Positions 1-32,435 of a stretch of DNA of 32,435 nt are shown piece after piece. Positions within the stretch are counted from its first letter, which is position 1; every line of letters begins with the position of its first letter. The stretch is from IMG/VR virus record IMGVR_UViG_2690316131_000024, one strand, 5' to 3'. The notes beneath the pieces are model-generated. The model was given only the letters and a program-made list of their open reading frames with translations. It was not told the DNA's origin and did no database searches. The translations under genes were made by a program, and so were the position numbers. Source of the DNA: a virus. Taxonomy: Duplodnaviria; Heunggongvirae; Uroviricota; Caudoviricetes.

Positions 1-219
1 TCACATCCACATAATTTGCTGCCCTGACGGCAACGGGTGCGGCCTTACGGCGTGGACTTCTCCCGGCTTCACGATGTATCGCTGTACCGACTCATAAGTG
101 ATAAACGTGGCGCTGCAATTCACGTTCTGGCACTGGTGATAACGCTCTTTTGTCGTGTCAGTGATATAGCGACTTGTACGCGCATGTGCGGCATGCTGGC
201 ATAAAGGACAATGAAACAT
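1..219 (-). CDS. ogr: Ogr late-gene transcriptional activator (zinc finger), 72 aa
   Basis: Translation MFHCPLCQHAAHARTSRY...CQNVNCSATF has the CxxC...CxxC pattern and P2 Ogr length; lies downstream of D in the same orientation. The 93-aa ORF-track version is an N-terminal over-extension; start chosen at the internal Met. Confidence 0.85.
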   Translation of the reverse strand: MFHCPLCQHAAHARTSRYITDTTKERYHQCQNVNCSATFITYESVQRYIVKPGEVHAVRPHPLPSGQQIMWM

Positions 220-300
220 CGCGAGCACCTCTTCAGGTTTTGTTAATGGTGCCATTTTAATTAATTTATCCTTATAAAACAAACAGATAAAATAAAAACA

Positions 301-1464
301 TCACTCATCATCTTCTGTTTCGTACTCCACATCAGAAAGCCTGACCTCAAGCTCTAAGGACGTCGTGAAGCCGCTATTATTCAGAAAATGTGTCACCTTA
401 GTGATTGTCCAGTCCTGCTCGTCTATGACGCGCTTAAAGCCTGACACTTTAACCGGTGTTTCCGTGTAAATATCAGCCCGACCGGTAGCCAGGCTGATGG
501 AGAACTCCGCAACGCCCCGTTGCAGTTTATCCCACTTCGCCTGAGCGGCGCGCATGGCCTGCGCTTTCGTGGCATATACCGTGGTCAGGGCAAAAACATT
601 GTCAGCCTCACCTGCCATGTATTCACCTTCGCGCGCTTCCGGTACTTTTGGCGCTTTCTTCTGCGTGACCGGTTTCGCTTTCGGGTGCTCCAGTGCGCGC
701 AGGTGTTTCTCTTTCTTTTTGCGTTTCAGTTTTACCTTCTGCTTTTGCGGCTTCGGGTCTTTGGTGTGTAACCACTTTGCCGTTACGCCGGTGTAGGCTC
801 CACGGTCAGCAATCGCAAAATGATGGCGGTCACCGTCGCTGCGGGTGATGGTGACCTGCGGGATTTTTTTACCGCTGGCCGTCACCCCCTGTCCCGCTTT
901 GAGAAACAGCAGTTTTCCCATTTTTACCGACACCTCACCGCCGTTGCGTTCTGCAAGACGGGTCAGAAATTTCGCATCAGACTCCTGCGACTGGTCGATG
1001 TGCGGGATTTTAATTCCGGCCAGTGACGGCGCGACACTGGCTTCCAGCCTGTTACGGGAGGCTATCGCCTCAACAATCGCACCGAGCGTGGTGTCATGCC
1101 AGGAGCCTTCACGGCGGGAATTGAGCGTCCCGCGGAAATCTGCACTCCGGGCGCGGATGGTAACCACATCCGGCGCGCCCCGGTGTTCAACCTCATCAAC
1201 GGTAAATTTCCCTTTGCATACCAGGGCAAAACCTTTCCAGCCGATATACACCGTCAGGACCGCGCCACGAATCGGTAGCCCGACCTGCCCGTCGGCATCG
1301 TTCAGTTCAATATCAAGCTGGTCAGCCTCAAAGCCCCGGTTATCCGTCAGGGTCATGCTCATCAGACGGTCGCTGATATTGCCGGTAATATCCCTGCTGT
1401 CGAGCATCAGCATGTAATCCGGCGTCAGCGTACTGCCTGCATCAAATGTCAGTGCATCCAGCAT
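301..1464 (-). CDS. D: Tail protein D, 387 aa
   Basis: 387-aa ORF at the end of the tail operon, same length and position as P2 gpD; lysine-rich central linker. Confidence 0.88.
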   Translation of the reverse strand: MLDALTFDAGSTLTPDYMLMLDSRDITGNISDRLMSMTLTDNRGFEADQLDIELNDADGQVGLPIRGAVLTVYIGWKGFALVCKGKFTVDEVEHRGAPDVVTIRARSADFRGTLNSRREGSWHDTTLGAIVEAIASRNRLEASVAPSLAGIKIPHIDQSQESDAKFLTRLAERNGGEVSVKMGKLLFLKAGQGVTASGKKIPQVTITRSDGDRHHFAIADRGAYTGVTAKWLHTKDPKPQKQKVKLKRKKKEKHLRALEHPKAKPVTQKKAPKVPEAREGEYMAGEADNVFALTTVYATKAQAMRAAQAKWDKLQRGVAEFSISLATGRADIYTETPVKVSGFKRVIDEQDWTITKVTHFLNNSGFTTSLELEVRLSDVEYETEDDE

Positions 1465-1943
1465 TATCCCGCCCCCGTCATACCCGTGAATTTAGTCGCC
1501 ATACTGCCAGCCTTACCGATGAGCGATTCCGCCTGTTTACCGATATCGCCATAAAGCGCGGCCAGTGATTCATCAACGCGGGTGAGCGACAGCGTAAAAT
1601 CAATTTTCCGGGGTGTGCCGTCTGCAAAGAAAATACTCCCTGTTTCACTCACCCTGCTGATGACATACATGCCGTAAATCATGCCGGTGCCATCCAGCAA
1701 CGGCCACGCCCGCCCCTCCTCTGCCATCAGCCTGAGCGTGGTCATCGTCAGCTTGCCGCCGGTCAGTTCGGGATAAAGTACACCGGCAAGCGTGATGTTT
1801 TCCTCACCCACACCGAGAAACTGAAAAGCGTCCCGTTTACCGATACGGGAATTTGACGGCCAGCGATAATCTGATTCACGCTGCATGGTCTGGTGTGGCA
1901 GCGTCTGGCGCATAAAAACAAACATACCTAACGCGAGCATCAT
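1464..1943 (-). CDS. U: Tail protein U, 159 aa
   Basis: 159-aa ORF between T and D, same length as P2 gpU; stop/start overlap with D. Confidence 0.85.
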   Translation of the reverse strand: MMLALGMFVFMRQTLPHQTMQRESDYRWPSNSRIGKRDAFQFLGVGEENITLAGVLYPELTGGKLTMTTLRLMAEEGRAWPLLDGTGMIYGMYVISRVSETGSIFFADGTPRKIDFTLSLTRVDESLAALYGDIGKQAESLIGKAGSMATKFTGMTGAG

Positions 1944-1957
1944 TTTTCGTCACCTCC

Positions 1958-4405
1958 TTAACCGTCATGCATCATGCTGGCACGGGCGCGCGCACGTTTA
2001 TCCCGCTCGTATTTTTCGAGCGCATCCTGTAACTGGCGGTCGAGCTGTGTCCCCGGCGCAGTACCACCCGTCAGGCTGATGTGATATTCGTTTTTACTCT
2101 GGTCTACATAAGAGCGGCCAGCCGGTGCCGTGACCGGCTGATAAGCCTGATAACCTGCATAAGAGCTGGTCGCCGGAATATAACCACCGCTGCCATACGT
2201 GGCGGCTTGAGTTCTGGCGGCGGTCTGGTCAAGTGTGTCTGACTCTTTGTTGATAACACCGAGTTTTTCCAGTACCCAGTCAATACCACTGCGCAGTTTA
2301 TTGAACGCATTAAGCGGCAGCATCAGCGCGTCAGCCAGTGCCTGCCCGAACATGACGCCCGTGTCACGGCAACGGTTCAGGGTGTCCTGGGTGGCTTTGA
2401 CCGGGGCAATCAGGTTTTTAAACCACTGCCACGCGGCCTGTAACTTTTCACCCAGCCAGTCAAACACCGGTTTAAGTGGCGTGAACAGTTCCCCCACCGG
2501 CGCAAATGCCGCTTTCAGCCCTTCAACCACACCGCCAAAGAATGCGCTGACAGGCTCCCAGTATTTACGGATAAGCAACGCCCCGGCGACAATGGCGGCC
2601 ACCACGGCCACAACCGGCCAGCTAATCGCCCCGATGGCGGTTATAACAGCACTGCCAACCGTCGTGAAGATTGCCCCCATTGCGCCTGCTGCCGCGATGA
2701 TGGCATTGATGCCAGTGATAACCGGCCAGGCTACAAGACCAATTGCACCGATGATGCCAGTCAGCGCCAGCGCGCCACCGGCAATGAGGCCAATGGTTGA
2801 CGCCAGTGATTTGTTTTTCTGTATCCAGCCGTCGAGTTTTAACACATACTTTGTGGCCGTCTGTGTGAGCTTACGCAGTGCGCCTTCCTGCTGGTCAAAC
2901 AGGTCAGTCCCCACCGCCTCATAAGCGGACTGAAACTCCTTAAAGTCACCGCCGAGGTTGTCCTGCATGATATTTACCAGCTCTGCGGTCTTCCCGTCTG
3001 AGGCTTTAAACGCAGCGGTCAGTTTGTCCAGCTTTCCGGTTGACGCGGCAGTCATCAGCACGGCGGCGGCTGAGCTGGCCTCCTCCCCGAAAATAGTTTT
3101 CATGTATTCAGCCTGCTGGGCAGTACCGAGCCGGTTTTTCTCAAAACTGGCCTGCATTTCTTTCAGAATGGTAAATATTGGCCGGGTGTTTCCCTTGCTG
3201 TCTGAGGTTTTCACTCCAAGCTCTTTGAGTGCATCCCATGCTTTTCCCGTCGGTGCCTGCAGGCGGCTTAACACGGCACGGCTTCCCGTCCCCGCCATTG
3301 AGCCTGTGATTTTTGCATCATGCAGCGCCCCGACCATTGCGGCGGTTTCTTCAATGCTGACACCGGCATTTTTTGCCACAGGTGCGGCATAGGTCAGCGC
3401 ATCGCTCATGCCGTCAAAATCGGCGGCGGTTTTGTTCATCGTCATGGAGAGAACATCCCCGATATGAGCGACCTTATCGTTTGAAAGCTGAAAGGCGGAT
3501 TTCATCCCCATCAGCAGGGCGGCGTTTTCTTCCATCGTGCGGCGGTTCGCCAGCGCCATATTCAGCGTGACCGGCGTTGCCGCCTGAATGGCATCAACAT
3601 CCCCACCCGCTTTCGCGATGATTATCTGTGCACCGGCCGCATCATCCGCCGAGGCGGCGGTATTGTCGCCGAGCTGCCGCGCCTGTTTGCGGAGTGCGGT
3701 CATTTCGGCGGAGTCTTTTGCCACTCCGAGCACGGCCTGCAATTCTGAGTTTTTCTGCGCAAACTCATAACCGGGCATCAGCAGCTTAACTCCGGCCATC
3801 GTTCCCGCCGCCGCAATCCCCACACCGGCAGCGCCCACCGAGGCCATATTTCCGGCCAGTTCCTTTCCGGCCTGATAACGCTGTTTGACTGCGTTAAGTT
3901 TTGCCTGTTGCGCACTGACACGCGCCAGCGCGTCGCGCTGACGGTTAAGCTGTGCGGTGGTTTCACTGATACGGTTTTTCAGTCCCTGCTCATCATGTGC
4001 AAGATTGCGGGTATTAATTCCCACAGCGGCCAGTTCCCGCTGCTGGCGTTTAACGGAATCCGTCAGGCGGTTATATTTCGCCTGTAAGTCCTCCGCCGCA
4101 CGCTTTGCGGATTCCAGCACTTTCGCCTGAGCACGTGTCGGACGTTCGGTGTTTTTAAACTGTGTGGCAAGGGCTTCGGCCTCCTGCCGTGCCTTTTCAA
4201 GTGCATGACCAGTCACGGCGAGCTGTGCACTGGTCTTGCGAAATCCCTCAATACGGGATGCCTGACCGTTCAGCTCGCGCAGTGATTTTTGTGTTTCCCG
4301 GATATCCGCCGACAGCGATTTGCTCGCTGTGCGGATGGATTTAAACGGGCGGGATGCCTGGTCAACAGCCCTGAGCAATACCTGTAATTTTACATTGTTA
4401 CTCAT
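1958..4405 (-). CDS. T: Tail tape measure protein, 815 aa
   Basis: 815-aa Ala/Gly-rich protein with coiled-coil N-terminus and hydrophobic glycine-zipper segment, directly downstream of E/E'. Confidence 0.9.
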   Translation of the reverse strand: MSNNVKLQVLLRAVDQASRPFKSIRTASKSLSADIRETQKSLRELNGQASRIEGFRKTSAQLAVTGHALEKARQEAEALATQFKNTERPTRAQAKVLESAKRAAEDLQAKYNRLTDSVKRQQRELAAVGINTRNLAHDEQGLKNRISETTAQLNRQRDALARVSAQQAKLNAVKQRYQAGKELAGNMASVGAAGVGIAAAGTMAGVKLLMPGYEFAQKNSELQAVLGVAKDSAEMTALRKQARQLGDNTAASADDAAGAQIIIAKAGGDVDAIQAATPVTLNMALANRRTMEENAALLMGMKSAFQLSNDKVAHIGDVLSMTMNKTAADFDGMSDALTYAAPVAKNAGVSIEETAAMVGALHDAKITGSMAGTGSRAVLSRLQAPTGKAWDALKELGVKTSDSKGNTRPIFTILKEMQASFEKNRLGTAQQAEYMKTIFGEEASSAAAVLMTAASTGKLDKLTAAFKASDGKTAELVNIMQDNLGGDFKEFQSAYEAVGTDLFDQQEGALRKLTQTATKYVLKLDGWIQKNKSLASTIGLIAGGALALTGIIGAIGLVAWPVITGINAIIAAAGAMGAIFTTVGSAVITAIGAISWPVVAVVAAIVAGALLIRKYWEPVSAFFGGVVEGLKAAFAPVGELFTPLKPVFDWLGEKLQAAWQWFKNLIAPVKATQDTLNRCRDTGVMFGQALADALMLPLNAFNKLRSGIDWVLEKLGVINKESDTLDQTAARTQAATYGSGGYIPATSSYAGYQAYQPVTAPAGRSYVDQSKNEYHISLTGGTAPGTQLDRQLQDALEKYERDKRARARASMMHDG

Positions 4406-4577
4406 TCGTGTTTCCGCTTCGCCGGAGCGCCTTTTCGCGCCATGTGATGAGTTCGGTCAGGCTCATGGGATACAGTTCTGATGGCGGCCAGTGAAATATC
4501 ACTGCCACATCCGCCATCAGGTCATCGACCGAGAGATTTTTTGGAAACGTCACTGCACCGAGTTCGGCGACAAAAAA
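4398..4577 (-). CDS. E' extension, read in the -1 frame after slippage in the 3' end of E (gives gpE+E')
   Basis: Minus-strand mRNA reads GGT TTT TTG (T6G slippery run at + coords 4571..4579), 7 codons before the E stop. By hand translation the -1 frame stays open for about 58 codons to a TAA at 4398..4400 overlapping the T start. Confidence 0.6.
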   Translation of the reverse strand, partial: FFVAELGAVTFPKNLSVDDLMADVAVIFHWPPSELYPMSLTELITWREKALRRSGNTNE

Positions 4578-4825
4578 CCGACCACCTTACCGGCCAGCGC
4601 CACAAGGTCAGGCAGTTCCAGCGCGGCGACTTCCTGCTCGGTCAGCATCGGTGCCGTCATGCGCGGCAGCACCTTAATCAGTGCATCGACTTCGGAGTTT
4701 GCAACCGCAGCCAGACTGACACCGCGTAGCGTCCCGGCATTGGGTTTCATCAGCGTGACCTGTTCGATAACCTGCTCACCACGTTTGACCGGATTGTCCA
4801 GGGTAATGACATTTTCTTTGTTCAT
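4550..4825 (-). CDS. E: Tail assembly chaperone gpE, 91 aa
   Basis: 91-aa ORF between FII and T, same size and position as P2 gpE; ends ...KVVGFLSPNSVQ with the slippery site inside. Confidence 0.85.
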   Translation of the reverse strand: MNKENVITLDNPVKRGEQVIEQVTLMKPNAGTLRGVSLAAVANSEVDALIKVLPRMTAPMLTEQEVAALELPDLVALAGKVVGFLSPNSVQ

Positions 4826-4853
4826 GGTTTTCTCACTTCTGAATCAGGGTTAA

Positions 4854-4874
4854 CCGGCCAGCCAGGCTGACCGG
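4854..4874 (-). terminator. Imperfect GC-rich hairpin between FII and E (possible attenuator)
   Basis: ccggccagcc-a-ggctgaccgg forms a 9/10-bp stem immediately after the FII stop; no strong U-tract. Confidence 0.25.
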
Positions 4875-4881
4875 ATGAAAA

Positions 4882-5400
4882 TCACAGGCCGATATTGCGG
4901 CGGTGTTGCTCCAGCCGGTCGACGCCGTTCACCTTTTCAATCATGTTGATGGTGTCAATTTCGACCAGCTCCTTACCGTCCATCGTCAGCCGGAAATAGG
5001 TGCAGACCACGGAGATTTTCGACTCGGTGTCTTCTCCCTGTTTGCCCTCGCCGGTGTCGATTTCTTTCTGACGTCCACGCATGACCACTTCGACGGCCAC
5101 CGTTTCGCCGGTATCGTCGCGCTGGTAAGAGCCTGCAAAACGAATCGGCACGGCATCCACGCCGGTTGCGGCGTAAAGCTCCCAGATAACCGAATCCGGG
5201 AAACCACCGAGCGACCACTCCATTGACAGCGCATCGTCATCAAGGCCGAGGTCTACCGGTGCGCTGCCGTTCATCCCCGCACCGCGATAGTTTTCTAGCT
5301 TACGGGTCAGTTTTGGCAGCGTGACGGACTTTGCAACGCCCTGATAGCTGTAGCCGTTCAGAAAGACGTTCATTAACTTGAGTTTGCGCGGCATTGCCAT
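4882..5400 (-). CDS. FII: Tail tube protein FII, 172 aa
   Basis: 172-aa ORF directly downstream of the sheath gene, same length as P2 FII. Confidence 0.9.
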   Translation of the reverse strand: MAMPRKLKLMNVFLNGYSYQGVAKSVTLPKLTRKLENYRGAGMNGSAPVDLGLDDDALSMEWSLGGFPDSVIWELYAATGVDAVPIRFAGSYQRDDTGETVAVEVVMRGRQKEIDTGEGKQGEDTESKISVVCTYFRLTMDGKELVEIDTINMIEKVNGVDRLEQHRRNIGL

Positions 5401-5412
5401 CGGTCAGGCTCC

Positions 5413-6603
5413 TTAATTGCTGTTAACCGAGGTGACCAGATTTGCCAGGTATTTATCGGTAATACGCTGGCGCAGGGTCAGGTTTTCAAGAGGAGGCACC
5501 GGTGTATAGTCGTAGTCGATATACAGTTTTCCGGCCTTGAGGGTTTCCGCATCGTTGGATTCTTCGCTGAACCAGCAGGTCGCATCCACGATATAGCCGT
5601 TTGTTTTCAGCTCACGGAATTTGGCATTGATGCCGTCAACGATGTCGCGAATCAGCGTTGCGGTGATGGGCTTGTCCACCGCCCACATGTGCGCCTCAGC
5701 CATCGTGTCGGCCAGCACCTGCGCGGTGCGGGTGTAGTTTTCAAAGAGGAACAGCGGGTCATCAGAGCAGGTACGGTTACCCCAGAAGCGGAAACCGTCG
5801 CGGCGAATCAGCGTTGTGACGCCTGACTCGTTAAGCAGGTCAGCATCGGTGCCGGACTCCTGCAAATCCCAGAATACAGATGCGCTGATGCCGGTAACAC
5901 CGTTCACCCCGACGTTGGACAGCGTTTTATGCCAGCCCTGCTCCTGGTCGATTTTGGCACGCAGACCCAGCGCACGGGCGGTGGCATACGCGGTGGCGGT
6001 GGTACTGGTGACCGTATCCCATGCGAGGAAATCCGGCCAGATGACCATCAGCTCACGCTGGCTGAAATTCTGGCGGTAGGCTTTCACCTCGGAAATGGTC
6101 TTACAGCCCCATGCGCTGATATACCCGAAAGCGCGCAGCTTCTGACAGACTGATGCCAGTGCAACCGCCACCTCTTTGGTGTCCAGTCCCGGCACACCGA
6201 GAATACGCGGTTTAACACCGGTTACCGACTCCGCCGCCAGCAGGGCTTTTAGTCCGGTGTACTGACCGTTTTCGTCGGTGGTGCCGATGATATTGGAAAC
6301 GGTCTGCGCGAGTTTCGTTTCCTCGTCATCACCGGTGCCGTCTTCCACGCGCACGACAACGGTGACCGGTTTTGACTGGTCAGCGATGGCCTGCAACGAT
6401 GCCGCCAGCGTGCCTTTTTTACCGGCCTTTGCAATTGCGCTCTGCACATTGGTAATCAGCACAGGTTTATTGAGGGGGAAGGTTTCCGCATCCGCATCGC
6501 TGGCCGTGCAGACCATGCCGACAATGGCAGTGGATACGGTGGAAATGACGCGGGTGCCGTCGTTAATCTCCAGCACCTGCACGCCGTGATGATAGTCACT
6601 CAT
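5413..6603 (-). CDS. FI: Contractile tail sheath protein FI, 396 aa
   Basis: 396-aa ORF, same length and position as P2 FI; first gene of the FI-FII-E-T-U-D operon. Confidence 0.9.
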   Translation of the reverse strand: MSDYHHGVQVLEINDGTRVISTVSTAIVGMVCTASDADAETFPLNKPVLITNVQSAIAKAGKKGTLAASLQAIADQSKPVTVVVRVEDGTGDDEETKLAQTVSNIIGTTDENGQYTGLKALLAAESVTGVKPRILGVPGLDTKEVAVALASVCQKLRAFGYISAWGCKTISEVKAYRQNFSQRELMVIWPDFLAWDTVTSTTATAYATARALGLRAKIDQEQGWHKTLSNVGVNGVTGISASVFWDLQESGTDADLLNESGVTTLIRRDGFRFWGNRTCSDDPLFLFENYTRTAQVLADTMAEAHMWAVDKPITATLIRDIVDGINAKFRELKTNGYIVDATCWFSEESNDAETLKAGKLYIDYDYTPVPPLENLTLRQRITDKYLANLVTSVNSN

Positions 6604-6662
6604 CCGTTTAACTCCGTGGTTAATGGGTGAGTGGTATTTTCAGTTGTGCCGGAGATGTCAGG

Positions 6663-7262
6663 CTATTTGTCCCGGTTGGCTAAGGGATGACACAATTTAT
6701 TCTTTGTCGCTGATGAGGGAAATTTTTTATAGAGCGTGGACAGGCCAATATCAAAAATCAGCGCCACACGTTGACGAGATTCCCCCGCAGCCAGCAACCG
6801 TCCGACCTGCTCCCACTCACTCGCGGTGAGTTTCGGACGTCTGCCACCAATACGACCTTTGGCTCTGGCCGCTTCCAGTCCGGCGCGTGTCCGCTCGACA
6901 ATGAGTTCTCGCTCCATTTCAGCCAGGGCACCCATCACATGAAAGAAAAAACGCCCCATCGGCGTGCTGGTATCAATAGCATCCGTCAGACTGCGAAAAT
7001 TAACGCCGCGTTCGCGCAGTTCCTCAACCAGAATGACCAGATGCCGCATACTACGCCCCAGCCTGTCCAGCTTCCAGACTACCAGAGTGTCACCTGCTGA
7101 TAATGTTCTGAGCAGTTTTTTCAGTCCCGGTCTGTCGGACTTCGTGCCGCTGATTTTATCCTCAAAAATCCGCTCGCATCCTGCGCACTCCAGCGCGTTA
7201 CGCTGCAATTCCGTGTTCTGGTCATTTGTTGACACGCGTACATAGCCAATAAGCATGAGCAT
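6663..7262 (-). CDS. Serine DNA invertase (Gin/Cin/Pin/Hin family), copy 1
   Basis: N-terminus MLIGYVRVSTNDQNT with catalytic Ser motif, ...GRIGGRRPKL and a C-terminal HTH (ALIFDIGLSTLYKKF) typical of Hin-family invertases. First 193 aa identical to copy 2; reads 6 codons past the repeat boundary. True start may be the Met two codons in (7256). Confidence 0.88.
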   Translation of the reverse strand: MLMLIGYVRVSTNDQNTELQRNALECAGCERIFEDKISGTKSDRPGLKKLLRTLSAGDTLVVWKLDRLGRSMRHLVILVEELRERGVNFRSLTDAIDTSTPMGRFFFHVMGALAEMERELIVERTRAGLEAARAKGRIGGRRPKLTASEWEQVGRLLAAGESRQRVALIFDIGLSTLYKKFPSSATKNKLCHPLANRDK

Positions 7263-7330
7263 CCCCCTGAATAAAAACCGGAGATGATGCCAGTTGCCCG
7301 TTATCTCTGCATTTTCATAAACGTTGGTTT
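6683..7330. repeat. 648-bp direct repeat, copy 1 (invertase gene plus crossover site)
   Basis: Offset 1358 bp to 8041..8688; both boundary sequences were compared by eye, and the ORF translations on both strands inside the two copies are identical. Confidence 0.85.
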
Positions 7331-7337
7331 AAGAGCA
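7312..7337 (+). other. cix/gix/hix-like crossover site (site 2)
   Basis: TCATAAACG-TT-GGTTTAAGA; identity to the H-embedded site begins exactly at TTGGTTT, centred on the TT dinucleotide at 7324..7325. Confidence 0.7.
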
Positions 7338-7634
7338 AGCGGGCAGTACACCGATAATTTGTTATTTACAGGTCCTGATGGTCTTAAGATTCAGGTGTTT
7401 CGCCGGACGCTCGCAAATTTGACTACTGTCGGTGTAGTAAATTCTGTGCCAGTGACTTTCCCTGTCCCGTTCCCTGTTAATTGCTGGGGCGTTTTTTCTA
7501 CCAAATTAACATGGGTTCAGATAACTAACTCATGCGAGTGGGTAAGTAATACAGGATTTACCGCTCAGGTCATGATGAATATTGCTGTAAATACAAACAC
7601 CTCAGACGCTATGTTTTTAGCTATAGGATATTAA
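7324..7634 (+). CDS. Silent tail-fibre C-terminal cassette V1' (duplicate of the currently expressed H C-terminus)
   Basis: Translation LRASGQYTDNLLFTGPDGL...AMFLAIGY is identical to the last ~100 aa of H (10200..10510, minus strand). It has no N-terminal constant region and is only expressible after inversion. Confidence 0.8.
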
Positions 7635-7635
7635 T

Positions 7636-8040
7636 ATGAATCATTTTGTGTTCAGTCCATCTGAGTCCCGTTTTTATGCCATCGAGTGGCAGGCTGATTA
7701 TGTTGATAATAATTGTTGGCCACATGATGCCATTAACGTTAGTGACAGCATTTATTATGAGTTTTCCGGCACTCCCCCTACAGGTAAGCAACTTATAACT
7801 TTAAATAACATGCCAGCATGGGGTGATATTCCTCCACCTACACGAGAAGAATTAATTGTCGCTGCTGATGTGGAGAAGCAAAAAAGAATAGATTTAGCCA
7901 ATGATTACATGAACGGTAAGCAATGGCCTGGTAAAGCAGCTATTGGTCGTCTGAAAGGTGAGGAACTGGCACAATATAATTTGTGGCTGGATTATCTGGA
8001 CGCACTGGAGCTGGTCGATACCGCCAGTGCGCCAGATATT
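7636..8040 (+). pseudogene. Truncated duplicate of tail-fibre assembly gene tfa1 (tfa1'), fused by read-through into invertase repeat copy 2
   Basis: First 135 aa identical to tfa1 (9758..10198). Identity ends at ...ASAPDI at the repeat boundary; the last 11 aa of tfa1 are replaced by repeat-derived read-through up to 8187. Confidence 0.75.
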
Positions 8041-8620
8041 AGGGATGACACAATTTATTCTTTGTCGCTGATGAGGGAAATTTTTTATAGAGCGTGGACA
8101 GGCCAATATCAAAAATCAGCGCCACACGTTGACGAGATTCCCCCGCAGCCAGCAACCGTCCGACCTGCTCCCACTCACTCGCGGTGAGTTTCGGACGTCT
8201 GCCACCAATACGACCTTTGGCTCTGGCCGCTTCCAGTCCGGCGCGTGTCCGCTCGACAATGAGTTCTCGCTCCATTTCAGCCAGGGCACCCATCACATGA
8301 AAGAAAAAACGCCCCATCGGCGTGCTGGTATCAATAGCATCCGTCAGACTGCGAAAATTAACGCCGCGTTCGCGCAGTTCCTCAACCAGAATGACCAGAT
8401 GCCGCATACTACGCCCCAGCCTGTCCAGCTTCCAGACTACCAGAGTGTCACCTGCTGATAATGTTCTGAGCAGTTTTTTCAGTCCCGGTCTGTCGGACTT
8501 CGTGCCGCTGATTTTATCCTCAAAAATCCGCTCGCATCCTGCGCACTCCAGCGCGTTACGCTGCAATTCCGTGTTCTGGTCATTTGTTGACACGCGTACA
8601 TAGCCAATAAGCATGAGCAT
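8039..8620 (-). CDS. Serine DNA invertase (Gin/Cin/Pin/Hin family), copy 2
   Basis: 193 aa, identical to copy 1 over its whole length; its stop codon spans the repeat boundary. Confidence 0.88.
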   Translation of the reverse strand: MLMLIGYVRVSTNDQNTELQRNALECAGCERIFEDKISGTKSDRPGLKKLLRTLSAGDTLVVWKLDRLGRSMRHLVILVEELRERGVNFRSLTDAIDTSTPMGRFFFHVMGALAEMERELIVERTRAGLEAARAKGRIGGRRPKLTASEWEQVGRLLAAGESRQRVALIFDIGLSTLYKKFPSSATKNKLCHP

Positions 8621-8688
8621 CCCCCTGAATAAAAACCGGAGATGATGCCAGTTGCCCGTTATCTCTGCATTTTCATAAACGTTGGTTT
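8041..8688. repeat. 648-bp direct repeat, copy 2 (invertase gene plus crossover site)
   Basis: See copy 1; the repeat ends at TTGGTTT, after which V1' (aagagc...) and V2 (gggaga...) diverge. Confidence 0.85.
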
Positions 8689-8695
8689 GGGAGAA
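8670..8695 (+). other. cix/gix/hix-like crossover site (site 3)
   Basis: TCATAAACG-TT-GGTTTGGGA; same left half as site 2, right half belongs to V2. Confidence 0.7.
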
Positions 8696-9184
8696 GGCTC
8701 TGCATTACCGGTTGGGGTGCCTGTTCCGTGGCCTTCAGCCACTCCGCCAACAGGCTGGCTGAAATGCAACGGTGCCGCTTTTTCTGCTGAAGAATACCCG
8801 GAACTGGCAAAGGCTTATCCGACAAATAAATTGCCTGATTTACGTGGTGAGTTTATTCGTGGCTGGGATGACGGGCGTGGTATTGATGCTGTACGTGCCT
8901 TGCTAAGTCTTCAGAATGGAGGAGTGGAATCACACACCCACCAAGGGCAGCTCTTCAGAGTTAGTGATTATCGTACAAAAGAAATACCAGCATCAGAAGT
9001 TATGGGAAGAGGATATATTGCAAGCCTGACGCCGGGTGCTGATAGCCCACTTGATTTTGATGATTATTCTGTATCTTCTAATCCAAATGGATATTTTGTC
9101 GGGAATCAGAGAACAACAGCATATGGGATAAATGAAACCCGTCCACGGAATATTGCATTTAACTATATCGTGAGGGCTGCATAA
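8684..9184 (+). CDS. Alternative tail-fibre C-terminal cassette V2 (receptor-binding segment)
   Basis: In frame with the crossover site; translation GEGSALPVGVPVPWPS...GEFIRGWDDGRGID...NETRPRNIAFNYIVRAA is a typical P2/Mu-type fibre C-terminus. No start of its own; expressed only when joined to H by inversion. Confidence 0.8.
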   Translation, partial: GLGEGSALPVGVPVPWPSATPPTGWLKCNGAAFSAEEYPELAKAYPTNKLPDLRGEFIRGWDDGRGIDAVRALLSLQNGGVESHTHQGQLFRVSDYRTKEIPASEVMGRGYIASLTPGADSPLDFDDYSVSSNPNGYFVGNQRTTAYGINETRPRNIAFNYIVRAA

Positions 9185-9786
9185 TGGATAACGCTGTATT
9201 AAATAGCGAGTTTATTGCTACAAAGGCGGGGAATATTACCGTCTATAACTATGATGGCGAAACACGGGAATATATTTCCACATCAACTGAATATCTTGCC
9301 GTTGGTGTCGGTATCCCTGCATATTCCTGTTTAGATGCCCCTGTCACATACAAAGCTGGTTATGCAATCTGCCGATCTGTAGATTTTAACTCATGGGAAT
9401 ATGTGCCAGACCATCGCGGTGAAATCGTCTTTAGCACCGAAACAGGAGAATCAAAAGAAATCACAGTTCCGGGTGATTACCCTGATAATACAACCACTAT
9501 CGCCCCGTTAACGCCATACGATAAATGGGATGGTGAGAAATGGGTGACGGATACCGAAGCACAGCATAGCGCCGCAGTAGATGCAGCAGAAGCACAGCGC
9601 CAGTCACTGATTGATACTGTAATGGCTTCAATCAGTCTGATTCAGCTGAAATTGCAGGCCGGACGTAAACTGACGCAGGCAGAAACAACCAGCCTTAACA
9701 CTGTGCTGGATTACATTGACGCGGTGACAGCAACAGATACGAGCACCGCGCCGGATGTCATCTGGCCTGAACTGCCGGAGGCGTAG
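9184..9786 (+). CDS. Tail-fibre assembly chaperone for V2 (tfa2), 200 aa
   Basis: Immediately follows V2 with stop/start overlap; conserved Tfa C-terminal region; converges with tfa1 with 3' overlap. Confidence 0.8.
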   Translation: MDNAVLNSEFIATKAGNITVYNYDGETREYISTSTEYLAVGVGIPAYSCLDAPVTYKAGYAICRSVDFNSWEYVPDHRGEIVFSTETGESKEITVPGDYPDNTTTIAPLTPYDKWDGEKWVTDTEAQHSAAVDAAEAQRQSLIDTVMASISLIQLKLQAGRKLTQAETTSLNTVLDYIDAVTATDTSTAPDVIWPELPEA

Positions 9787-10198
9787 GCCATTCAATATCT
9801 GGCGCACTGGCGGTATCGACCAGCTCCAGTGCGTCCAGATAATCCAGCCACAAATTATATTGTGCCAGTTCCTCACCTTTCAGACGACCAATAGCTGCTT
9901 TACCAGGCCATTGCTTACCGTTCATGTAATCATTGGCTAAATCTATTCTTTTTTGCTTCTCCACATCAGCAGCGACAATTAATTCTTCTCGTGTAGGTGG
10001 AGGAATATCACCCCATGCTGGCATGTTATTTAAAGTTATAAGTTGCTTACCTGTAGGGGGAGTGCCGGAAAACTCATAATAAATGCTGTCACTAACGTTA
10101 ATGGCATCATGTGGCCAACAATTATTATCAACATAATCAGCCTGCCACTCGATGGCATAAAAACGGGACTCAGATGGACTGAACACAAAATGATTCAT
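9758..10198 (-). CDS. G: Tail-fibre assembly chaperone (gpG-like, tfa1), 146 aa, currently in the expressed orientation
   Basis: Directly downstream of H with start/stop overlap; position equivalent to P2 G. Confidence 0.85.
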   Translation of the reverse strand: MNHFVFSPSESRFYAIEWQADYVDNNCWPHDAINVSDSIYYEFSGTPPTGKQLITLNNMPAWGDIPPPTREELIVAADVEKQKRIDLANDYMNGKQWPGKAAIGRLKGEELAQYNLWLDYLDALELVDTASAPDIEWPTPPAVQAR

Positions 10199-10199
10199 A

Positions 10200-11336
10200 T
10201 TAATATCCTATAGCTAAAAACATAGCGTCTGAGGTGTTTGTATTTACAGCAATATTCATCATGACCTGAGCGGTAAATCCTGTATTACTTACCCACTCGC
10301 ATGAGTTAGTTATCTGAACCCATGTTAATTTGGTAGAAAAAACGCCCCAGCAATTAACAGGGAACGGGACAGGGAAAGTCACTGGCACAGAATTTACTAC
10401 ACCGACAGTAGTCAAATTTGCGAGCGTCCGGCGAAACACCTGAATCTTAAGACCATCAGGACCTGTAAATAACAAATTATCGGTGTACTGCCCGCTTGCT
10501 CTTAAACCAAGGTATGTGAGAAGACCAGCTACATCCTTTCCACTCAAATTAGTCAGCGTCTCATCCAGTGGCTGCTTACCTGACAGCGCATTGTTAATGG
10601 TGGTGCTGAATTTCGGGTCATTGTTAATGGCCGCGGCAATTTCTTTCAGTGTGTCCAGCGTGTCTGGCGCGCCGTTAATCAGAGCGGTAATAGCGGCCTG
10701 AACAAACTCAGTGGTCGCAATCCGCGTGGTGTTATTTCCTGCGGCAGGCGTCGGCGCTTTTGGTTCTCCGGTAAATGTCGGATTATGTTTCTGCGCATAC
10801 TGGGTATGAGGATCCTGTGCGACAATGTGGTTTCTCATCTGGTCATCCACATACAGCTTTAATTCCAGGACTTCATCATCCACGTATTTACGGGTCGCCA
10901 GTACCACCGACGGGTCGATTTTCAGCGTAATAGCTTCGGTATTCGTGACAACCAGAATCATGCGGATAGTCTGGGTACGACCACTGCCTTCCTGTAACTG
11001 CGGTTTGTACGTTTCCGGGCAGTTCGCCACCGCAATGAGTACGCCTTCATCATCATAAAGCCCAATCTCACGGATCCAGAATCCGCCCTCGTTCTCAGGG
11101 ATGATTTGCTCCGCAATAATCTGGCTCTGGTTGTTCGGGTCAACACTCAGAAGATTCAGCGGCGCGATGCGTTTCTGGTTAATCAGTTTTGTCTGTGCCG
11201 GGTCTGGTGTCGGCAAGACACCATTCGCATCACCAACGGCCATTTGCGTCAGATTCAGCTTACTGCCGAGCATCGTCGCGTTAGCCAGCCGTGCTGCGCC
11301 CTGATTAGTCAGAATGGCGTAGTATTTCACTGTCAT
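10200..11336 (-). CDS. H: Tail fibre protein H (constant N-terminus plus invertible C-terminal segment V1), 378 aa
   Basis: N-terminus MTVKYYAILTNQGAARLANA...MAVGDANG resembles the P2 H / Mu S N-terminus; the C-terminal ~100 aa lie beyond the embedded crossover site at ~10510. Confidence 0.88.
   Translation of the reverse strand: MTVKYYAILTNQGAARLANATMLGSKLNLTQMAVGDANGVLPTPDPAQTKLINQKRIAPLNLLSVDPNNQSQIIAEQIIPENEGGFWIREIGLYDDEGVLIAVANCPETYKPQLQEGSGRTQTIRMILVVTNTEAITLKIDPSVVLATRKYVDDEVLELKLYVDDQMRNHIVAQDPHTQYAQKHNPTFTGEPKAPTPAAGNNTTRIATTEFVQAAITALINGAPDTLDTLKEIAAAINNDPKFSTTINNALSGKQPLDETLTNLSGKDVAGLLTYLGLRASGQYTDNLLFTGPDGLKIQVFRRTLANLTTVGVVNSVPVTFPVPFPVNCWGVFSTKLTWVQITNSCEWVSNTGFTAQVMMNIAVNTNTSDAMFLAIGY
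10497..10522 (-). other. cix/gix/hix-like crossover site embedded in H (site 1), inverted relative to sites 2 and 3
   Basis: On the minus strand TCACATACC-TT-GGTTTAAGA; right half identical to site 2, left half from the H constant region, i.e. the hybrid sites expected after past inversion. Confidence 0.7.
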
Positions 11337-11944
11337 GCGTTTACTCTCAGGTTATCAATTAAATGAATGGCCGAGGCCGGGAAATAATCCCCTCCGACAA
11401 TAATGGCCTCCGGGGTGTAGGGATAAACCGTCAGGGCGTCGCCGTGATAGCATCCCGCACCGGCAAAAATGTTGCCGGTTGTACTTAAACTGATAGCCAG
11501 TCCCGTCAGATGGCGGCTCGCCGGTTTTGCATCAGCAACGAGGCGCTCCAGCTCCTGATACATTTCTTCGGTAATACCCTGCTCAAGCACGCCAACAACG
11601 ATACGGAACGTCCCCGGCTCCTCGTTGAGCTGCCACCACTCCCTCACCTCAATCAGATAGCCGAGCGGCTCCACCACACGCCGGATTGCACCTATAGTGC
11701 CTTTATGACAGTGAATGAAATACGCATCGCGGATAACAGCGCGTTTTGTCGCTTCCGGCCACTTATCATCCCAGCGGTCAACCGAAAATGACCACGCCAG
11801 CCACGGCAGCAGATTTGCCTGGCAGGTATCCGGGTTCCACAGTTCACGAATACTGACCGGCGTTTTTTCAATTTCCGCACAGGCTTTTGCGGCGGCGACT
11901 TCAAGCGGTGATGAGCCGGTCGGCAGCAGGCGCGAATCACTCAT
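11333..11944 (-). CDS. I: Baseplate protein I, 203 aa
   Basis: Between J and H with overlapping stop/start codons on both sides; order J-I-H as in P2. Confidence 0.85.
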   Translation of the reverse strand: MSDSRLLPTGSSPLEVAAAKACAEIEKTPVSIRELWNPDTCQANLLPWLAWSFSVDRWDDKWPEATKRAVIRDAYFIHCHKGTIGAIRRVVEPLGYLIEVREWWQLNEEPGTFRIVVGVLEQGITEEMYQELERLVADAKPASRHLTGLAISLSTTGNIFAGAGCYHGDALTVYPYTPEAIIVGGDYFPASAIHLIDNLRVNA

Positions 11945-12845
11945 CCGAGCCTCCGGTCACGACGCGGTATTCGGTGCAGAAAGACGCCTGCGTGCTGTTA
12001 AGCACGATATCGGCCAGCGGTGCAGCCAGTTCGACACGCTGCACGCCTTCCACATGCAAAGCGGCATAAATGGCAGACAGACGGATGTCGCGCCCCAGCC
12101 GGTGCTGTGCCGTGATGTACGCTTCCAGCTTTTTCACGGCGGCGGCGCGGATGGGTTCGCTTTCGGGACCAGGGTAAAGGTAAAGCGTGGCGTTTATCTG
12201 GTATTCAACGATGGCGGCAGACTGCACGGTCACGCGGTCGGCCACCGGCCTGACGTCCTCGCCATTAAGGGCATTACGCACCACCGCCAGCAGGTCTTCG
12301 GATGCGACACCGTTATTTTCACGTGACAGCACAGAGATGGTGACGCAGGCCGGAGAAGGACTGGTGACAGAGATATCCGCGACACGCCCGTCGGCACTTC
12401 GACCATGATACTGATAGGCCCCCACCGACCCGGCGACGCTTAAACCTTCAAACGCCTGCTGAATACGCAGACGATAATCGGTGTCAGATTCCATCACGGC
12501 CGGTGTCGGCGGGATAGTCGAATCATCTGCCGGGGTGATAATCAGGCGCGTGGTGTTGTAATTGGCACCAATCACATCAAGGTCATTACCGGCAGCACAG
12601 GCCAGCATCACCGCCCGTGCGGCCTCATTCACACGCTGACGCCAGATAAGCTCACGATAAGCATTTTCCTCCAGCAGTTTGACGAGAGGCTCAGATTCCA
12701 GCGTCAGGGTACGGGCGACCGCCTCCTGCTGGTCTTCCGGGTAAAGGGAAATCAGTGTCGCCTTGCGTTCGGCAAGAATGGTTTCAAAGTCCAGCTCCTC
12801 GACCACATCCGGTGCGGGTAGCTGGTTCAGGTCGATAATCGGCAT
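11937..12845 (-). CDS. J: Baseplate wedge protein J, 302 aa
   Basis: 302-aa ORF, same length and position as P2 gpJ. Confidence 0.88.
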   Translation of the reverse strand: MPIIDLNQLPAPDVVEELDFETILAERKATLISLYPEDQQEAVARTLTLESEPLVKLLEENAYRELIWRQRVNEAARAVMLACAAGNDLDVIGANYNTTRLIITPADDSTIPPTPAVMESDTDYRLRIQQAFEGLSVAGSVGAYQYHGRSADGRVADISVTSPSPACVTISVLSRENNGVASEDLLAVVRNALNGEDVRPVADRVTVQSAAIVEYQINATLYLYPGPESEPIRAAAVKKLEAYITAQHRLGRDIRLSAIYAALHVEGVQRVELAAPLADIVLNSTQASFCTEYRVVTGGSDE

Positions 12846-12849
12846 GGTT

Positions 12850-13197
12850 TCAACTCACAGGGATGGTTAACGAAAGTGGCTGGCCGGTGTCGTTGTGCTG
12901 GCCGGTTAACGTGACCGTCATTCGCCCGTCAAAACTGCGCTCAGTGGTGACGGATGACAGGGTGACGCGGGGTTCCCATTTCAGCACCGCCATGTAACAG
13001 GCGACCTTAATCTGCAACTCAAGCGCCGGGGTCTGCGGCTGGTCAATCATTGATGCCAGCAACGAGCCGTAATCACGACGCATCACCCGTGAGCCGACCG
13101 GTGTGCGCAGGATATCGCCGATACTCTGGCTGATATGCTCAAGGTCAGTGACAGTCTGGCCATCACTGCGATTCATTCCGAGATAACGCGCTGTCAT
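12850..13197 (-). CDS. W: Baseplate protein W, 115 aa
   Basis: 115-aa ORF between V and J, same length as P2 gpW. Confidence 0.85.
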   Translation of the reverse strand: MTARYLGMNRSDGQTVTDLEHISQSIGDILRTPVGSRVMRRDYGSLLASMIDQPQTPALELQIKVACYMAVLKWEPRVTLSSVTTERSFDGRMTVTLTGQHNDTGQPLSLTIPVS

Positions 13198-13829
13198 AAA
13201 GGACTCCCGGTTGTGCCGCCGCTGTCGCCGGGGTGTTTGTGGGTATGCAGTACCTTACCGTTTGATGAGAGTTCACCGCCGGTGTGTTCAATGTTGCCGC
13301 GCATCGTCCCGCCCTTCTGCACTTCCAGCGTGCCGGTAGTCAGTTTGTTAGTGCAGACCACTTCCGGTGTGTCCAGGGTGACACGGGTTGACGCTTTCAC
13401 CGTGACCACCGGTACCGTGGCAGTAACAGAATCAGAAGCCGTCACGCTGGCCGTTTTAATTCCGCTTACCGTGAGTGCACTGGTTTCGGGTTCATACTCA
13501 ATCACCGCCCCGTCAGGGAAACGGATATGCAGGGCATCCGCCGACGCAGACGGCGCGGGGTTATCGCCGGAATAAATCCCCGGCAGAACGAACGCCGTGT
13601 CGAGTTCACCGCCCACGGACAGAATCAGCACCTGTTCCCCCACGGAAGGTGCCCACCATGTGCGCGAACGACCGGCGCGATGGGTCAGCCACTGAAGCCA
13701 GTCAGTGCACATGCCGCCGGTCTGCACACGGCAGCGACCGGCGTTAAGGTCGGTTTCGACGACAAGGCCGGTGCGGATCATGTTGCGCAGTGCGCGCGCG
13801 AGTTCCTGAATATTTGCGAGAGTGTTCAT
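13194..13829 (-). CDS. V: Baseplate spike protein V, 211 aa
   Basis: 211-aa ORF, N-terminus MNTLANIQELARALRNMIRTG, same length as P2 gpV; first gene of the V-W-J-I-H-G operon. Confidence 0.9.
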   Translation of the reverse strand: MNTLANIQELARALRNMIRTGLVVETDLNAGRCRVQTGGMCTDWLQWLTHRAGRSRTWWAPSVGEQVLILSVGGELDTAFVLPGIYSGDNPAPSASADALHIRFPDGAVIEYEPETSALTVSGIKTASVTASDSVTATVPVVTVKASTRVTLDTPEVVCTNKLTTGTLEVQKGGTMRGNIEHTGGELSSNGKVLHTHKHPGDSGGTTGSPL

Positions 13830-13840
13830 AACGGGAAGGA

Positions 13841-13864
13841 TGCCGCCGGGTCATACCGGCGGCA
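13841..13864 (-). terminator. Perfect 9-bp GC-rich hairpin between S and V (candidate terminator for the O..S operon)
   Basis: tgccgccgg-gtcata-ccggcggca, followed on the minus strand by a pyrimidine-rich stretch; sits at the boundary between two P2 late operons. Confidence 0.4.
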
Positions 13865-13895
13865 ATGTGACGATGAGGTGTCGGGAATGGCACAA

Positions 13896-14348
13896 CTAAC
13901 GGTCGAGGTGCGCCAGAATAATCTCTTCAATCATCTGCACATCCTCACCGGTAAAGCCGAGCAGGGGACGCGCCGGATAATCAATTTTCTTACCGTCTTT
14001 CCGGTTTTCTTCCGACAGACCGAACTGATGCACACTGGCGATTTTCGGTGACTTTCCGCCGTAAAATTCCATTGATGCCTGTTCCGGGCTGGCGCGGATA
14101 TGCAAAAAACGACTGGTGATAAGTTTCGCAAACATTTTTCGCTTAACACGACCAGTCTTTTTTCTGGCGCTCTGCTGCTGGCGTGGCACGTAGGGTGTGC
14201 CGTCCGGGGCTTTCTGAGCCATCACCCGACGCTGCTGACTCTGCCGCAGACGCTTCGCCAGCTCTGCACTCAGCCGCCGACGCCCTGACGGTGACAGCGA
14301 TTCAATAAGTCCGGTCAGCCGGTCTTCAAAACGCTTAAACTCATTCAT
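13896..14348 (-). CDS. S: Tail completion protein S, 150 aa
   Basis: 150-aa ORF, same length and position as P2 gpS; overlaps R by 8 nt. Confidence 0.85.
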   Translation of the reverse strand: MNEFKRFEDRLTGLIESLSPSGRRRLSAELAKRLRQSQQRRVMAQKAPDGTPYVPRQQQSARKKTGRVKRKMFAKLITSRFLHIRASPEQASMEFYGGKSPKIASVHQFGLSEENRKDGKKIDYPARPLLGFTGEDVQMIEEIILAHLDR

Positions 14349-14808
14349 CCCACTTGCTCACCAGTTCGCCATTGATATAAAGCTCCACCGGGCGGGTGAC
14401 CGGCTCCGGCGGCGGAGGTTCCGGGATATTCTTCACATGCAGTGCGCCATCCACCTCACTGACCAGCGTGCGCTCGGTCAGCATCAGGCTGATGCTGATA
14501 TCAAAGCTGCTGTCATTGTTGATGTCCGCATAAAACGTGAAGCCCTTTTTCTGGCCTTCGTCGGTGGTCATGATGTCGGGCTGATTTTCCCGCAGCCACG
14601 CCAGCACCGGCACGATGAGCAGGTCAAAATCACCGGTAAAGTCGGTCACAATGACATTGAGCGTGTAACGCTTTTCAAATGACAGCGACGTCGCCAGTGT
14701 GGAGGCAATACTCCCGTTATCCACGAATATCCGCAGCATCTCGGGACTGGTTTTCAGCACCGTGACGGCATCAGTCAGCGCCCTGCGCAGGCTGTCGGGT
14801 TTGAGCAT
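14341..14808 (-). CDS. R: Tail completion protein R, 155 aa
   Basis: 155-aa ORF, same length and position as P2 gpR. Confidence 0.85.
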   Translation of the reverse strand: MLKPDSLRRALTDAVTVLKTSPEMLRIFVDNGSIASTLATSLSFEKRYTLNVIVTDFTGDFDLLIVPVLAWLRENQPDIMTTDEGQKKGFTFYADINNDSSFDISISLMLTERTLVSEVDGALHVKNIPEPPPPEPVTRPVELYINGELVSKWDE

Positions 14809-15061
14809 CGTTTTCGTCCTGACAGTGTTTAATCATTTTTACCTGGCTGGCACAGCGTGCCAGCGCGTTCTCAAGCTGTCGGATATCGGCACTTAAATCG
14901 CCGTTCGTCTCCGGGTCACTGCCCGGCATCGGGCAAAGGCTCACTTTCGGGCAGGCGTTGGCGACAATCACTGGCGTCGGTGCAGGCCGGGCGCTGGTGC
15001 AACCGGCGCACAGCATCAGGCAGGCCAGCGCCGTACCAGTGGCGAAAATCTTCGTTTTCAT
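14771..15061 (-). CDS. lysC: LysC, Rz1-like outer-membrane lipoprotein (o-spanin), 96 aa
   Basis: Signal peptide ending in a lipobox (LMLCAGC), Pro-rich mature part; begins inside lysB in another frame and extends into R, as in P2. Confidence 0.75.
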   Translation of the reverse strand: MKTKIFATGTALACLMLCAGCTSARPAPTPVIVANACPKVSLCPMPGSDPETNGDLSADIRQLENALARCASQVKMIKHCQDENDAQTRQPAQGAD

Positions 15062-15341
15062 TCAGTAACCTCGTGATGGTTTTCTCGCGCTGTGCTTCAC
15101 GCTTCGCCGCGTTCTCCAGTTCCTGACGCAGTGCCACCTGCGCCAGCTCGTTTTTGTCTGCCCTGGTGATGGCAACATGAAGCTGATTTTTCAGCATGGT
15201 GATGGTCGTCTGCTGTTCACTGGCGACGTTATTCGCCCTGTCCAGCGAGGCGCGCAGGCTGGCATTTTTGTGTTTCATCAGAAACAGACCGGCCACCGCC
15301 AGTGATAACAACACAACCAGCACAATCATCAGCTTTGACAT
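14916..15341 (-). CDS. lysB: LysB, Rz-like inner-membrane spanin (i-spanin), 141 aa
   Basis: N-terminal transmembrane helix followed by a charged coiled-coil region; same length and position as P2 LysB. Confidence 0.8.
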   Translation of the reverse strand: MSKLMIVLVVLLSLAVAGLFLMKHKNASLRASLDRANNVASEQQTTITMLKNQLHVAITRADKNELAQVALRQELENAAKREAQREKTITRLLNENEDFRHWYGAGLPDAVRRLHQRPACTDASDCRQRLPESEPLPDAGQ

Positions 15342-15754
15342 GGTTCCCGCCCCTCAAAACGCTGACGGCAGGCCGTACGTATCAGCCGGAAGAACACCGA
15401 TGCCACGAGATAAATCAGCGCGGTAAAAATCCACCCGGCGGCAACCAGCGAGATAAACGTCGCCACCATCACCACCAGAGCCGCCGCCCGTCTGCACCAC
15501 GGCACCGGCTGCAAAAACAGCGACGTGACAATCTTCACGGCCAGCGATTCCGGCGGCAGCTCCCGCCCGTAGCGTTCCAGCACATACTCAGTGGCATACA
15601 CGCCGACACCACCGGCAACCACACAGATAACCGTCGCCAGAATCGCCCAGGCGGCGACAAAATTGACGGCCACGCTCTGCGGGTAAATCAGGGACAGTGC
15701 CAGCATCAGCGCCAGCGACACGTTCAGCATCAGTGAAAGGGATAATTTCTTCAT
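15329..15754 (-). CDS. lysA: LysA membrane protein (lysis timing / antiholin-like), 141 aa
   Basis: Polytopic hydrophobic 141-aa protein between K and lysB, same length as P2 LysA. Confidence 0.8.
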   Translation of the reverse strand: MKKLSLSLMLNVSLALMLALSLIYPQSVAVNFVAAWAILATVICVVAGGVGVYATEYVLERYGRELPPESLAVKIVTSLFLQPVPWCRRAAALVVMVATFISLVAAGWIFTALIYLVASVFFRLIRTACRQRFEGREPCQS

Positions 15755-15768
15755 GGTGTTTACTCCGT

Positions 15769-16266
15769 TTAAGCCGGTACGCCGCCGGCGGTACGCCAGA
15801 CGGTGACCAGTTTTTCCAGTGAATGCTCACGCTGACCGTAACCGGCACCCGGCAGGGACGCCCAGATATTGCGACAGCGTGAAATGGCGCGCTCAATGCG
15901 TCCCGCCCGGATGTCATCCAGTGCACCGCGTTCGCGGATCAACTGAATGGCGAGCCTGTCCTGTGACAACGGACTGAAATCCGGCAGGGCAAGCTGTTTG
16001 CGGTAGTGCGGCCAGAACAGGTAAAGCTGCTGATAGCGACCGGAGGCCGTGGATTTTTCACCGCGACGGTTAAACACCTTCGCCGGTCGGCCATGCGCGA
16101 ACGGGTGGTCACTGTAGTCGGTGAAGATTTCCGGCTTTCCGTCCAGTCCGGTGACTATCACGTCATAGCCCCGGTTTTTCGTCAGCGGATGATTCGCCGT
16201 CCCTTCGGACACGGCCAGCATGTCGAGAAAGGCGGCGATATTCTGATGCGTGTTAATTACCGGCAT
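15769..16266 (-). CDS. K: Endolysin (lysozyme) K, 165 aa
   Basis: 165-aa ORF immediately downstream of the holin, same length and position as P2 K. Confidence 0.88.
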   Translation of the reverse strand: MPVINTHQNIAAFLDMLAVSEGTANHPLTKNRGYDVIVTGLDGKPEIFTDYSDHPFAHGRPAKVFNRRGEKSTASGRYQQLYLFWPHYRKQLALPDFSPLSQDRLAIQLIRERGALDDIRAGRIERAISRCRNIWASLPGAGYGQREHSLEKLVTVWRTAGGVPA

Positions 16267-16547
16267 TACGGTTTCCCCCTGCCCTTAAAGCGGCGCTGAA
16301 TGGCAATCTCAATCACCTGATAACCGGCGATACCCAGCATGGAGCCGATGCCGCACACCGCAGGCAGTGACAGGTCAGGAAACTGCACCAGAACAACACC
16401 GGCAACCATCGAGACAAAACCACCGAGCAACATGCGCCCGATAAACAGACGCGGGGTGATGGGTTCACCACCGGCAAGCACCTTGCCGACAACAATCAGC
16501 ACCCCAATCATGAAAAGCGACAGGACGCTTTTTTCTTCTGCTGTCAT
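16266..16547 (-). CDS. Y: Holin Y, 93 aa
   Basis: 93-aa protein with transmembrane segments and a charged C-terminus, same length and position as P2 Y. Confidence 0.85.
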   Translation of the reverse strand: MTAEEKSVLSLFMIGVLIVVGKVLAGGEPITPRLFIGRMLLGGFVSMVAGVVLVQFPDLSLPAVCGIGSMLGIAGYQVIEIAIQRRFKGRGKP

Positions 16548-16550
16548 GCG

Positions 16551-16754
16551 TTACTCCCACAGATTGACAGTTTCAGCCACGGGCGCGGTCTGAACGTCGG
16601 GCAGTTCGACGGCGGTGCCGTGCGGCAGCACCGCGCCCAGTTCAGCCAGTCCCGGATTTGCGGCGAGCACGGCTTCGACCACGCCCTCAGTGCGCCCGTA
16701 ATACCGGACACAGATGGCGTCGAGCGTGTCGCCCTGTAGCGCAAAGGTCTTCAT
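16551..16754 (-). CDS. X: Tail protein X (LysM-like), 67 aa
   Basis: MKTFALQGDTLDAICVRYYGRTEG...; start taken at the internal Met of the 90-aa ORF so that it abuts L with overlapping stop/start. Confidence 0.8.
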   Translation of the reverse strand: MKTFALQGDTLDAICVRYYGRTEGVVEAVLAANPGLAELGAVLPHGTAVELPDVQTAPVAETVNLWE

Positions 16755-17263
16755 CAAATTTGACTCACGATGCAGCGCGGCTTGTCCTGGATACGCGCCA
16801 CCGCCCAGCGCATATCCCGCCACAGCTCATCAATGGTGCTGTCAATGCTGTCGGCCTTCTTGTCGCCTTTCGCACTGGCATCCACGCCGCGATAACGCTC
16901 ATAAAGCGATGCGGTCGCCATCGCACACACGGCGCGCTCGTAGTAAAAAACTTTGATGCTTTCACCGTCGATGTCGTCCGCCGGGACGTCCGCCAGACGC
17001 GTAAAACCGGCAGCAATTTTCTGTTCGCGGTACTCGTACAGCTCCGCATTTGTCTCCGCCATGCCTGACTTGATAGCCTCACGCAGACGGGCGGGGGCGA
17101 CGGTCTGCTCAAGGCGCATACGTTCCCGGACGCGCTTCGGGTCGATATCGGGAAAAAAGAACGTGTTTTTAATCACCGGCTCGTCGCCTGCCGGTTGCGG
17201 GATGACCACCGTACCCTCACCGGACACGGGAGCCTCCTTTCGCGGAATAATCAGCGTCATCAT
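16754..17263 (-). CDS. L: Head completion/stabilisation protein L, 169 aa
   Basis: Start taken at MMTLIIPRKEAP (internal Met of the 189-aa ORF), giving the P2 gpL length. Confidence 0.85.
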   Translation of the reverse strand: MMTLIIPRKEAPVSGEGTVVIPQPAGDEPVIKNTFFFPDIDPKRVRERMRLEQTVAPARLREAIKSGMAETNAELYEYREQKIAAGFTRLADVPADDIDGESIKVFYYERAVCAMATASLYERYRGVDASAKGDKKADSIDSTIDELWRDMRWAVARIQDKPRCIVSQI

Positions 17264-17362
17264 GACTACCTCTGAAAAGTCGGGCGGTGGACGCCGGTGC
17301 AGTGTCAGGTGATTCACCCTCACTGACCGGCGTGCCGCCCTGGCGCGGGGCGCATTCGGTTG

Positions 17363-18100
17363 TTAACTGGCTTTCTTTTTCGGGCGTCCACGTTTTGCCG
17401 GTGTCACGCTCCGGCTCTTACGCGGGGTACGGGTGGCCGCTTTGGGCTGCGGCTTCGGTTTCAGCTCCCGCTCCAGTCGTTCAATCTCTTTTTTGACACC
17501 TGCCTGACAGTCGAGCTGTGTCGCACGTTGCAGGTGCGCCAGCGCACCGGCGGCATCACCACCATCACGCAGAAACAGACCGGTGATTTTGTGCAGCTTT
17601 GCGCGCACTTCATCAGGCATGTCAGCCGTGGCGGTCAGTTCAAGGGTCTCCGTCAGCAGGCGGGTATCCACAGACTCACCGGCAGCGTGAGTACGCATGG
17701 CCGCGAGCGCCACCTCCTCGGTGAACATGTACGGCGGGGTGCGGCGGTGTTTACCCGGCATGGTCAGGCCGTACTTCAGGGCATAACGGGCAATCTCCAG
17801 CGCACCGGCAATATCGCCGGTATCCAGACGCCACAGCATGACCGTCATCAGAATGTCATCCTGTGCACCTTTGCCCTGCTCCAGCACGCCGTTCACCCAC
17901 GGCAACCAGAACGGCAGCAGTTCGCGTTTTTTCGCGGCCTTAAGCTCTTTTGAATAAATCGCTTTCAGTGTGCGCTGGTCTGCGGCCAGCTTGACCAGCA
18001 TCTGCTCATAGACAGTTGCATGTCGCAGCGGGGCGGCTTCCCGCTGCGCGGTCATCGCTGCCGAGACCCGCATCATGTGGCGCTGTGCGGGACTCGTCAT
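17363..18100 (-). CDS. M: Terminase endonuclease (small) subunit M, 245 aa
   Basis: 245-aa ORF with a basic Lys/Arg-rich C-terminus, downstream of N; P2 gpM position and near-identical size. Confidence 0.88.
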   Translation of the reverse strand: MTSPAQRHMMRVSAAMTAQREAAPLRHATVYEQMLVKLAADQRTLKAIYSKELKAAKKRELLPFWLPWVNGVLEQGKGAQDDILMTVMLWRLDTGDIAGALEIARYALKYGLTMPGKHRRTPPYMFTEEVALAAMRTHAAGESVDTRLLTETLELTATADMPDEVRAKLHKITGLFLRDGGDAAGALAHLQRATQLDCQAGVKKEIERLERELKPKPQPKAATRTPRKSRSVTPAKRGRPKKKAS

Positions 18101-18103
18101 CGG

Positions 18104-19177
18104 TTACGCTCCCGGCTCTGCGGTCGCTTTAGCCAGTGTGGAGAAATCACCGACCTTAATTTTTTCCACCAGACAACCGGCGGCGTAGTCTTCCACCACG
18201 TAATCAATGTTCATTGACTCGTAGTTCTCCACGCGGTCGAGTTTCGGGTTTTCCTCAATCACGCGGCGATGGCTGTCATCCATGTAGTAGATGGACAGGT
18301 TTTCCAGCTTTGTGATGAGCATCGCATCCGCCGGGAAGTACGGGACGCGTACCGCCGGCAGGTTACCGATGCGTTTCTGGCTGATGATGACGTCAGCGGC
18401 CAGCATTTCGCTGTTGTCCTGCTCCTTGTTGACGATGGGAAAATACTTGTCCGCCAGTAGCTGACGTCCCACAATCACCACAAGGTCAGGGTCTTCCTGA
18501 TACCACGGCTCAATCAGGTTGTTGGTCGCATCCATCACCAGTGCGTCAAGGCTGGCATAATCACCGCCCTTACCCACGCGGATAACCTCAGAGGTGGTGT
18601 GCCCTTCCTCGTCAGTGACCTTGCTCATCACGCGCGCCGGTGCTTCATTGCGGTATTTCTGCAGCCAGCCGACCGCCACATCCTGTAGCATCGGATTACT
18701 GCTGCGGTCAGAGGTTTCGGCACGCCTCACGCCGTTAAAACCGGCCATGATTAAATCAAGGGACTGGCGTTTGATAATGGCGTTACGGATACGGAGCTGG
18801 AAATCCTGATAACGCGCCCACAGGTCAAGCGTTTTGTAGCGGATATAAAAATCGAAGTTAATCTGGTCGCATTCGTACTTGTTTGACGCCAGCTTCGAGA
18901 AGTCCTTCGGCTGACGCTCGGTGCCACCGGCGGTGTCGCTGGTGCTGGCGATGGAGCCGGTGACACCGATACCAATTTTTTCCCCTTTCATTTCGCTGAC
19001 CGGCACAATGTTGATGCGGGTCAGAAAGTCAGAGGACTCCTGCATGGTGTTCATCAGGGTCTGGGTGACCGACGGTTCAACGGTGAATTTTTTCGACACA
19101 TCACCGGCGTCGATGCCGTTCAGTTCGGCAACACGGGACAGGTAGGCATTAAATTTAAAGCGGGTTTCCTGGCGCAT
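18104..19177 (-). CDS. N: Major capsid protein N, 357 aa
   Basis: 357-aa ORF, same length and position as P2 gpN. Confidence 0.9.
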   Translation of the reverse strand: MRQETRFKFNAYLSRVAELNGIDAGDVSKKFTVEPSVTQTLMNTMQESSDFLTRINIVPVSEMKGEKIGIGVTGSIASTSDTAGGTERQPKDFSKLASNKYECDQINFDFYIRYKTLDLWARYQDFQLRIRNAIIKRQSLDLIMAGFNGVRRAETSDRSSNPMLQDVAVGWLQKYRNEAPARVMSKVTDEEGHTTSEVIRVGKGGDYASLDALVMDATNNLIEPWYQEDPDLVVIVGRQLLADKYFPIVNKEQDNSEMLAADVIISQKRIGNLPAVRVPYFPADAMLITKLENLSIYYMDDSHRRVIEENPKLDRVENYESMNIDYVVEDYAAGCLVEKIKVGDFSTLAKATAEPGA

Positions 19178-19235
19178 AGTTTTTCCTGAAATTAAGGGTT
19201 AATCGTGAAGGTTTTCCCGGACTGACTGACGCCGG

Positions 19236-20090
19236 TCAGCAGTTCGTCATCAGGGCGTCACCGCCACCGCCGGTGGCTTTACTGCGGCGCTGCTGGGTCA
19301 GACTTTCGGTGTGGTCGAGACTGTTTTTCAGGCGGGTGAATGCCTGACTGGTTTCATCCGCCCTGTCAGTCACATCCTGCTTAAGTGCGGAAAAGGCGGT
19401 TTCCATCTCAGCAAGGCGCTGCTCAGTGGCGCTCAGTTTTTCCTGCACATGCTCAGCGACAGCGGTCACCGCTTCATGCACGTCATTCAGACGGGCGTCA
19501 TCGCTGGCCTGTTTGCGGCCAAAAATGGATTTCACCTTTTCGGTCAGGGCGGTGAACACGGTTTCAGGCAGGTCTTCAAATTCCAGCTCAACAGGCGTTG
19601 CCACTGAAATCAGGTTTTCAGGGCTTAATTTGAAGCGGTTCAGGGGGTTGTGTTTTGCCGTGCGGCAGAATTCCAGGTATTCCGTGCCGAGGCTTGCCGG
19701 GTCATCGGTGACGGCCAGACCCACCAGATAACATTTGCCGGTATTGGCAAAGTTCGGCTGAATTTCCATTGAGGTATAGACCTTCTGCGCGGCCTTGTTC
19801 ATCGCGATAAGGTCATCGGTCGGGGTGATTTTCGCAAACAGCGCCCATTTGCCTTTCAGCGCCGAATCATCGTCAATCTTTTCGGCCTTCAGTTCGGCCA
19901 CATCGCCATAACGCTTAAAAATACCGTCAGGCAGGATGCCGCGCAGATGTTCCAGGTTAATGCGGCAACCATAGACTCGCGGGTCAAAGGTTTCGGCCAT
20001 TTCCTGAATATCCTGCGCACTGATGACACGCCCGTCACAGGTGTCACCCTCAACGCCGATACGAAAGAATTTTGAGACTTTTTTTGCCAT
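19236..20090 (-). CDS. O: Capsid scaffold/protease O, 284 aa
   Basis: Start taken at MAKKVSKFFRIGVEG (internal Met of the 306-aa ORF), giving the P2 gpO length; divergent from P. Confidence 0.85.
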   Translation of the reverse strand: MAKKVSKFFRIGVEGDTCDGRVISAQDIQEMAETFDPRVYGCRINLEHLRGILPDGIFKRYGDVAELKAEKIDDDSALKGKWALFAKITPTDDLIAMNKAAQKVYTSMEIQPNFANTGKCYLVGLAVTDDPASLGTEYLEFCRTAKHNPLNRFKLSPENLISVATPVELEFEDLPETVFTALTEKVKSIFGRKQASDDARLNDVHEAVTAVAEHVQEKLSATEQRLAEMETAFSALKQDVTDRADETSQAFTRLKNSLDHTESLTQQRRSKATGGGGDALMTNC

Positions 20091-20263
20091 TGTCAGGAGT
20101 CCTGAATAGTGATTAGAGGAGTCACATGTCGGCATCAGTTTCCCGACGATGCGCATCCTCCGCCATCAGTCCCGGATGGCTTATCACTGACACAACAGTA
20201 CCTTAGCGAATCGCGGGGCGCGACTCAGTAGCCTTGCCGTGTATTCATCACGGCGAGGTATTC

Positions 20264-22036
20264 ATGACCATCACCACAGACACCACTCTTTTACACGACC
20301 CGCGTCGTCAGGCGGCGCTGCTGTACTGGCAGGGGTTTTCCGTGCCGCAGATTGCCGCCATGTTGCAGATGAAACGCCCGACGGTGCAGAGCTGGAAACA
20401 GCGCGACGGCTGGGACAGCGTTGCCCCCATCAGCCGTGTCGAAATGAGTCTGGAAGCGCGGCTGACCCAGCTCATCATCAAACCGCAGAAAACCGGCGGT
20501 GACTTCAAGGAAATTGACCTGCTCGGACGCCAGATTGAACGACTGGCACGGGTCAACCGTTACAGTCAGACCGGCAACGAGGCAGACCTTAATCCGAACG
20601 TCGCTAACCGCAACAAAGGCGGGCGTCGCAAACCGAAAAAGAATTTTTTCAGTGACGAGGCCATCGAAAAGCTGGAGCAGATTTTCTTTGAGCAGTCTTT
20701 CGAATATCAGTTGCACTGGTATCGCGCCGGGCTTGAGCACCGCATCCGCGATATCCTGAAATCCCGCCAGATTGGCGCGACGTTTTATTTTTCCCGCGAG
20801 GCGCTGCTGCGCGCCCTGAAAACCGGTCATAACCAGATTTTTCTGTCGGCCAGTAAAACGCAGGCGTATGTGTTCCGCGAATACATCATCGCCTTTGCCC
20901 GGCTGGTTGACGTTGACCTGACCGGTGACCCAATCGTCCTGGGCAATAACGGCGCAAAACTGATTTTTCTCGGCACCAACTCCAACACCGCGCAGAGCCA
21001 TAACGGCGACCTGTACGTCGACGAGATTTTCTGGATCCCGAATTTTCAGGTGCTCCGTAAGGTGGCATCAGGTATGGCCTCACAGAGTCACCTGCGCTCG
21101 ACCTATTTCTCCACCCCGTCCACGCTGGCGCACGACGCCTACCCGTTCTGGTCCGGTGAACTGTTTAACCGGGGACGCGCCAGCGCCGCCGAACGCGTGG
21201 AAATCGACGTCAGTCATAACGCCCTTGCCGGTGGGCTTCTCTGTGCGGACGGCCAGTGGCGGCAGATTGTCACCATTGAGGACGCCCTGAAAGGCGGCTG
21301 CACATTGTTCGACATTGAGCAGCTTAAACGCGAAAACAGCGCCGACGATTTTAAAAACCTGTTCATGTGTGAATTTGTTGACGACAAGGCATCGGTGTTC
21401 CCGTTCGAGGAGCTGCAACGCTGCATGGTCGACACGCTGGAAGAATGGGAAGACTATGCGCCGTTTGCCGCAAATCCGTTCGGCTCACGTCCGGTATGGA
21501 TTGGTTACGACCCGTCACACCGTGGCGACAGCGCCGGATGCGTGGTACTGGCACCGCCGGTGGTGGCCGGTGGCAAATTCAGAATACTTGAGCGTCACCA
21601 GTGGAAAGGCATGGACTTTGCCACCCAGGCGGAATCCATCCGCAAACTCACCGAAAAATACAACGTCGAATACATCGGAATTGATGCCACCGGCCTCGGT
21701 GTCGGCGTGTTCCAGCTCGTGCGCTCGTTCTATCCCGCCGCGCGCGATATCCGCTACACGCCGGAAATGAAAACCGCAATGGTGCTCAAGGCAAAAGACG
21801 TTATCCGCCGTGGCTGTCTGGAATATGACGTCAGCGCCACCGACATCACCAGCTCGTTTATGGCTATCCGCAAGACCATGACCAGCAGCGGACGCAGTGC
21901 CACCTATGAGGCCAGCCGCAGCGAGGAAGCCAGCCACGCCGACCTCGCCTGGGCGACCATGCACGCCCTGTTAAATGAGCCACTCACCGCCGGTATCAGC
22001 ACCCCGCTGACATCCACCATTCTGGAGTTTTACTGA
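20264..22036 (+). CDS. P: Terminase ATPase (large) subunit P, ~590 aa
   Basis: Start taken at MTITTDTTLL, preceded by GAGGT 7 nt upstream; gives the P2 gpP length; stop overlaps the Q start (ATGA). Confidence 0.88.
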   Translation: MTITTDTTLLHDPRRQAALLYWQGFSVPQIAAMLQMKRPTVQSWKQRDGWDSVAPISRVEMSLEARLTQLIIKPQKTGGDFKEIDLLGRQIERLARVNRYSQTGNEADLNPNVANRNKGGRRKPKKNFFSDEAIEKLEQIFFEQSFEYQLHWYRAGLEHRIRDILKSRQIGATFYFSREALLRALKTGHNQIFLSASKTQAYVFREYIIAFARLVDVDLTGDPIVLGNNGAKLIFLGTNSNTAQSHNGDLYVDEIFWIPNFQVLRKVASGMASQSHLRSTYFSTPSTLAHDAYPFWSGELFNRGRASAAERVEIDVSHNALAGGLLCADGQWRQIVTIEDALKGGCTLFDIEQLKRENSADDFKNLFMCEFVDDKASVFPFEELQRCMVDTLEEWEDYAPFAANPFGSRPVWIGYDPSHRGDSAGCVVLAPPVVAGGKFRILERHQWKGMDFATQAESIRKLTEKYNVEYIGIDATGLGVGVFQLVRSFYPAARDIRYTPEMKTAMVLKAKDVIRRGCLEYDVSATDITSSFMAIRKTMTSSGRSATYEASRSEEASHADLAWATMHALLNEPLTAGISTPLTSTILEFY

Positions 22037-23070
22037 TGAGCAAGAAAAAAGGGAAAACACCGCAACCTGCGGCAAAAAAAATGACCGCCAGCGCCCCGAA
22101 AATGGAAGCATTCACCTTTGGCGAGCCGGTGCCGGTACTCGACCGCCGTGACATTCTGGATTACGTCGAGTGCATCAGTAACGGCAGATGGTATGAGCCA
22201 CCAGTCAGCTTTACCGGTCTGGCAAAAAGCCTGCGTGCTGCCGTGCATCACAGCTCACCGATTTACGTCAAACGTAATATTCTGGCTTCAACGTTTATCC
22301 CGCACCCGTGGCTTTCCCAGCAGGATTTCAGCCGCTTTGTGCTGGATTTTCTGGTGTTCGGTAATGCGTTTCTGGAAAAGCGTTACAGCCCCACCGGTAA
22401 GGTCATCAGACTGGAAACCTCACCGGCAAAATATACCCGCCGTGGCGTGGAGGAGGATGTTTACTGGTGGGTGCCGTCCTTCAACGAGCCGACAGCCTTC
22501 GCGCCCGGTTCCGTGTTTCACCTGCTGGAGCCCGATATTAATCAGGAGCTGTACGGCCTGCCGGAATATCTCAGCGCCCTTAACTCTGCCTGGCTGAATG
22601 AGTCGGCCACGCTGTTCCGCCGCAAGTATTACGAAAACGGCGCACATGCCGGATACATCATGTACGTTACCGATGCCGTGCAGGATCGCAACGATATCGA
22701 AATGCTTCGCGAAAACATGGTTAAGTCGAAAGGCCGCAATAACTTTAAAAATCTGTTTCTCTATGCCCCGCAGGGGAAAGCCGACGGCATTAAAATTATC
22801 CCCCTCAGTGAAGTGGCAACGAAGGACGATTTTTTTAATATCAAAAAAGCCAGCGCCGCTGACCTGCTGGACGCGCACCGCATCCCCTTTCAGTTGATGG
22901 GCGGCAAGCCGGAGAACGTCGGGTCGCTGGGTGATATTGAGAAAGTGGCAAAGGTCTTTGTCCGCAATGAGCTTATCCCGCTACAGGACAGGATCCGCGA
23001 GATAAACGGCTGGCTCGGTCAGGAGGTCATCCGCTTTAAAAACTACTCACTGGACACTGACAACGGCTGA
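22036..23070 (+). CDS. Q: Portal (capsid) protein Q, 344 aa
   Basis: 344-aa ORF, same length and position as P2 gpQ, last gene before cos. Confidence 0.9.
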   Translation: MSKKKGKTPQPAAKKMTASAPKMEAFTFGEPVPVLDRRDILDYVECISNGRWYEPPVSFTGLAKSLRAAVHHSSPIYVKRNILASTFIPHPWLSQQDFSRFVLDFLVFGNAFLEKRYSPTGKVIRLETSPAKYTRRGVEEDVYWWVPSFNEPTAFAPGSVFHLLEPDINQELYGLPEYLSALNSAWLNESATLFRRKYYENGAHAGYIMYVTDAVQDRNDIEMLRENMVKSKGRNNFKNLFLYAPQGKADGIKIIPLSEVATKDDFFNIKKASAADLLDAHRIPFQLMGGKPENVGSLGDIEKVAKVFVRNELIPLQDRIREINGWLGQEVIRFKNYSLDTDNG

Positions 23071-23075
23071 ACATC

Positions 23076-23097
23076 GCCGCCTGCGGGCGGCTTTTTT
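23076..23097 (+). terminator. Rho-independent terminator of the P-Q operon
   Basis: gccgcc-tgcg-ggcggc stem-loop followed directly by TTTTTT, 5 nt after the Q stop. Confidence 0.7.
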
Positions 23098-23239
23098 ACA
23101 CCCCGTCATCACGCCCTCACACGCTCACCACCGCACAAAACACCCCGCAGACACACCAACGCCTCAACGGGCAGACTAAGCGCCTTCACGACGCGCTCAG
23201 ACGCTGAAAAAATAAAATCAGCACCACCGCCAGCGCGCA

Positions 23240-23258
23240 GTGCTTTCCCCGCCTCGCC
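23240..23258 (-). other. cos: cos site (19-nt cohesive-end sequence, P2 type)
   Basis: gtgctttccccgcctcgcc is the reverse complement of GGCGAGGCGGGGAAAGCAC, which I recall as the P2 cohesive end; located just beyond Q as in P2. Confidence 0.8.
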
Positions 23259-23501
23259 CGCCCGCTTCATGGGGCGGTTTTAATGCAGTTGCACAGCCAT
23301 GTCAAAGCCATGTCAACACTAGCAGTATGTAAAAAGAGCAGATATAAGAAACAAATGCAGTTTCATGCAAAAAGCGACACACATCATGTCATGAAACAAA
23401 GCCGCTAATGAACACTTGCTTTGGTTATCTTAAGGTTTTATCTTCAGCCTAACCTATTGATTGCATGAAACTAAAATGAACTCTCAGCAAGGAACGACTA
23501 T

Positions 23502-25460
23502 ATGTCAGATTTCGAAATTAAAATTGATTTGAATGTGCTAAATCACCTAGGGATGAGTCTCTATTCCAATACTCCCGCGGTACTAACTGAGATTATATCA
23601 AATGCATGGGATGCAGATGCTCAAAATGTAGAAATTACACTTGATGTTGAGAAAGGAGAGGTCATCATTAAAGATGATGGTCATGGCATGTCTAAAGATG
23701 ACATTATTAATAAGTTCCTAAAAGTCGGTTATGCTCGCAGGGAACATGGAAGAGCCAAAAGCGATCATCTAAAACGTCAAGTTATGGGCAGAAAAGGTAT
23801 TGGTAAGCTTGCCATGTTTTCACTTGCCAATAAAATCCAAGTTTATTCGTACAAAAAGGGGGAACAGCCTCAGGCCTTTGAGGTAGATGTCAAAGATTTA
23901 CAGCAAAGTATCAAAGAATCAAAAAACTATATTGCTGACTCCCTTGAAATACCCGAAAATCTTGCTTACGGCACTACAATTAAATTATTTGAACTAAAAA
24001 AAGCCATTGATAGGACTCAAACTTACCTCAGAAAGCGAATAGCTCGTCGATTTAGCATTATTGGCCCCAACCATAACTTTACAGTTAAAATTAATGGGAC
24101 CGATATTACACCGGCAGATAGAGATTTCCTTTCAGATCTCGAGTTCATTTGGGAATTTGGCGAATCCGACCCTGAAAGGATAAAATCCTGCACAAACATC
24201 ACACAAAAAAACATATTACCAAATACTATTACCTTTGAAGGAAAAGATGTAAAAGTTAGTGGGTACATTGGCAGTGTAGTTAAGCCATCACAGTTAAAGA
24301 AAGACCCTGAAATATCTAACAACAGCATTACTGTAATCTCTCACGGACGTGTTTTTGAGGAGGACATATTATTAGAATTTGGAAGTGCTAAAGTATTCAC
24401 CAATTATCTGGTCGGTGAAATAGTCGCCGATTTTCTAGATGATAACGAAAAGCCTGATATGGCAACATCTTCTCGTCAAAAACTACAACAGAATGATCCA
24501 AGATACCCTGTACTTAAAGGTTTTCTGGAAAGAACGCTACAACTAATCGATAAAGATTGGGATAAATGGAGACGCGAAAAAGGAGTAAATGAAGTTAAAA
24601 GCAATACTCCAATAGTAAGTGAATGGCTGAATTCTCTCAAAAAACATGAGAGAGAAAGTGCCGAAAAGTTAATTGGACGAGTAAACACATTCCGTTTTTC
24701 TGGTAATGAGGAAGAACAAAAAGCAGCAAGAAAAACCGTATTAAAAAATACGGTATTAGCCTTTGAAAGACTTAGAATTCAAGACAACCTTGATGCATTA
24801 GATAAAATAAGCAACCTTCAATCAGAAAATTTTAAAGATGTATTTGCATCTGTCAATGACATTGAAGCAAGCATGTTTTATGAAATTACTTCGCAACGCC
24901 TTAAAGTAATTGAAAAATTCCAAAAAATAACTGATGAAAATCAGCTTGAAAGAGCTGTACAAATGTATTTATATGATCATTTATGGTTATTGGATCCTTC
25001 ATGGGAAAGAGTCACAGGCACATCTGTTATGGAGCAAACATTGACCAAGGAACTAAAACAGATAAACCCTGATGCTGCTAGCGGTGCTCGTATTGATATC
25101 GCTTTCAAAACCGTTTCTGGCAAGCATGTAATTATTGAGATGAAACGACCTAAAGTGCACCCAGATATAATGAACCTAGTCGCACAAGGTAATAAATATG
25201 TACAGGCAACGACACAATGGTTCTCCAATAACCCTAAAAATTGCCCAGGTGGAAATATACCGCATATAGAAGTAATATTCCTGGTTGGCTCTGGATATTT
25301 ACAAGAGAACCAACACTTTATAAATATGCAATTACTTTCTATCAATGGAAAAATATTGACATATAATGACCTAATCGTGCAATCAAAACAAGCCTATGCT
25401 GAATATCAAGACAAAAAGAATGATGCAGCTAGAATTATGAAAATAGTTGAGGGAATCTAA
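23502..25460 (+). CDS. GHKL-family ATPase (MutL/MORC/Hsp90-like Bergerat fold) with C-terminal PD-(D/E)xK-like nuclease motif, 652 aa; candidate defence/restriction protein
   Basis: N-box EIISNAWDA, G1 box IKDDGHGM, G2 box GRKGIGKLAMFS and YGTTIKLFEL in canonical order within the first ~170 aa. Near the C-terminus ARIDIAFKTVSGKHVIIEMKRPK fits D-x(n)-E-x-K. AT-rich gene with an AAGGAA RBS 7 nt before the ATG. Family placement is from motifs only. Confidence 0.7.
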   Translation: MSDFEIKIDLNVLNHLGMSLYSNTPAVLTEIISNAWDADAQNVEITLDVEKGEVIIKDDGHGMSKDDIINKFLKVGYARREHGRAKSDHLKRQVMGRKGIGKLAMFSLANKIQVYSYKKGEQPQAFEVDVKDLQQSIKESKNYIADSLEIPENLAYGTTIKLFELKKAIDRTQTYLRKRIARRFSIIGPNHNFTVKINGTDITPADRDFLSDLEFIWEFGESDPERIKSCTNITQKNILPNTITFEGKDVKVSGYIGSVVKPSQLKKDPEISNNSITVISHGRVFEEDILLEFGSAKVFTNYLVGEIVADFLDDNEKPDMATSSRQKLQQNDPRYPVLKGFLERTLQLIDKDWDKWRREKGVNEVKSNTPIVSEWLNSLKKHERESAEKLIGRVNTFRFSGNEEEQKAARKTVLKNTVLAFERLRIQDNLDALDKISNLQSENFKDVFASVNDIEASMFYEITSQRLKVIEKFQKITDENQLERAVQMYLYDHLWLLDPSWERVTGTSVMEQTLTKELKQINPDAASGARIDIAFKTVSGKHVIIEMKRPKVHPDIMNLVAQGNKYVQATTQWFSNNPKNCPGGNIPHIEVIFLVGSGYLQENQHFINMQLLSINGKILTYNDLIVQSKQAYAEYQDKKNDAARIMKIVEGI

Positions 25461-25466
25461 TTATAC

Positions 25467-25490
25467 CCCCCCTGTTTTTTGACAGGGGGG
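25467..25490. terminator. GC-rich hairpin between the convergent ATPase and methyltransferase genes (candidate bidirectional terminator)
   Basis: cccccctg-ttttttga-cagggggg, a perfect 8-bp stem between the two stop codons (25460 and 25503). Confidence 0.55.
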
Positions 25491-25502
25491 ATGACATAAG
25501 TT

Positions 25503-26552
25503 TTAAATATTCATTTCTGACAAATGTTTTAAAATAGTTTCACCTACGACCTCACCAAGCCTAACAGGAACAGCATTACCTATTAAACGCGCAACTGTTC
25601 TCATTTCAATTTTTACATCATCAGGCCAAAACTCATACTTTTCTGGGAATGACTGTAATAGCGCAGCCTCTCTTAAACTTAATGCTCTATTTTGGACAGG
25701 GTGCCCAAAGCGTCCATTCCCATATCCAATACATTGAGTTGTAATTGTCGGTCCAAGTTTATCCCAACACATTCTCCCATATACAGCAGTATATGTAGAA
25801 CCACTTTCTTTTGTATGACATTTTGCTCTTAGCTCTTCTGGCCAATCACGCCATGTTCCACCAGGTTTTGATGCCATTATTCTTTTTATATTAATATCAG
25901 ATAATGATGCAGAGCGATGTAGTTTATCTCCAGCGTGAACAGCACCGGCACTAATTTCAGGAAGATTACCGATTATATCTCGCACCGTTTTATAATCATT
26001 CTTCTCATGAGTTGGTGGAATTATTTCTATTTCTCCATATTTTGATGCCAATAACACTAATCTTGAACGACTTTGTGCCATTCCATAGTCTGGACAAAAC
26101 ACCACCCCATACCAAACAAAATAGCCATCATTTTTAAGAGACTTAATGAAGTCCTTAAAAACCTTATGATTCACCACTCGGGGAACGTTTTCCATTGTAA
26201 TAATATCTGGCTTTGCAAATTTAATTTGCTTAGCAAAGCTATAAAGCAAAGACCATCTTTTATCTTTTGAACGTACTACCCCTAATTTAGCACTATTGGT
26301 ATAGCTTGAAAAAGGTTGGCATGGGGCACAACCAGCCAAAACTCGAACCTTCGCTCCTTCGAAATATTTAACTAATTCGCCGTCCTCAATGTCTGTAACA
26401 CTTTTCTGGACAAAGAGTGATTTATTATTTGTCTCATAGGCAAATCGACAGGCTGCATCTATATCATAACCTGCAACTACATTAAGCCCCGACTTCTGAA
26501 GACCGTGAGTCAAGCCACCCGCGCCACAGAATAAATCAACAACCTTAATCAA
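25503..26552 (-). CDS. DNA (cytosine-5)-methyltransferase, ~349 aa
   Basis: All core m5C-MTase motifs in order: DLFCGAGG (I), GCAPCQPFS (IV), ENV (VI), QSRSRLV (VIII), GNAVPV (X). Start proposed at TTG 26550..26552 preceded by AGAAGGAGG (6-nt spacer); the 383-aa ORF-track version extends into the promoter region. Confidence 0.85.
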   Translation of the reverse strand: MIKVVDLFCGAGGLTHGLQKSGLNVVAGYDIDAACRFAYETNNKSLFVQKSVTDIEDGELVKYFEGAKVRVLAGCAPCQPFSSYTNSAKLGVVRSKDKRWSLLYSFAKQIKFAKPDIITMENVPRVVNHKVFKDFIKSLKNDGYFVWYGVVFCPDYGMAQSRSRLVLLASKYGEIEIIPPTHEKNDYKTVRDIIGNLPEISAGAVHAGDKLHRSASLSDINIKRIMASKPGGTWRDWPEELRAKCHTKESGSTYTAVYGRMCWDKLGPTITTQCIGYGNGRFGHPVQNRALSLREAALLQSFPEKYEFWPDDVKIEMRTVARLIGNAVPVRLGEVVGETILKHLSEMNI

Positions 26553-26572
26553 GATAAACCTCCTTCTAATGC

Positions 26573-26649
26573 TGTGGGGATTGTAGCATTGTTCTTTCTC
26601 ATCATCGATGTTTACTTGATGCTTGATTTGTGAATACAAAATCAAGCAT
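26573..26649 (-). promoter_or_regulatory. Candidate promoter and operator-like palindrome upstream of the methyltransferase
   Basis: Minus-strand extended -10 TGcTACAAT (+ coords 26580..26588) about 28 nt upstream of the TTG start. An 11-bp inverted repeat atgcttgattt-N9-aaatcaagcat at 26619..26649 abuts a TTGACA hexamer on the minus strand. Confidence 0.4.
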
Positions 26650-26663
26650 GTCAATCATTATTG

Positions 26664-28979
26664 TTAGTTTGTTTCAAATCCCGCCCAACCATCAGAAATC
26701 GGATATGAAAACGTTTTCCCATCATAATTTACGGTCGCGCCACGCGCCAGCGCCTCAAGCTCCCATCGCTGCGGCCTGATACCGTTCTGAGCAAGGTCAA
26801 CGCGGATACGGGTAATTTGCATTCTTTCCGACCGGGTCAGTCTGGCCGATGGTGCAATTTCATGTGGTTTTAACGGGCTTCCGTTTCTTTGCTGACGACT
26901 TGGCGTTCTCCGACCGTGTTTTAATGCACCTCTGAGCGCCCTCACGACCTCCGGGTCACTCCATTCGATAACACCGTCATCAACCAGATTAAGCACTGCT
27001 GCGGCGTGCTCAGAAGGTGTGGGAGCCGGTAACGAAGTATCACCACCGGTGAGTTTTCCACAGTTATTGACAGGACTCCGAGGCGCGGCGATGCCGCTTT
27101 TTAAAGTCAAAGGCTCAACGACCGGAACTTTCGGCACAATGCGCCAGTCCGTCGTTCTGGTGATATGAATATGACGCGCGCCGAGATGCGGCGCGTAAAT
27201 GCCGACCACTCTCTCGACTTCTTCCTCGTACTCGTTAACGTCATCCGACAGACTACGGGCGACCCTGACAGTCTGACAATCGCGCGGGACATTTGCCCCG
27301 CCCTGCGCGCTGATATACAGCGCAAAATCACCACTGTCTGCGGCGGCGCGTGCAGCCTCGACGCGCTCGTCAAACTCATCAGCAATGCTGACGCCGCGAG
27401 GCAATTTGCGTAGTTCACGGTAAGCCCCCATTGTCGGCAGGCCAACCGTTTTAAATTGCGGAATGCGCCACGTTGACGCCCATGCGGTAACAGCCGCTGC
27501 AGTGTCTTTCAGCGGCCTGCCGGTGTCGTTATCGAGCTGACCATCCAGTGCATAGCCGTCGATGTTTTTTGAAATGTATTTCGCGATATATCCCGCAGCA
27601 CCGCCCCGGTTAAGGTGTTTTGCCTGAAAACGGTTTCGCGCGGCTCCTCTTTCGTCGCCATCCTCTTTGAGCGCATAGCGACGCATGATTTCGATAATCT
27701 GGTTACGCTGGCGTGGATGACAAAAAAGCATCATATGCCAGTGCGGCGTTCCGTCGTGGTGTGGCTCGACGACTCGCAAACCGTAGACCTGTAAATCATT
27801 ATCCTTGAATGCCGTGCGCATCAGGCTCCAGATACGGCAGAGATAACGCTGCGCATCCTTTGGATTAAATGCCTCATCGTTCCAGCCGTGATTAAGCTGA
27901 ACGGTTTTACTTTCGCCTTTTCCGACCTGACGTGTCGGGTGATACTTTGACGGCGCGGTCAGCGTGATAAACATCCCCACATCACCCTCTGCGGCGGCGT
28001 AACGCTCAATACCGGCAATGGTGTTCATCAGCTCCATCCGGCGAATTTCAGGATTAGAAATACTGCCCATCACCTTACTGATAAGGTCGATGCGCTCGCC
28101 GGTTTCCCTGTTTTCAAGGTCACACGATTTAAGAAATTCCAGATTTGCCTGGCGGCGCGCACGCACATCACGAATGGCGTGTTTACTGGCATAAGGAGAA
28201 CGGTCTTTATTGACCTCCCCGACAGCTATCAGTAACGCCTCATGCCAGCGCATACGCTGGCCTTTAAGCTGATGAGTCCACCACTCATCGTTAAACAGGC
28301 GGGCAATGGCAGAATATGCCTGCCTCGTGGTCATCTGTCCTTTACGGTATTTTTTCCAGTAGAGCGGGGAAATATTGAAAGCACGTGCAGCGCCAGCAAC
28401 ATGACCATACAGGTGAGCCTGCGCCTCATCCGTAAACAGCGATTCTTTTTCACCATGCGCATCAACCCATGCATCGCAGAGTTCCTCATACATCATGAAA
28501 AGCTGCGATGAGATACGGGCGGCAAACTTTTTCAGCTCCTTGTCATTCATTCCCGGCAGGCGCGCATAGTGGTCACGCTCTGCCAGAAACAGCAACGACG
28601 CGTCGGTGTTCATTTCATGGCGCTGATTCACACGCTCAATGCGCGGCCATAAACGACGCTGAAAAGTAGATGTGAGGAAATAAAACCCGTGCACCGGGCT
28701 TTTATTGCGCCGGATGTAGTCATAGCGTGAAGTAAACAGCGAGCGCAAAAAATAAGGCAGGCGGTTAATCGTGGATAAAACACCTTGCACCTGACGCATC
28801 TCGTCACGTGTAAGAGGTCTTTCGCGCCCGACAGCCTCGCGTGGCGCGTTCCATGCATAAGCACCGGTAAACGCCTTACCGGTGCCTGCGGTAAATGCTG
28901 ACGGAGGGACAAAACGCCCGGAGGCTTTAACGGCCATATGAGCCAAAAGCCTCTGAACAACGCTTGCTGAGTTGCTCAA
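26664..28979 (-). CDS. A: Replication initiation protein A (rolling-circle nicking endonuclease), 771 aa
   Basis: 771-aa ORF (P2 gpA is slightly shorter; true start may be the internal Met at MAVKASGRF) with a central HxH and paired-Tyr region (GAAGYIAKYISKNIDGY), in the P2 gene A position. Confidence 0.88.
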   Translation of the reverse strand: MSNSASVVQRLLAHMAVKASGRFVPPSAFTAGTGKAFTGAYAWNAPREAVGRERPLTRDEMRQVQGVLSTINRLPYFLRSLFTSRYDYIRRNKSPVHGFYFLTSTFQRRLWPRIERVNQRHEMNTDASLLFLAERDHYARLPGMNDKELKKFAARISSQLFMMYEELCDAWVDAHGEKESLFTDEAQAHLYGHVAGAARAFNISPLYWKKYRKGQMTTRQAYSAIARLFNDEWWTHQLKGQRMRWHEALLIAVGEVNKDRSPYASKHAIRDVRARRQANLEFLKSCDLENRETGERIDLISKVMGSISNPEIRRMELMNTIAGIERYAAAEGDVGMFITLTAPSKYHPTRQVGKGESKTVQLNHGWNDEAFNPKDAQRYLCRIWSLMRTAFKDNDLQVYGLRVVEPHHDGTPHWHMMLFCHPRQRNQIIEIMRRYALKEDGDERGAARNRFQAKHLNRGGAAGYIAKYISKNIDGYALDGQLDNDTGRPLKDTAAAVTAWASTWRIPQFKTVGLPTMGAYRELRKLPRGVSIADEFDERVEAARAAADSGDFALYISAQGGANVPRDCQTVRVARSLSDDVNEYEEEVERVVGIYAPHLGARHIHITRTTDWRIVPKVPVVEPLTLKSGIAAPRSPVNNCGKLTGGDTSLPAPTPSEHAAAVLNLVDDGVIEWSDPEVVRALRGALKHGRRTPSRQQRNGSPLKPHEIAPSARLTRSERMQITRIRVDLAQNGIRPQRWELEALARGATVNYDGKTFSYPISDGWAGFETN

Positions 28980-29202
28980 CCTGCGCGTTTAAATCAGCAA
29001 AAGATTTTGCGCTTCCGGTCAGAATATCGTGATGCATCAGGCCGGAAACGAGCTGGCCTAATTTCGGGTAATAACCAACCACCGCCAGCCATTCCTGACC
29101 GGCGTTTTTACCGCTTTCCGCTCTCTTTTTCTCGTGGAGAATAAACTGAAAGCTGTCACTGGTAACGACATAACGTTCGCCAATTTCAATACGAATACTC
29201 AT
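28927..29202 (-). CDS. Hypothetical early protein, 91 aa (P2 orf83 position)
   Basis: ORF immediately upstream of A with start/stop overlap; identity by position only. Confidence 0.6.
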   Translation of the reverse strand: MSIRIEIGERYVVTSDSFQFILHEKKRAESGKNAGQEWLAVVGYYPKLGQLVSGLMHHDILTGSAKSFADLNAQVEQLSKRCSEAFGSYGR

Positions 29203-29423
29203 GCCGTTCTCCGGTAATGTTTGTTTTTTGCTTCAAAGACTGACTGACAGGAAACACAACGCGTGGCTGACGGATAAGCCGCACGACGGGCAGCAGGTAT
29301 TGGCGCGTCACACTCTTCGCAAACCAGCGCAGAAACACCGCAATGTTTTACCCTTGCCGCGTTAATCTGGCGCTCCAGTAATTCAGCCTGTTGTTCCTGA
29401 ATAAAATCCACGTTGTCCGGCAT
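29199..29423 (-). CDS. DksA/TraR-family C4 zinc-finger protein, 74 aa
   Basis: C-terminal CxxC-N17-CxxC (CEECDAPIP...CVSCQ) as in TraR/DksA-type zinc fingers; early-operon position. Confidence 0.65.
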   Translation of the reverse strand: MPDNVDFIQEQQAELLERQINAARVKHCGVSALVCEECDAPIPAARRAAYPSATRCVSCQSVFEAKNKHYRRTA

Positions 29424-29728
29424 TACCAGCTCCTTTTGTCGTTCAGCTTCTTAAATTCATCAGCGCAATAACTGGCGAGTTCTGTCGTTAATTTTGTCAG
29501 TTCATCCACTGAGGAAATTTGCTTGTGGAATACAGCGCGTTTAACAAGTAAATTGACCACATCAGACAGGAGGTTTAATTCACTCTGATAAATCGCGATA
29601 ACAGATTCAGTTATTTCGCGCTTCTCTTTATCAATACCAAGTTGAATAAGAGACAAATCACCATTTTTCATAACGGCGATTTTTAAGGCGTTATTCAGTA
29701 ATACAACCGAACGAGAACAGGACATCAA
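29423..29728 (-). CDS. Hypothetical early protein, 101 aa
   Basis: ORF with coupled stop/start overlaps on both sides in the B-to-A early operon. Confidence 0.55.
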
Positions 29729-29949
29729 AGCACCTCCCCGCGAGACAATCCGATATTGTGAAATTTTTCCGACTCCTGACTGAGCAGCTCAACTATCTCC
29801 ACGCGGGATAACTCCGCCTTTGTGATGTGGCGAATCATGGCGTCAAGATGAGAAGAAAAGCGCGTCGCAGCGTCGGCCTGTGCTTCGGTTCTGGCCTGTT
29901 GCAGCAGTAATGCGTATTTACCGCACTGATTTTCAGAAACTGTATGCAT
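29725..29949 (-). CDS. Hypothetical early protein, 74 aa
   Basis: ORF in the early operon between B and A; identity by position only. Confidence 0.55.
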
Positions 29950-30012
29950 GACTTTCTCCAGGCAAAAAGAAGCCCCGCACGATTAAGTGCGTTAAAAACT
30001 CTGGTTAATTAT

Positions 30013-30519
30013 TTAATGCAGATATTGCTCTGGTTTTACCGACGTCAGAATTGTCGGTGCATACTCAAACAGACTGAATAATTCACGTAATGCACGGAAT
30101 AAAGCATCACGCCAGTAACATGATTCTTCATTAATTCGCCAGTACGGCTGATTGAATTCTTTTTCTGTCAATCCCGCATGCATAAATAAAGTACGACGCT
30201 GACTGACTGTTAAAAAACTAATATATGCATACTCACTTGCGCCGACCTGACGGCGTTTTGAGAATGCGCCACGCAATTCATCAATTGCACAAACCAGTCG
30301 TTCACGTTCGACGTCGTTCATTTCTTCAAAACGCATCGTTGCGTGACGCTGTTTTAACTGTGCATGAAAGCAAACCGTTAGCCGTTCGCGCTCCATCATC
30401 TGATTATAATAATCACATGTATCCTGCCAGCGAGGGACGGCAAGATGCTTGCCAATTATCCGGCGCATAGCTGCTGGCTGTTTTTCAACGAGATTGAGCG
30501 TCATCACTGTCATTTCCAT
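30013..30519 (-). CDS. B: Replication protein B (helicase-loader-like), 168 aa
   Basis: 168-aa ORF in the position of P2 B (166 aa), downstream of cox. Confidence 0.8.
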   Translation of the reverse strand: MEMTVMTLNLVEKQPAAMRRIIGKHLAVPRWQDTCDYYNQMMERERLTVCFHAQLKQRHATMRFEEMNDVERERLVCAIDELRGAFSKRRQVGASEYAYISFLTVSQRRTLFMHAGLTEKEFNQPYWRINEESCYWRDALFRALRELFSLFEYAPTILTSVKPEQYLH

Positions 30520-30707
30520 ACCCTCCGGCTTTTCAGAAAGGTCAGAGCCTTTTTTAACGGACTCTGTTTTTTGGTGCGGATAATGATTCCCTTACGCCCC
30601 TTACCGTGGGTGATGGTGAAGTCAATCGCCCTGGGGCTTTCGTTACGCAATAACTGAGCAATACAACGCGGCTCATTCATAATCACAACCCCATCCACAA
30701 AAGCCAT
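30510..30707 (-). CDS. Hypothetical small basic protein, 65 aa (P2 orf78 position)
   Basis: ORF bridging cox and B with overlaps at both ends. Confidence 0.5.
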   Translation of the reverse strand: MAFVDGVVIMNEPRCIAQLLRNESPRAIDFTITHGKGRKGIIIRTKKQSPLKKALTFLKSRRVWK

Positions 30708-30970
30708 GCATCACGCTGTTCAACCGGTCGGTTATAAAACGCCTCACGTACAGCGCGATTAAACTCAGGAATGAAAACCCATTTTTCACCGGCACGAGCC
30801 TTCGGTTTGCAAGGATCACGCAATTCAATAATTGGTAATTTATTTGCCTTCACCATTTCACTGACGGCTGTCTTTGGCTTCCCTAATAAATCAGCAAATT
30901 TATCCACATGAACCGCATCAAGCGGATACTGAATCACATAATTTTCAGCGTCCATATATGGTACCCTCAT
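30683..30970 (-). CDS. cox: Cox (excisionase and early-promoter switch protein), ~90-95 aa
   Basis: First gene of the early operon, divergent from C; size and position as P2 Cox. True start may be the Met at codon 6. Confidence 0.8.
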   Translation of the reverse strand: MRVPYMDAENYVIQYPLDAVHVDKFADLLGKPKTAVSEMVKANKLPIIELRDPCKPKARAGEKWVFIPEFNRAVREAFYNRPVEQRDAWLLWMGL

Positions 30971-31091
30971 AGGATCCAGCCCTTTCTAAACCACTCAAAA
31001 CCGTTTAGATGCTGGTTTATTCTCAAATCAATGGAACCTATATAGGTTCCAGTTTTGAGGGAATTTAGTCCCTATATAGGCACCATGTCAA
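30971..31091. promoter_or_regulatory. Immunity switch region (divergent early and repressor promoters with candidate operators)
   Basis: 121-bp gap between divergent cox and C. Perfect 18-bp palindrome ggaacctatataggttcc at 31033..31050 and a second cctatatagg copy at 31071..31080 (centres 34 bp apart); the AT-rich cores could also double as -10 elements. Confidence 0.5.
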
Positions 31092-31385
31092 ATGAAATTA
31101 AGCGAAAAGATTAAGGCCTTGCGTGAGGCTGAAGGGCTAAGCCAATCAAAATTCTGTGAAATCATAGAGTTACCGCTAAGCACACTTAAAAAATATGAAG
31201 GAGGAAACTTTGAACCCGGTGGCACAGCTTTGCTAAAAATCACTATGCATCCCACATTCCAAAAATATGCTCTATGGCTTATGACAGATAAAACCGCGCC
31301 GGACGCAGGACAAATCGCACCGGCTCTCGCGCACATTGGGCCAGAGTCAACAGAGTCCAACCACTCCGCGAAAAGGATTGGCTAA
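31092..31385 (+). CDS. C: Immunity repressor C (HTH), 97 aa
   Basis: N-terminal HTH (SEKIKALREAEGLSQSKFCEIIELPLSTLKKYEGG) and conserved ...QIAPALAHIGPE... region resembling P2 C; transcribed ahead of int. Confidence 0.85.
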   Translation: MKLSEKIKALREAEGLSQSKFCEIIELPLSTLKKYEGGNFEPGGTALLKITMHPTFQKYALWLMTDKTAPDAGQIAPALAHIGPESTESNHSAKRIG

Positions 31386-31454
31386 CTCTATATAAAGATT
31401 ACATTTTCACCATTTGCTACCAAGATGGTGAATACAGCGCCGGAGGGCTTTCTT

Positions 31455-32435
31455 ATGGCAATTAAGAAGCTCGATGATGGTCGCTATGAAGTGGACATTA
31501 GACCTCGCGGTCGCGACGGAAAACGCATCCGCAGGAAATTCGAAAGAAAAGCTGAAGCACTAGCATTTGAGCGATACACAATCGCCAATGCCAGTCAGAA
31601 AGAATGGGGAGGCCAGCGAGCAGACCGCCGGACTTTGAGTGAGTTGCTGGACATCTGGTGGAAATATCACGGGCAAAACCACGAGCATGGAACAAAAGAG
31701 TTTAATCATCTACTCAAAACCATCAGCGGCATAGGTGATATACCAGTGAGCAGGATGAGCAAAAGGGCTTTGATGGATTATCGTTCCATGCGACTACGTG
31801 ATGGTATCAGTGCCGCAACGATAAACCGTGACATGTACCGATTATCCGGCATGTTCACAAAATTAATTCAATTGGATGAATTTTCCGGGCAACACCCAAT
31901 TCACGGACTGCCGCCACTGGCGGAGGCCAACCCTGAAATGACGTTCCTGGAAAAAGCAGAAATCGAAAAACTGTTAAATGTTTTGGCTGGTGATGACTTA
32001 CTTGTCGCGCTTTTATGTCTGAGCACCGGAGGAAGATGGACGGAAGTTGCCACGCTAAAACCAGCACAGATTACAAATTGCAGGGTTACCTTCCTGAAAA
32101 CCAAAAACGGTAAAAAGCGAACCGTGCCGATTTCTGAGGAACTGGAGAAAAAAGTTAAAGAGGAGGCCAGCGCCAAATTATTCAAAGTTGATTATGAGAA
32201 ATTTTGCGGGATTTTACGCAGAGTGAAACCTGATATACCACCCAATCAGGCAACCCACATCCTGCGGCATACATTCGCAAGCCATTTCATGATGAATGGG
32301 GGCAATATAATCGCACTGCAACAGATTCTGGGACATGCGAGCATTCAGCAGACGATGGCCTATGCGCACCTTGCGCCTGACTATCTGCAAAATGCCGTCG
32401 CTCTGAATCCACTAAAAGGCGGAGTGACGTTATAA
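31455..32435 (+). CDS. int: Tyrosine integrase, ~326 aa
   Basis: Start chosen at MAIKKLDDGRYEV (GGAGGG RBS 7 nt upstream; the ORF-track start is 10 codons earlier). C-terminal catalytic signature HILRHTFASHFMMNGG...LGHASIQQTMAYAHL of tyrosine recombinases; stop is the last codon of the window. Confidence 0.88.
   Translation: MAIKKLDDGRYEVDIRPRGRDGKRIRRKFERKAEALAFERYTIANASQKEWGGQRADRRTLSELLDIWWKYHGQNHEHGTKEFNHLLKTISGIGDIPVSRMSKRALMDYRSMRLRDGISAATINRDMYRLSGMFTKLIQLDEFSGQHPIHGLPPLAEANPEMTFLEKAEIEKLLNVLAGDDLLVALLCLSTGGRWTEVATLKPAQITNCRVTFLKTKNGKKRTVPISEELEKKVKEEASAKLFKVDYEKFCGILRRVKPDIPPNQATHILRHTFASHFMMNGGNIIALQQILGHASIQQTMAYAHLAPDYLQNAVALNPLKGGVTL

Follow-up and report, generated by a model that had tools for sequence, protein, structure and literature searches.

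A probable two-site tail-fibre inversion switch in a P2-like prophage, with an apparent invertase duplication from a scaffold join

The tail-fibre region of the stretch of DNA analysed here (the window; 32,435 nucleotides, IMG/VR record IMGVR_UViG_2690316131_000024) is very probably a conventional two-site inversion switch of the Pin/Gin family in a P2-like (Peduovirus) prophage, with the apparent extra copy of the invertase region being an assembly join. In the mechanism that we propose, a single serine invertase gene, flanked by the fibre genes and the sheath gene and occupying the position of P2 fun(Z), would encode an enzyme that acts on two inverted 26-bp sites, with the exchange at the TT in their centre. 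With one site upstream of the invertase gene and the other within the coding sequence of the tail fibre gene H, recombination would flip the 1,825-bp segment that the sites bound (8684-10508). Orientation A would then express Hc-V1 followed by tfa1, and orientation B, Hc-V2 followed by tfa2.

Architecture of the cassettes, crossover sites and invertase

The open reading frames and Pfam domains of the window follow the P2 gene order (ogr-D-U-T-E-FII-FI ... G-H-I-J-W-V ... Q/P ... A ... cox-C-int), and its ~97% identity to Peduovirus genomes over 80-94% of 21.8 kb places it among the P2-like (Peduovirus) phages. From window position 6684 leftwards, the pF region does not differ from P2. Reference P2 carries fun(Z) between G and FI and has no invertase, in agreement with the statement in the preliminary description of this DNA that P2 itself has no such switch.

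The H gene (10200-11336, minus strand) is composed of a constant N-terminal part, Hc (10509-11336; Phage_tail_fib, Pfam PF12571, E = 1e-62), and the C-terminal cassette of the currently expressed orientation, V1 (10200-10508; Gp53-like_C). It is followed on the same strand by tfa1 (9758-10198; Pfam Caudo_TAP), the TfaP-like chaperone gene paired with V1. The plus strand holds a silent, StfE-like alternative fibre C-terminus, V2 (8684-9184; Pfam Collar), with its own TfaE-like chaperone gene, tfa2 (9184-9786; Pfam Caudo_TAP). In the domain search each C-terminal cassette was thus directly followed by its own Caudo_TAP chaperone, and both cassettes and both chaperones are intact by Pfam. The preliminary description had claimed both halves of this arrangement, namely a constant H N-terminus continued by V1 and tfa1, and V2 with tfa2 on the opposite strand, and the reading frames and domain matches bear it out.

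The current orientation yields, in the in silico model, a 378-aa Hc-V1 protein followed by tfa1. In silico inversion joins Hc in frame to V2 to form a 442-aa protein, with tfa2 directly after it, and the size and domain layout of this protein are those of natural H proteins, for example that of locus L004. The Hc/V1/V2 layout, with a site inside the fibre gene, fits invertible tail-fibre segments of the Mu G, P1 C and e14 P type. The differing domains of V1 and V2 suggest that the two cassettes bind different receptors and that their exchange would make a real difference in host range.

A degenerate site pattern has exactly three matches (24-26 bp) in the window, versus 0 expected from 100 shuffles. 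Two of these, sites 2 and 3, are intact, lie in inverted orientation and both contain the central TT, as expected for the imperfectly palindromic 26-bp sites of such invertases, which share one central dinucleotide. Site 2, the left crossover site on the invertase side in the assembled orientation (8670-8695, plus strand), reads TTTTCATAAACG TT GGTTTGGGAGAA; it is identical to the e14 site adjoining pinE (TTCTCCCAAACCAACGTTTATGAAAA) and aligns with Mu gixR. Site 3, the right-hand crossover site (10497-10522, minus strand), lies within the H coding sequence and reads TTCTCACATACC TT GGTTTAAGAGCA on the minus strand. Either cassette stays in frame because the central TT of site 3 sits in the CTT (Leu) codon of ...LTYLGL....

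The one real copy of the serine DNA invertase gene (6663-7262, minus strand) likely starts with the ATG at 7256, giving a protein of 197 aa. This protein shows Pfam matches to Resolvase (E = 8e-53) and HTH_7, contains the catalytic-serine motif YVRVSTNDQ and has the N-terminal catalytic domain and C-terminal HTH DNA-binding domain of a small serine recombinase. It aligns over its full length to the Gin structures 3UJ3 and 4M6F (E = 4e-94) and shares 79.6% identity with Mu Gin and 86.2% with e14 PinE; an NCBIfam search of the protein returned no equivalog at or above cut-off. A public gene collection lists the exact 197-aa sequence in 2,419 blocks, and the sequence is single-copy in all 11 complete or draft genome loci inspected.

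The Gin, Cin and Pin systems use a cis-acting recombinational enhancer located within the 5' region of the invertase gene, with two Fis sites 48 bp apart. A candidate counterpart (7149-7211) is found at the corresponding place here, where two Fis-like cores of 15 bp each (7197-7211 and 7149-7163) have their centres 48 bp apart, as defined by a very loose motif with 11 matches in 306 nt. The cores lie at positions aligned with Mu gin and have the same spacing. Judging by an alignment with Hin made by eye, the R-L pair in the ...GRLL... stretch of the invertase appears to be conserved with Arg154/Leu155 of Hin. These Hin residues contact Fis, which acts at the enhancer of such inversion systems (PMC3798978). 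Dependence of the present switch on Fis and an enhancer would be consistent with these sequence features, although the motif is too degenerate to prove it. A promoter and terminator scan gave nothing decisive.

The duplicated block at the invertase side

The block at 6684-8041 (1,358 bp) interrupts this layout. It repeats the invertase gene and the left half-site, continues with V1-tfa1 in the other orientation and ends bluntly. Positions 6683-7330 recur as a direct repeat at 8041-8688 (647 nt), and 7324-8040 recur inverted at 9794-10510 (717 nt), each with 100% identity. The junction 8040/8041 displays no homology or microhomology. The public source record (GCA_001284925.1, contig CYDD01000040.1; locus L095) equals the window over 13,137 nt with the exception of one position: window position 8041, an 'A', is an 'N' in CYDD01000040.1, exactly at the block junction.

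Because the source record has an N at the junction base and otherwise matches the window, the second invertase gene, the third site and the second V1/tfa1' very probably result from the scaffolding of two overlapping contigs across a single N. Two draft contigs would have overlapped over the invertase region and diverged since one of them followed DNA of the other orientation, and the scaffolder would have placed the two next to each other across a gap of one N, which reads as 'A' in the window. The stretch at 7326-8040 (plus strand) is 100% identical to the reverse complement of 9794-10508 and stops at the N join; it holds V1 and codons 1-135 of tfa1, here connected to the invertase side, and would be the end of the alternative-orientation contig. 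The second invertase 'copy' (8042-8620, minus strand), 100% identical to 6684-7262, would be the start of the second contig, its 3' end being cut by the contig end and not by biology. Site 1 (7312-7337, plus strand; TTTTCATAAACG TT GGTTTAAGAGCA) equals site 2 in its left part through TTGGTTT and site 3 in its right part from TTGGTTT; it would represent the left site as read in the other orientation, owed only to the scaffolded contig end.

The true locus would therefore contain one invertase gene and two sites. Deletion of 6684-8041 leaves the canonical locus with two sites, whereas multiple-inversion systems, such as the shufflon, Min of p15B and the three-site EPEC P2-like locus, are defined by at least three functional sites in one replicon, from which more than two arrangements arise. 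In the undisturbed relative CUPS04 the span is exactly 4001 - 1358 = 2643 bp, and four relatives with an identical H protein have the single-copy layout and two sites. The preliminary description, which does not mention the direct and inverted repeats, had assigned several invertase genes to the locus, the second of which belongs to the 1,358-bp block with the N junction. The half-site combinations it gave for hybrid crossover sites were correct as described, but they do not amount to a three-site locus, site 1 being a product of scaffolding.

We consider it extremely unlikely that the 1,358-bp block is instead a genuine recent tandem duplication that formed in the other orientation and was followed by one inversion, which would create a small shufflon with three sites, two invertases and four states, three of them expressing V1 and one V2. 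Formally the structure does fit duplication followed by inversion, and a three-site, four-variant switch exists in an EPEC P2-like prophage (PMC4272514). The invertase would also not remove such a duplication, because wild-type invertases do not resolve directly repeated sites (PMC3798978). However, with an N as the junction base of the source record, no sequence read-through stands behind the join, the two copies are 100% identical, and relatives that share the H protein have one copy each. Identical topologies are found at this place in three other IMG/VR scaffolds (L047, L052 and L023), as aberrant joins that likewise each contain a single N; the problem affects 3 of the 79 IMG/VR loci with this invertase. 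Further, searches of 5,426 complete E. coli genomes, of the GTDB representatives, of IMG/VR, of JGI metagenomes and of a phage collection did not recover the junction, which lacks microhomology, and the proteins specific to it (a 183-aa tfa1' fusion and 193- and 191-aa invertases) had no exact match in the gene index. The source record itself annotates a 224-aa ORF at the junction instead, presumably read across the N.

Several accounts of a two-invertase locus were tried and rejected. Action of the invertase at quasi-sites does not explain the junction, as neither partner is site-like and the central dinucleotides differ (TT versus TA). The 'Hin1' and 'Hin2' of phage vB_EcoM-813R1, taken as a possible precedent for two invertases, are a single gene split by a frameshift. 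The real tandem duplication or three-site shufflon, which we modelled as four states, was rejected in view of the N at the source-contig junction.

Both orientations in the assembly and among relatives

If the block is a scaffolding artefact, both orientations must have reached the assembler. The data thus indicate that both were present in the sequenced DNA, and we infer from the assembly structure alone that they coexisted in one culture. The alternative-orientation contig end could also stem from a second near-identical prophage or tail-module copy elsewhere in the genome, fixed in the opposite orientation, in which case the population would not be mixed. Such genomes exist: LS992171.1 holds two of these modules (L002/L003) ~18 kb apart and in opposite orientations, as two prophage copies with a common IS21 insertion and swapped half-sites, and homologous places number a median of 2 and up to 13 per E. 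coli genome. We nevertheless regard a second copy as unlikely here, given that both repeats (647 and 717 nt) match at 100% identity, that overlap of scaffolded contigs at one locus is the simplest account, and that clonal cultures with the homologous e14 switch hold both orientations at approximately equal abundance (PMC4272514).

Both arrangements are found among relatives. The predicted Hc/V2 junction is present in 478 of the 5,426 complete E. coli genomes (at least 80% coverage), and the same DNA junction search recovered the Hc/V1 junction of the window in 9. In L004/L005 the half-sites are swapped as in L002/L003, with the exchange exactly at the TT.

That the switch is a decayed relic, no longer inverting and frozen in its arrangement, is very unlikely. 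IS insertions do lie in the segment of many relatives (IS5 in TBE6, IS21 in L002/L003/L098 and IS1 in L010). Against decay, the invertase is encoded by an undamaged ORF and exactly matches a very widespread protein, neither the two sites nor the cassettes and chaperones show damage, and the same assembly holds the left junction in both states.

Relation to known switches and implications

The preliminary description had placed the locus with the Mu G and P1 C switches. Its P2-like tail operon and two alternative tips hold; the closest characterised relative is the Pin/P-segment of e14 rather than Gin or Hin. In addition to the invertase (86% identity to PinE) and the identical invertase-side site, V2 shares 66% identity with StfE, tfa2 88.5% with K-12 TfaE and, over 92 aa, tfa1 63% with TfaP. 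The layout in E. coli K-12 is alike, with the invertase outside the segment and two convergent cassettes, and the segments measure 1,797 bp in e14 and 1,825 bp here. By contrast, e14 is a defective lambdoid remnant while the present prophage is P2-like and apparently complete, its constant part is of the P2 H type (Phage_tail_fib), and its V1 Gp53-like_C tip is unrelated to StfP.

Mu G/Gin and P1 C/Cin share the recombinase family (80% identity for Gin) and the logic of a constant part with alternative C-termini and paired chaperones. Their 26-bp sites are homologous and equally distant from the invertase start, and the 5' coding region in which the Mu enhancer lies is conserved. However, the central dinucleotide of Mu gix is GA/TC versus TT/AA here, the cassettes show no sequence relationship with Mu S/U and S'/U', and the phage backbone differs.

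The nearest loci in P2-like phages are those of the EPEC E2348/69 prophages, Escherichia phage pro483, Peduovirus magyaro (O157:H43 T22) and an E. coli CUPS04 prophage. They share the order I-H-tfa, tfa-V, invertase, FI and 93-97% DNA identity with the present locus, which, without the artefact block, does not differ from them in any substantive way. Three sites and three C-termini do occur in one EPEC prophage, but not in this window. Inversion has been demonstrated experimentally in e14 and in two EPEC P2-like prophages (PMC4272514). Such switches are already known and widespread in P2-like prophages, and the present one offers nothing new beyond the e14, Mu, P1 and P2-like cases. In e14, inversion of the P-segment creates StfE2, which blocks adsorption of phage T2 (PMC12529663). 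There is a very slim chance that the StfE-like Hc-V2 state could likewise yield a receptor-masking, fibre-derived protein that protects the lysogen, or that the invertase could do so by acting in trans on e14-type sites elsewhere in the chromosome.

The picture of two invertases and three hybrid sites should not be propagated in annotation, and removal of 6684-8041 gives the true locus. Single-N joins at invertible loci can be mistaken for tandem duplications, the N in the present case having silently become a base, and scans for shufflon-like or multi-invertase architectures need a filter for them. The artefact also has a use, as cheap evidence of an active switch, the outcome of which would be phage particles with two alternative receptor-binding tips.

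Gene content and repeats of the tail-fibre region

The tail genes lie on the minus strand in the right-to-left order gpI (11333-11944), the 378-aa tail fibre H (10200-11336) and tfa1 (9758-10198), a Caudo_TAP chaperone by Pfam. Opposing them on the plus strand are V2, an alternative C-terminal cassette read as a 180-aa ORF that ends at 9184 and carries a Collar domain on its C-terminal 165 residues, and tfa2 (9184-9786), a second Caudo_TAP chaperone. Leftward follow a Resolvase+HTH_7 gene (8039-8620, minus), a tfa1-like ORF (7636-8187, plus), a second Gp53-like_C ORF (7284-7634, plus), a second Resolvase+HTH_7 gene (6663-7262, minus) and the sheath gene FI (5413-6603, minus). A degenerate pattern derived from the crossover sites of the preliminary description matched the window exactly three times (7312-7335 and 8670-8693, plus; 10499-10522, minus), against zero matches expected in 100 shuffles. 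The fibre cassettes, chaperones, invertase genes and sites that this description had listed are all present, the sites at far above chance.

The whole 32.4-kb window contains only two long repeats, both 100% identical. The first is direct, with 6683-7330 repeated at 8041-8688 (offset 1,358 bp), while the second is inverted and pairs 7324-8040 with 9794-10510. Together they define a 1,358-bp block (6684-8041) that contains the invertase gene and its neighbouring half-site once more, followed by the C-terminal cassette V1 and tfa1 read as if the segment were flipped. The tfa1 copy within the block breaks off sharply past codon 135. The junction, which reads GCGCCAGATATT up to 8040 and AGGGATGACAC from 8041, lacks microhomology, and the sequence on neither side is like a crossover site.

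The duplicated block as a scaffold join

The 8040/8041 junction was not found in 5,426 complete E. coli genomes, nor in GTDB species representatives, IMG/VR, JGI metagenomes or the phage collection, and the junction-specific proteins had no record in a 153-billion-gene index. In E. coli CUPS04, the nearest relative with the locus undisturbed, the same query covers exactly 4001 - 1358 = 2643 bp, with one recombinase gene. The exact H protein retrieved NCBI contig CYDD01000040.1 (GCA_001284925.1; L095 among the compared loci), which equals the window across 13,137 bases (window 4200-17336) with a single exception: window position 8041, the junction base of the block, is 'A', and the contig has 'N' there (its position 9296). 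All these observations agree, and the apparent duplication is therefore two contigs with overlapping ends, set side by side by a scaffolder. A single n is the usual scaffolder output for a non-positive gap in which no overlap is detected. The identical H protein occurs in four other assemblies, all with a single-copy layout (L096, L097, L099 and L100). In the window the ambiguity or gap character is rendered as 'A', which masks the join, and further replacements of N by a base are possible outside 4200-17336.

The left contig stops 717 nt inside the segment in orientation B (the constant N-terminal part of H, Hc, fused to V2), and the right contig starts 647 nt to the left of the site and reads into orientation A (Hc fused to V1, as assembled). 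These ends coincide with module boundaries: identity to the P2 pF/FI backbone starts at 6684, and 8040 is the counterpart of 9794, 8 nt past the stop codon of the oppositely oriented tfa2. Branching of the assembly graph at such boundaries would be unsurprising.

The first model was a true tandem duplication that arose while the segment was flipped, with one inversion afterwards, giving a three-site, four-state locus with two invertase genes. It was dropped on the 'N' at the junction; that the block is physically real is highly improbable. The preliminary description thus stands in part, both as an observation and as an interpretation: its tail-fibre switch was right, and the picture of three hybrid sites and plural invertases arose from the assembly.

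We compared 79 IMG/VR loci carrying close homologues of the invertase. The topology of L047 is that of the window (invertase, site, V cassette and truncated tfa, then a 3'-truncated invertase, site and the other cassette), and L023 and L052 have aberrant joins of other kinds, with a single 'N' at or beside the odd joins of all three. These 3 of the 79 loci are the chimera-like arrangements with single Ns, and the scaffolding artefact appears to recur at invertible loci. Their odd joins include an Hc-type site fused to sheath codon 30 or 321, and Hc codon 141 fused to tfa2 codon 164. In two further IMG/VR loci, L031 (3565-6591) and L050 (3444-6567), the invertible segment lies between two distinct, inverted invertase genes, with no N; these genes are 88% and 98% (L031) and 88% and 87% (L050) identical to that of the window. 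The outer gene adjoins non-phage genes (GIY-YIG; EcoRII-C plus Dcm; AraC). These loci look like real inversions between sites of two separate Pin-type loci, splitting a P2-like prophage.

The two-site locus and its relatives

Removal of 6684-8041 leaves a single invertase gene and two inverted 26-bp sites that bound a 1,825-bp invertible segment (8684-10508). The left site (8670-8695, plus) is TTTTCATAAACG TT GGTTTGGGAGAA and the right site, within H (10497-10522, minus), is TTCTCACATACC TT GGTTTAAGAGCA. The left site has the sequence of the e14 site beside pinE, and it aligns with Mu gixR, the two being equally far from the start codon. The invertase shares 79.6% identity with Mu Gin and 86.2% with K-12 e14 PinE, and it matches Gin crystal structures over its full length (E = 4e-94). 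Gin/Hin-type invertases act in a Fis/enhancer invertasome with intramolecular inversion as the exclusive outcome (PMC3798978). The 5' portion of the invertase gene contains two loosely matching Fis-like cores (7197-7211 and 7149-7163, 48 bp apart), which occupy aligned positions in Mu gin, a weak fit to a candidate enhancer as in the Gin family.

Between crossover site and invertase start codon, on the minus strand, is a terminator-like hairpin (AACTGGCATCATCTCCGGTT then TTTATT; 7276-7295 and 8634-8653), partly kept in Mu upstream of gin, which might restrain fibre-operon transcription from running on into the invertase gene. The final ~12 invertase codons (6664-6700, minus) overlap a stretch that corresponds by alignment to the activator-binding site annotated for pF, the P2 late promoter. 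P2 identity begins at 6684 (TTAGCCAACCGGGACAAATAGCC...), a TTGTG element is retained upstream, and the switch-module boundary abuts the FI operon promoter.

P2 itself has no switch, as the preliminary description stated; its order is H, G, terminator, fun(Z) and FI operon with no invertase, and fun(Z) stands where this phage has the module. In essence the module combines the e14 P-region with the constant part of P2 H, V2 being 66% identical to StfE, tfa2 88.5% to TfaE and tfa1 63% to TfaP. The public gene collection lists the exact 197-aa invertase in 2,419 blocks, and each of the 11 loci inspected in complete or draft genomes has it as a single copy in the canonical layout. Of 5,426 complete E. 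coli genomes, 3,306 show some match to the region. Deposited P2-like phages, among them pro483 and Peduovirus magyaro from O157:H43 T22, share the layout, with an annotated DNA invertase.

The P2 old/tin hotspot of the window holds convergent cargo: a 652-aa GHKL/MORC-like ATPase (23502-25460, plus; HATPase_c_3; best PADLOC match a 'type II REase' model, 2e-91) and an adjoining Dcm-like C5 cytosine methyltransferase (25503-26654, minus). The related phage PhiR44_1 has an annotated ParaMORC3 plus Dcm, and the exact ATPase occurs in 3,344 index blocks, in prophages integrated beside cpxP/cpxRA.

Inversion has been shown experimentally in e14, with orientations about equally abundant in clonal cultures, and in two P2-like prophages of EPEC E2348/69, one with two variants and the other with three sites and four variants (Goldberg et al. 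2014, PMC4272514). Systematic surveys of programmed inversion place tail-fibre genes among the classic targets (PMC9881135). A tail-fibre switch of this type is therefore already known. By analogy with e14 and PinQ, for which an adsorption block by StfE2 is described (PMC12529663), inversion might also protect the host, a reading that is highly improbable.

Evidence for inversion

The central TT falls within the CTT codon of ...LTYLGL..., so exchange there preserves the frame, and inversion in silico converts the 378-aa Hc-V1 fibre to a 442-aa Hc-V2 fibre directly followed by tfa2. The predicted Hc-V2 junction is present in 478 of 5,426 complete E. coli genomes (at least 80% coverage, identity up to 98.3%) and the Hc-V1 junction of the window in 9. 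The Collar/StfE-like fusion is about 50 times commoner than the Gp53-like one, and V1-tfa1 is the rare partner (window 10390-10630 region and relatives). IS elements (IS5, IS21, IS1) are frequent inside the segment in relatives.

Both orientations are found among relatives, with the variable half-sites exchanged exactly at TT (L004 versus L005 and, clearest, L002 versus L003). The latter are two copies in one complete genome (LS992171.1, 2953787-2988658), with P2-like tail modules ~18 kb apart, opposite segment orientations and a common IS21 insertion, which sits in a tfa gene. The pair documents a natural inversion subsequent to duplication, or it may be a further assembly problem. Site 1 of the window (7312-7337, plus) is common with the left site leftward up to and including TTGGTTT and with the right site rightward from TTGGTTT, and is the same kind of inversion footprint.

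One contig runs from the invertase-side site into V1-tfa1 that is 100% identical to the V1-tfa1 joined to Hc on the other contig; hence either both orientations of the locus were present in the sequenced DNA, which is the likelier reading, or there were two copies, each fixed in a different state. Inversion at TT would be very recent in this lineage under both readings alike, and the sequence lends indirect support to the earlier inference of an active switch.

Follow-up and report, generated by a model that had tools for sequence, protein, structure and literature searches.

The tail-fibre region described here lies in a window (the whole stretch of DNA that was analysed) of 32,435 nucleotides. 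Its conserved left flank is a gene for a tail sheath protein of the P2 FI type (5413..6603, minus strand), a 396-aa open reading frame; same-length neighbours in relatives have the Pfam domain Phage_sheath_1. Beside it is a gene for a serine DNA invertase of the Gin/Hin/Cin/Pin type (6663..7262, minus strand), the one real invertase gene of the locus, with the native C-terminus ...LANRDK. Pfam domains Resolvase (PF00239) and HTH_7 (PF02796) are found on the identical 197-aa protein, and residues 1-182 match the Mu Gin structures 3UJ3/4M6F (phmmer, E=4e-94). In the assembly collection, 2419 blocks contain the 197-aa form (6663-7256); of these, 10 places are listed, and at all 10 the gene is single-copy beside the sheath gene.

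To the right of the invertase is crossover site S1 (7312..7337, plus strand), which reads TTTTCATAAACG TT GGTTTAAGAGCA, with the central TT at 7324-7325. It is a hybrid of the kind found in the flipped or B state, with a left half from the invertase side and a right half from the V1 fibre-tip cassette. V1 is present here in its B state (7284..7634, plus strand), promoterless, and from 7324 on is the exact reverse complement of 10200-10510. It is followed by the chaperone gene tfa1 (tail-fibre assembly) in B-state orientation (7636..8040, plus strand), the exact reverse complement of 9794-10198. This tfa1 is cut after ...APDI at 8040, the end of the left-hand of two contigs that meet at this point. 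The right-hand, A-state contig starts with a second representation of the invertase gene (8042..8620, minus strand), 100% identical to 6684-7262. Site S2 (8670..8695, plus strand) reads TTTTCATAAACG TT GGTTTGGGAGAA, combines the invertase side with V2, and is in the A state the genuine left-hand site. In this state the alternative fibre tip, V2 (8642..9184, plus strand), is silent; the cassette is a 180-aa open reading frame with a Collar domain (PF07484), which Pfam places on the reading frame in the public contig and on a 179-aa form in relatives. Its chaperone gene tfa2 (9184..9786, plus strand; 200 aa, Pfam Caudo_TAP_N and Caudo_TAP in relatives) is convergent with, and overlaps by 29 bp, the tfa1 chaperone gene for V1 in its expressed orientation (9758..10198, minus strand; 146 aa, Pfam Caudo_TAP in relatives). 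The tail-fibre gene H (10200..11336, minus strand) encodes 378 aa and consists of a constant N-terminal part and the V1 tip, which is the A state; the exact protein is found in 8 contigs, with Pfam domains Phage_tail_fib and Gp53-like_C. Within it is S3, the real right-hand site (10497..10522, minus strand), which in minus-strand reading is TTCTCACATACC TT GGTTTAAGAGCA, joins the H constant part to V1, and is inverted relative to S2. Both S2 and S3 (minus strand) contain TTGGTTT, which includes the central TT; the sites have a TAAAC-NN-GGTTT-like core, comparable to gix and hix.

The sequence-only reading had reported 648-bp direct repeats and an inverted duplicate of the expressed cassette, and self-comparison of the window bears out both: 6683-7330 and 8041-8688 match at 648 of 648 positions, with differing bases on the flanks of either copy, and 7324-8040, when reverse-complemented, is identical to 9794-10510 (717 of 717). 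Inverted similarity reaches back from 7324 to 7312 with 4 mismatches and so spans the crossover site. The inverted copy does end 8 bp beyond the tfa2 stop (at 9786), as had been noted. Repeats of 648 and 717 bp at such identity are far beyond chance. Since the public record has an N at 8041, the direct repeat is more correctly given as 647 bp plus that one position. The statement that each direct repeat carries a full invertase gene and a crossover site does not hold for the second gene: the repeat begins 20 nt within the 3' end of the first copy (open reading frame 6663-7262), so that the last six native codons (...LANRDK) are missing from the second copy. The TAA stop of that copy (8039-8041) is made by the junction itself.

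What is the DNA at this junction? Window positions 2284-17336 match the GenBank WGS contig CYDD01000040.1 (GCA_001284925.1) at every base but one: at 8041 the public record has N, its sole N in the 15,053 bases compared, and the window has a filler A. Positions 8040 and 8042 of the window correspond to 14810 and 14812 of that record. The stop codon of the second invertase copy is accordingly NAA in CYDD01000040.1, whose precomputed gene call reads on through this codon as X and reaches 224 aa. The feature at 8041..8041 (no strand) is a scaffold join, and the junction 8040/8041, on which a three-site arrangement depends, is not sequenced DNA. A mere ambiguous base call is a very unlikely reading of the N (about 1 in 15,000 by position alone), as the N sits exactly at the only non-canonical junction of the region. 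No microhomology is present at the junction in the window sequence, which argues against an overlap join in a de Bruijn graph and against microhomology-mediated recombination alike; it fits a blunt scaffold join.

The junction is also missing from independent genomes. A megablast search with 7940-8140 gave no junction-spanning match in 5,426 complete E. coli genomes or in 50,697 phage records, and the alignments to both break off exactly at 8040/8041. A 26-mer across the junction has no exact match in the GTDB representative genomes, IMG/VR or the JGI metagenomes; this 26-mer carried the filler A of the window, and the source record itself was thus unable to match. No exact-protein record was found for the tfa1' fusion (a 183-aa read-through open reading frame) or for the products of 'invertase copy 2' (193 and 191 aa), because the public record has N where the window has A. 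The native context of the inverted copy's end, 9694-9894, is unbroken in 2021 complete E. coli genomes, and the second native context is also common and unbroken (603 genomes). The V1' reading frame of 116 aa was examined in 21 contigs: in 20 of these it adjoins a single invertase, and CYDD01000040.1 is the only one duplicated among the matches listed.

Deletion of 1358 bp (6683-8040) restores the canonical layout without indels. The collapsed sequence is gaplessly collinear with four single-invertase relatives (L013, L014, L016 and L017) in alignments of as much as 13,137 bp at 98.0-98.5% identity, and each of these relatives has the identical 378-aa fibre and one invertase. An in-silico inversion of the collapsed sequence, with exchange at the TT in the middle of each of its two sites, gives a product that equals window 6400-8040 exactly, S1 included, and is gaplessly collinear with real flipped-state relatives, among them the complete genome CP147059.1. 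Sequence 5' of the N is thus exactly the flipped (B) state of a standard two-site Gin-type switch, and sequence 3' of the N is exactly the unflipped (A) state, restarting within the same invertase gene. The V1 cassette at 7284-7634 is a second representation of 10200-10510 and no second physical copy. It had been pointed out from the sequence that a simple inversion would not create the junction, and this is correct: the sole junction impossible by inversion is the single-N scaffold join, flanked by exact B and A states. The alternative of an assembly artefact, offered alongside that observation, is hence the favoured one. Complete identity of the two copies is as expected for one locus written twice.

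Apart from the duplication, the region has the makings of a Gin/Hin/Cin/Pin-type switch. The recombinase is of the serine type, with a resolvase catalytic domain at its N-terminus and a helix-turn-helix at its C-terminus; two inverted sites of about 26 bp (S2 and S3) bound the segment, and in-silico exchange at their central TT yields the B-state sequence seen; and alternative tips with their chaperones point in opposite directions within the segment, which leaves out the constant N-terminus of the fibre. Both orientations occur in nature: H has 378 aa in A-state relatives and 442 aa in B-state relatives, in which its constant part continues into V2. Both inversion states also occur within the CYDD01000040.1 assembly itself. 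By analogy with Gin and Hin, a Fis-dependent recombinational enhancer would be expected in cis, in the 5' part of the invertase gene. In all likelihood the window represents an E. coli prophage of the P2 type (Peduovirus), whose tail-fibre switch is an ordinary one of the Mu-G/P1-C type.

The Mu G/Gin, P1 C/Cin and e14 P/Pin systems are alike in that one serine invertase adjoins the invertible segment, two inverted 26-bp sites bound it, and it contains two opposed tips, each with its own Tfa, but not the constant N-terminal fibre part. In contrast to Mu and P1, the phage here is P2-like (Peduovirus), and its invertase module has the fibre genes on one side and sheath gene FI on the other; functionally, there is no difference from the three systems once the artefact is removed. 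Close too, at 94-98% DNA identity, are P2-like E. coli prophages and phages with an invertase; hundreds of E. coli chromosomes carry one, and Escherichia phage pro483 and 'phage P2' of the O157:H43 strain T22 are further examples. These prophages and phages have the same gene order (sheath, invertase, site, V'/tfa', tfa/V, site, H), and both orientation states are found among their assemblies, but none has the 1358-bp duplication or the tfa1'/invertase junction. Comparison with closely related prophages had been proposed as a check on the arrangement, and it shows close relatives with a single invertase and without the duplication. Phage vB_EcoM-813R1, with its annotated 'Hin1/Hin2', was considered as a case of real duplicated invertases and rejected; it has one cin-like gene split into two open reading frames.

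How did one switch come to be written twice? Very probably, the two orientations of one two-site switch, both present in the culture, were joined over a scaffold gap that contains no sequence. The invertase most likely flips the segment of about 1.8 kb (V1/tfa1 and V2/tfa2) in part of the culture, and the sequenced DNA would then contain both orientations. One contig would run from the sheath gene through the invertase and site to the flipped V1 and tfa1, ending at 8040; the other would begin in the invertase gene (8042) and continue through the site to the unflipped V2, tfa2, tfa1, V1 and H. A scaffolder may then have set the contigs head to tail with a single N, which the window writes as A. 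The 'second invertase', the 'silent V1'/tfa1' copy' and 'site 1' would be the same physical DNA written twice. The second invertase gene and the third crossover site are thus almost certainly an assembly artefact.

For a negative gap, the scaffolder SSPACE inserts a single n. False joins are produced by greedy scaffolders and by gap fillers, which mark joins with N (PMC5320598), and GapFiller extends both gap edges and closes the gap only when the extensions overlap (PMC3446322). The present case is like misjoins of the SSPACE/GapFiller type (PMC5320598, PMC3446322), in which truly overlapping contigs with mismatched ends are joined by N, what the contigs share shows up as two exact copies, and no other genome supports the junction. 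A literature search by accession found no paper on the assembly pipeline of CYDD01/GCA_001284925.1; that the join was made by a scaffolding or gap-filling step is inferred, as is the match of GCA_001284925.1 to the behaviour of a particular tool. The left edge of the repeat (6683/6684) is the end of homology to invertase-less P2-like prophages, and its right edge (7330) is the crossover site, so that the 647-bp block is bounded by two known points of sequence divergence. These edges would be branch points of the assembly graph only if the isolate had a second, invertase-less P2-like prophage. No recognisable repeat or homology boundary was found at the left contig's end, 8040 (= 9794). A homology boundary with paralogous tfa genes was considered for this end and rejected, since relatives are identical past it to 9753 or 9741.

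Where did the two states come from? The same scaffold artefact would arise if they belonged to two P2-like tail regions in one genome (a double lysogen or a tandem duplication), one copy per state, collapsed by the short-read assembler everywhere but at the switch. There is a precedent in the complete genome LS992171.1, which appears twice among the 10 invertase places listed: its tail module is repeated 18 kb away, and the two modules have identical invertases, lie 18,278 bp apart and are in opposite inversion states (L002/L003). In many E. coli genomes there is more than one related locus (median 2, maximum 13 places), and 6683/6684, as a module boundary between different P2-like prophages, would be a graph branch point if a second such prophage were present. 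However, no evidence points to a second copy in the isolate of GCA_001284925.1; the two states show no difference across 647 and 717 bp, for which one flipping locus is a simpler source than two diverging copies; and mixed orientation is the documented norm in clonal cultures (PMC4272514). Two physical copies are therefore rather unlikely. Clonal E. coli cultures hold both orientations of the fibre segments of P2-like prophages (PMC4272514), and a mixed culture is probably the origin of both states here.

The junction might instead be real, made by illegitimate recombination between flipped and unflipped sister chromosomes that duplicated 1358 bp. One molecule would then have two invertase genes and three sites in a shufflon-like arrangement, and the N would stand for one base left unresolved. 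A true duplication would likewise lead the scaffolder to place the contigs adjacent in this order, and true three-site inversion systems with four coexisting variants are known in P2-like E. coli prophages (PMC4272514). A real junction would, however, have read coverage and be assembled through, whereas this one is an N without sequence; it has zero microhomology and is absent from every genome, phage and metagenome collection searched, and all close relatives have the single-copy layout. The 'third cassette', an identical V1 copy with a truncated chaperone, would bring no new specificity. Directly repeated sites are also, from general knowledge, not efficiently recombined by invertases of the Gin/Hin family. 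A real structural variant is thus highly improbable. The duplicated invertase with a shufflon-like, three-site arrangement that the sequence-only reading had put forward finds no support, as S1 is tied to S2 and S3 only across the N, and the two rearrangements derived from it, a 3.2-kb flip carrying an invertase gene and deletion or re-duplication between the direct sites, fall with the same scaffold join at 8040/8041. If true, the locus could flip this 3.2-kb block together with the invertase gene, and the block could be lost or regained by recombination between the 647-bp direct repeats; even so, its interest would be modest, that of a very recent duplication without added fibre specificity.

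Min of plasmid p15B and the R64 shufflon are multi-site inversion systems with several fibre or pilus-tip variants. The system that had been suspected here is of the kind found as a three-IR shufflon in the P2-like prophage of EPEC E2348/69 (PMC4272514), with more than two sites and several fibre variants. The EPEC E2348/69, Min and R64 systems have one recombinase gene and at least three different cassettes in sequenced-through DNA; in contrast, the 'third site' and 'third cassette' of the window are identical copies linked only through an N. Three or more sites are not linked on one sequenced molecule, as the N lies between S1 and S2/S3, and there are no more than two different cassettes, 7324-8040 being 100% identical to V1/tfa1. 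No third crossover site was found in the relatives examined. The three-site system is no real feature, and the real one is a switch of a type already known, with one invertase, two sites and two cassettes.

Invertible tail-fibre segments from mixed cultures can enter draft assemblies as exact duplications that mimic new multi-site recombination systems, and this calls for caution. In the window the telltale N has been replaced by a normal base, which even makes a false stop codon. The presence of both states in the data of one isolate suggests that the Gin-type invertase of the prophage is active, an activity already documented in P2-like E. coli prophages (PMC4272514). Of the other genes of the window, that for a 652-aa cargo protein is common, with 3344 blocks in which it is found.

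The duplicated invertase and three-site arrangement proposed by the sequence-only reading is almost certainly not a real feature. The repeats on which it was built are present in the window text, and both are exact. A direct repeat of 648 bp is formed by 6683-7330 and 8041-8688, and 7324-8040 is the reverse complement of 9794-10510 (717 bp). The bases that flank the direct repeat are unlike on either side, and its left edge has no microhomology; the inverted repeat shows partial similarity reaching back to 7312, across the crossover site. The gene layout of 5413-11336, taken from an ORF map of the window, runs from the sheath gene FI (5413-6603, minus) through invertase copy 1 (6663-7262, minus), V1' (7284-7634, plus), tfa1' (from 7636, plus), a second invertase, copy 2 (8039-8620, minus), the fibre-tip cassette V2 (8642-9184, plus), its chaperone gene tfa2 (9184-9786, plus) and tfa1 (9758-10198, minus) to the fibre gene H, which ends in V1 (10200-11336, minus). 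The convergent tfa1 (minus) and tfa2 (plus) overlap by 29 bp at their 3' ends (9758-9786), and about 2000 complete genomes of E. coli preserve this overlap in contiguous sequence. The claim that each repeat carries a full invertase gene does not hold. The repeat begins within copy 1, 20 nt from its 3' end, so copy 2 is without the final six native codons, and its apparent stop, TAA at 8039-8041, is made by the junction.

What, then, is the junction 8040|8041, the only one in the arrangement that inversion cannot yield? Looking up the 378-aa fibre protein as an exact match gave eight contigs, the source contig among them. CYDD01000040.1 (GenBank WGS, GCA_001284925.1) has the duplicated layout; the other contigs shown have one invertase. 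Base by base, window 4200-17336 differs from CYDD01000040.1 solely at 8041, where the deposited record has an N, and the same lone difference is seen between window 2284-12634 and a second, independently fetched stretch of the contig. The window consists of A, C, G and T only, without any N, while the matching record has N at 8041; evidently, therefore, the N was swapped for an A during window preparation. This filler A at 8041 gives 'invertase copy 2' its false TAA stop. The public precomputed gene call that crosses the junction yields 224 aa with an X at the junction codon, and exact-protein look-up found no record of the products of 191, 193 and 183 aa that follow from the A in the window. 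Because the sole window/record difference is this N, and the public product has X there, 8040|8041 is best read as a one-N scaffold join and not as sequenced DNA. Of the alignments of 7940-8140 to complete genomes of E. coli and to phage records, none spans the junction; all end at 8040/8041. A 26-mer across it, bearing the A that fills 8041 in the window, has no match in GTDB representative genomes, IMG/VR or JGI metagenomes. The two native contexts, by contrast, run without a break in 2021 and 603 complete genomes. The duplication occurs in none of 5,426 complete E. coli genomes, where related loci span ~3.1 kb, not 4.4 kb.

The 26-bp crossover sites are S1 (7312-7337, TTTTCATAAACG-TT-GGTTTAAGAGCA), S2 (8670-8695, TTTTCATAAACG-TT-GGTTTGGGAGAA) and S3 (10497-10522, minus, TTCTCACATACC-TT-GGTTTAAGAGCA). 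S1 is the exact hybrid predicted from an S2 x S3 exchange at the central TT. When 6683-8040 is taken out, the collapsed sequence aligns to four single-invertase relatives with zero gaps, over up to 13,137 bp and at 98.0-98.5% identity. An in silico flip of it at the central TT equals window 6400-8040 exactly; once flipped, it is collinear, without gaps, with relatives that are really in the flipped state, among them the complete genome CP147059.1. From these alignments and the exact flip, the window has the B (flipped) state as far as 8040; an N follows, and after it the sequence resumes in the A (unflipped) state at the point that corresponds to 6684. The real overlap of the two contigs would be 647 bp, with their ends mismatched because each follows another orientation. 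These results do not support the three-site, two-invertase reading. The assembly artefact, which had been offered as the alternative, is supported by that N, by the composition and by the absence of the junction elsewhere.

How might the join have originated? In clonal E. coli cultures, fibre segments of P2-like prophages are present in both orientations (PMC4272514). Greedy scaffolding and gap-filling of short reads can produce false joins and put N at joins (PMC5320598). GapFiller builds an extension from either edge of a gap, which is closed only when the two overlap (PMC3446322). Extensions along different orientations would never overlap, and a scaffolder would join contigs without merging them where a true overlap exists but the ends mismatch. 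Both edges of the duplicated invertase block are known points of sequence divergence: the right edge is a crossover site, and the left edge, 6683/6684, is exactly where, just downstream of the sheath gene, invertase-less P2-like prophages cease to be homologous. Strain GN4738 (NZ_CM177114.1) has a DUF3800 gene beyond this point in place of the invertase. The end of homology implies that the invertase module occupies a variable cargo site next to FI, where P2 has its Z/fun locus. The 6683/6684 edge would be an assembly-graph branch only if the isolate held a second, invertase-less P2-like prophage. No repeat or homology boundary was recognised at the left contig end, 8040 (= 9794), which falls directly after the APDI codons of tfa1; relatives are still identical for 40-50 bp more.

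The same artefact could stem from two physical tail-module copies, one in each state, instead of a mixed culture. LS992171.1 is such a genome, its two copies being separated by 18,278 bp and oppositely oriented at the switch; for this isolate we consider such an origin unlikely. Less probable still is a real duplication with the N hiding one base, which needs a blunt junction that lacks microhomology and occurs in no other genome searched, and a coincidental N at exactly the junction base. In LS992171.1, a complete E. coli chromosome, both P2-like tail modules (2951787-2990658) carry the identical invertase, and an IS21 element sits inside the invertible segment of each copy. Its repeat reflects either a genuine tandem duplication of part of the prophage or a comparable artefact of long-read assembly.

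The underlying real feature is a standard Gin/Cin/Pin/Hin-type tail-fibre switch, already known, in the version common in P2-like E. coli prophages. The window is an entire P2-like (Peduovirus) prophage that extends from ogr (1-282) as far as the integrase gene (31425-32435); over the remaining 22 kb it shares 97-98% identity with P2-like phages of E. coli. The invertase belongs to the Gin family of serine recombinases (Pfam Resolvase and HTH_7; Mu Gin crystal structures matched, E=4e-94). Blocks of the assembly collection with an identical 197-aa invertase number 2419, and at 10 of the 10 places shown one copy has the sheath gene on one side and an invertible fibre segment with two cassettes on the other; two of these places are from LS992171.1, its tail module being repeated 18 kb away. 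True multi-site systems differ in that one invertase serves different cassettes in continuous sequence, as in a P2-like prophage of EPEC, where three IRs give four variants (PMC4272514). The window locus is not of this kind: S1 is connected to S2 and S3 only through the N, and the extra cassette (7324-8040) is an exact copy of V1/tfa1. In the P1-like phage vB_EcoM-813R1 (ON470617.2, 30363-30934), the adjacent 'Hin1' and 'Hin2' are fragments of 333 and 252 nt; they were rejected as two invertases, being one cin-like gene split in two.

The prophage also has a cargo locus between the portal gene and replication gene A (23502-26654; 23.5-26.7 kb). It encodes a 652-aa HATPase_c_3 protein (plus) and a DNA cytosine methylase of ~350-383 aa (minus), annotated as ParaMORC3 and Dcm in the related phage PhiR44_1. 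The assembly collection lists the exact 652-aa protein in 3344 blocks, and each of the ten places shown lies in a P2-like prophage.

Follow-up and report, generated by a model that had tools for sequence, protein, structure and literature searches.

A convergent two-gene cargo is present between the P2-type cos site and gene A of an E. coli P2-like (Peduovirus) prophage in the window, i.e., the whole 32,435-nt stretch of DNA analyzed here. Very probably the pair forms a restriction-modification cassette of the Type II class that belongs to the HgiDII/BbrUII family and is an accessory insertion at the cos–gene A hotspot of P2-like phages. An earlier note on this DNA had read the two genes as a restriction-like module composed of an ATPase-coupled nuclease and a protective methylase, and the evidence presented here favours that reading.

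The P2-type 19-nt cohesive end (positions 23240..23258) is identical to the cosR of P2 (NC_001895) and provides the landmark for the left boundary of the hotspot. Unbroken identity to P2 stops near position 23287, and other P2-like phages can be aligned up to ∼23311. The GC content is 0.32–0.40 over positions 23400–26600 (∼0.37 for the gene pair), compared with 0.52–0.59 on either side, in the portal gene and gene A. The cos–gene A interval contains two genes only. The two convergent AT-rich genes described in the earlier note, and their contrast in composition, are confirmed. Their assignment to the P2 tin/old hotspot also holds: on the P2 map tin and old sit between gene A/orf91 and cos, and the exact protein pair (WP_000598783 and WP_001279022) is found in the P2 hotspot Table S5A of Rousset et al. 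(2022; PMC9122126). A phenotype of the pair was not found in the main text of that study. The position between gpQ/cos and gpA and the foreign composition are those of P2 cos–gpA defence hotspot cargo. P2 old/tin and the other cos–gpA cargo share the insertion point between cos/gpQ and gpA with the window pair (PMC9122126), but their proteins and mechanism are unrelated to those described here, P2 old being an ABC-ATPase/TOPRIM nuclease.

The restriction endonuclease gene (23502..25460, + strand) encodes a 652-aa protein of the BbrUII/HgiDII family (paraMORC3). The NCBIfam equivalog NF050001 ("BbrUII/HgiDII family restriction enzyme") matches it with 751.4 bits (E 9e-226; cut-off, 550 bits), aligning residues 4–651 with profile positions 1–658 of 659, and PADLOC labels it REase_II (2e-91). 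Four segments were delimited: a GHKL ATPase (about aa 1–165), an Hsp90/MutL-like middle domain (about aa 166–330), a helical linker (about aa 331–475) and a NucS/Shedu-like PD-(D/E)xK nuclease (about aa 476–652). The N-terminal segment matches Pfam HATPase_c_3 (E 2e-25), and its motifs (E30/N34/D37, D58-G60-G62 and G96-K102) are unchanged across 39 homologues, as are the nuclease motif D532…E546-x-K548 and the Q562xxxY566 that follows it. Both the full GHKL motif set and the C-terminal D…ExK motif noted previously are thus borne out.

The AF2 model of the protein aligns with the N and M domains of Hsp90, GRP94 and TRAP1 over 380–450 columns (E 1e-13 to 1e-11), and the nuclease domain shows fold-level similarity to 8ti8 and 8ps4. 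At the sequence level, no match to an S5 family was obtained, and a catalytic lysine was not identified. A PDB sequence search with the single protein or with the family profile recovered only the GHKL domains of HtpG/Hsp90/MutL and left the C-terminal half unmatched; the profile of the C-terminal domain alone returned chance matches only, and the family profile did not retrieve any Shedu chain. The earlier note had considered that the protein could turn out to be a housekeeping MutL or HtpG without a nuclease fold. The models of these families scored 20–31 bits against cut-offs of 180–937 (MutL, 20–26 bits vs. 180–937; HtpG, 31 bits vs. 371), with the match confined to the GHKL segment, and both candidates were rejected. 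PADLOC and NCBIfam matches to Druantia (DruM), MZA (MzaB) and DISARM (DrmMII) were also discarded: the similarity is that of generic m5C methylases or GHKL proteins, and the other signature genes are absent.

The second gene (25503..26552, − strand) follows gene A, with which it shares its orientation, and encodes an M.HgiDII-like C5-cytosine DNA methyltransferase of 349 aa. PF00145 covers it end to end (profile positions 1–323 of 324, E 1e-55), TIGR00675 scores 129.7 (cut-off, 100.65) and PADLOC labels it MTase_II (3e-88). The translation contains FCGAGG, APCQPFS, ENV, QSRSR and GNAVPV, which make up a complete m5C motif set. The previous description of a complete m5C methyltransferase is therefore correct, with a revised start. 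The mechanical call places the open reading frame at 25503..26654 (− strand), with a TTG start at 26654; the likely start is the TTG at 26552, behind an AGGAGG Shine-Dalgarno sequence, from which the product begins MIKVVDLFCGAGG…, and this start is the one used by RefSeq (WP_000598783) and by phage PhiR44_1. The stop codons of the two convergent genes are 42 bp apart, and the methylase is presumed to be the cognate protective partner of the nuclease.

The two genes travel together. The cargo was found in 30 complete E. coli genomes, in which RefSeq names the pair; both genes are intact and ≥99.9% identical in all 30, and no partial copy was detected among them. In phage PhiR44_1 (GenBank PV340563), for which the literature search returned no publication, the locus is 99.5% identical and the pair is labelled "ParaMORC3 + Dcm". 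A convergent pair is also present at the same Q–A locus in Proteus, at other positions in P2-like prophages of Shewanella, Gallibacterium and V. cholerae, and in an Alcanivorax chromosome. The cassette occupies three different genome positions in P2-like prophages of five genera (Escherichia, Proteus, Shewanella, Gallibacterium and Vibrio).

More than 5,900 relatives of the 652-aa protein were found, archaeal ones included. We analyzed a distant sample of 80 homologues, among the matches listed, with 34–43% identity and drawn from many phyla and archaea. A methylase 43–58% identical to that of the window is located within 446 bp in 60 of these 80 (among the matches listed), and a divergent adjacent m5C methylase in four more, so that 64 of the 80 listed are paired. 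In most of the distant members listed the genes are co-directional, with the methylase preceding the nuclease. In ∼9 of the 80 listed homologues the adjacent methylase is missing despite complete flanks, and some of the methylase-free family members adjoin type IV genes (GmrSD or HNH). Pairwise identities of nucleases and methylases are correlated (r = 0.41), a value reached in none of 999 permutations. Across 61 methylases, the target-recognition region (aa about 211–290) is 50–80% identical to that of the window protein and thus as well conserved as the catalytic motifs of the enzyme, as would be expected if nuclease and methylase were cognate partners in restriction-modification.

The pair is already known: it is annotated, named by a curated model and catalogued in a published hotspot table. 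The suggestion of the earlier note that it belonged to no named system and might be undescribed does not survive NF050001, the PADLOC REase_II/MTase_II labels, the paraMORC3 description, the label in PV340563 and the listing by Rousset et al. (2022). The full-length NF050001 match above the equivalog cut-off links it to HgiDII of Herpetosiphon and BbrUII/BbrII of Bifidobacterium breve UCC2003. Compared by description, HgiDII shares the N-terminal GHKL domain (R.HgiDII) and the adjacent M.HgiDII-like m5C methylase; the window pair differs from the HgiDII/BbrUII prototypes in residing in E. coli, on a P2-like prophage, and in its convergent gene order. The N-terminal GHKL domain of R.HgiDII had been described, and its C-terminal domain was left unassigned in 2008. 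ParaMORC3 proteins combine GHKL and S5-type middle domains with a restriction-endonuclease fold at the C-terminus that bears E-D-ExK and QxxxY, an architecture that the 652-aa protein appears to share, its middle domain being a putative counterpart of the S5-type one. In a purely computational study, Iyer, Abhiman and Aravind (2008; PMC2292703) described paraMORC3 as having a RecB-like QxxxY, as common among proteobacteria and as associated with DNA methylases, and proposed DNA looping.

By analogy with the prototype M.HgiDII, a characterized m5C methylase with target GTCGAC (PMC5867850), the window methylase probably modifies the same site. The window contains 3 GTCGAC sites vs. 10.7 expected, but this depletion was rejected as evidence of specificity, because no fewer than nine other palindromic hexamers show an equal or stronger depletion. 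Tn-seq of B. breve UCC2003 found the gene for the BbrII methylase to be essential, implying an active cognate nuclease; a direct demonstration that the BbrII endonuclease cleaves DNA was lacking according to that study (PMC5514069). M.BbrUII is classed inconsistently in the literature, as an m5C methylase or as an m6A methylase.

In a working model, the methylase would mark a short target in the DNA of both host and prophage. The GHKL ATPase and the Hsp90/MutL-like middle domain would probably dimerize to form an ATP-operated clamp, and the NucS/Shedu-like nuclease (D532, E546, K548 and Q562) would cut incoming DNA lacking the methylation. The lysogen would be protected from other phages, and the prophage itself might be stabilized by the cassette. 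No experiments on the E. coli version of the system were found in the literature.

The nuclease half invites comparison with Shedu. If the protein were a Shedu-type (type I-D) immune nuclease, it would respond, whatever the methylation state, to a cue of infection such as DNA ends or a phage product, and the methylase would be an unconnected enzyme, either an orphan or one that protects the phage. VcSduA (Adams et al., 2025; PMC12137116), formerly annotated as paraMORC3, has the same architecture, a GHKL ATPase joined to a DUF4263/SduA_C-type PD-(D/E)xK nuclease in a predicted dimeric clamp; both proteins retain the catalytic ATPase Glu and nuclease Lys (E30 and K548 in the window protein, E27 and K557 in VcSduA). 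VcSduA works alone in E. coli, toxicity being unreported, and its defence needs both the ATPase and the nuclease active sites (PMC12137116). GHKL-containing proteins were placed in Shedu type 1D by Gu et al. (2025), and SduA_C is matched at E ≤0.01 in 7 of the 39 orthologues, one of which passes the gathering score (28.1 vs. 27). VcSduA alone defends and ∼9 of the 80 homologues (among the matches listed) lack an adjacent methylase; the fold alone thus does not imply methylation-controlled restriction. The V. cholerae homologue P0047 (61% identity) was rejected as being VcSduA itself; it resides in a P2-like prophage beside cI.

Nevertheless, a Shedu-type nuclease acting apart from the methylase is unlikely here. 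The window protein shows no SduA_C match even at E 10 and no PADLOC Shedu match; it scores instead with REase_II and the NF050001 equivalog. VcSduA, compared by description, is a single gene for which no methylase is mentioned, whereas the window protein is paired with one. An adjacent, co-diverging methylase with a conserved target-recognition region is found in 64 of the 80 distant loci (among the matches listed). The two genes are unseparated in all 30 E. coli genomes, unlike Shedu, a single gene acting without a modification partner, and the essential BbrII methylase also speaks for a restriction-modification pair.

A tentative way of relating the two systems, which we consider possible but somewhat doubtful, is that the HgiDII/paraMORC3 proteins, perhaps wrongly called "Type II", are ATP-gated clamp nucleases built on a Shedu nuclease core, and that their cleavage needs ATP hydrolysis for clamp closure or inter-site communication. 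If so, all that set them apart from VcSduA and other standalone GHKL-Shedu proteins would be their reliance on a cognate m5C methylase to tell self from non-self, and they would form an evolutionary and mechanistic bridge from Shedu-type innate nucleases to restriction-modification systems. ATP-dependent cleavage would also explain why BbrII endonuclease activity was not demonstrable under standard conditions.

It is improbable, more so than a Shedu-type nuclease, that the cassette is primarily a selfish addiction module that stabilizes the prophage by post-segregational killing, with phage defence as a side effect. In favour of this reading, the pair is always passed on as an intact unit in the 30 E. 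coli genomes, its composition is foreign to the phage, and it occurs at three positions in P2-like prophages of five genera, as mobile restriction-modification cassettes typically do. The present data fit addiction and defence alike, but experimentally validated anti-phage systems are enriched at the hotspot. The other alternative of the earlier note, a modification-dependent (Type IV-like) nuclease beside an orphan methylase, is scarcely credible: defence islands do hold both m5C methylases and modification-dependent nucleases, and GmrSD or HNH type IV genes lie next to some solo family members, but a nuclease attacking m5C is incompatible with an m5C methylase linked to it and co-diverging with it (64 of 80 loci, among the matches listed) and would kill the host carrying that methylase, no SRA, EVE, YTH, DUF262 or Mrr reader domain was detected in profile searches, and the essential methylase of B. 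breve contradicts what this reading predicts.

As a genome feature, this restriction-modification cassette is ordinary, a further one in a hotspot known for shuffling defence genes, and its presence in P2-like prophages of five genera illustrates movement between phage hotspots. To our knowledge, no member of the BbrUII/HgiDII family has had its enzymology described. The cassette draws attention to the control of a restriction nuclease by a GHKL ATPase and to the relationship of such an enzyme with the methylase-free VcSduA, for which an E. coli member in an inducible P2-like phage would be a convenient model.

The non-coding segments of the cargo contain several candidate control elements. 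A cargo-specific leader 5′ of the restriction gene (23288..23501, + strand) starts where the unbroken identity to P2 stops and presumably carries the promoter. It contains a 12-nt perfect inverted repeat (arms 23359–23370 and 23461–23472) and a AATGCAnnTnCATGCA-like motif, one of which is also found upstream of P2 old. In the promoter scan, the leader lacked a strong sigma-70 consensus match, and neither cargo gene had a convincing sigma-70 promoter. A 41-aa open reading frame (23283–23408) in the cos-proximal non-coding region, annotated as hypothetical in PhiR44_1, was rejected as a member of the system for want of support. Between the convergent stop codons, a GC-rich hairpin read from the sequence (25467..25490), with 9-bp arms CCCCCCTGT (25467–25475) and ACAGGGGGG (25482–25490) and a 6-nt loop, is a candidate bidirectional terminator. 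The intergenic region from the gene A stop codon to the methylase start (26553..26663, − strand) contains a TTGACA, the AGGAGG ribosome-binding site and an 11-nt perfect inverted repeat (arms 26619–26629 and 26639–26649), and may serve as the gene A terminator and/or the methylase promoter or operator.

Sequence comparison identifies the window as a P2-like prophage (Peduovirus); its bases 1–23000 are 96–97% identical to P2-like coliphages over 89–93% of their length. Between the portal protein ORF (22036–23070) and the Phage_GPA replication protein ORF (gene A, 26664–28979) lies the 19-nt cosR (23240–23258), which matches P2 cosR at all 19 nt. Unbroken identity to P2 stops near position 23287, other P2-like phages align to about 23311, and similarity restarts at gene A. 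The GC content of the segment is 0.32–0.40, compared with 0.52–0.59 in its flanks. In P2, tin and old occupy the interval from gene A/orf91 to cos, and Rousset et al. (2022; PMC9122126) established the P2 cos-gpA locus as a defence hotspot.

The segment carries a restriction endonuclease gene of 652 aa (23502–25460, + strand) and, convergent with it, a methylase gene (mechanically called ORF 25503–26654, − strand). The methylase most likely starts at the TTG at 26552, giving 349 aa; an AGGAGG ribosome-binding site precedes this codon, and the same start is annotated in RefSeq and in PhiR44_1 (GenBank PV340563), a phage with a near-identical locus. A 9-bp GC-rich hairpin separates the two stop codons. 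The coordinates, gene content, orientation and composition described in the earlier note were all borne out by the ORFs and the GC profile.

When the 652-aa protein was compared with Pfam, only the GHKL domain was recognized (HATPase_c_3, 2e-25). The NCBIfam equivalog NF050001 (“BbrUII/HgiDII family restriction enzyme”) matched it end-to-end with 751 bits (cut-off 550), and PADLOC assigned it to REase_II (2e-91). MutL and HtpG were rejected as identities; their models matched the GHKL segment only, far under their cut-offs. In an alignment of 39 homologues (44–82% identity), the ATP-binding residues E30, N34, D37, D58-G-x-G62 and G96-K102 were invariant, as were D532, E546-x-K548 and Q562xxxY566 of the C-terminal nuclease. 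The architecture, which includes a putative Hsp90/MutL-like middle domain, is that of paraMORC3 as defined in 2008 (Iyer et al., 2008; PMC2292703). The fold comparison of the nuclease domain gave 8.0 with NucS, 7.9 with Bacillus cereus Shedu SduA, 7.7 with the FokI cleavage domain and 7.3 with E. coli SduA. R.HgiDII was noted in 2008 as a GHKL-containing Type II enzyme whose C-terminal domain was then unassigned; the fold result obtained here, together with the Shedu literature, now assigns it.

The second protein is a complete C5-cytosine methyltransferase (PF00145, 1e-55). Its target-recognition region was as strongly conserved as the catalytic motifs among 61 family members, which argues for one shared specificity. 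M.HgiDII is an experimentally characterized m5C methylase for GTCGAC, with M.BbrUII as its homologue (PMC5867850), and three GTCGAC sites are present in the window. The literature on M.BbrUII is in conflict: it was called an N6-adenine (m6A) methylase in one report (PMC5829577) and a 5mC enzyme, aligned with M.HgiDII, in another (PMC5867850).

The two genes travel together. The cargo was found in 30 of 5,426 complete E. coli genomes, chromosomal in all, with both genes intact at ≥99.9% identity in 30/30; no partial copy was detected among the 5,426. The convergent pair was also observed in P2-like prophages of other genera, at the same Q-A locus (between gpQ/cos and gpA) in Proteus mirabilis and at other positions in Shewanella baltica and Gallibacterium, and an Alcanivorax chromosome carries it in a region that is not phage. 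The V. cholerae copy of the nuclease, likewise in a P2-like prophage, lies at the contig end, and its neighbour falls outside the visible sequence. A scan of species-representative genomes yielded at least 80 full-length distant relatives (34–43% identity), spread over many bacterial phyla and archaea. Among the matches listed, 60 of 80 had a methylase within 446 bp, 43–58% identical to that of the window and mostly upstream and co-directional; 4 more adjoined a divergent m5C methylase, and ∼9 had none despite complete flanks, some adjoining GmrSD or HNH genes. Pairwise identities of nuclease and methylase were correlated (r = 0.41, a value reached in 0/999 permutations), denoting co-divergence. 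In Bifidobacterium breve UCC2003 the BbrII methylase was essential by Tn-seq, which was taken as proof of an active cognate endonuclease, the activity not then being directly demonstrated (PMC5514069).

The best-supported reading, and one we consider quite probable, is that the cassette is a restriction–modification system. The methylase would shield GTCGAC, or whichever site proves its target, in host and prophage DNA, and the GHKL-nuclease would cleave unmodified incoming DNA. The feature is real, and the earlier note was right in its main interpretation, a restriction-like defence module of an ATPase-coupled nuclease with a protective methylase.

The main rival is that the protein acts as a Shedu nuclease of type I-D, independently of methylation. 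Pfam SduA_C matched 7 of the 39 homologues at E 0.01 or better (1 above the gathering score), and did not match the 652-aa protein of the window. The obligate methylase linkage counts against this rival, which we regard as unlikely. The other possibility raised at the outset, a modification-dependent nuclease beside an orphan methylase, is incompatible with the linked m5C methylase and has a negligible chance of being correct. R.HgiDII was noted in 2008 as a GHKL-containing Type II enzyme whose C-terminal domain was then unassigned; the fold result obtained here, together with the Shedu literature, now assigns it.

Within the proposed restriction–modification system we infer a role for the ATPase by analogy. 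DNA looping or clamp action was proposed for paraMORC3 (Iyer et al., 2008; PMC2292703). In the related standalone GHKL-Shedu protein VcSduA, defence is abolished by mutation of the ATPase glutamate and likewise by mutation of the nuclease lysine, and a dimeric clamp was predicted (Adams et al., 2025; PMC12137116). The methylase gene follows gene A immediately and has the same orientation, so that, speculatively, early-operon read-through could provide its product soon after a new infection begins.

The suggestion that the system might be undescribed was mistaken: NF050001 names the family, and the pair is annotated in PhiR44_1, to which the locus is 99.5% identical (“ParaMORC3” and “Dcm protein”), and in RefSeq (WP_001279022 and WP_000598783). 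Both accessions appear in the P2 hotspot locus table of Rousset et al. (2022; PMC9122126). By these annotations, that table and the 2008 paraMORC3 definition, the feature belongs to a described kind, and this instance of it already carries an annotation. What interest remains lies in how ATP may be coupled to restriction, and in how such a mechanism relates to Shedu.

Loci of the nuclease–methylase cassette (for V. cholerae, of its nuclease) were recorded in P2-like prophages of S. baltica, Gallibacterium (two loci), V. cholerae and Proteus (two loci). Across the genera the positions were of three kinds (Q-A, cI-int and cI-tail gene D), indicating that the cassette moves between distinct hotspots of the phage family. 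In E. coli PCN033 (NZ_CP006632) the adjoining portal gene is annotated as frameshifted with both cassette genes intact, so the cassette may outlive the phage. The sponge-associated MAG chromosome OY282369.1 (“uncultured Cenarchaeum sp.”) carries at least five full-length nuclease paralogues, the majority without an adjacent close methylase homologue, and several further sponge-symbiont MAGs (Poribacteria, Multivorans) were among the matches listed.

Two inverted repeats border the cassette genes. The gene A stop and the methylase start are 111 bp apart, and in this gap an 11-nt perfect repeat, ATGCTTGATTT / AAATCAAGCAT (9-nt spacer, 26619–26649), overlaps a TTGACA hexamer; the repeat could be the gene A terminator or an operator over the methylase. 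A 12-nt perfect repeat, AGTTTCATGCAA / TTGCATGAAACT (23359–23370 / 23461–23472, arms 90 nt apart), lies just 5′ of the restriction gene, in the interval 23355–23472. An AATGCAnnTnCATGCA-like motif there recurs 5′ of P2 old and 5′ of the homologous gene in a Proteus prophage; it could represent a promoter or regulatory element that is conserved at the cos-proximal hotspot.

Elsewhere in the window, two serine invertase genes (Resolvase + HTH_7; 6663–7262 and 8039–8620, both − strand) share, as a direct repeat, at least 300 nt at 100% identity; they flank cassettes for tail-fibre C-termini as well as tail-fibre assembly genes (6663–11336). A 729-nt inverted repeat (99%; 7312–8040 vs. 9794–10522) copies the tail-fibre gene 3′ end and its assembly gene. 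The region resembles an invertible host-range segment of the Gin/Cin type whose invertase-plus-cassette unit was duplicated.

Follow-up and report, generated by a model that had tools for sequence, protein, structure and literature searches.

Here we report that a 652-residue protein (hereafter R), encoded in the cos-adjacent hotspot of a P2-like temperate phage, is very probably the restriction subunit of an m5C-based restriction–modification (R-M) module of two genes. The window analysed is a 32,435-nucleotide (nt) stretch of viral DNA (IMG/VR record IMGVR_UViG_2690316131_000024). The reading draws on the folds and invariant residues of R, its family membership, its linkage to a methyltransferase gene (hereafter M) and its location in the hotspot, and the pair is most likely anti-phage cargo of the P2-like prophage. 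The R gene, its architecture and its status as hotspot cargo are already known, and the gene belongs to a named family (BbrUII/HgiDII, equivalent to paraMORC3 and GHKL-type Shedu). The features of the window are as follows.

22036–23070, plus strand: P2 Q gene for the portal protein, flanking the hotspot on the left, annotated as a phage portal in identical regions (NZ_CP006632, PV340563)
23240–23258, minus strand: P2-type cos cohesive-end 19-mer GGCGAGGCGGGGAAAGCAC (exact match; 0.01 expected by chance)
23295–26663, no strand: variable low-GC (35–43%) cargo cassette in the Q–cos–A hotspot (GC profile, homology break)
23502–25460, plus strand: R gene, a GHKL-ATPase/PD-(D/E)xK nuclease fusion of 652 residues
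23502–24011, plus strand: GHKL (Bergerat-fold) ATPase domain of R, residues 1–170 (Pfam, invariant motifs, fold matches)
24012–24500, plus strand: transducer (middle, S5-like) α/β domain, residues ~171–333
24501–25001, plus strand: helical linker, residues ~334–500 (secondary structure, pLDDT)
25002–25457, plus strand: PD-(D/E)xK nuclease domain (Shedu/DUF4263-like, RecB-type), residues ~501–652
25503–26552, minus strand: M gene, C5 DNA cytosine methyltransferase of 349 residues (Pfam DNA_methylase, PF00145, E = 1e-55)
26664–28979, minus strand: P2 A gene for the replication endonuclease, flanking the hotspot on the right, annotated as replication endonuclease/GpA

Domain architecture of R

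The R gene is one unbroken open reading frame with an AAGGA ribosome-binding site 8–9 nt 5′ of its ATG, and its product is identical to RefSeq WP_001279022.1. An earlier note on this DNA had described a single frame with a GHKL head and a PD-(D/E)xK tail, and the 652-residue frame does contain all five of the motifs quoted there. EIISNAWDA (residues 30–38), DDGHGM (58–63), GRKGIGKLAMFS (96–107) and YGTTIKLFEL (156–165) follow one another in the N-box, G1, G2 and GT order given in that note, whereas the D...ExK nuclease motif IDIAFKTVSGKHVIIEMKRPK, which had been put near residue 560, lies at residues 531–551 (nucleotides 25092–25154). Judged from the sequence, these motifs are far above chance level: Pfam HATPase_c_3 matches residues 26–149 with E = 2e-25, and the key residues are invariant in 103 homologues with identities down to 44%. 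The GHKL motifs comprise E30 and N34 (motif I), D58xGxG62 (II), G96xxGxG101 (III) and G157-T158 (IV), with GRKGIGKL, inside the HATPase_c_3 match, as the G2 box. The invariant residues are E30, N34, D58, G60, G62, G96, G99, G101 and T158 in the ATPase, and D532 (nucleotides 25095–25097), E546 and K548 (E546-x-K548, 25137–25145), and Q562 and Y566 (Q562xxxY566, 25185–25199) in the nuclease.

Structure comparisons, which rest on monomer models, gave MORC3, SMCHD1 and MORC2 as the top matches of the N-terminal module, with MutL also among the matches, and residues ~170–330 superpose on the middle domains of MORC, MutL and Hsp90. The ~350 residues between the two terminal domains had been described as mostly charged and probably helical; only residues ~334–500 are helical, whereas residues ~170–330 form the mixed α/β transducer. 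No Pfam family matches the helical linker, and the model confidence (pLDDT) drops around residues 440–470; the linker may serve as an arm or clamp that joins the ATPase to the nuclease. The transducer domain, the family name, the tie to the adjoining methyltransferase and the P2 cargo hotspot do not appear in the earlier note.

For the C-terminal domain, a non-nuclease fold had been named as the outcome that would speak against a nuclease, and fold comparison returned a PD-(D/E)xK fold, with NucS/EndoMS, a mismatch endonuclease, among its nearest folds. Single-sequence Pfam scans of the C-terminal 202 residues and the middle 253 residues yielded nothing informative, and the Pfam SduA_C model reaches 17.3 bits on the C terminus of R itself, against a threshold of 27 bits. 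The same model matches 18 of 21 C termini of the family, and one orthologue scores over the gathering cutoff; the Shedu likeness of R emerged only through its orthologues, the family set and structure. A sequence search of the PDB with the R protein gave matches restricted to the GHKL domain, and a C-terminal profile gave a weak match to E. coli Shedu (E = 0.25) in which the D..ExK residues are aligned; neither these protein searches nor those with the nuclease-domain profile found a solved structure of the R family in the PDB, only distant GHKL and Shedu relatives. A single-sequence search with the nuclease domain retrieved ~410 clusters, nearly all of the same 640–700-residue architecture.

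The best matches of the N-terminal module (MORC3, SMCHD1 and MORC2) are chromatin compaction factors, and R could in principle be a MORC-like DNA-compacting or silencing ATPase that cleaves nothing and uses its nuclease domain solely for DNA binding or oligomerization. We find this the least credible of the explanations considered, given that D532, E546, K548, Q562 and Y566 are all invariant in the 103 sequences and that the nuclease lysine is needed for defence in the related VcSduA (PMC12137116). R also differs from MutL, as it lacks the MutL C-terminal dimerization/endonuclease domain and carries instead a fused nuclease of the PD-(D/E)xK type; the best of the NCBIfam MutL models, whose cutoffs range from 180 to 937 bits, scores 25.5 bits on residues 26–69 only, against its cutoff of 180.

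Family membership and the methyltransferase partner

R scores 751.4 bits against NCBIfam NF050001, "BbrUII/HgiDII family restriction enzyme", for which the curated equivalog cutoff is 550, and its residues 4–651 align to positions 1–658 of the 659-position profile. The RefSeq name of the protein is likewise BbrUII/HgiDII family restriction enzyme, PADLOC REase_II matches it with E = 2e-91 and phrog_6203 with E = 1e-283. In phage PhiR44_1, the identical gene is annotated "ParaMORC3" and stands beside "Dcm". The prototypes to which the NF050001 profile likens R are R.HgiDII from Herpetosiphon and R.BbrUII from Bifidobacterium breve; like them, R is paired with an m5C methyltransferase. The prototypes are chromosomal systems of Chloroflexi and Actinobacteria, whereas R and M are carried as cargo by a P2-like prophage of E. 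coli. R shares with R.HgiDII an N-terminal GHKL domain, which Orlowski and Bujnicki noted in 2008; the C-terminal domain of that enzyme was then 'unassigned to any known fold', whereas that of R can now be placed in the Shedu/NucS branch of the PD-(D/E)xK enzymes.

In the same year, a purely computational study defined paraMORC3 proteins as a GHKL domain with an S5/transducer and a C-terminal restriction-endonuclease-fold domain, the latter having E-D-ExK motifs and RecB-like similarity, and found them prevalent in proteobacteria, within R-M gene neighbourhoods that also encode cytosine methylases (Iyer, Abhiman and Aravind 2008, PMC2292703). All of these features are present in R, which has intact GHKL motifs, an S5-fold transducer and a restriction-endonuclease-fold C terminus, and its neighbourhood is of the same type, with a DNA methylase and, in relative L054, Vsr. 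The features stated in that paper place R among the paraMORC3 proteins, and we found no difference in kind. BceSIV/CglI, ATP-dependent R-M systems cited together with paraMORCs, were considered as further GHKL users and rejected, as they have a DEAD-type helicase and a PLD nuclease.

The M gene lies convergent to R, with the two stop codons 42 nt apart, and also matches PADLOC MTase_II and DrmMII. Its start is the TTG at 26552 according to RefSeq WP_000598783.1, and the open frame reaches 26654. Among 34 full-length relatives of R, 33 have an adjoining C5 methyltransferase gene (orthologous in 32, divergent in the 33rd), and the linkage spans many phyla, in either orientation and with changed gene order. 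Such linkage across distant taxa despite rearrangement is a pattern typical of an obligate toxin–protector pair.

The fold neighbours NucS/EndoMS and MutL, together with the Vsr gene beside relative L054 and the Vsr genes that Iyer et al. described in MORC and paraMORC neighbourhoods (PMC2292703), allow a different kind of partnership, in which R would be either a type IV-like nuclease that depends on modification or a nicking enzyme linked to mismatches or deamination, working with the methyltransferase on m5C- or T:G-containing DNA, after the logic of MutL–MutH or Vsr. This we regard as highly improbable: such a nuclease would be self-toxic, as its target would be what the obligate neighbouring enzyme makes; only one of the two neighbourhoods examined for flanking genes has Vsr; and catalogues list the family prototypes as type II enzymes.

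Across the family, the target-recognition region of the methyltransferase is 54% conserved and the catalytic core 47–54%, which argues for one specificity family-wide. GTCGAC is the reported methylation site of M.HgiDII (PMC5867850), and by analogy with the family prototypes the module is probably specific for this sequence; the tie between an R-type fold and GTCGAC cleavage comes from database naming. M.BbrUII is described as an N6-adenine enzyme in one Bifidobacterium paper and as a 5mC enzyme in another, and given this conflict we used the HgiDII statement only; other Bifidobacterium papers do not give the BbrUII recognition site. A gain in transformation from M.BbrUII pre-methylation alone was not reported for B. 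breve, and BbrUII restriction may therefore be weak. Avoidance of GTCGAC was not seen in the window, which retains three sites, an uninformative count.

Cargo of the P2 Q–cos–A hotspot

The cassette occupies the slot of old/tin in P2. In 2,160 other E. coli genomes, homology to the window ends at positions ~23293–23306 and restarts in gene A, and in other prophages the same slot holds HNH, DUF3850, HEPN or retron Ec48. Variable cargo between the portal gene gpQ/cos and the replication gene gpA defines the P2 defence hotspot of Rousset et al. 2022 (PMC9122126), whose supplementary table contains the accessions of both the R and M proteins as hotspot cargo. Among complete E. coli genomes, 30 of 5,426 carry the gene pair. 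Like P2 Old, R lies between cos/Q and A and has the same presumed role in phage exclusion (PMC9122126). P2 Old consists of an ABC ATPase and a TOPRIM nuclease, and the earlier decision not to read the gene as Old agrees with the Pfam, NCBIfam and PADLOC lists for R, which give no ABC or TOPRIM signal down to E = 1. A promoter scan of the cassette gave nine promoter-like sites against 10.7 in shuffled sequences, which is no excess; terminator-like sites numbered seven against 3.3 ± 1.8, from which we draw no regulatory conclusion.

Relation to Shedu and proposed working

The domain order of R, from GHKL through an Hsp90/MORC-like middle to a DUF4263 PD-(D/E)xK domain, is that of VcSduA and the GHKL-type Shedu proteins ('type I-D'). 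In VcSduA, a GHKL–DUF4263 protein, the E27A (ATPase) and K557A (nuclease) mutations each abolish anti-phage defence (Adams et al. 2025, PMC12137116), and the counterparts of these residues in R are E30 and K548. VcSduA defends E. coli without any methyltransferase, protecting cultures at all MOIs tested (PMC12137116), so at least some relatives of R are not simple site-specific type II enzymes. R might itself be a stand-alone immune nuclease of this kind, with an ATPase that senses an infection cue and a nuclease that ignores host methylation, the adjoining methyltransferase being independent or merely co-travelling. The Shedu-like C-terminal fold and Pfam signal agree with such an explanation, as do the sufficiency of VcSduA by itself and the report by Gu et al. 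(10.1101/2023.08.10.552793), which lists GHKL-Shedu proteins and finds Shedu genes often within R-M loci.

We nevertheless consider a stand-alone role unlikely. VcSduA is a single gene, whereas the R clade is almost always methyltransferase-linked, and this near-obligate genomic linkage, in 33 of 34 relatives from distant taxa, is at odds with the single-gene, partner-free defence that marks Shedu. Moreover, R passes the curated equivalog cutoff of a restriction-enzyme family, and its catalytic E-to-K spacing is 518 residues against 530 in VcSduA, which assigns the two proteins to different orthologue groups. The same difference in spacing (518 against 530 residues) led us to reject a Vibrio cholerae homologue, P0047 (61% identical), as the published VcSduA. 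P0047 is located in another P2-like prophage, beside a CI repressor gene.

For R as a restriction subunit, we infer its cleavage specificity, its block by methylation, its ATP dependence and its oligomeric state in the following scheme. M would methylate the DNA of the lysogen and its prophage at one short site, presumably GTCGAC, and R would attack unmarked incoming DNA through a Shedu/RecB-type active site formed by D532, E546, K548 and Q562. The MORC/MutL-type GHKL ATPase and transducer would dimerize upon ATP binding, and the ATPase dimer could then gate or position the nuclease on DNA in a clamp-like manner.

A sister clade retains both this ATPase module and this methyltransferase, with a putative HEPN (Rx4H) domain in place of the PD-(D/E)xK nuclease. 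We tentatively raise a wider reading, which we hold to be possible though doubtful, that R is not a conventional type IIP enzyme and that the conserved part of the system is the GHKL–transducer module plus the m5C methyltransferase, with an interchangeable effector. The MORC-like module and the methyltransferase may then read the methylation state of DNA and clamp it under ATP control. If so, the family would offer a prokaryotic model of how MORC ATPases link the methylation status of DNA to what is done to it, and in the HEPN clade an R-M-like sensor would drive an abortive effector directed at RNA.

As the gene pair is already catalogued as R-M cargo of P2-like prophages, the value of its annotation is small, and the remaining value is biochemical: what a MORC/MutL-type ATPase does within a restriction enzyme is a question flagged since 2008. 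The phage that carries the pair grows on E. coli C, which makes the system easy to handle for studies of nuclease control by a MORC-type ATPase in response to DNA methylation.

Architecture of the R protein

The R gene begins 8–9 nt downstream of a ribosome-binding site, AAGGA, and encodes a 652-residue protein that the earlier note read as a GHKL ATPase joined to a PD-(D/E)xK nuclease. All five motif strings on which that reading was based are present in the order described, with the nuclease motif, placed in the note near residue 560, lying about 30 residues earlier.

Features of the R gene and R protein
23502–25460, plus strand: R gene, 652 codons in one uninterrupted frame (ORF reading)
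Residues 1–170: Bergerat-fold ATPase domain (model and Foldseek)
Residues 30–38: motif EIISNAWDA
Residues 58–63: motif DDGHGM
Residues 96–107: motif GRKGIGKLAMFS
Residues 156–165: motif YGTTIKLFEL
Residues ~170–330: α/β transducer (S5-like) domain (model and Foldseek)
Residues ~334–500: helical stretch (model)
Residues 531–551: nuclease motif IDIAFKTVSGKHVIIEMKRPK

The Pfam model HATPase_c_3 matches residues 26–149 (E = 2e-25). In an AlphaFold2 model built from 103 homologues (mean pLDDT 80.7), approximately 400 columns align with the N and M domains of Hsp90-family proteins in Foldseek, and this alignment sets the limits of the ATPase, transducer and helical regions. The middle of the protein, previously described as charged helix, is thus helical only from about residue 334 to 500, and residues ~170–330 form the transducer domain. 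The separately modelled C-terminal region (residues 448–652; pLDDT 84, pTM 0.80) adopts an α-β-β-β-α-β arrangement, in which D532 is located on the second strand, E546-x-K548 on the third and Q562xxxY566 on the next helix. A non-nuclease fold, the outcome that would have counted against the earlier reading, was looked for in this model and was not found. Across the 103-sequence alignment, with identities down to 44%, E30, N34, D58, G60, G62, G96, G99, G101 and T158 are invariant in the GHKL part, as are E483, Q487, D498, E511, D532, E546, K548, Q562 and Y566 in the C-terminal part. The SduA_C model (PF14082, formerly DUF4263) matches 18 of 21 family C-termini and gives a sub-threshold match to the C-terminus of the R protein itself (E = 0.0056); a 68% identical orthologue (P0039) scores 28.1 bits against its gathering threshold of 27. 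The predicted fold, these matches and the invariant residues support the ATPase–nuclease reading, and a non-catalytic, MORC-like role for the protein is unlikely.

A known family of restriction enzymes

The R gene is an already known and annotated feature. Its product matches the NCBIfam equivalog NF050001, "BbrUII/HgiDII family restriction enzyme", end to end (residues 4–651 on profile positions 1–658 of 659), scoring 751 bits where the curated cutoff is 550, and the PADLOC type II REase model PDLC03419 at E = 2e-91; its full-length family in PHROGs is phrog_6203, with function given as unknown. In E. coli genomes, the identical RefSeq protein WP_001279022.1 bears the name "BbrUII/HgiDII family restriction enzyme" or "ATP-binding protein"; Escherichia phage PhiR44_1 (PV340563.1), which carries a 99.9% identical cassette, labels the R gene "ParaMORC3" and its neighbour "Dcm protein". 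ParaMORC3 proteins were described as GHKL, S5 and C-terminal RE-fold nuclease domains with E-D-ExK motifs, found in restriction–modification neighbourhoods with cytosine methylases, and ATP-driven DNA looping analogous to MutL was proposed for them (Iyer, Abhiman and Aravind 2008, PMC2292703). Shedu proteins also include members with GHKL-ATPase N-terminal domains and an Hsp90/MORC-like middle domain (Gu et al., 10.1101/2023.08.10.552793). One of these, VcSduA (GHKL-DUF4263), confers a defence against T1-like phages and vibriophage X29 that the E27A (ATPase) and K557A (nuclease) mutations abolish (Adams et al. 2025, PMC12137116). On the strength of these papers and annotations, the architecture is known computationally, in annotation pipelines and, in a relative, by experiment; what remains of value is confined to the biochemistry of GHKL-containing restriction enzymes.

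A phmmer search with the nuclease domain alone against 1.84 billion cluster representatives (E ≤ 0.001) retrieved 410 clusters. Since almost all matches long enough to be complete span 640–700 residues, with the domain at approximately 445–665, the nuclease subfamily is essentially confined to this architecture; many of the shorter matches are probably gene fragments. A 61% identical Vibrio cholerae homologue (P0047; L057:8001–9979) likewise belongs to a prophage, its contig also bearing Phage_GPA, Ogr_Delta and CI repressor genes. The homologue adjoins the CI repressor gene at the contig end rather than lying between Q and A. It was considered as the published VcSduA and rejected on its catalytic-residue spacing (518 versus 530 residues).

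Linkage to a cytosine methyltransferase

Sampling one genome per species gave 55 loci. An orthologous methyltransferase, in most cases 47–57% identical to M, the C5 methyltransferase of the window, directly adjoins 32 of the 34 loci with a whole-protein match, being located either upstream in the same orientation or on the downstream side and convergent. Of the other two, L054 combines Vsr with a C5 methylase that is more divergent, both within 2.5 kb, and L030 is the sole whole-protein locus at which no methyltransferase was found. Such persistence of the linkage across phyla, despite altered gene order, is expected of an obligate nuclease–protector pair. The target-recognition region of M (residues 168–291) is conserved (54%) like the catalytic core (47–54%), which favours one recognition sequence shared by the whole family. 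BbrII is an isoschizomer of SalI. GTCGAC is the reported methylation target of M.HgiDII (PMC5867850).

We consider it most likely that the R gene encodes the R subunit of an m5C-dependent restriction–modification module, a reading that draws on the folds, residues, family membership and methyltransferase linkage described here. M would mark the site, probably GTCGAC, and R would cleave incoming unmarked DNA through its PD-(D/E)xK site, methylation presumably blocking the cut. The MORC/MutL-type ATPase may dimerise upon ATP binding to form a DNA clamp, by which the nuclease would be licensed or positioned. The main rival, a stand-alone sensor nuclease resembling VcSduA, draws on the activity of VcSduA in E. 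coli without any methyltransferase, which indicates that the wider group are not all simple type II enzymes; given the near-obligate methyltransferase linkage in the window's clade and the catalytic-residue spacing of 518 residues here against 530 in VcSduA, we regard it as improbable. Modification-dependent or mismatch-directed cutting is likewise unlikely. In the full-length relative from Xenophilus sp. (L054), a gene for the Vsr very-short-patch repair endonuclease lies directly downstream (7096–7560), followed by the divergent methylase, in agreement with the methylase/Vsr/paraMORC neighbourhoods described in 2008.

The 21 further loci (L036–L053, L055, L056; for example, L037:4980–6701) match residues 4–360 only, the ATPase and transducer, at 33–37% identity, and come from Patescibacteria, Saccharibacteria, Bdellovibrionales, Ignavibacteria and other groups. 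The same orthologous methyltransferase, ~50% identical and with an equally conserved recognition region, is immediately upstream in 19; one locus carries it on the opposite strand at a distance of several kb downstream, and in another only its end is present on a short contig. The 17 ORFs read to their ends encode 550–580 residues. Four of the proteins, inspected by eye, have no D..ExK..QxxxY, and their C-termini read ...RNPxMHT or ...RDALMHT, an Rx4H motif; HEPN_Swt1 gave one weak match in the clade (E = 0.013), and paraMORC–HEPN fusions within restriction–modification loci were noted in 2013. These sequences suggest that one ATPase/methylase chassis bears interchangeable effector domains, HEPN-like in the members inspected. 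Because effectors swap on a constant chassis, the conserved methylation-sensing element could be the ATPase module instead of the nuclease domain, an idea we hold only tentatively.

The cassette in the P2 hotspot

R and M form a convergent pair within an island of 35–43% GC in a genome of ~55% GC.

The cassette and its flanks
22036–23070: P2-type portal gene Q, one flank
23240–23258: P2 cos 19-mer (exact match; 0.01 expected by chance)
25503–26552, minus strand: C5 cytosine DNA methyltransferase gene M (Pfam E = 1e-55; RefSeq start)
26664–28979: replication endonuclease gene A, other flank

The homology shared with 2,160 further E. coli genomes ends at ~23293–23306 and returns within A. The slot is the P2 hotspot, the site of old and tin in P2 (Rousset et al. 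2022, PMC9122126); in other prophages it holds HNH, DUF3850, DUF7380 or HEPN genes, or retron Ec48. Of 5,426 complete E. coli genomes, 30 carry the cassette in full. At 23295–23316 the 11-mer AGCCATGTCAA stands twice in tandem, exactly where homology to other P2-like prophages ends, at the backbone/cargo junction just past cos; the pair may be a scar left by recombination or may serve as a regulatory site.

Elsewhere in the window, the tail-fibre region (6683–10522) resembles an invertible switch of host range, in which a serine invertase gene, a tail-collar gene and genes for tail-fibre assembly are enclosed by a 729-nt inverted repeat (7312–8040 versus 9794–10522; 99% complementary). There are also two perfect, directly repeated copies of the entire invertase gene, each of ~640 nt (6683–7320 and 8041–8678), a duplication which could be real or an assembly artefact of the inverting segment. 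GATC occurs at 15 sites in 32,435 bases, against ~127 expected (naive length/256), and five of the 15 are inside the imported R gene; the P2-like backbone is thus strongly depleted of GATC.

Follow-up and report, generated by a model that had tools for sequence, protein, structure and literature searches.

A convergent m5C methyltransferase and restriction endonuclease pair of the HgiDII/BbrUII family in the cargo slot of a P2-like prophage, with a predicted methylase promoter and a TTG start

The methylase gene, its restriction partner and their place in the prophage

The window, which is the whole stretch of 32,435 nucleotides analysed here (IMG/VR record IMGVR_UViG_2690316131_000024), carries a module of two convergent genes, a methylase gene named M and a restriction gene named R. 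M occupies positions 25503–26552 of the minus strand, stop codon included, and encodes an m5C methyltransferase of 349 amino acids that is M.HgiDII-like by family. In a Pfam profile search, PF00145 covers M over model positions 1–323 of 324 (E = 9e-56), and TIGR00675 (dcm) matches at 130 bits (cut-off 100.65). Motif I (DLFCGAGG, residues D6–G13), motif IV (GCAPCQPFS, with the catalytic C78), motif VI (ENV, E121–V123), motif VIII (QxRxR; Q160, R162 and R164), motif IX (RE; R294 and E295) and motif X (GNAVP, G325–P329) follow in the canonical order, and their residues are invariant in a 28-sequence family alignment. The variable target-recognition region of methyltransferases of this type lies between motifs VIII and IX. 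Judged by its motifs and profile matches, M is a complete C5-cytosine DNA methyltransferase; a preliminary description of this DNA had called the gene complete with all diagnostic motifs in order, and the full-length PF00145 match and the invariant motifs bear this out. Motif I begins at residue 6, which leaves M without an N-terminal DNA-binding extension. Family members are 340–360 amino acids long, and longer annotations are gene-caller extensions into the promoter. The identical 1050-nt coding sequence is annotated by PGAP (WP_000598783.1) and in GenBank PV340563.

R lies on the plus strand at 23502–25460 and encodes a restriction endonuclease of 652 amino acids, composed of an N-terminal GHKL ATPase and a C-terminal PD-(D/E)xK nuclease. 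The NCBIfam equivalog model NF050001, 'BbrUII/HgiDII family restriction enzyme', matches residues 4–651 with 751.4 bits (cut-off 550), and R is also matched by PF13589 and by PADLOC REase_II (305 bits). The GHKL motifs and the residues D532, E546 and K548 are conserved. RefSeq names the protein BbrUII/HgiDII family restriction enzyme, and the record of phage PhiR44_1 names it ParaMORC3. A candidate R promoter (TTGCTT, 17 nt, TATCTT) lies at 23416–23444 on the plus strand; its CTTG..TT and TTATCTTC blocks are kept in six of eight variants, and the other two have TTGACA and TAGTTT there. Between the stops of M and R, a GC-rich hairpin at 25467–25490 (approximately −21 to −23 kcal/mol) is presumed to be a bidirectional terminator. 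A hairpin is found at this place in all eight variants examined, with unrelated sequences. The length of the C/G run in the hairpin varies among E. coli copies.

On either side of the module lie genes and sites of the P2 backbone (gpA, portal, terminase and cos). The P2 replication gene A (gpA) is found at 26664–28979 of the minus strand (PF05840 Phage_GPA, E = 3e-124). Its stop codon (26664–26666) precedes the M start by 111 nt, both genes being on the minus strand, and backbone homology to other P2 phages ends at approximately 26672. The opposite edge, on the R side, is marked by gtgctttccccgcctcgcc at 23240–23258, which we take to be the P2 cohesive end (cos) and which five other P2-like phages share. 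The GC content of the cassette is 36.8%, against 51.8% for the window. The gpA–gpQ slot is described as a P2 defence hotspot (PMC9122126, PMC13586616), and the M–R module is cargo in this known cos-proximal hotspot of a P2-like E. coli prophage. The cassette consists of the M and R reading frames without a controller gene; the small reading frames at 23109–23270 and 23283–23408 have no significant Pfam or HTH match. A search of Rfam over 23000–27200 at E ≤ 1 returned nothing except one chance-level match. Terminal inverted repeats flanking the cassette, proposed from a match made by eye, were rejected as not significant (window p = 0.35, local alignment against shuffles).

Conservation was read from 14 diverged lineages including the window, all of them P2-like prophages, which come from several genera and whose M proteins are 66–100% identical. 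A convergent GHKL gene of 652–657 amino acids directly follows M in every one of these lineages, and R identity covaries with M identity. Because R belongs to a restriction-enzyme family and is co-inherited with M in 14 of 14 lineages, the two genes are read as a restriction–modification (R-M) pair. On this family assignment and linkage, M is the modification half of a Type II R-M pair of the HgiDII/BbrUII family. Its target is probably GTCGAC, modified as m5C, by analogy with HgiDII. The specificity of M could differ from GTCGAC, since methyltransferases approximately 55% identical to M have other partners, which among the matches listed are HEPN, SNF2 helicase, Vsr and GmrSD_N. The window contains 3 GTCGAC sites where 11 are expected, a count that is uninformative because most palindromic hexamers are also depleted in this phage. 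An inference of the target from site avoidance was discarded on the same ground, as GTCGAC and ATCGAT are rare, but so are most palindromic hexamers.

The predicted promoter and the start codon of the methylase gene

The preliminary description had named an extended −10, TGcTACAAT, upstream of M, and this element is found on the minus strand at 26588–26580. It reads TG[C/T]TACAAT in 13 of the 14 lineages and TGaTAGACT in the remaining one. The TGn directly abuts a −10 hexamer whose second base is A and whose sixth is T, in agreement with a sigma-70 extended −10. The −35 of this predicted promoter, named PM, is TCGATG (26608–26603, minus strand), placed 17 nt from the −10 within the 8-bp palindrome CATCGATG (26603–26610). 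Across the lineages, the −35 is TCGA[T/A]G, in which TCGA is invariant (14/14), and the 17-nt spacing is constant. It agrees with TTGACA at only 3 of 6 bases, and a simple sigma-70 consensus scan calls no promoter in the intergenic region between gene A and M. The transcription start is predicted near 26573. Among 2.9 million viral contigs, the spaced PM pattern matches only 12, all of which bear the methylase. In lineage L092, a box AAGTARRCATMGATGA occurs upstream of both promoters (p ~0.013), an observation that does not hold in the window.

Translation of M is predicted to start at a TTG codon (26550–26552, minus strand). This codon is TTG in 13 lineages, GTG in one and ATG in none, and three lineages (L093, L094 and L095) have no alternative upstream in-frame start. 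As read from the sequence, a Shine–Dalgarno element, AAGGAGG (26559–26565, minus strand), lies 6 nt ahead of the TTG, and a GGAGG or GGGAGG core is kept upstream of M in related lineages. The strong ribosome-binding site and the non-ATG start that had been proposed earlier are thus conserved across the 14 lineages.

All 14 diverged lineages keep the −35, the 17-nt spacer and the TGn −10, together with the Shine–Dalgarno element and a TTG or GTG start. Neutral divergence among the same lineages is such that only 3.4% of four-fold degenerate sites and 11% of third codon positions are invariant. Because the upstream features are conserved despite saturated neutral sites, an independent promoter and a TTG start are well supported; the lineages are related by descent, so that part of the conservation could be historical, though the neutral sites are saturated. 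Comparison of these sequences supports well that M has its own promoter, PM, separate from gene A, whose activity is predicted. The suggestion that M is transcribed independently of gene A is in line with the PM architecture found in all 14 lineages. Promoter function alone does not fully explain why TCGA never varies at a −35 that departs from the consensus.

The TTGACA hexamer, the 11-bp inverted repeat and alternative readings

A TTGACA hexamer at 26649–26654 on the minus strand abuts a perfect inverted repeat and is probably not a working −35. It lies 63 nt upstream of TACAAT, and because of this distance the two cannot form one promoter. At a spacing of 17 nt from TTGACA, the downstream hexamer is ACAAAT, without the key −11 A, and relatives read TTGAAA, TTAACT and ATAACA at the equivalent positions.

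The inverted repeat, ATGCTTGATTT-N9-AAATCAAGCAT, extends over 26619–26649, from −76 to −46 relative to the predicted transcription start. Its two 11-nt arms (26619–26629 and 26639–26649) are 100% complementary and 9 nt apart. The preliminary description had reported an 11-bp inverted repeat beside TTGACA upstream of M, and both are indeed there. The 32-kb window contains no other perfect inverted repeat of at least 11 nt with a loop of up to 20 nt, and 0.18 per window are expected from first-order Markov simulations. The chance of such a repeat in a 111-nt intergenic stretch of the composition of the cassette is ~0.0005. The palindrome is absent from the 13 other lineages. Inverted repeats of at least 7 bp occur in 4 of the 14 lineages, with unrelated sequences, against ~11% expected by chance. 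The left arm is part of flank DNA that pro147-type phages also have, and the junction falls inside the palindrome; phages that share this flank carry a different cargo, a reverse transcriptase. As RNA, the palindrome folds at −13 kcal/mol (z −3.5) into a hairpin whose stability was not reached by any of 200 shuffles. Because its stem has 3 G–C pairs of 11 and the sequence that follows, CAAGUAAACAUCG, has no U tract, it is not a canonical intrinsic terminator, and a terminator scan does not call it. Comparison by eye with the sites of CRP, FNR and IHF, with Fur, and with the P2 Ogr pattern TGT-N12-ACA gave no fit; its TTGAT...ATCAA halves are 13 nt apart, as against 4 nt in the FNR site. From these comparisons, the palindrome is judged to be a lineage-specific feature of the junction between gene A and the cargo, outside the conserved control apparatus, and at most it would form an RNA hairpin where the gene A message ends. 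A function specific to this lineage is conceivable, since chance occurrence at this place is only ~5e-4. Striking statistics of this type need not mean a conserved control element.

The palindrome had earlier been proposed as an operator for autoregulation or for a controller protein, a claim that is not supported, as the repeat is absent in 13 lineages, lies upstream of the promoter core and is accompanied by no HTH or C gene. It is very doubtful that the methylase itself, or a controller protein as in C-protein or SsoII/EcoRII-type systems, uses it as an operator, although such a perfect repeat is far beyond chance in the 111-nt region, ends 10 nt before the PM −35, and sits where a promoter-distal C-protein site can activate (PMC2632904). 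L084 also has another palindrome, of 8+8, whose centre lies at almost the same distance. The cassette, however, lacks an HTH or C gene, its small reading frames have no meaningful Pfam match, and the methyltransferase lacks an N-terminal extension. The repeat is missing in 13 of 14 lineages, the few other repeats are unrelated in sequence (4 of 14 against 11% by chance), the left arm is flank DNA common to phages with reverse-transcriptase cargo, and no half-site copy lies upstream of R. Moreover, C-boxes precede C-R operons, not M genes (PMC2632904). It also seems unlikely, if less strikingly so, that the palindrome acts in the early transcript of P2, where it would form a hairpin at the 3' terminus of the gene A mRNA and either stabilise this mRNA or partly terminate or pause transcription, thereby setting the read-through into M. 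The repeat starts 15 nt past the gene A stop on the transcribed strand, its fold is unmatched by the shuffles, and in the lineage of the window, as in few others, M comes straight after gpA without small genes between. Against this stand the weak stem without a U tract, which the terminator scan passes over, and the case of L142, where M comes right after gpA, yet without such a hairpin; nor do other P2-like phages have a common hairpin after the gene A stop.

The rest of the account faces three further alternatives. That M has no functional promoter of its own and depends for its expression wholly on gene A read-through, with the conserved block serving another purpose, is hardly credible. 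M does lie on the gene A strand only 111 nt downstream, with no canonical terminator between, and the PM −35 is poor, with its three matching bases. However, most related lineages have small genes (DinI-like and others) before M, yet keep the same −35, 17-nt spacer and TGn −10. A prophage R-M system needs M in the lysogen while the early promoter is repressed, and a good −35 is unnecessary for TGn extended −10 promoters. It is likewise improbable that M is not half of a classical R-M system but an orphan or epigenetic methylase, or part of a DISARM-type (DrmMII) or Druantia (DruM) system, with R as a stand-alone Shedu-like effector. The best PADLOC match of M is DrmMII (302 bits), narrowly above MTase_II (295 bits), both being m5C methyltransferase models. 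ParaMORC3 proteins can defend alone, as does VcSduA of Shedu type I-D (PMC12137116), one R homologue matches SduA_C (E = 4e-6), and the ~55%-identity methyltransferases have many different partners among the matches listed. Membership in DISARM or Druantia was nevertheless rejected, as the module has two genes only, without DrmA, DrmB or DrmC and without DruA–E, and the DrmMII and DruM matches reflect generic m5C methyltransferase similarity. R also passes an equivalog model named for two experimentally characterised restriction enzymes, and the strict convergent co-inheritance of M and R throughout the 14 lineages is as expected of a toxin/antidote-like R-M pair. A third and similarly improbable proposal is a joint one. 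In it, TCGA in CATCGATG is a near-cognate site at which the methylase or nuclease binds, or the methylase methylates, the promoter of M itself, giving M:R feedback without a controller or HTH; separately, the 11-bp palindrome is a newly born hairpin or operator that couples the methylase to the P2 early operon. The 8-bp palindrome CATCGATG is found in most lineages and shares its four central bases with the presumed target GTCGAC. Methylation feedback through a cognate site was dismissed, as GTCGAC is absent from the whole cassette, including the promoter. Upstream of 78 distant members of the family, GTCGAC, TCGA and ATCGAT show no enrichment.

Known systems and the proposed working of the module

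The HgiDII system of Herpetosiphon and the BbrUII/BbrII system of Bifidobacterium breve UCC2003 likewise consist of an m5C methyltransferase and a restriction enzyme of ~650 amino acids with an N-terminal GHKL domain. This domain is described for R.HgiDII (PMC2441816), and M.HgiDII and M.BbrUII are characterised m5C methyltransferases, the target of HgiDII being GTCGAC (PMC5867850). In contrast to these systems, the pair described here resides in a P2-like enterobacterial prophage, and its genes are convergent, each with what appears to be its own promoter; the likeness is one of family, not of a direct alignment of M. R has the same GHKL and PD-(D/E)xK architecture as the paraMORC3 protein VcSduA of Shedu type I-D (PMC2292703, PMC12137116). 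VcSduA works alone without a methylase, whereas R always occurs with an m5C methylase in the 14 lineages and belongs to a family named after site-specific restriction enzymes.

The module occupies the same slot between gene A and the portal gene, by cos, as other cargo of the P2 hotspot, such as old and tin in P2 (Rousset et al. 2022, PMC9122126; PMC13586616). That cargo is likewise low in GC, self-contained, equipped with native promoters and swapped between otherwise similar phages. The present module differs in being a classical R-M pair rather than a system of the abortive-infection type, and in that no fewer than 14 diverged P2-like lineages, drawn from several genera, have kept the same M–R pair in the slot. 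EcoT38I is reported as an R-M system on a P2 prophage and EcoO109I as one on a P4-like element (Kita et al., cited in PMC2853133 and PMC9122126); like the present pair, both are of Type II and are moved by elements of the P2/P4 family. These two include a C protein (C.EcoT38I is listed in PMC2632904), whereas the M–R cassette is without one. C-protein R-M systems such as PvuII, AhdI and Esp1396I (PMC2632904) likewise have a palindrome just upstream of a −35. Here, however, no Xre-type C gene is present. The palindrome precedes M rather than a C-R operon, occurs once where those systems have a double C-box, and is not kept along with the genes. M resembles the self-regulating m5C methyltransferases (SsoII, EcoRII and MspI type) and those with methylation-sensitive promoters (CfrBI type) in being an m5C methylase whose level has to be kept in balance with a nuclease. 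It differs in that M has no N-terminal HTH arm and neither its promoter nor the cassette contains GTCGAC.

In the proposed working of the module, PM would act as an independent sigma-70 promoter and transcribe M from near 26573. The transcript would have a leader of ~20 nt that carries the strong Shine–Dalgarno element and a deliberately weak TTG start, and it would end at the GC-rich hairpin common with the convergent R, which would have its own weaker-looking promoter. The P2 early promoter is repressed in the lysogen, and for this reason PM would be what supplies the methylase constitutively there. The methylase would place m5C on the DNA of host and prophage, probably at GTCGAC. DNA so marked would be shielded from R, the endonuclease with the GHKL ATPase and PD-(D/E)xK domains, whose action would restrict incoming DNA that lacks the mark. 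There is no canonical terminator between gene A and M, and read-through from the early operon at infection or induction would probably add M transcripts and oppose the convergent R. Such a combination would favour methylation before restriction. What the sequence comparisons show is the identity of the gene, its pairing with R, the conservation of PM, of the ribosome-binding site and of the start codon, and the lack of conservation of the palindrome; we infer that PM is active, which sequence is the target, that read-through occurs, and how the expression of the two genes is timed. Taken as a whole, the reading of M as part of a two-gene R-M cargo of the HgiDII/BbrUII family, with its own conserved promoter and TTG start and with a lineage-specific palindrome, is considered likely to be correct.

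The M–R pair is of an ordinary and known kind, and little changes if the account is right: a prophage defence hotspot already known gains one further annotated R-M pair. The account does give a concrete map of promoter, ribosome-binding site and start codon for an HgiDII-family system. A solved structure of an ATPase-coupled nuclease of the HgiDII family was not found. The constant non-ATG start and the non-consensus −35 across diverged phages hint at a tightly tuned methylase level. The pair also stays in the P2 cargo slot across several genera, though this slot normally turns over quickly.

Methylase, nuclease, and their prophage locus

M, the methylase gene, occupies 25503–26552 on the minus strand (349 aa, 1050 nt) according to the ORF list and a minus-strand reading, and its frame ends at 25503. 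The conserved N-terminus, MIKVVDLFCGAGG, starts at a TTG codon (26552–26550, minus strand), and a Shine–Dalgarno sequence, AAGGAGG (26565–26559, minus strand), lies 6 nt 5' of it. The product covers the whole Pfam model PF00145 (E 9e-56) and also matches TIGR00675. Motifs I, IV (catalytic Cys78), VI, VIII, IX, and X are invariant and in order in a 28-sequence family alignment, which bears out the preliminary description of a complete m5C methylase. The same 1050-nt coding sequence with a TTG start is annotated by PGAP (WP_000598783.1) and in the GenBank entry for Escherichia phage PhiR44_1.

Convergent to M is R (23502–25460), which encodes a 652-aa protein with an N-terminal GHKL ATPase domain (PF13589). 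R matches PADLOC Type II REase models and scores 751 bits against the NCBIfam equivalog "BbrUII/HgiDII family restriction enzyme" (cut-off 550). Alignment of 14 homologues shows invariant GHKL motifs, with D532, E546, and K548 nearly invariant; one homologue matches the Shedu nuclease domain. The architecture, a GHKL ATPase with a PD-(D/E)xK nuclease joined to it, is that of paraMORC3 and resembles Shedu type I-D. R.HgiDII has a GHKL N-terminal domain (PMC2441816), and the family of R is equivalent to paraMORC3, whose C-terminal domain has a restriction-endonuclease fold (PMC2292703). A search for a solved structure of HgiDII-family restriction enzymes found none. Experiments have characterised M.HgiDII as an m5C methylase that targets GTCGAC, and M.BbrUII belongs to the m5C enzymes as well (PMC5867850). 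The equivalog match and the m5C activity of these two methylases point to R, the neighbouring nuclease of the preliminary description, as the cognate restriction enzyme of M. In all 13 further lineages, a convergent GHKL gene of 652–657 aa comes directly after M. By sequence and comparison, M is complete as an m5C methylase, and its linkage to this nuclease of the HgiDII family is strict.

By family membership, the target of M is likely GTCGAC. Methylases about 55% identical in other bacteria (L003–L082) have HEPN (MAE_28990-like), GHKL, SNF2-helicase, Vsr, or GmrSD_N genes as partners, which calls for caution in transferring this specificity. One conserved m5C methylase serves several types of nuclease partner, and these pairings agree with the MORC/paraMORC gene-neighbourhood network (PMC2292703). 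The backbone outside 23290–26672 lacks AAGCTT, AGCGCT, GGCGCC, CCATGG, GAGCTC, and other palindromic hexamers, some expected 5–17 times. This is general restriction-site avoidance, so site counts are useless for guessing the target of M and R.

The prophage is P2-like. The locus is flanked by terminase (20234–22036) and portal (22036–23070) genes and by replication gene A (26664–28979, PF05840), and 23240–23258 is presumably the P2 cohesive-end sequence. Conserved ATGCA-containing repeats follow it within 23240–23400 (TTTTAATGCA..TGCA; ATGCA-N3-TTCATGCA); they are common to all P2-like loci examined and are presumably part of the packaging site. Inside gene A, GCGCCTCGGAGTCCTGTCAA (~27060–27090) resembles the site in the P2 origin that the A protein nicks. 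Other P2-like phages align only at the flanks (~23200–23300 and ~26672–26800), with unrelated genes between, and the insert has a GC content of 36.8% vs 51.8% for the window. The locus is the cos-proximal gpA–gpQ defence hotspot known in P2-like phages (PMC9122126; PMC13586616). The entire cassette was found at ≥99.9% identity in 30 of 5,426 complete E. coli genomes, and in all 13 further lineages, likewise P2-like prophages, M is located in the interval from gpA to the portal gene. In related lineages, M is often preceded by small genes, for example a DinI homologue: L094 and L138–L141 have a gene resembling DinI, together with one or two small ORFs, between gene A and M, whereas the window lineage and L142 have neither.

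Promoter and start codon of the methylase

An extended -10 element, TGcTACAAT, is read at 26588–26580 on the minus strand. The region was compared with 13 further methylase lineages (66–90% amino-acid identity), taken from assembled read archives, viral contigs, and genomes, including Pantoea, Enterobacter, Rosenbergiella, and others. In eight of these, only 3.4% of four-fold degenerate sites in invariant codons and 11% of third positions are unchanged, indicating that neutral sites are saturated. Against this background, the -35 element is TCGA[T/A]G with TCGA invariant in 14/14 lineages, the 17-nt spacer is constant, the -10 is TG[C/T]TACAAT in 13 lineages and TGaTAGACT in the remaining one, and the GGAGG core is kept. 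The start codon is TTG in 13 of the 14, GTG in one, and never ATG; L093, L094, and L095 offer no alternative in-frame start codon from the nearest upstream stop to motif I. Among 2.9 million viral contigs, the promoter pattern with correct spacing matched only 12 methylase loci. Since these elements are kept despite saturation, they give strong phylogenetic-footprint support to the independent extended -10 promoter and the non-ATG start that had been proposed. Transcription is predicted to start near 26573, which makes the leader some 20 nt long.

The TTGACA noted earlier beside the inverted repeat is present, but it lies 63 nt from the -10 hexamer and therefore cannot be its -35; no usable hexamer occurs 17 nt downstream of it. 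The TCGA core is a poor match to TTGACA, yet invariant, and its four bases are also those at the centre of the presumed GTCGAC target. The -35 lies within an 8-bp palindrome, CATCGATG (26603–26610), and ATCGAT is confined in the window to the cassette (24546 and 26604).

Inverted repeat upstream of the methylase

The repeat has perfect 11-nt arms (26619–26629 and 26639–26649) with a 9-nt spacer and spans -76 to -46 with respect to the predicted transcription start. It was correctly described, as were the coding sequence, ribosome-binding site, TTG, and -10. It is the only repeat of its sort in the 32-kb window, and simulations of an intergenic stretch of the same size and composition give a chance of about 0.0005.

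The earlier reading as an operator for autoregulation or a controller protein is not supported. The palindrome occurs in none of the 13 other lineages; inverted repeats of at least 7 bp upstream of the -35 are found in 4/14 lineages, with unrelated sequences, where shuffles expect 10.8%. The ORF list and a small-ORF check revealed no HTH or controller ORF in the cassette, the family alignment no N-terminal DNA-binding arm on the methylase, and the cassette no GTCGAC. The upstream regions of 78 distant family members show no enrichment of target-like sites, and C-boxes belong 5' of C–R operons (PMC2632904).

The last gene A codons through the left arm and loop (AATGATTGA[C/A]ATG[C/G]TTGATTTTG...) are common to pro147-type P2 phages, which carry reverse-transcriptase cargo, and similarity to the window stops at the right arm. 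About 45 nt past the gene A end (26632–26672), including the left arm, are common to L099 (pro147) and L105–L117. The repeat therefore straddles the junction of a backbone-variant flank and the cargo, and it is best seen, from these alignments, as a lineage-specific junction feature; that a template switch produced the right arm is speculation. A minor role as an RNA hairpin ending the gene A message is possible. As RNA, the repeat folds at -13 kcal/mol (z -3.5), but its stem has only three G-C pairs, no U tract follows, and a terminator scan did not call it. Its statistical improbability is the single point that the junction reading leaves without explanation.

Expression of the restriction–modification pair

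A candidate R promoter, TTGCTT-17-TATCTT (23416–23444, plus strand), is conserved among variants. It appears weaker than that of M, and its -35 position is TTGACA in L094 and L095. In one sub-lineage, a box, AAGTARRCAT[C/A]GATGA, lies upstream of both promoters (L092, ~3390–3470 and ~6600–6640, local alignment p ~0.013; also L083 and L093); such a box was not seen upstream of both promoters in the window lineage. Between the convergent stop codons lies a GC-rich hairpin (25467–25490). Every variant has a strong hairpin there with unrelated sequence, the signature of a presumed bidirectional terminator; among E. coli copies, its C and G runs differ by one base (C5–6, G6–7). M and R thus each have conserved promoter-like elements, with a hairpin in common, as judged from these comparisons.

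M and R are an ordinary, database-annotated restriction–modification pair in a known prophage hotspot, in which the promoter and TTG start of M are well supported and the operator is not. In the lysogen, with the P2 early promoter off, the promoter of M would provide constant modification, and the strong Shine–Dalgarno sequence, weak start codon, and fixed non-consensus -35 point to tuning of the level of expression. Gene A and M are on the same strand without a canonical terminator between them. When the phage infects or is induced, gene A read-through may add M transcripts and collide with convergent R transcription, which would favour modification ahead of restriction.
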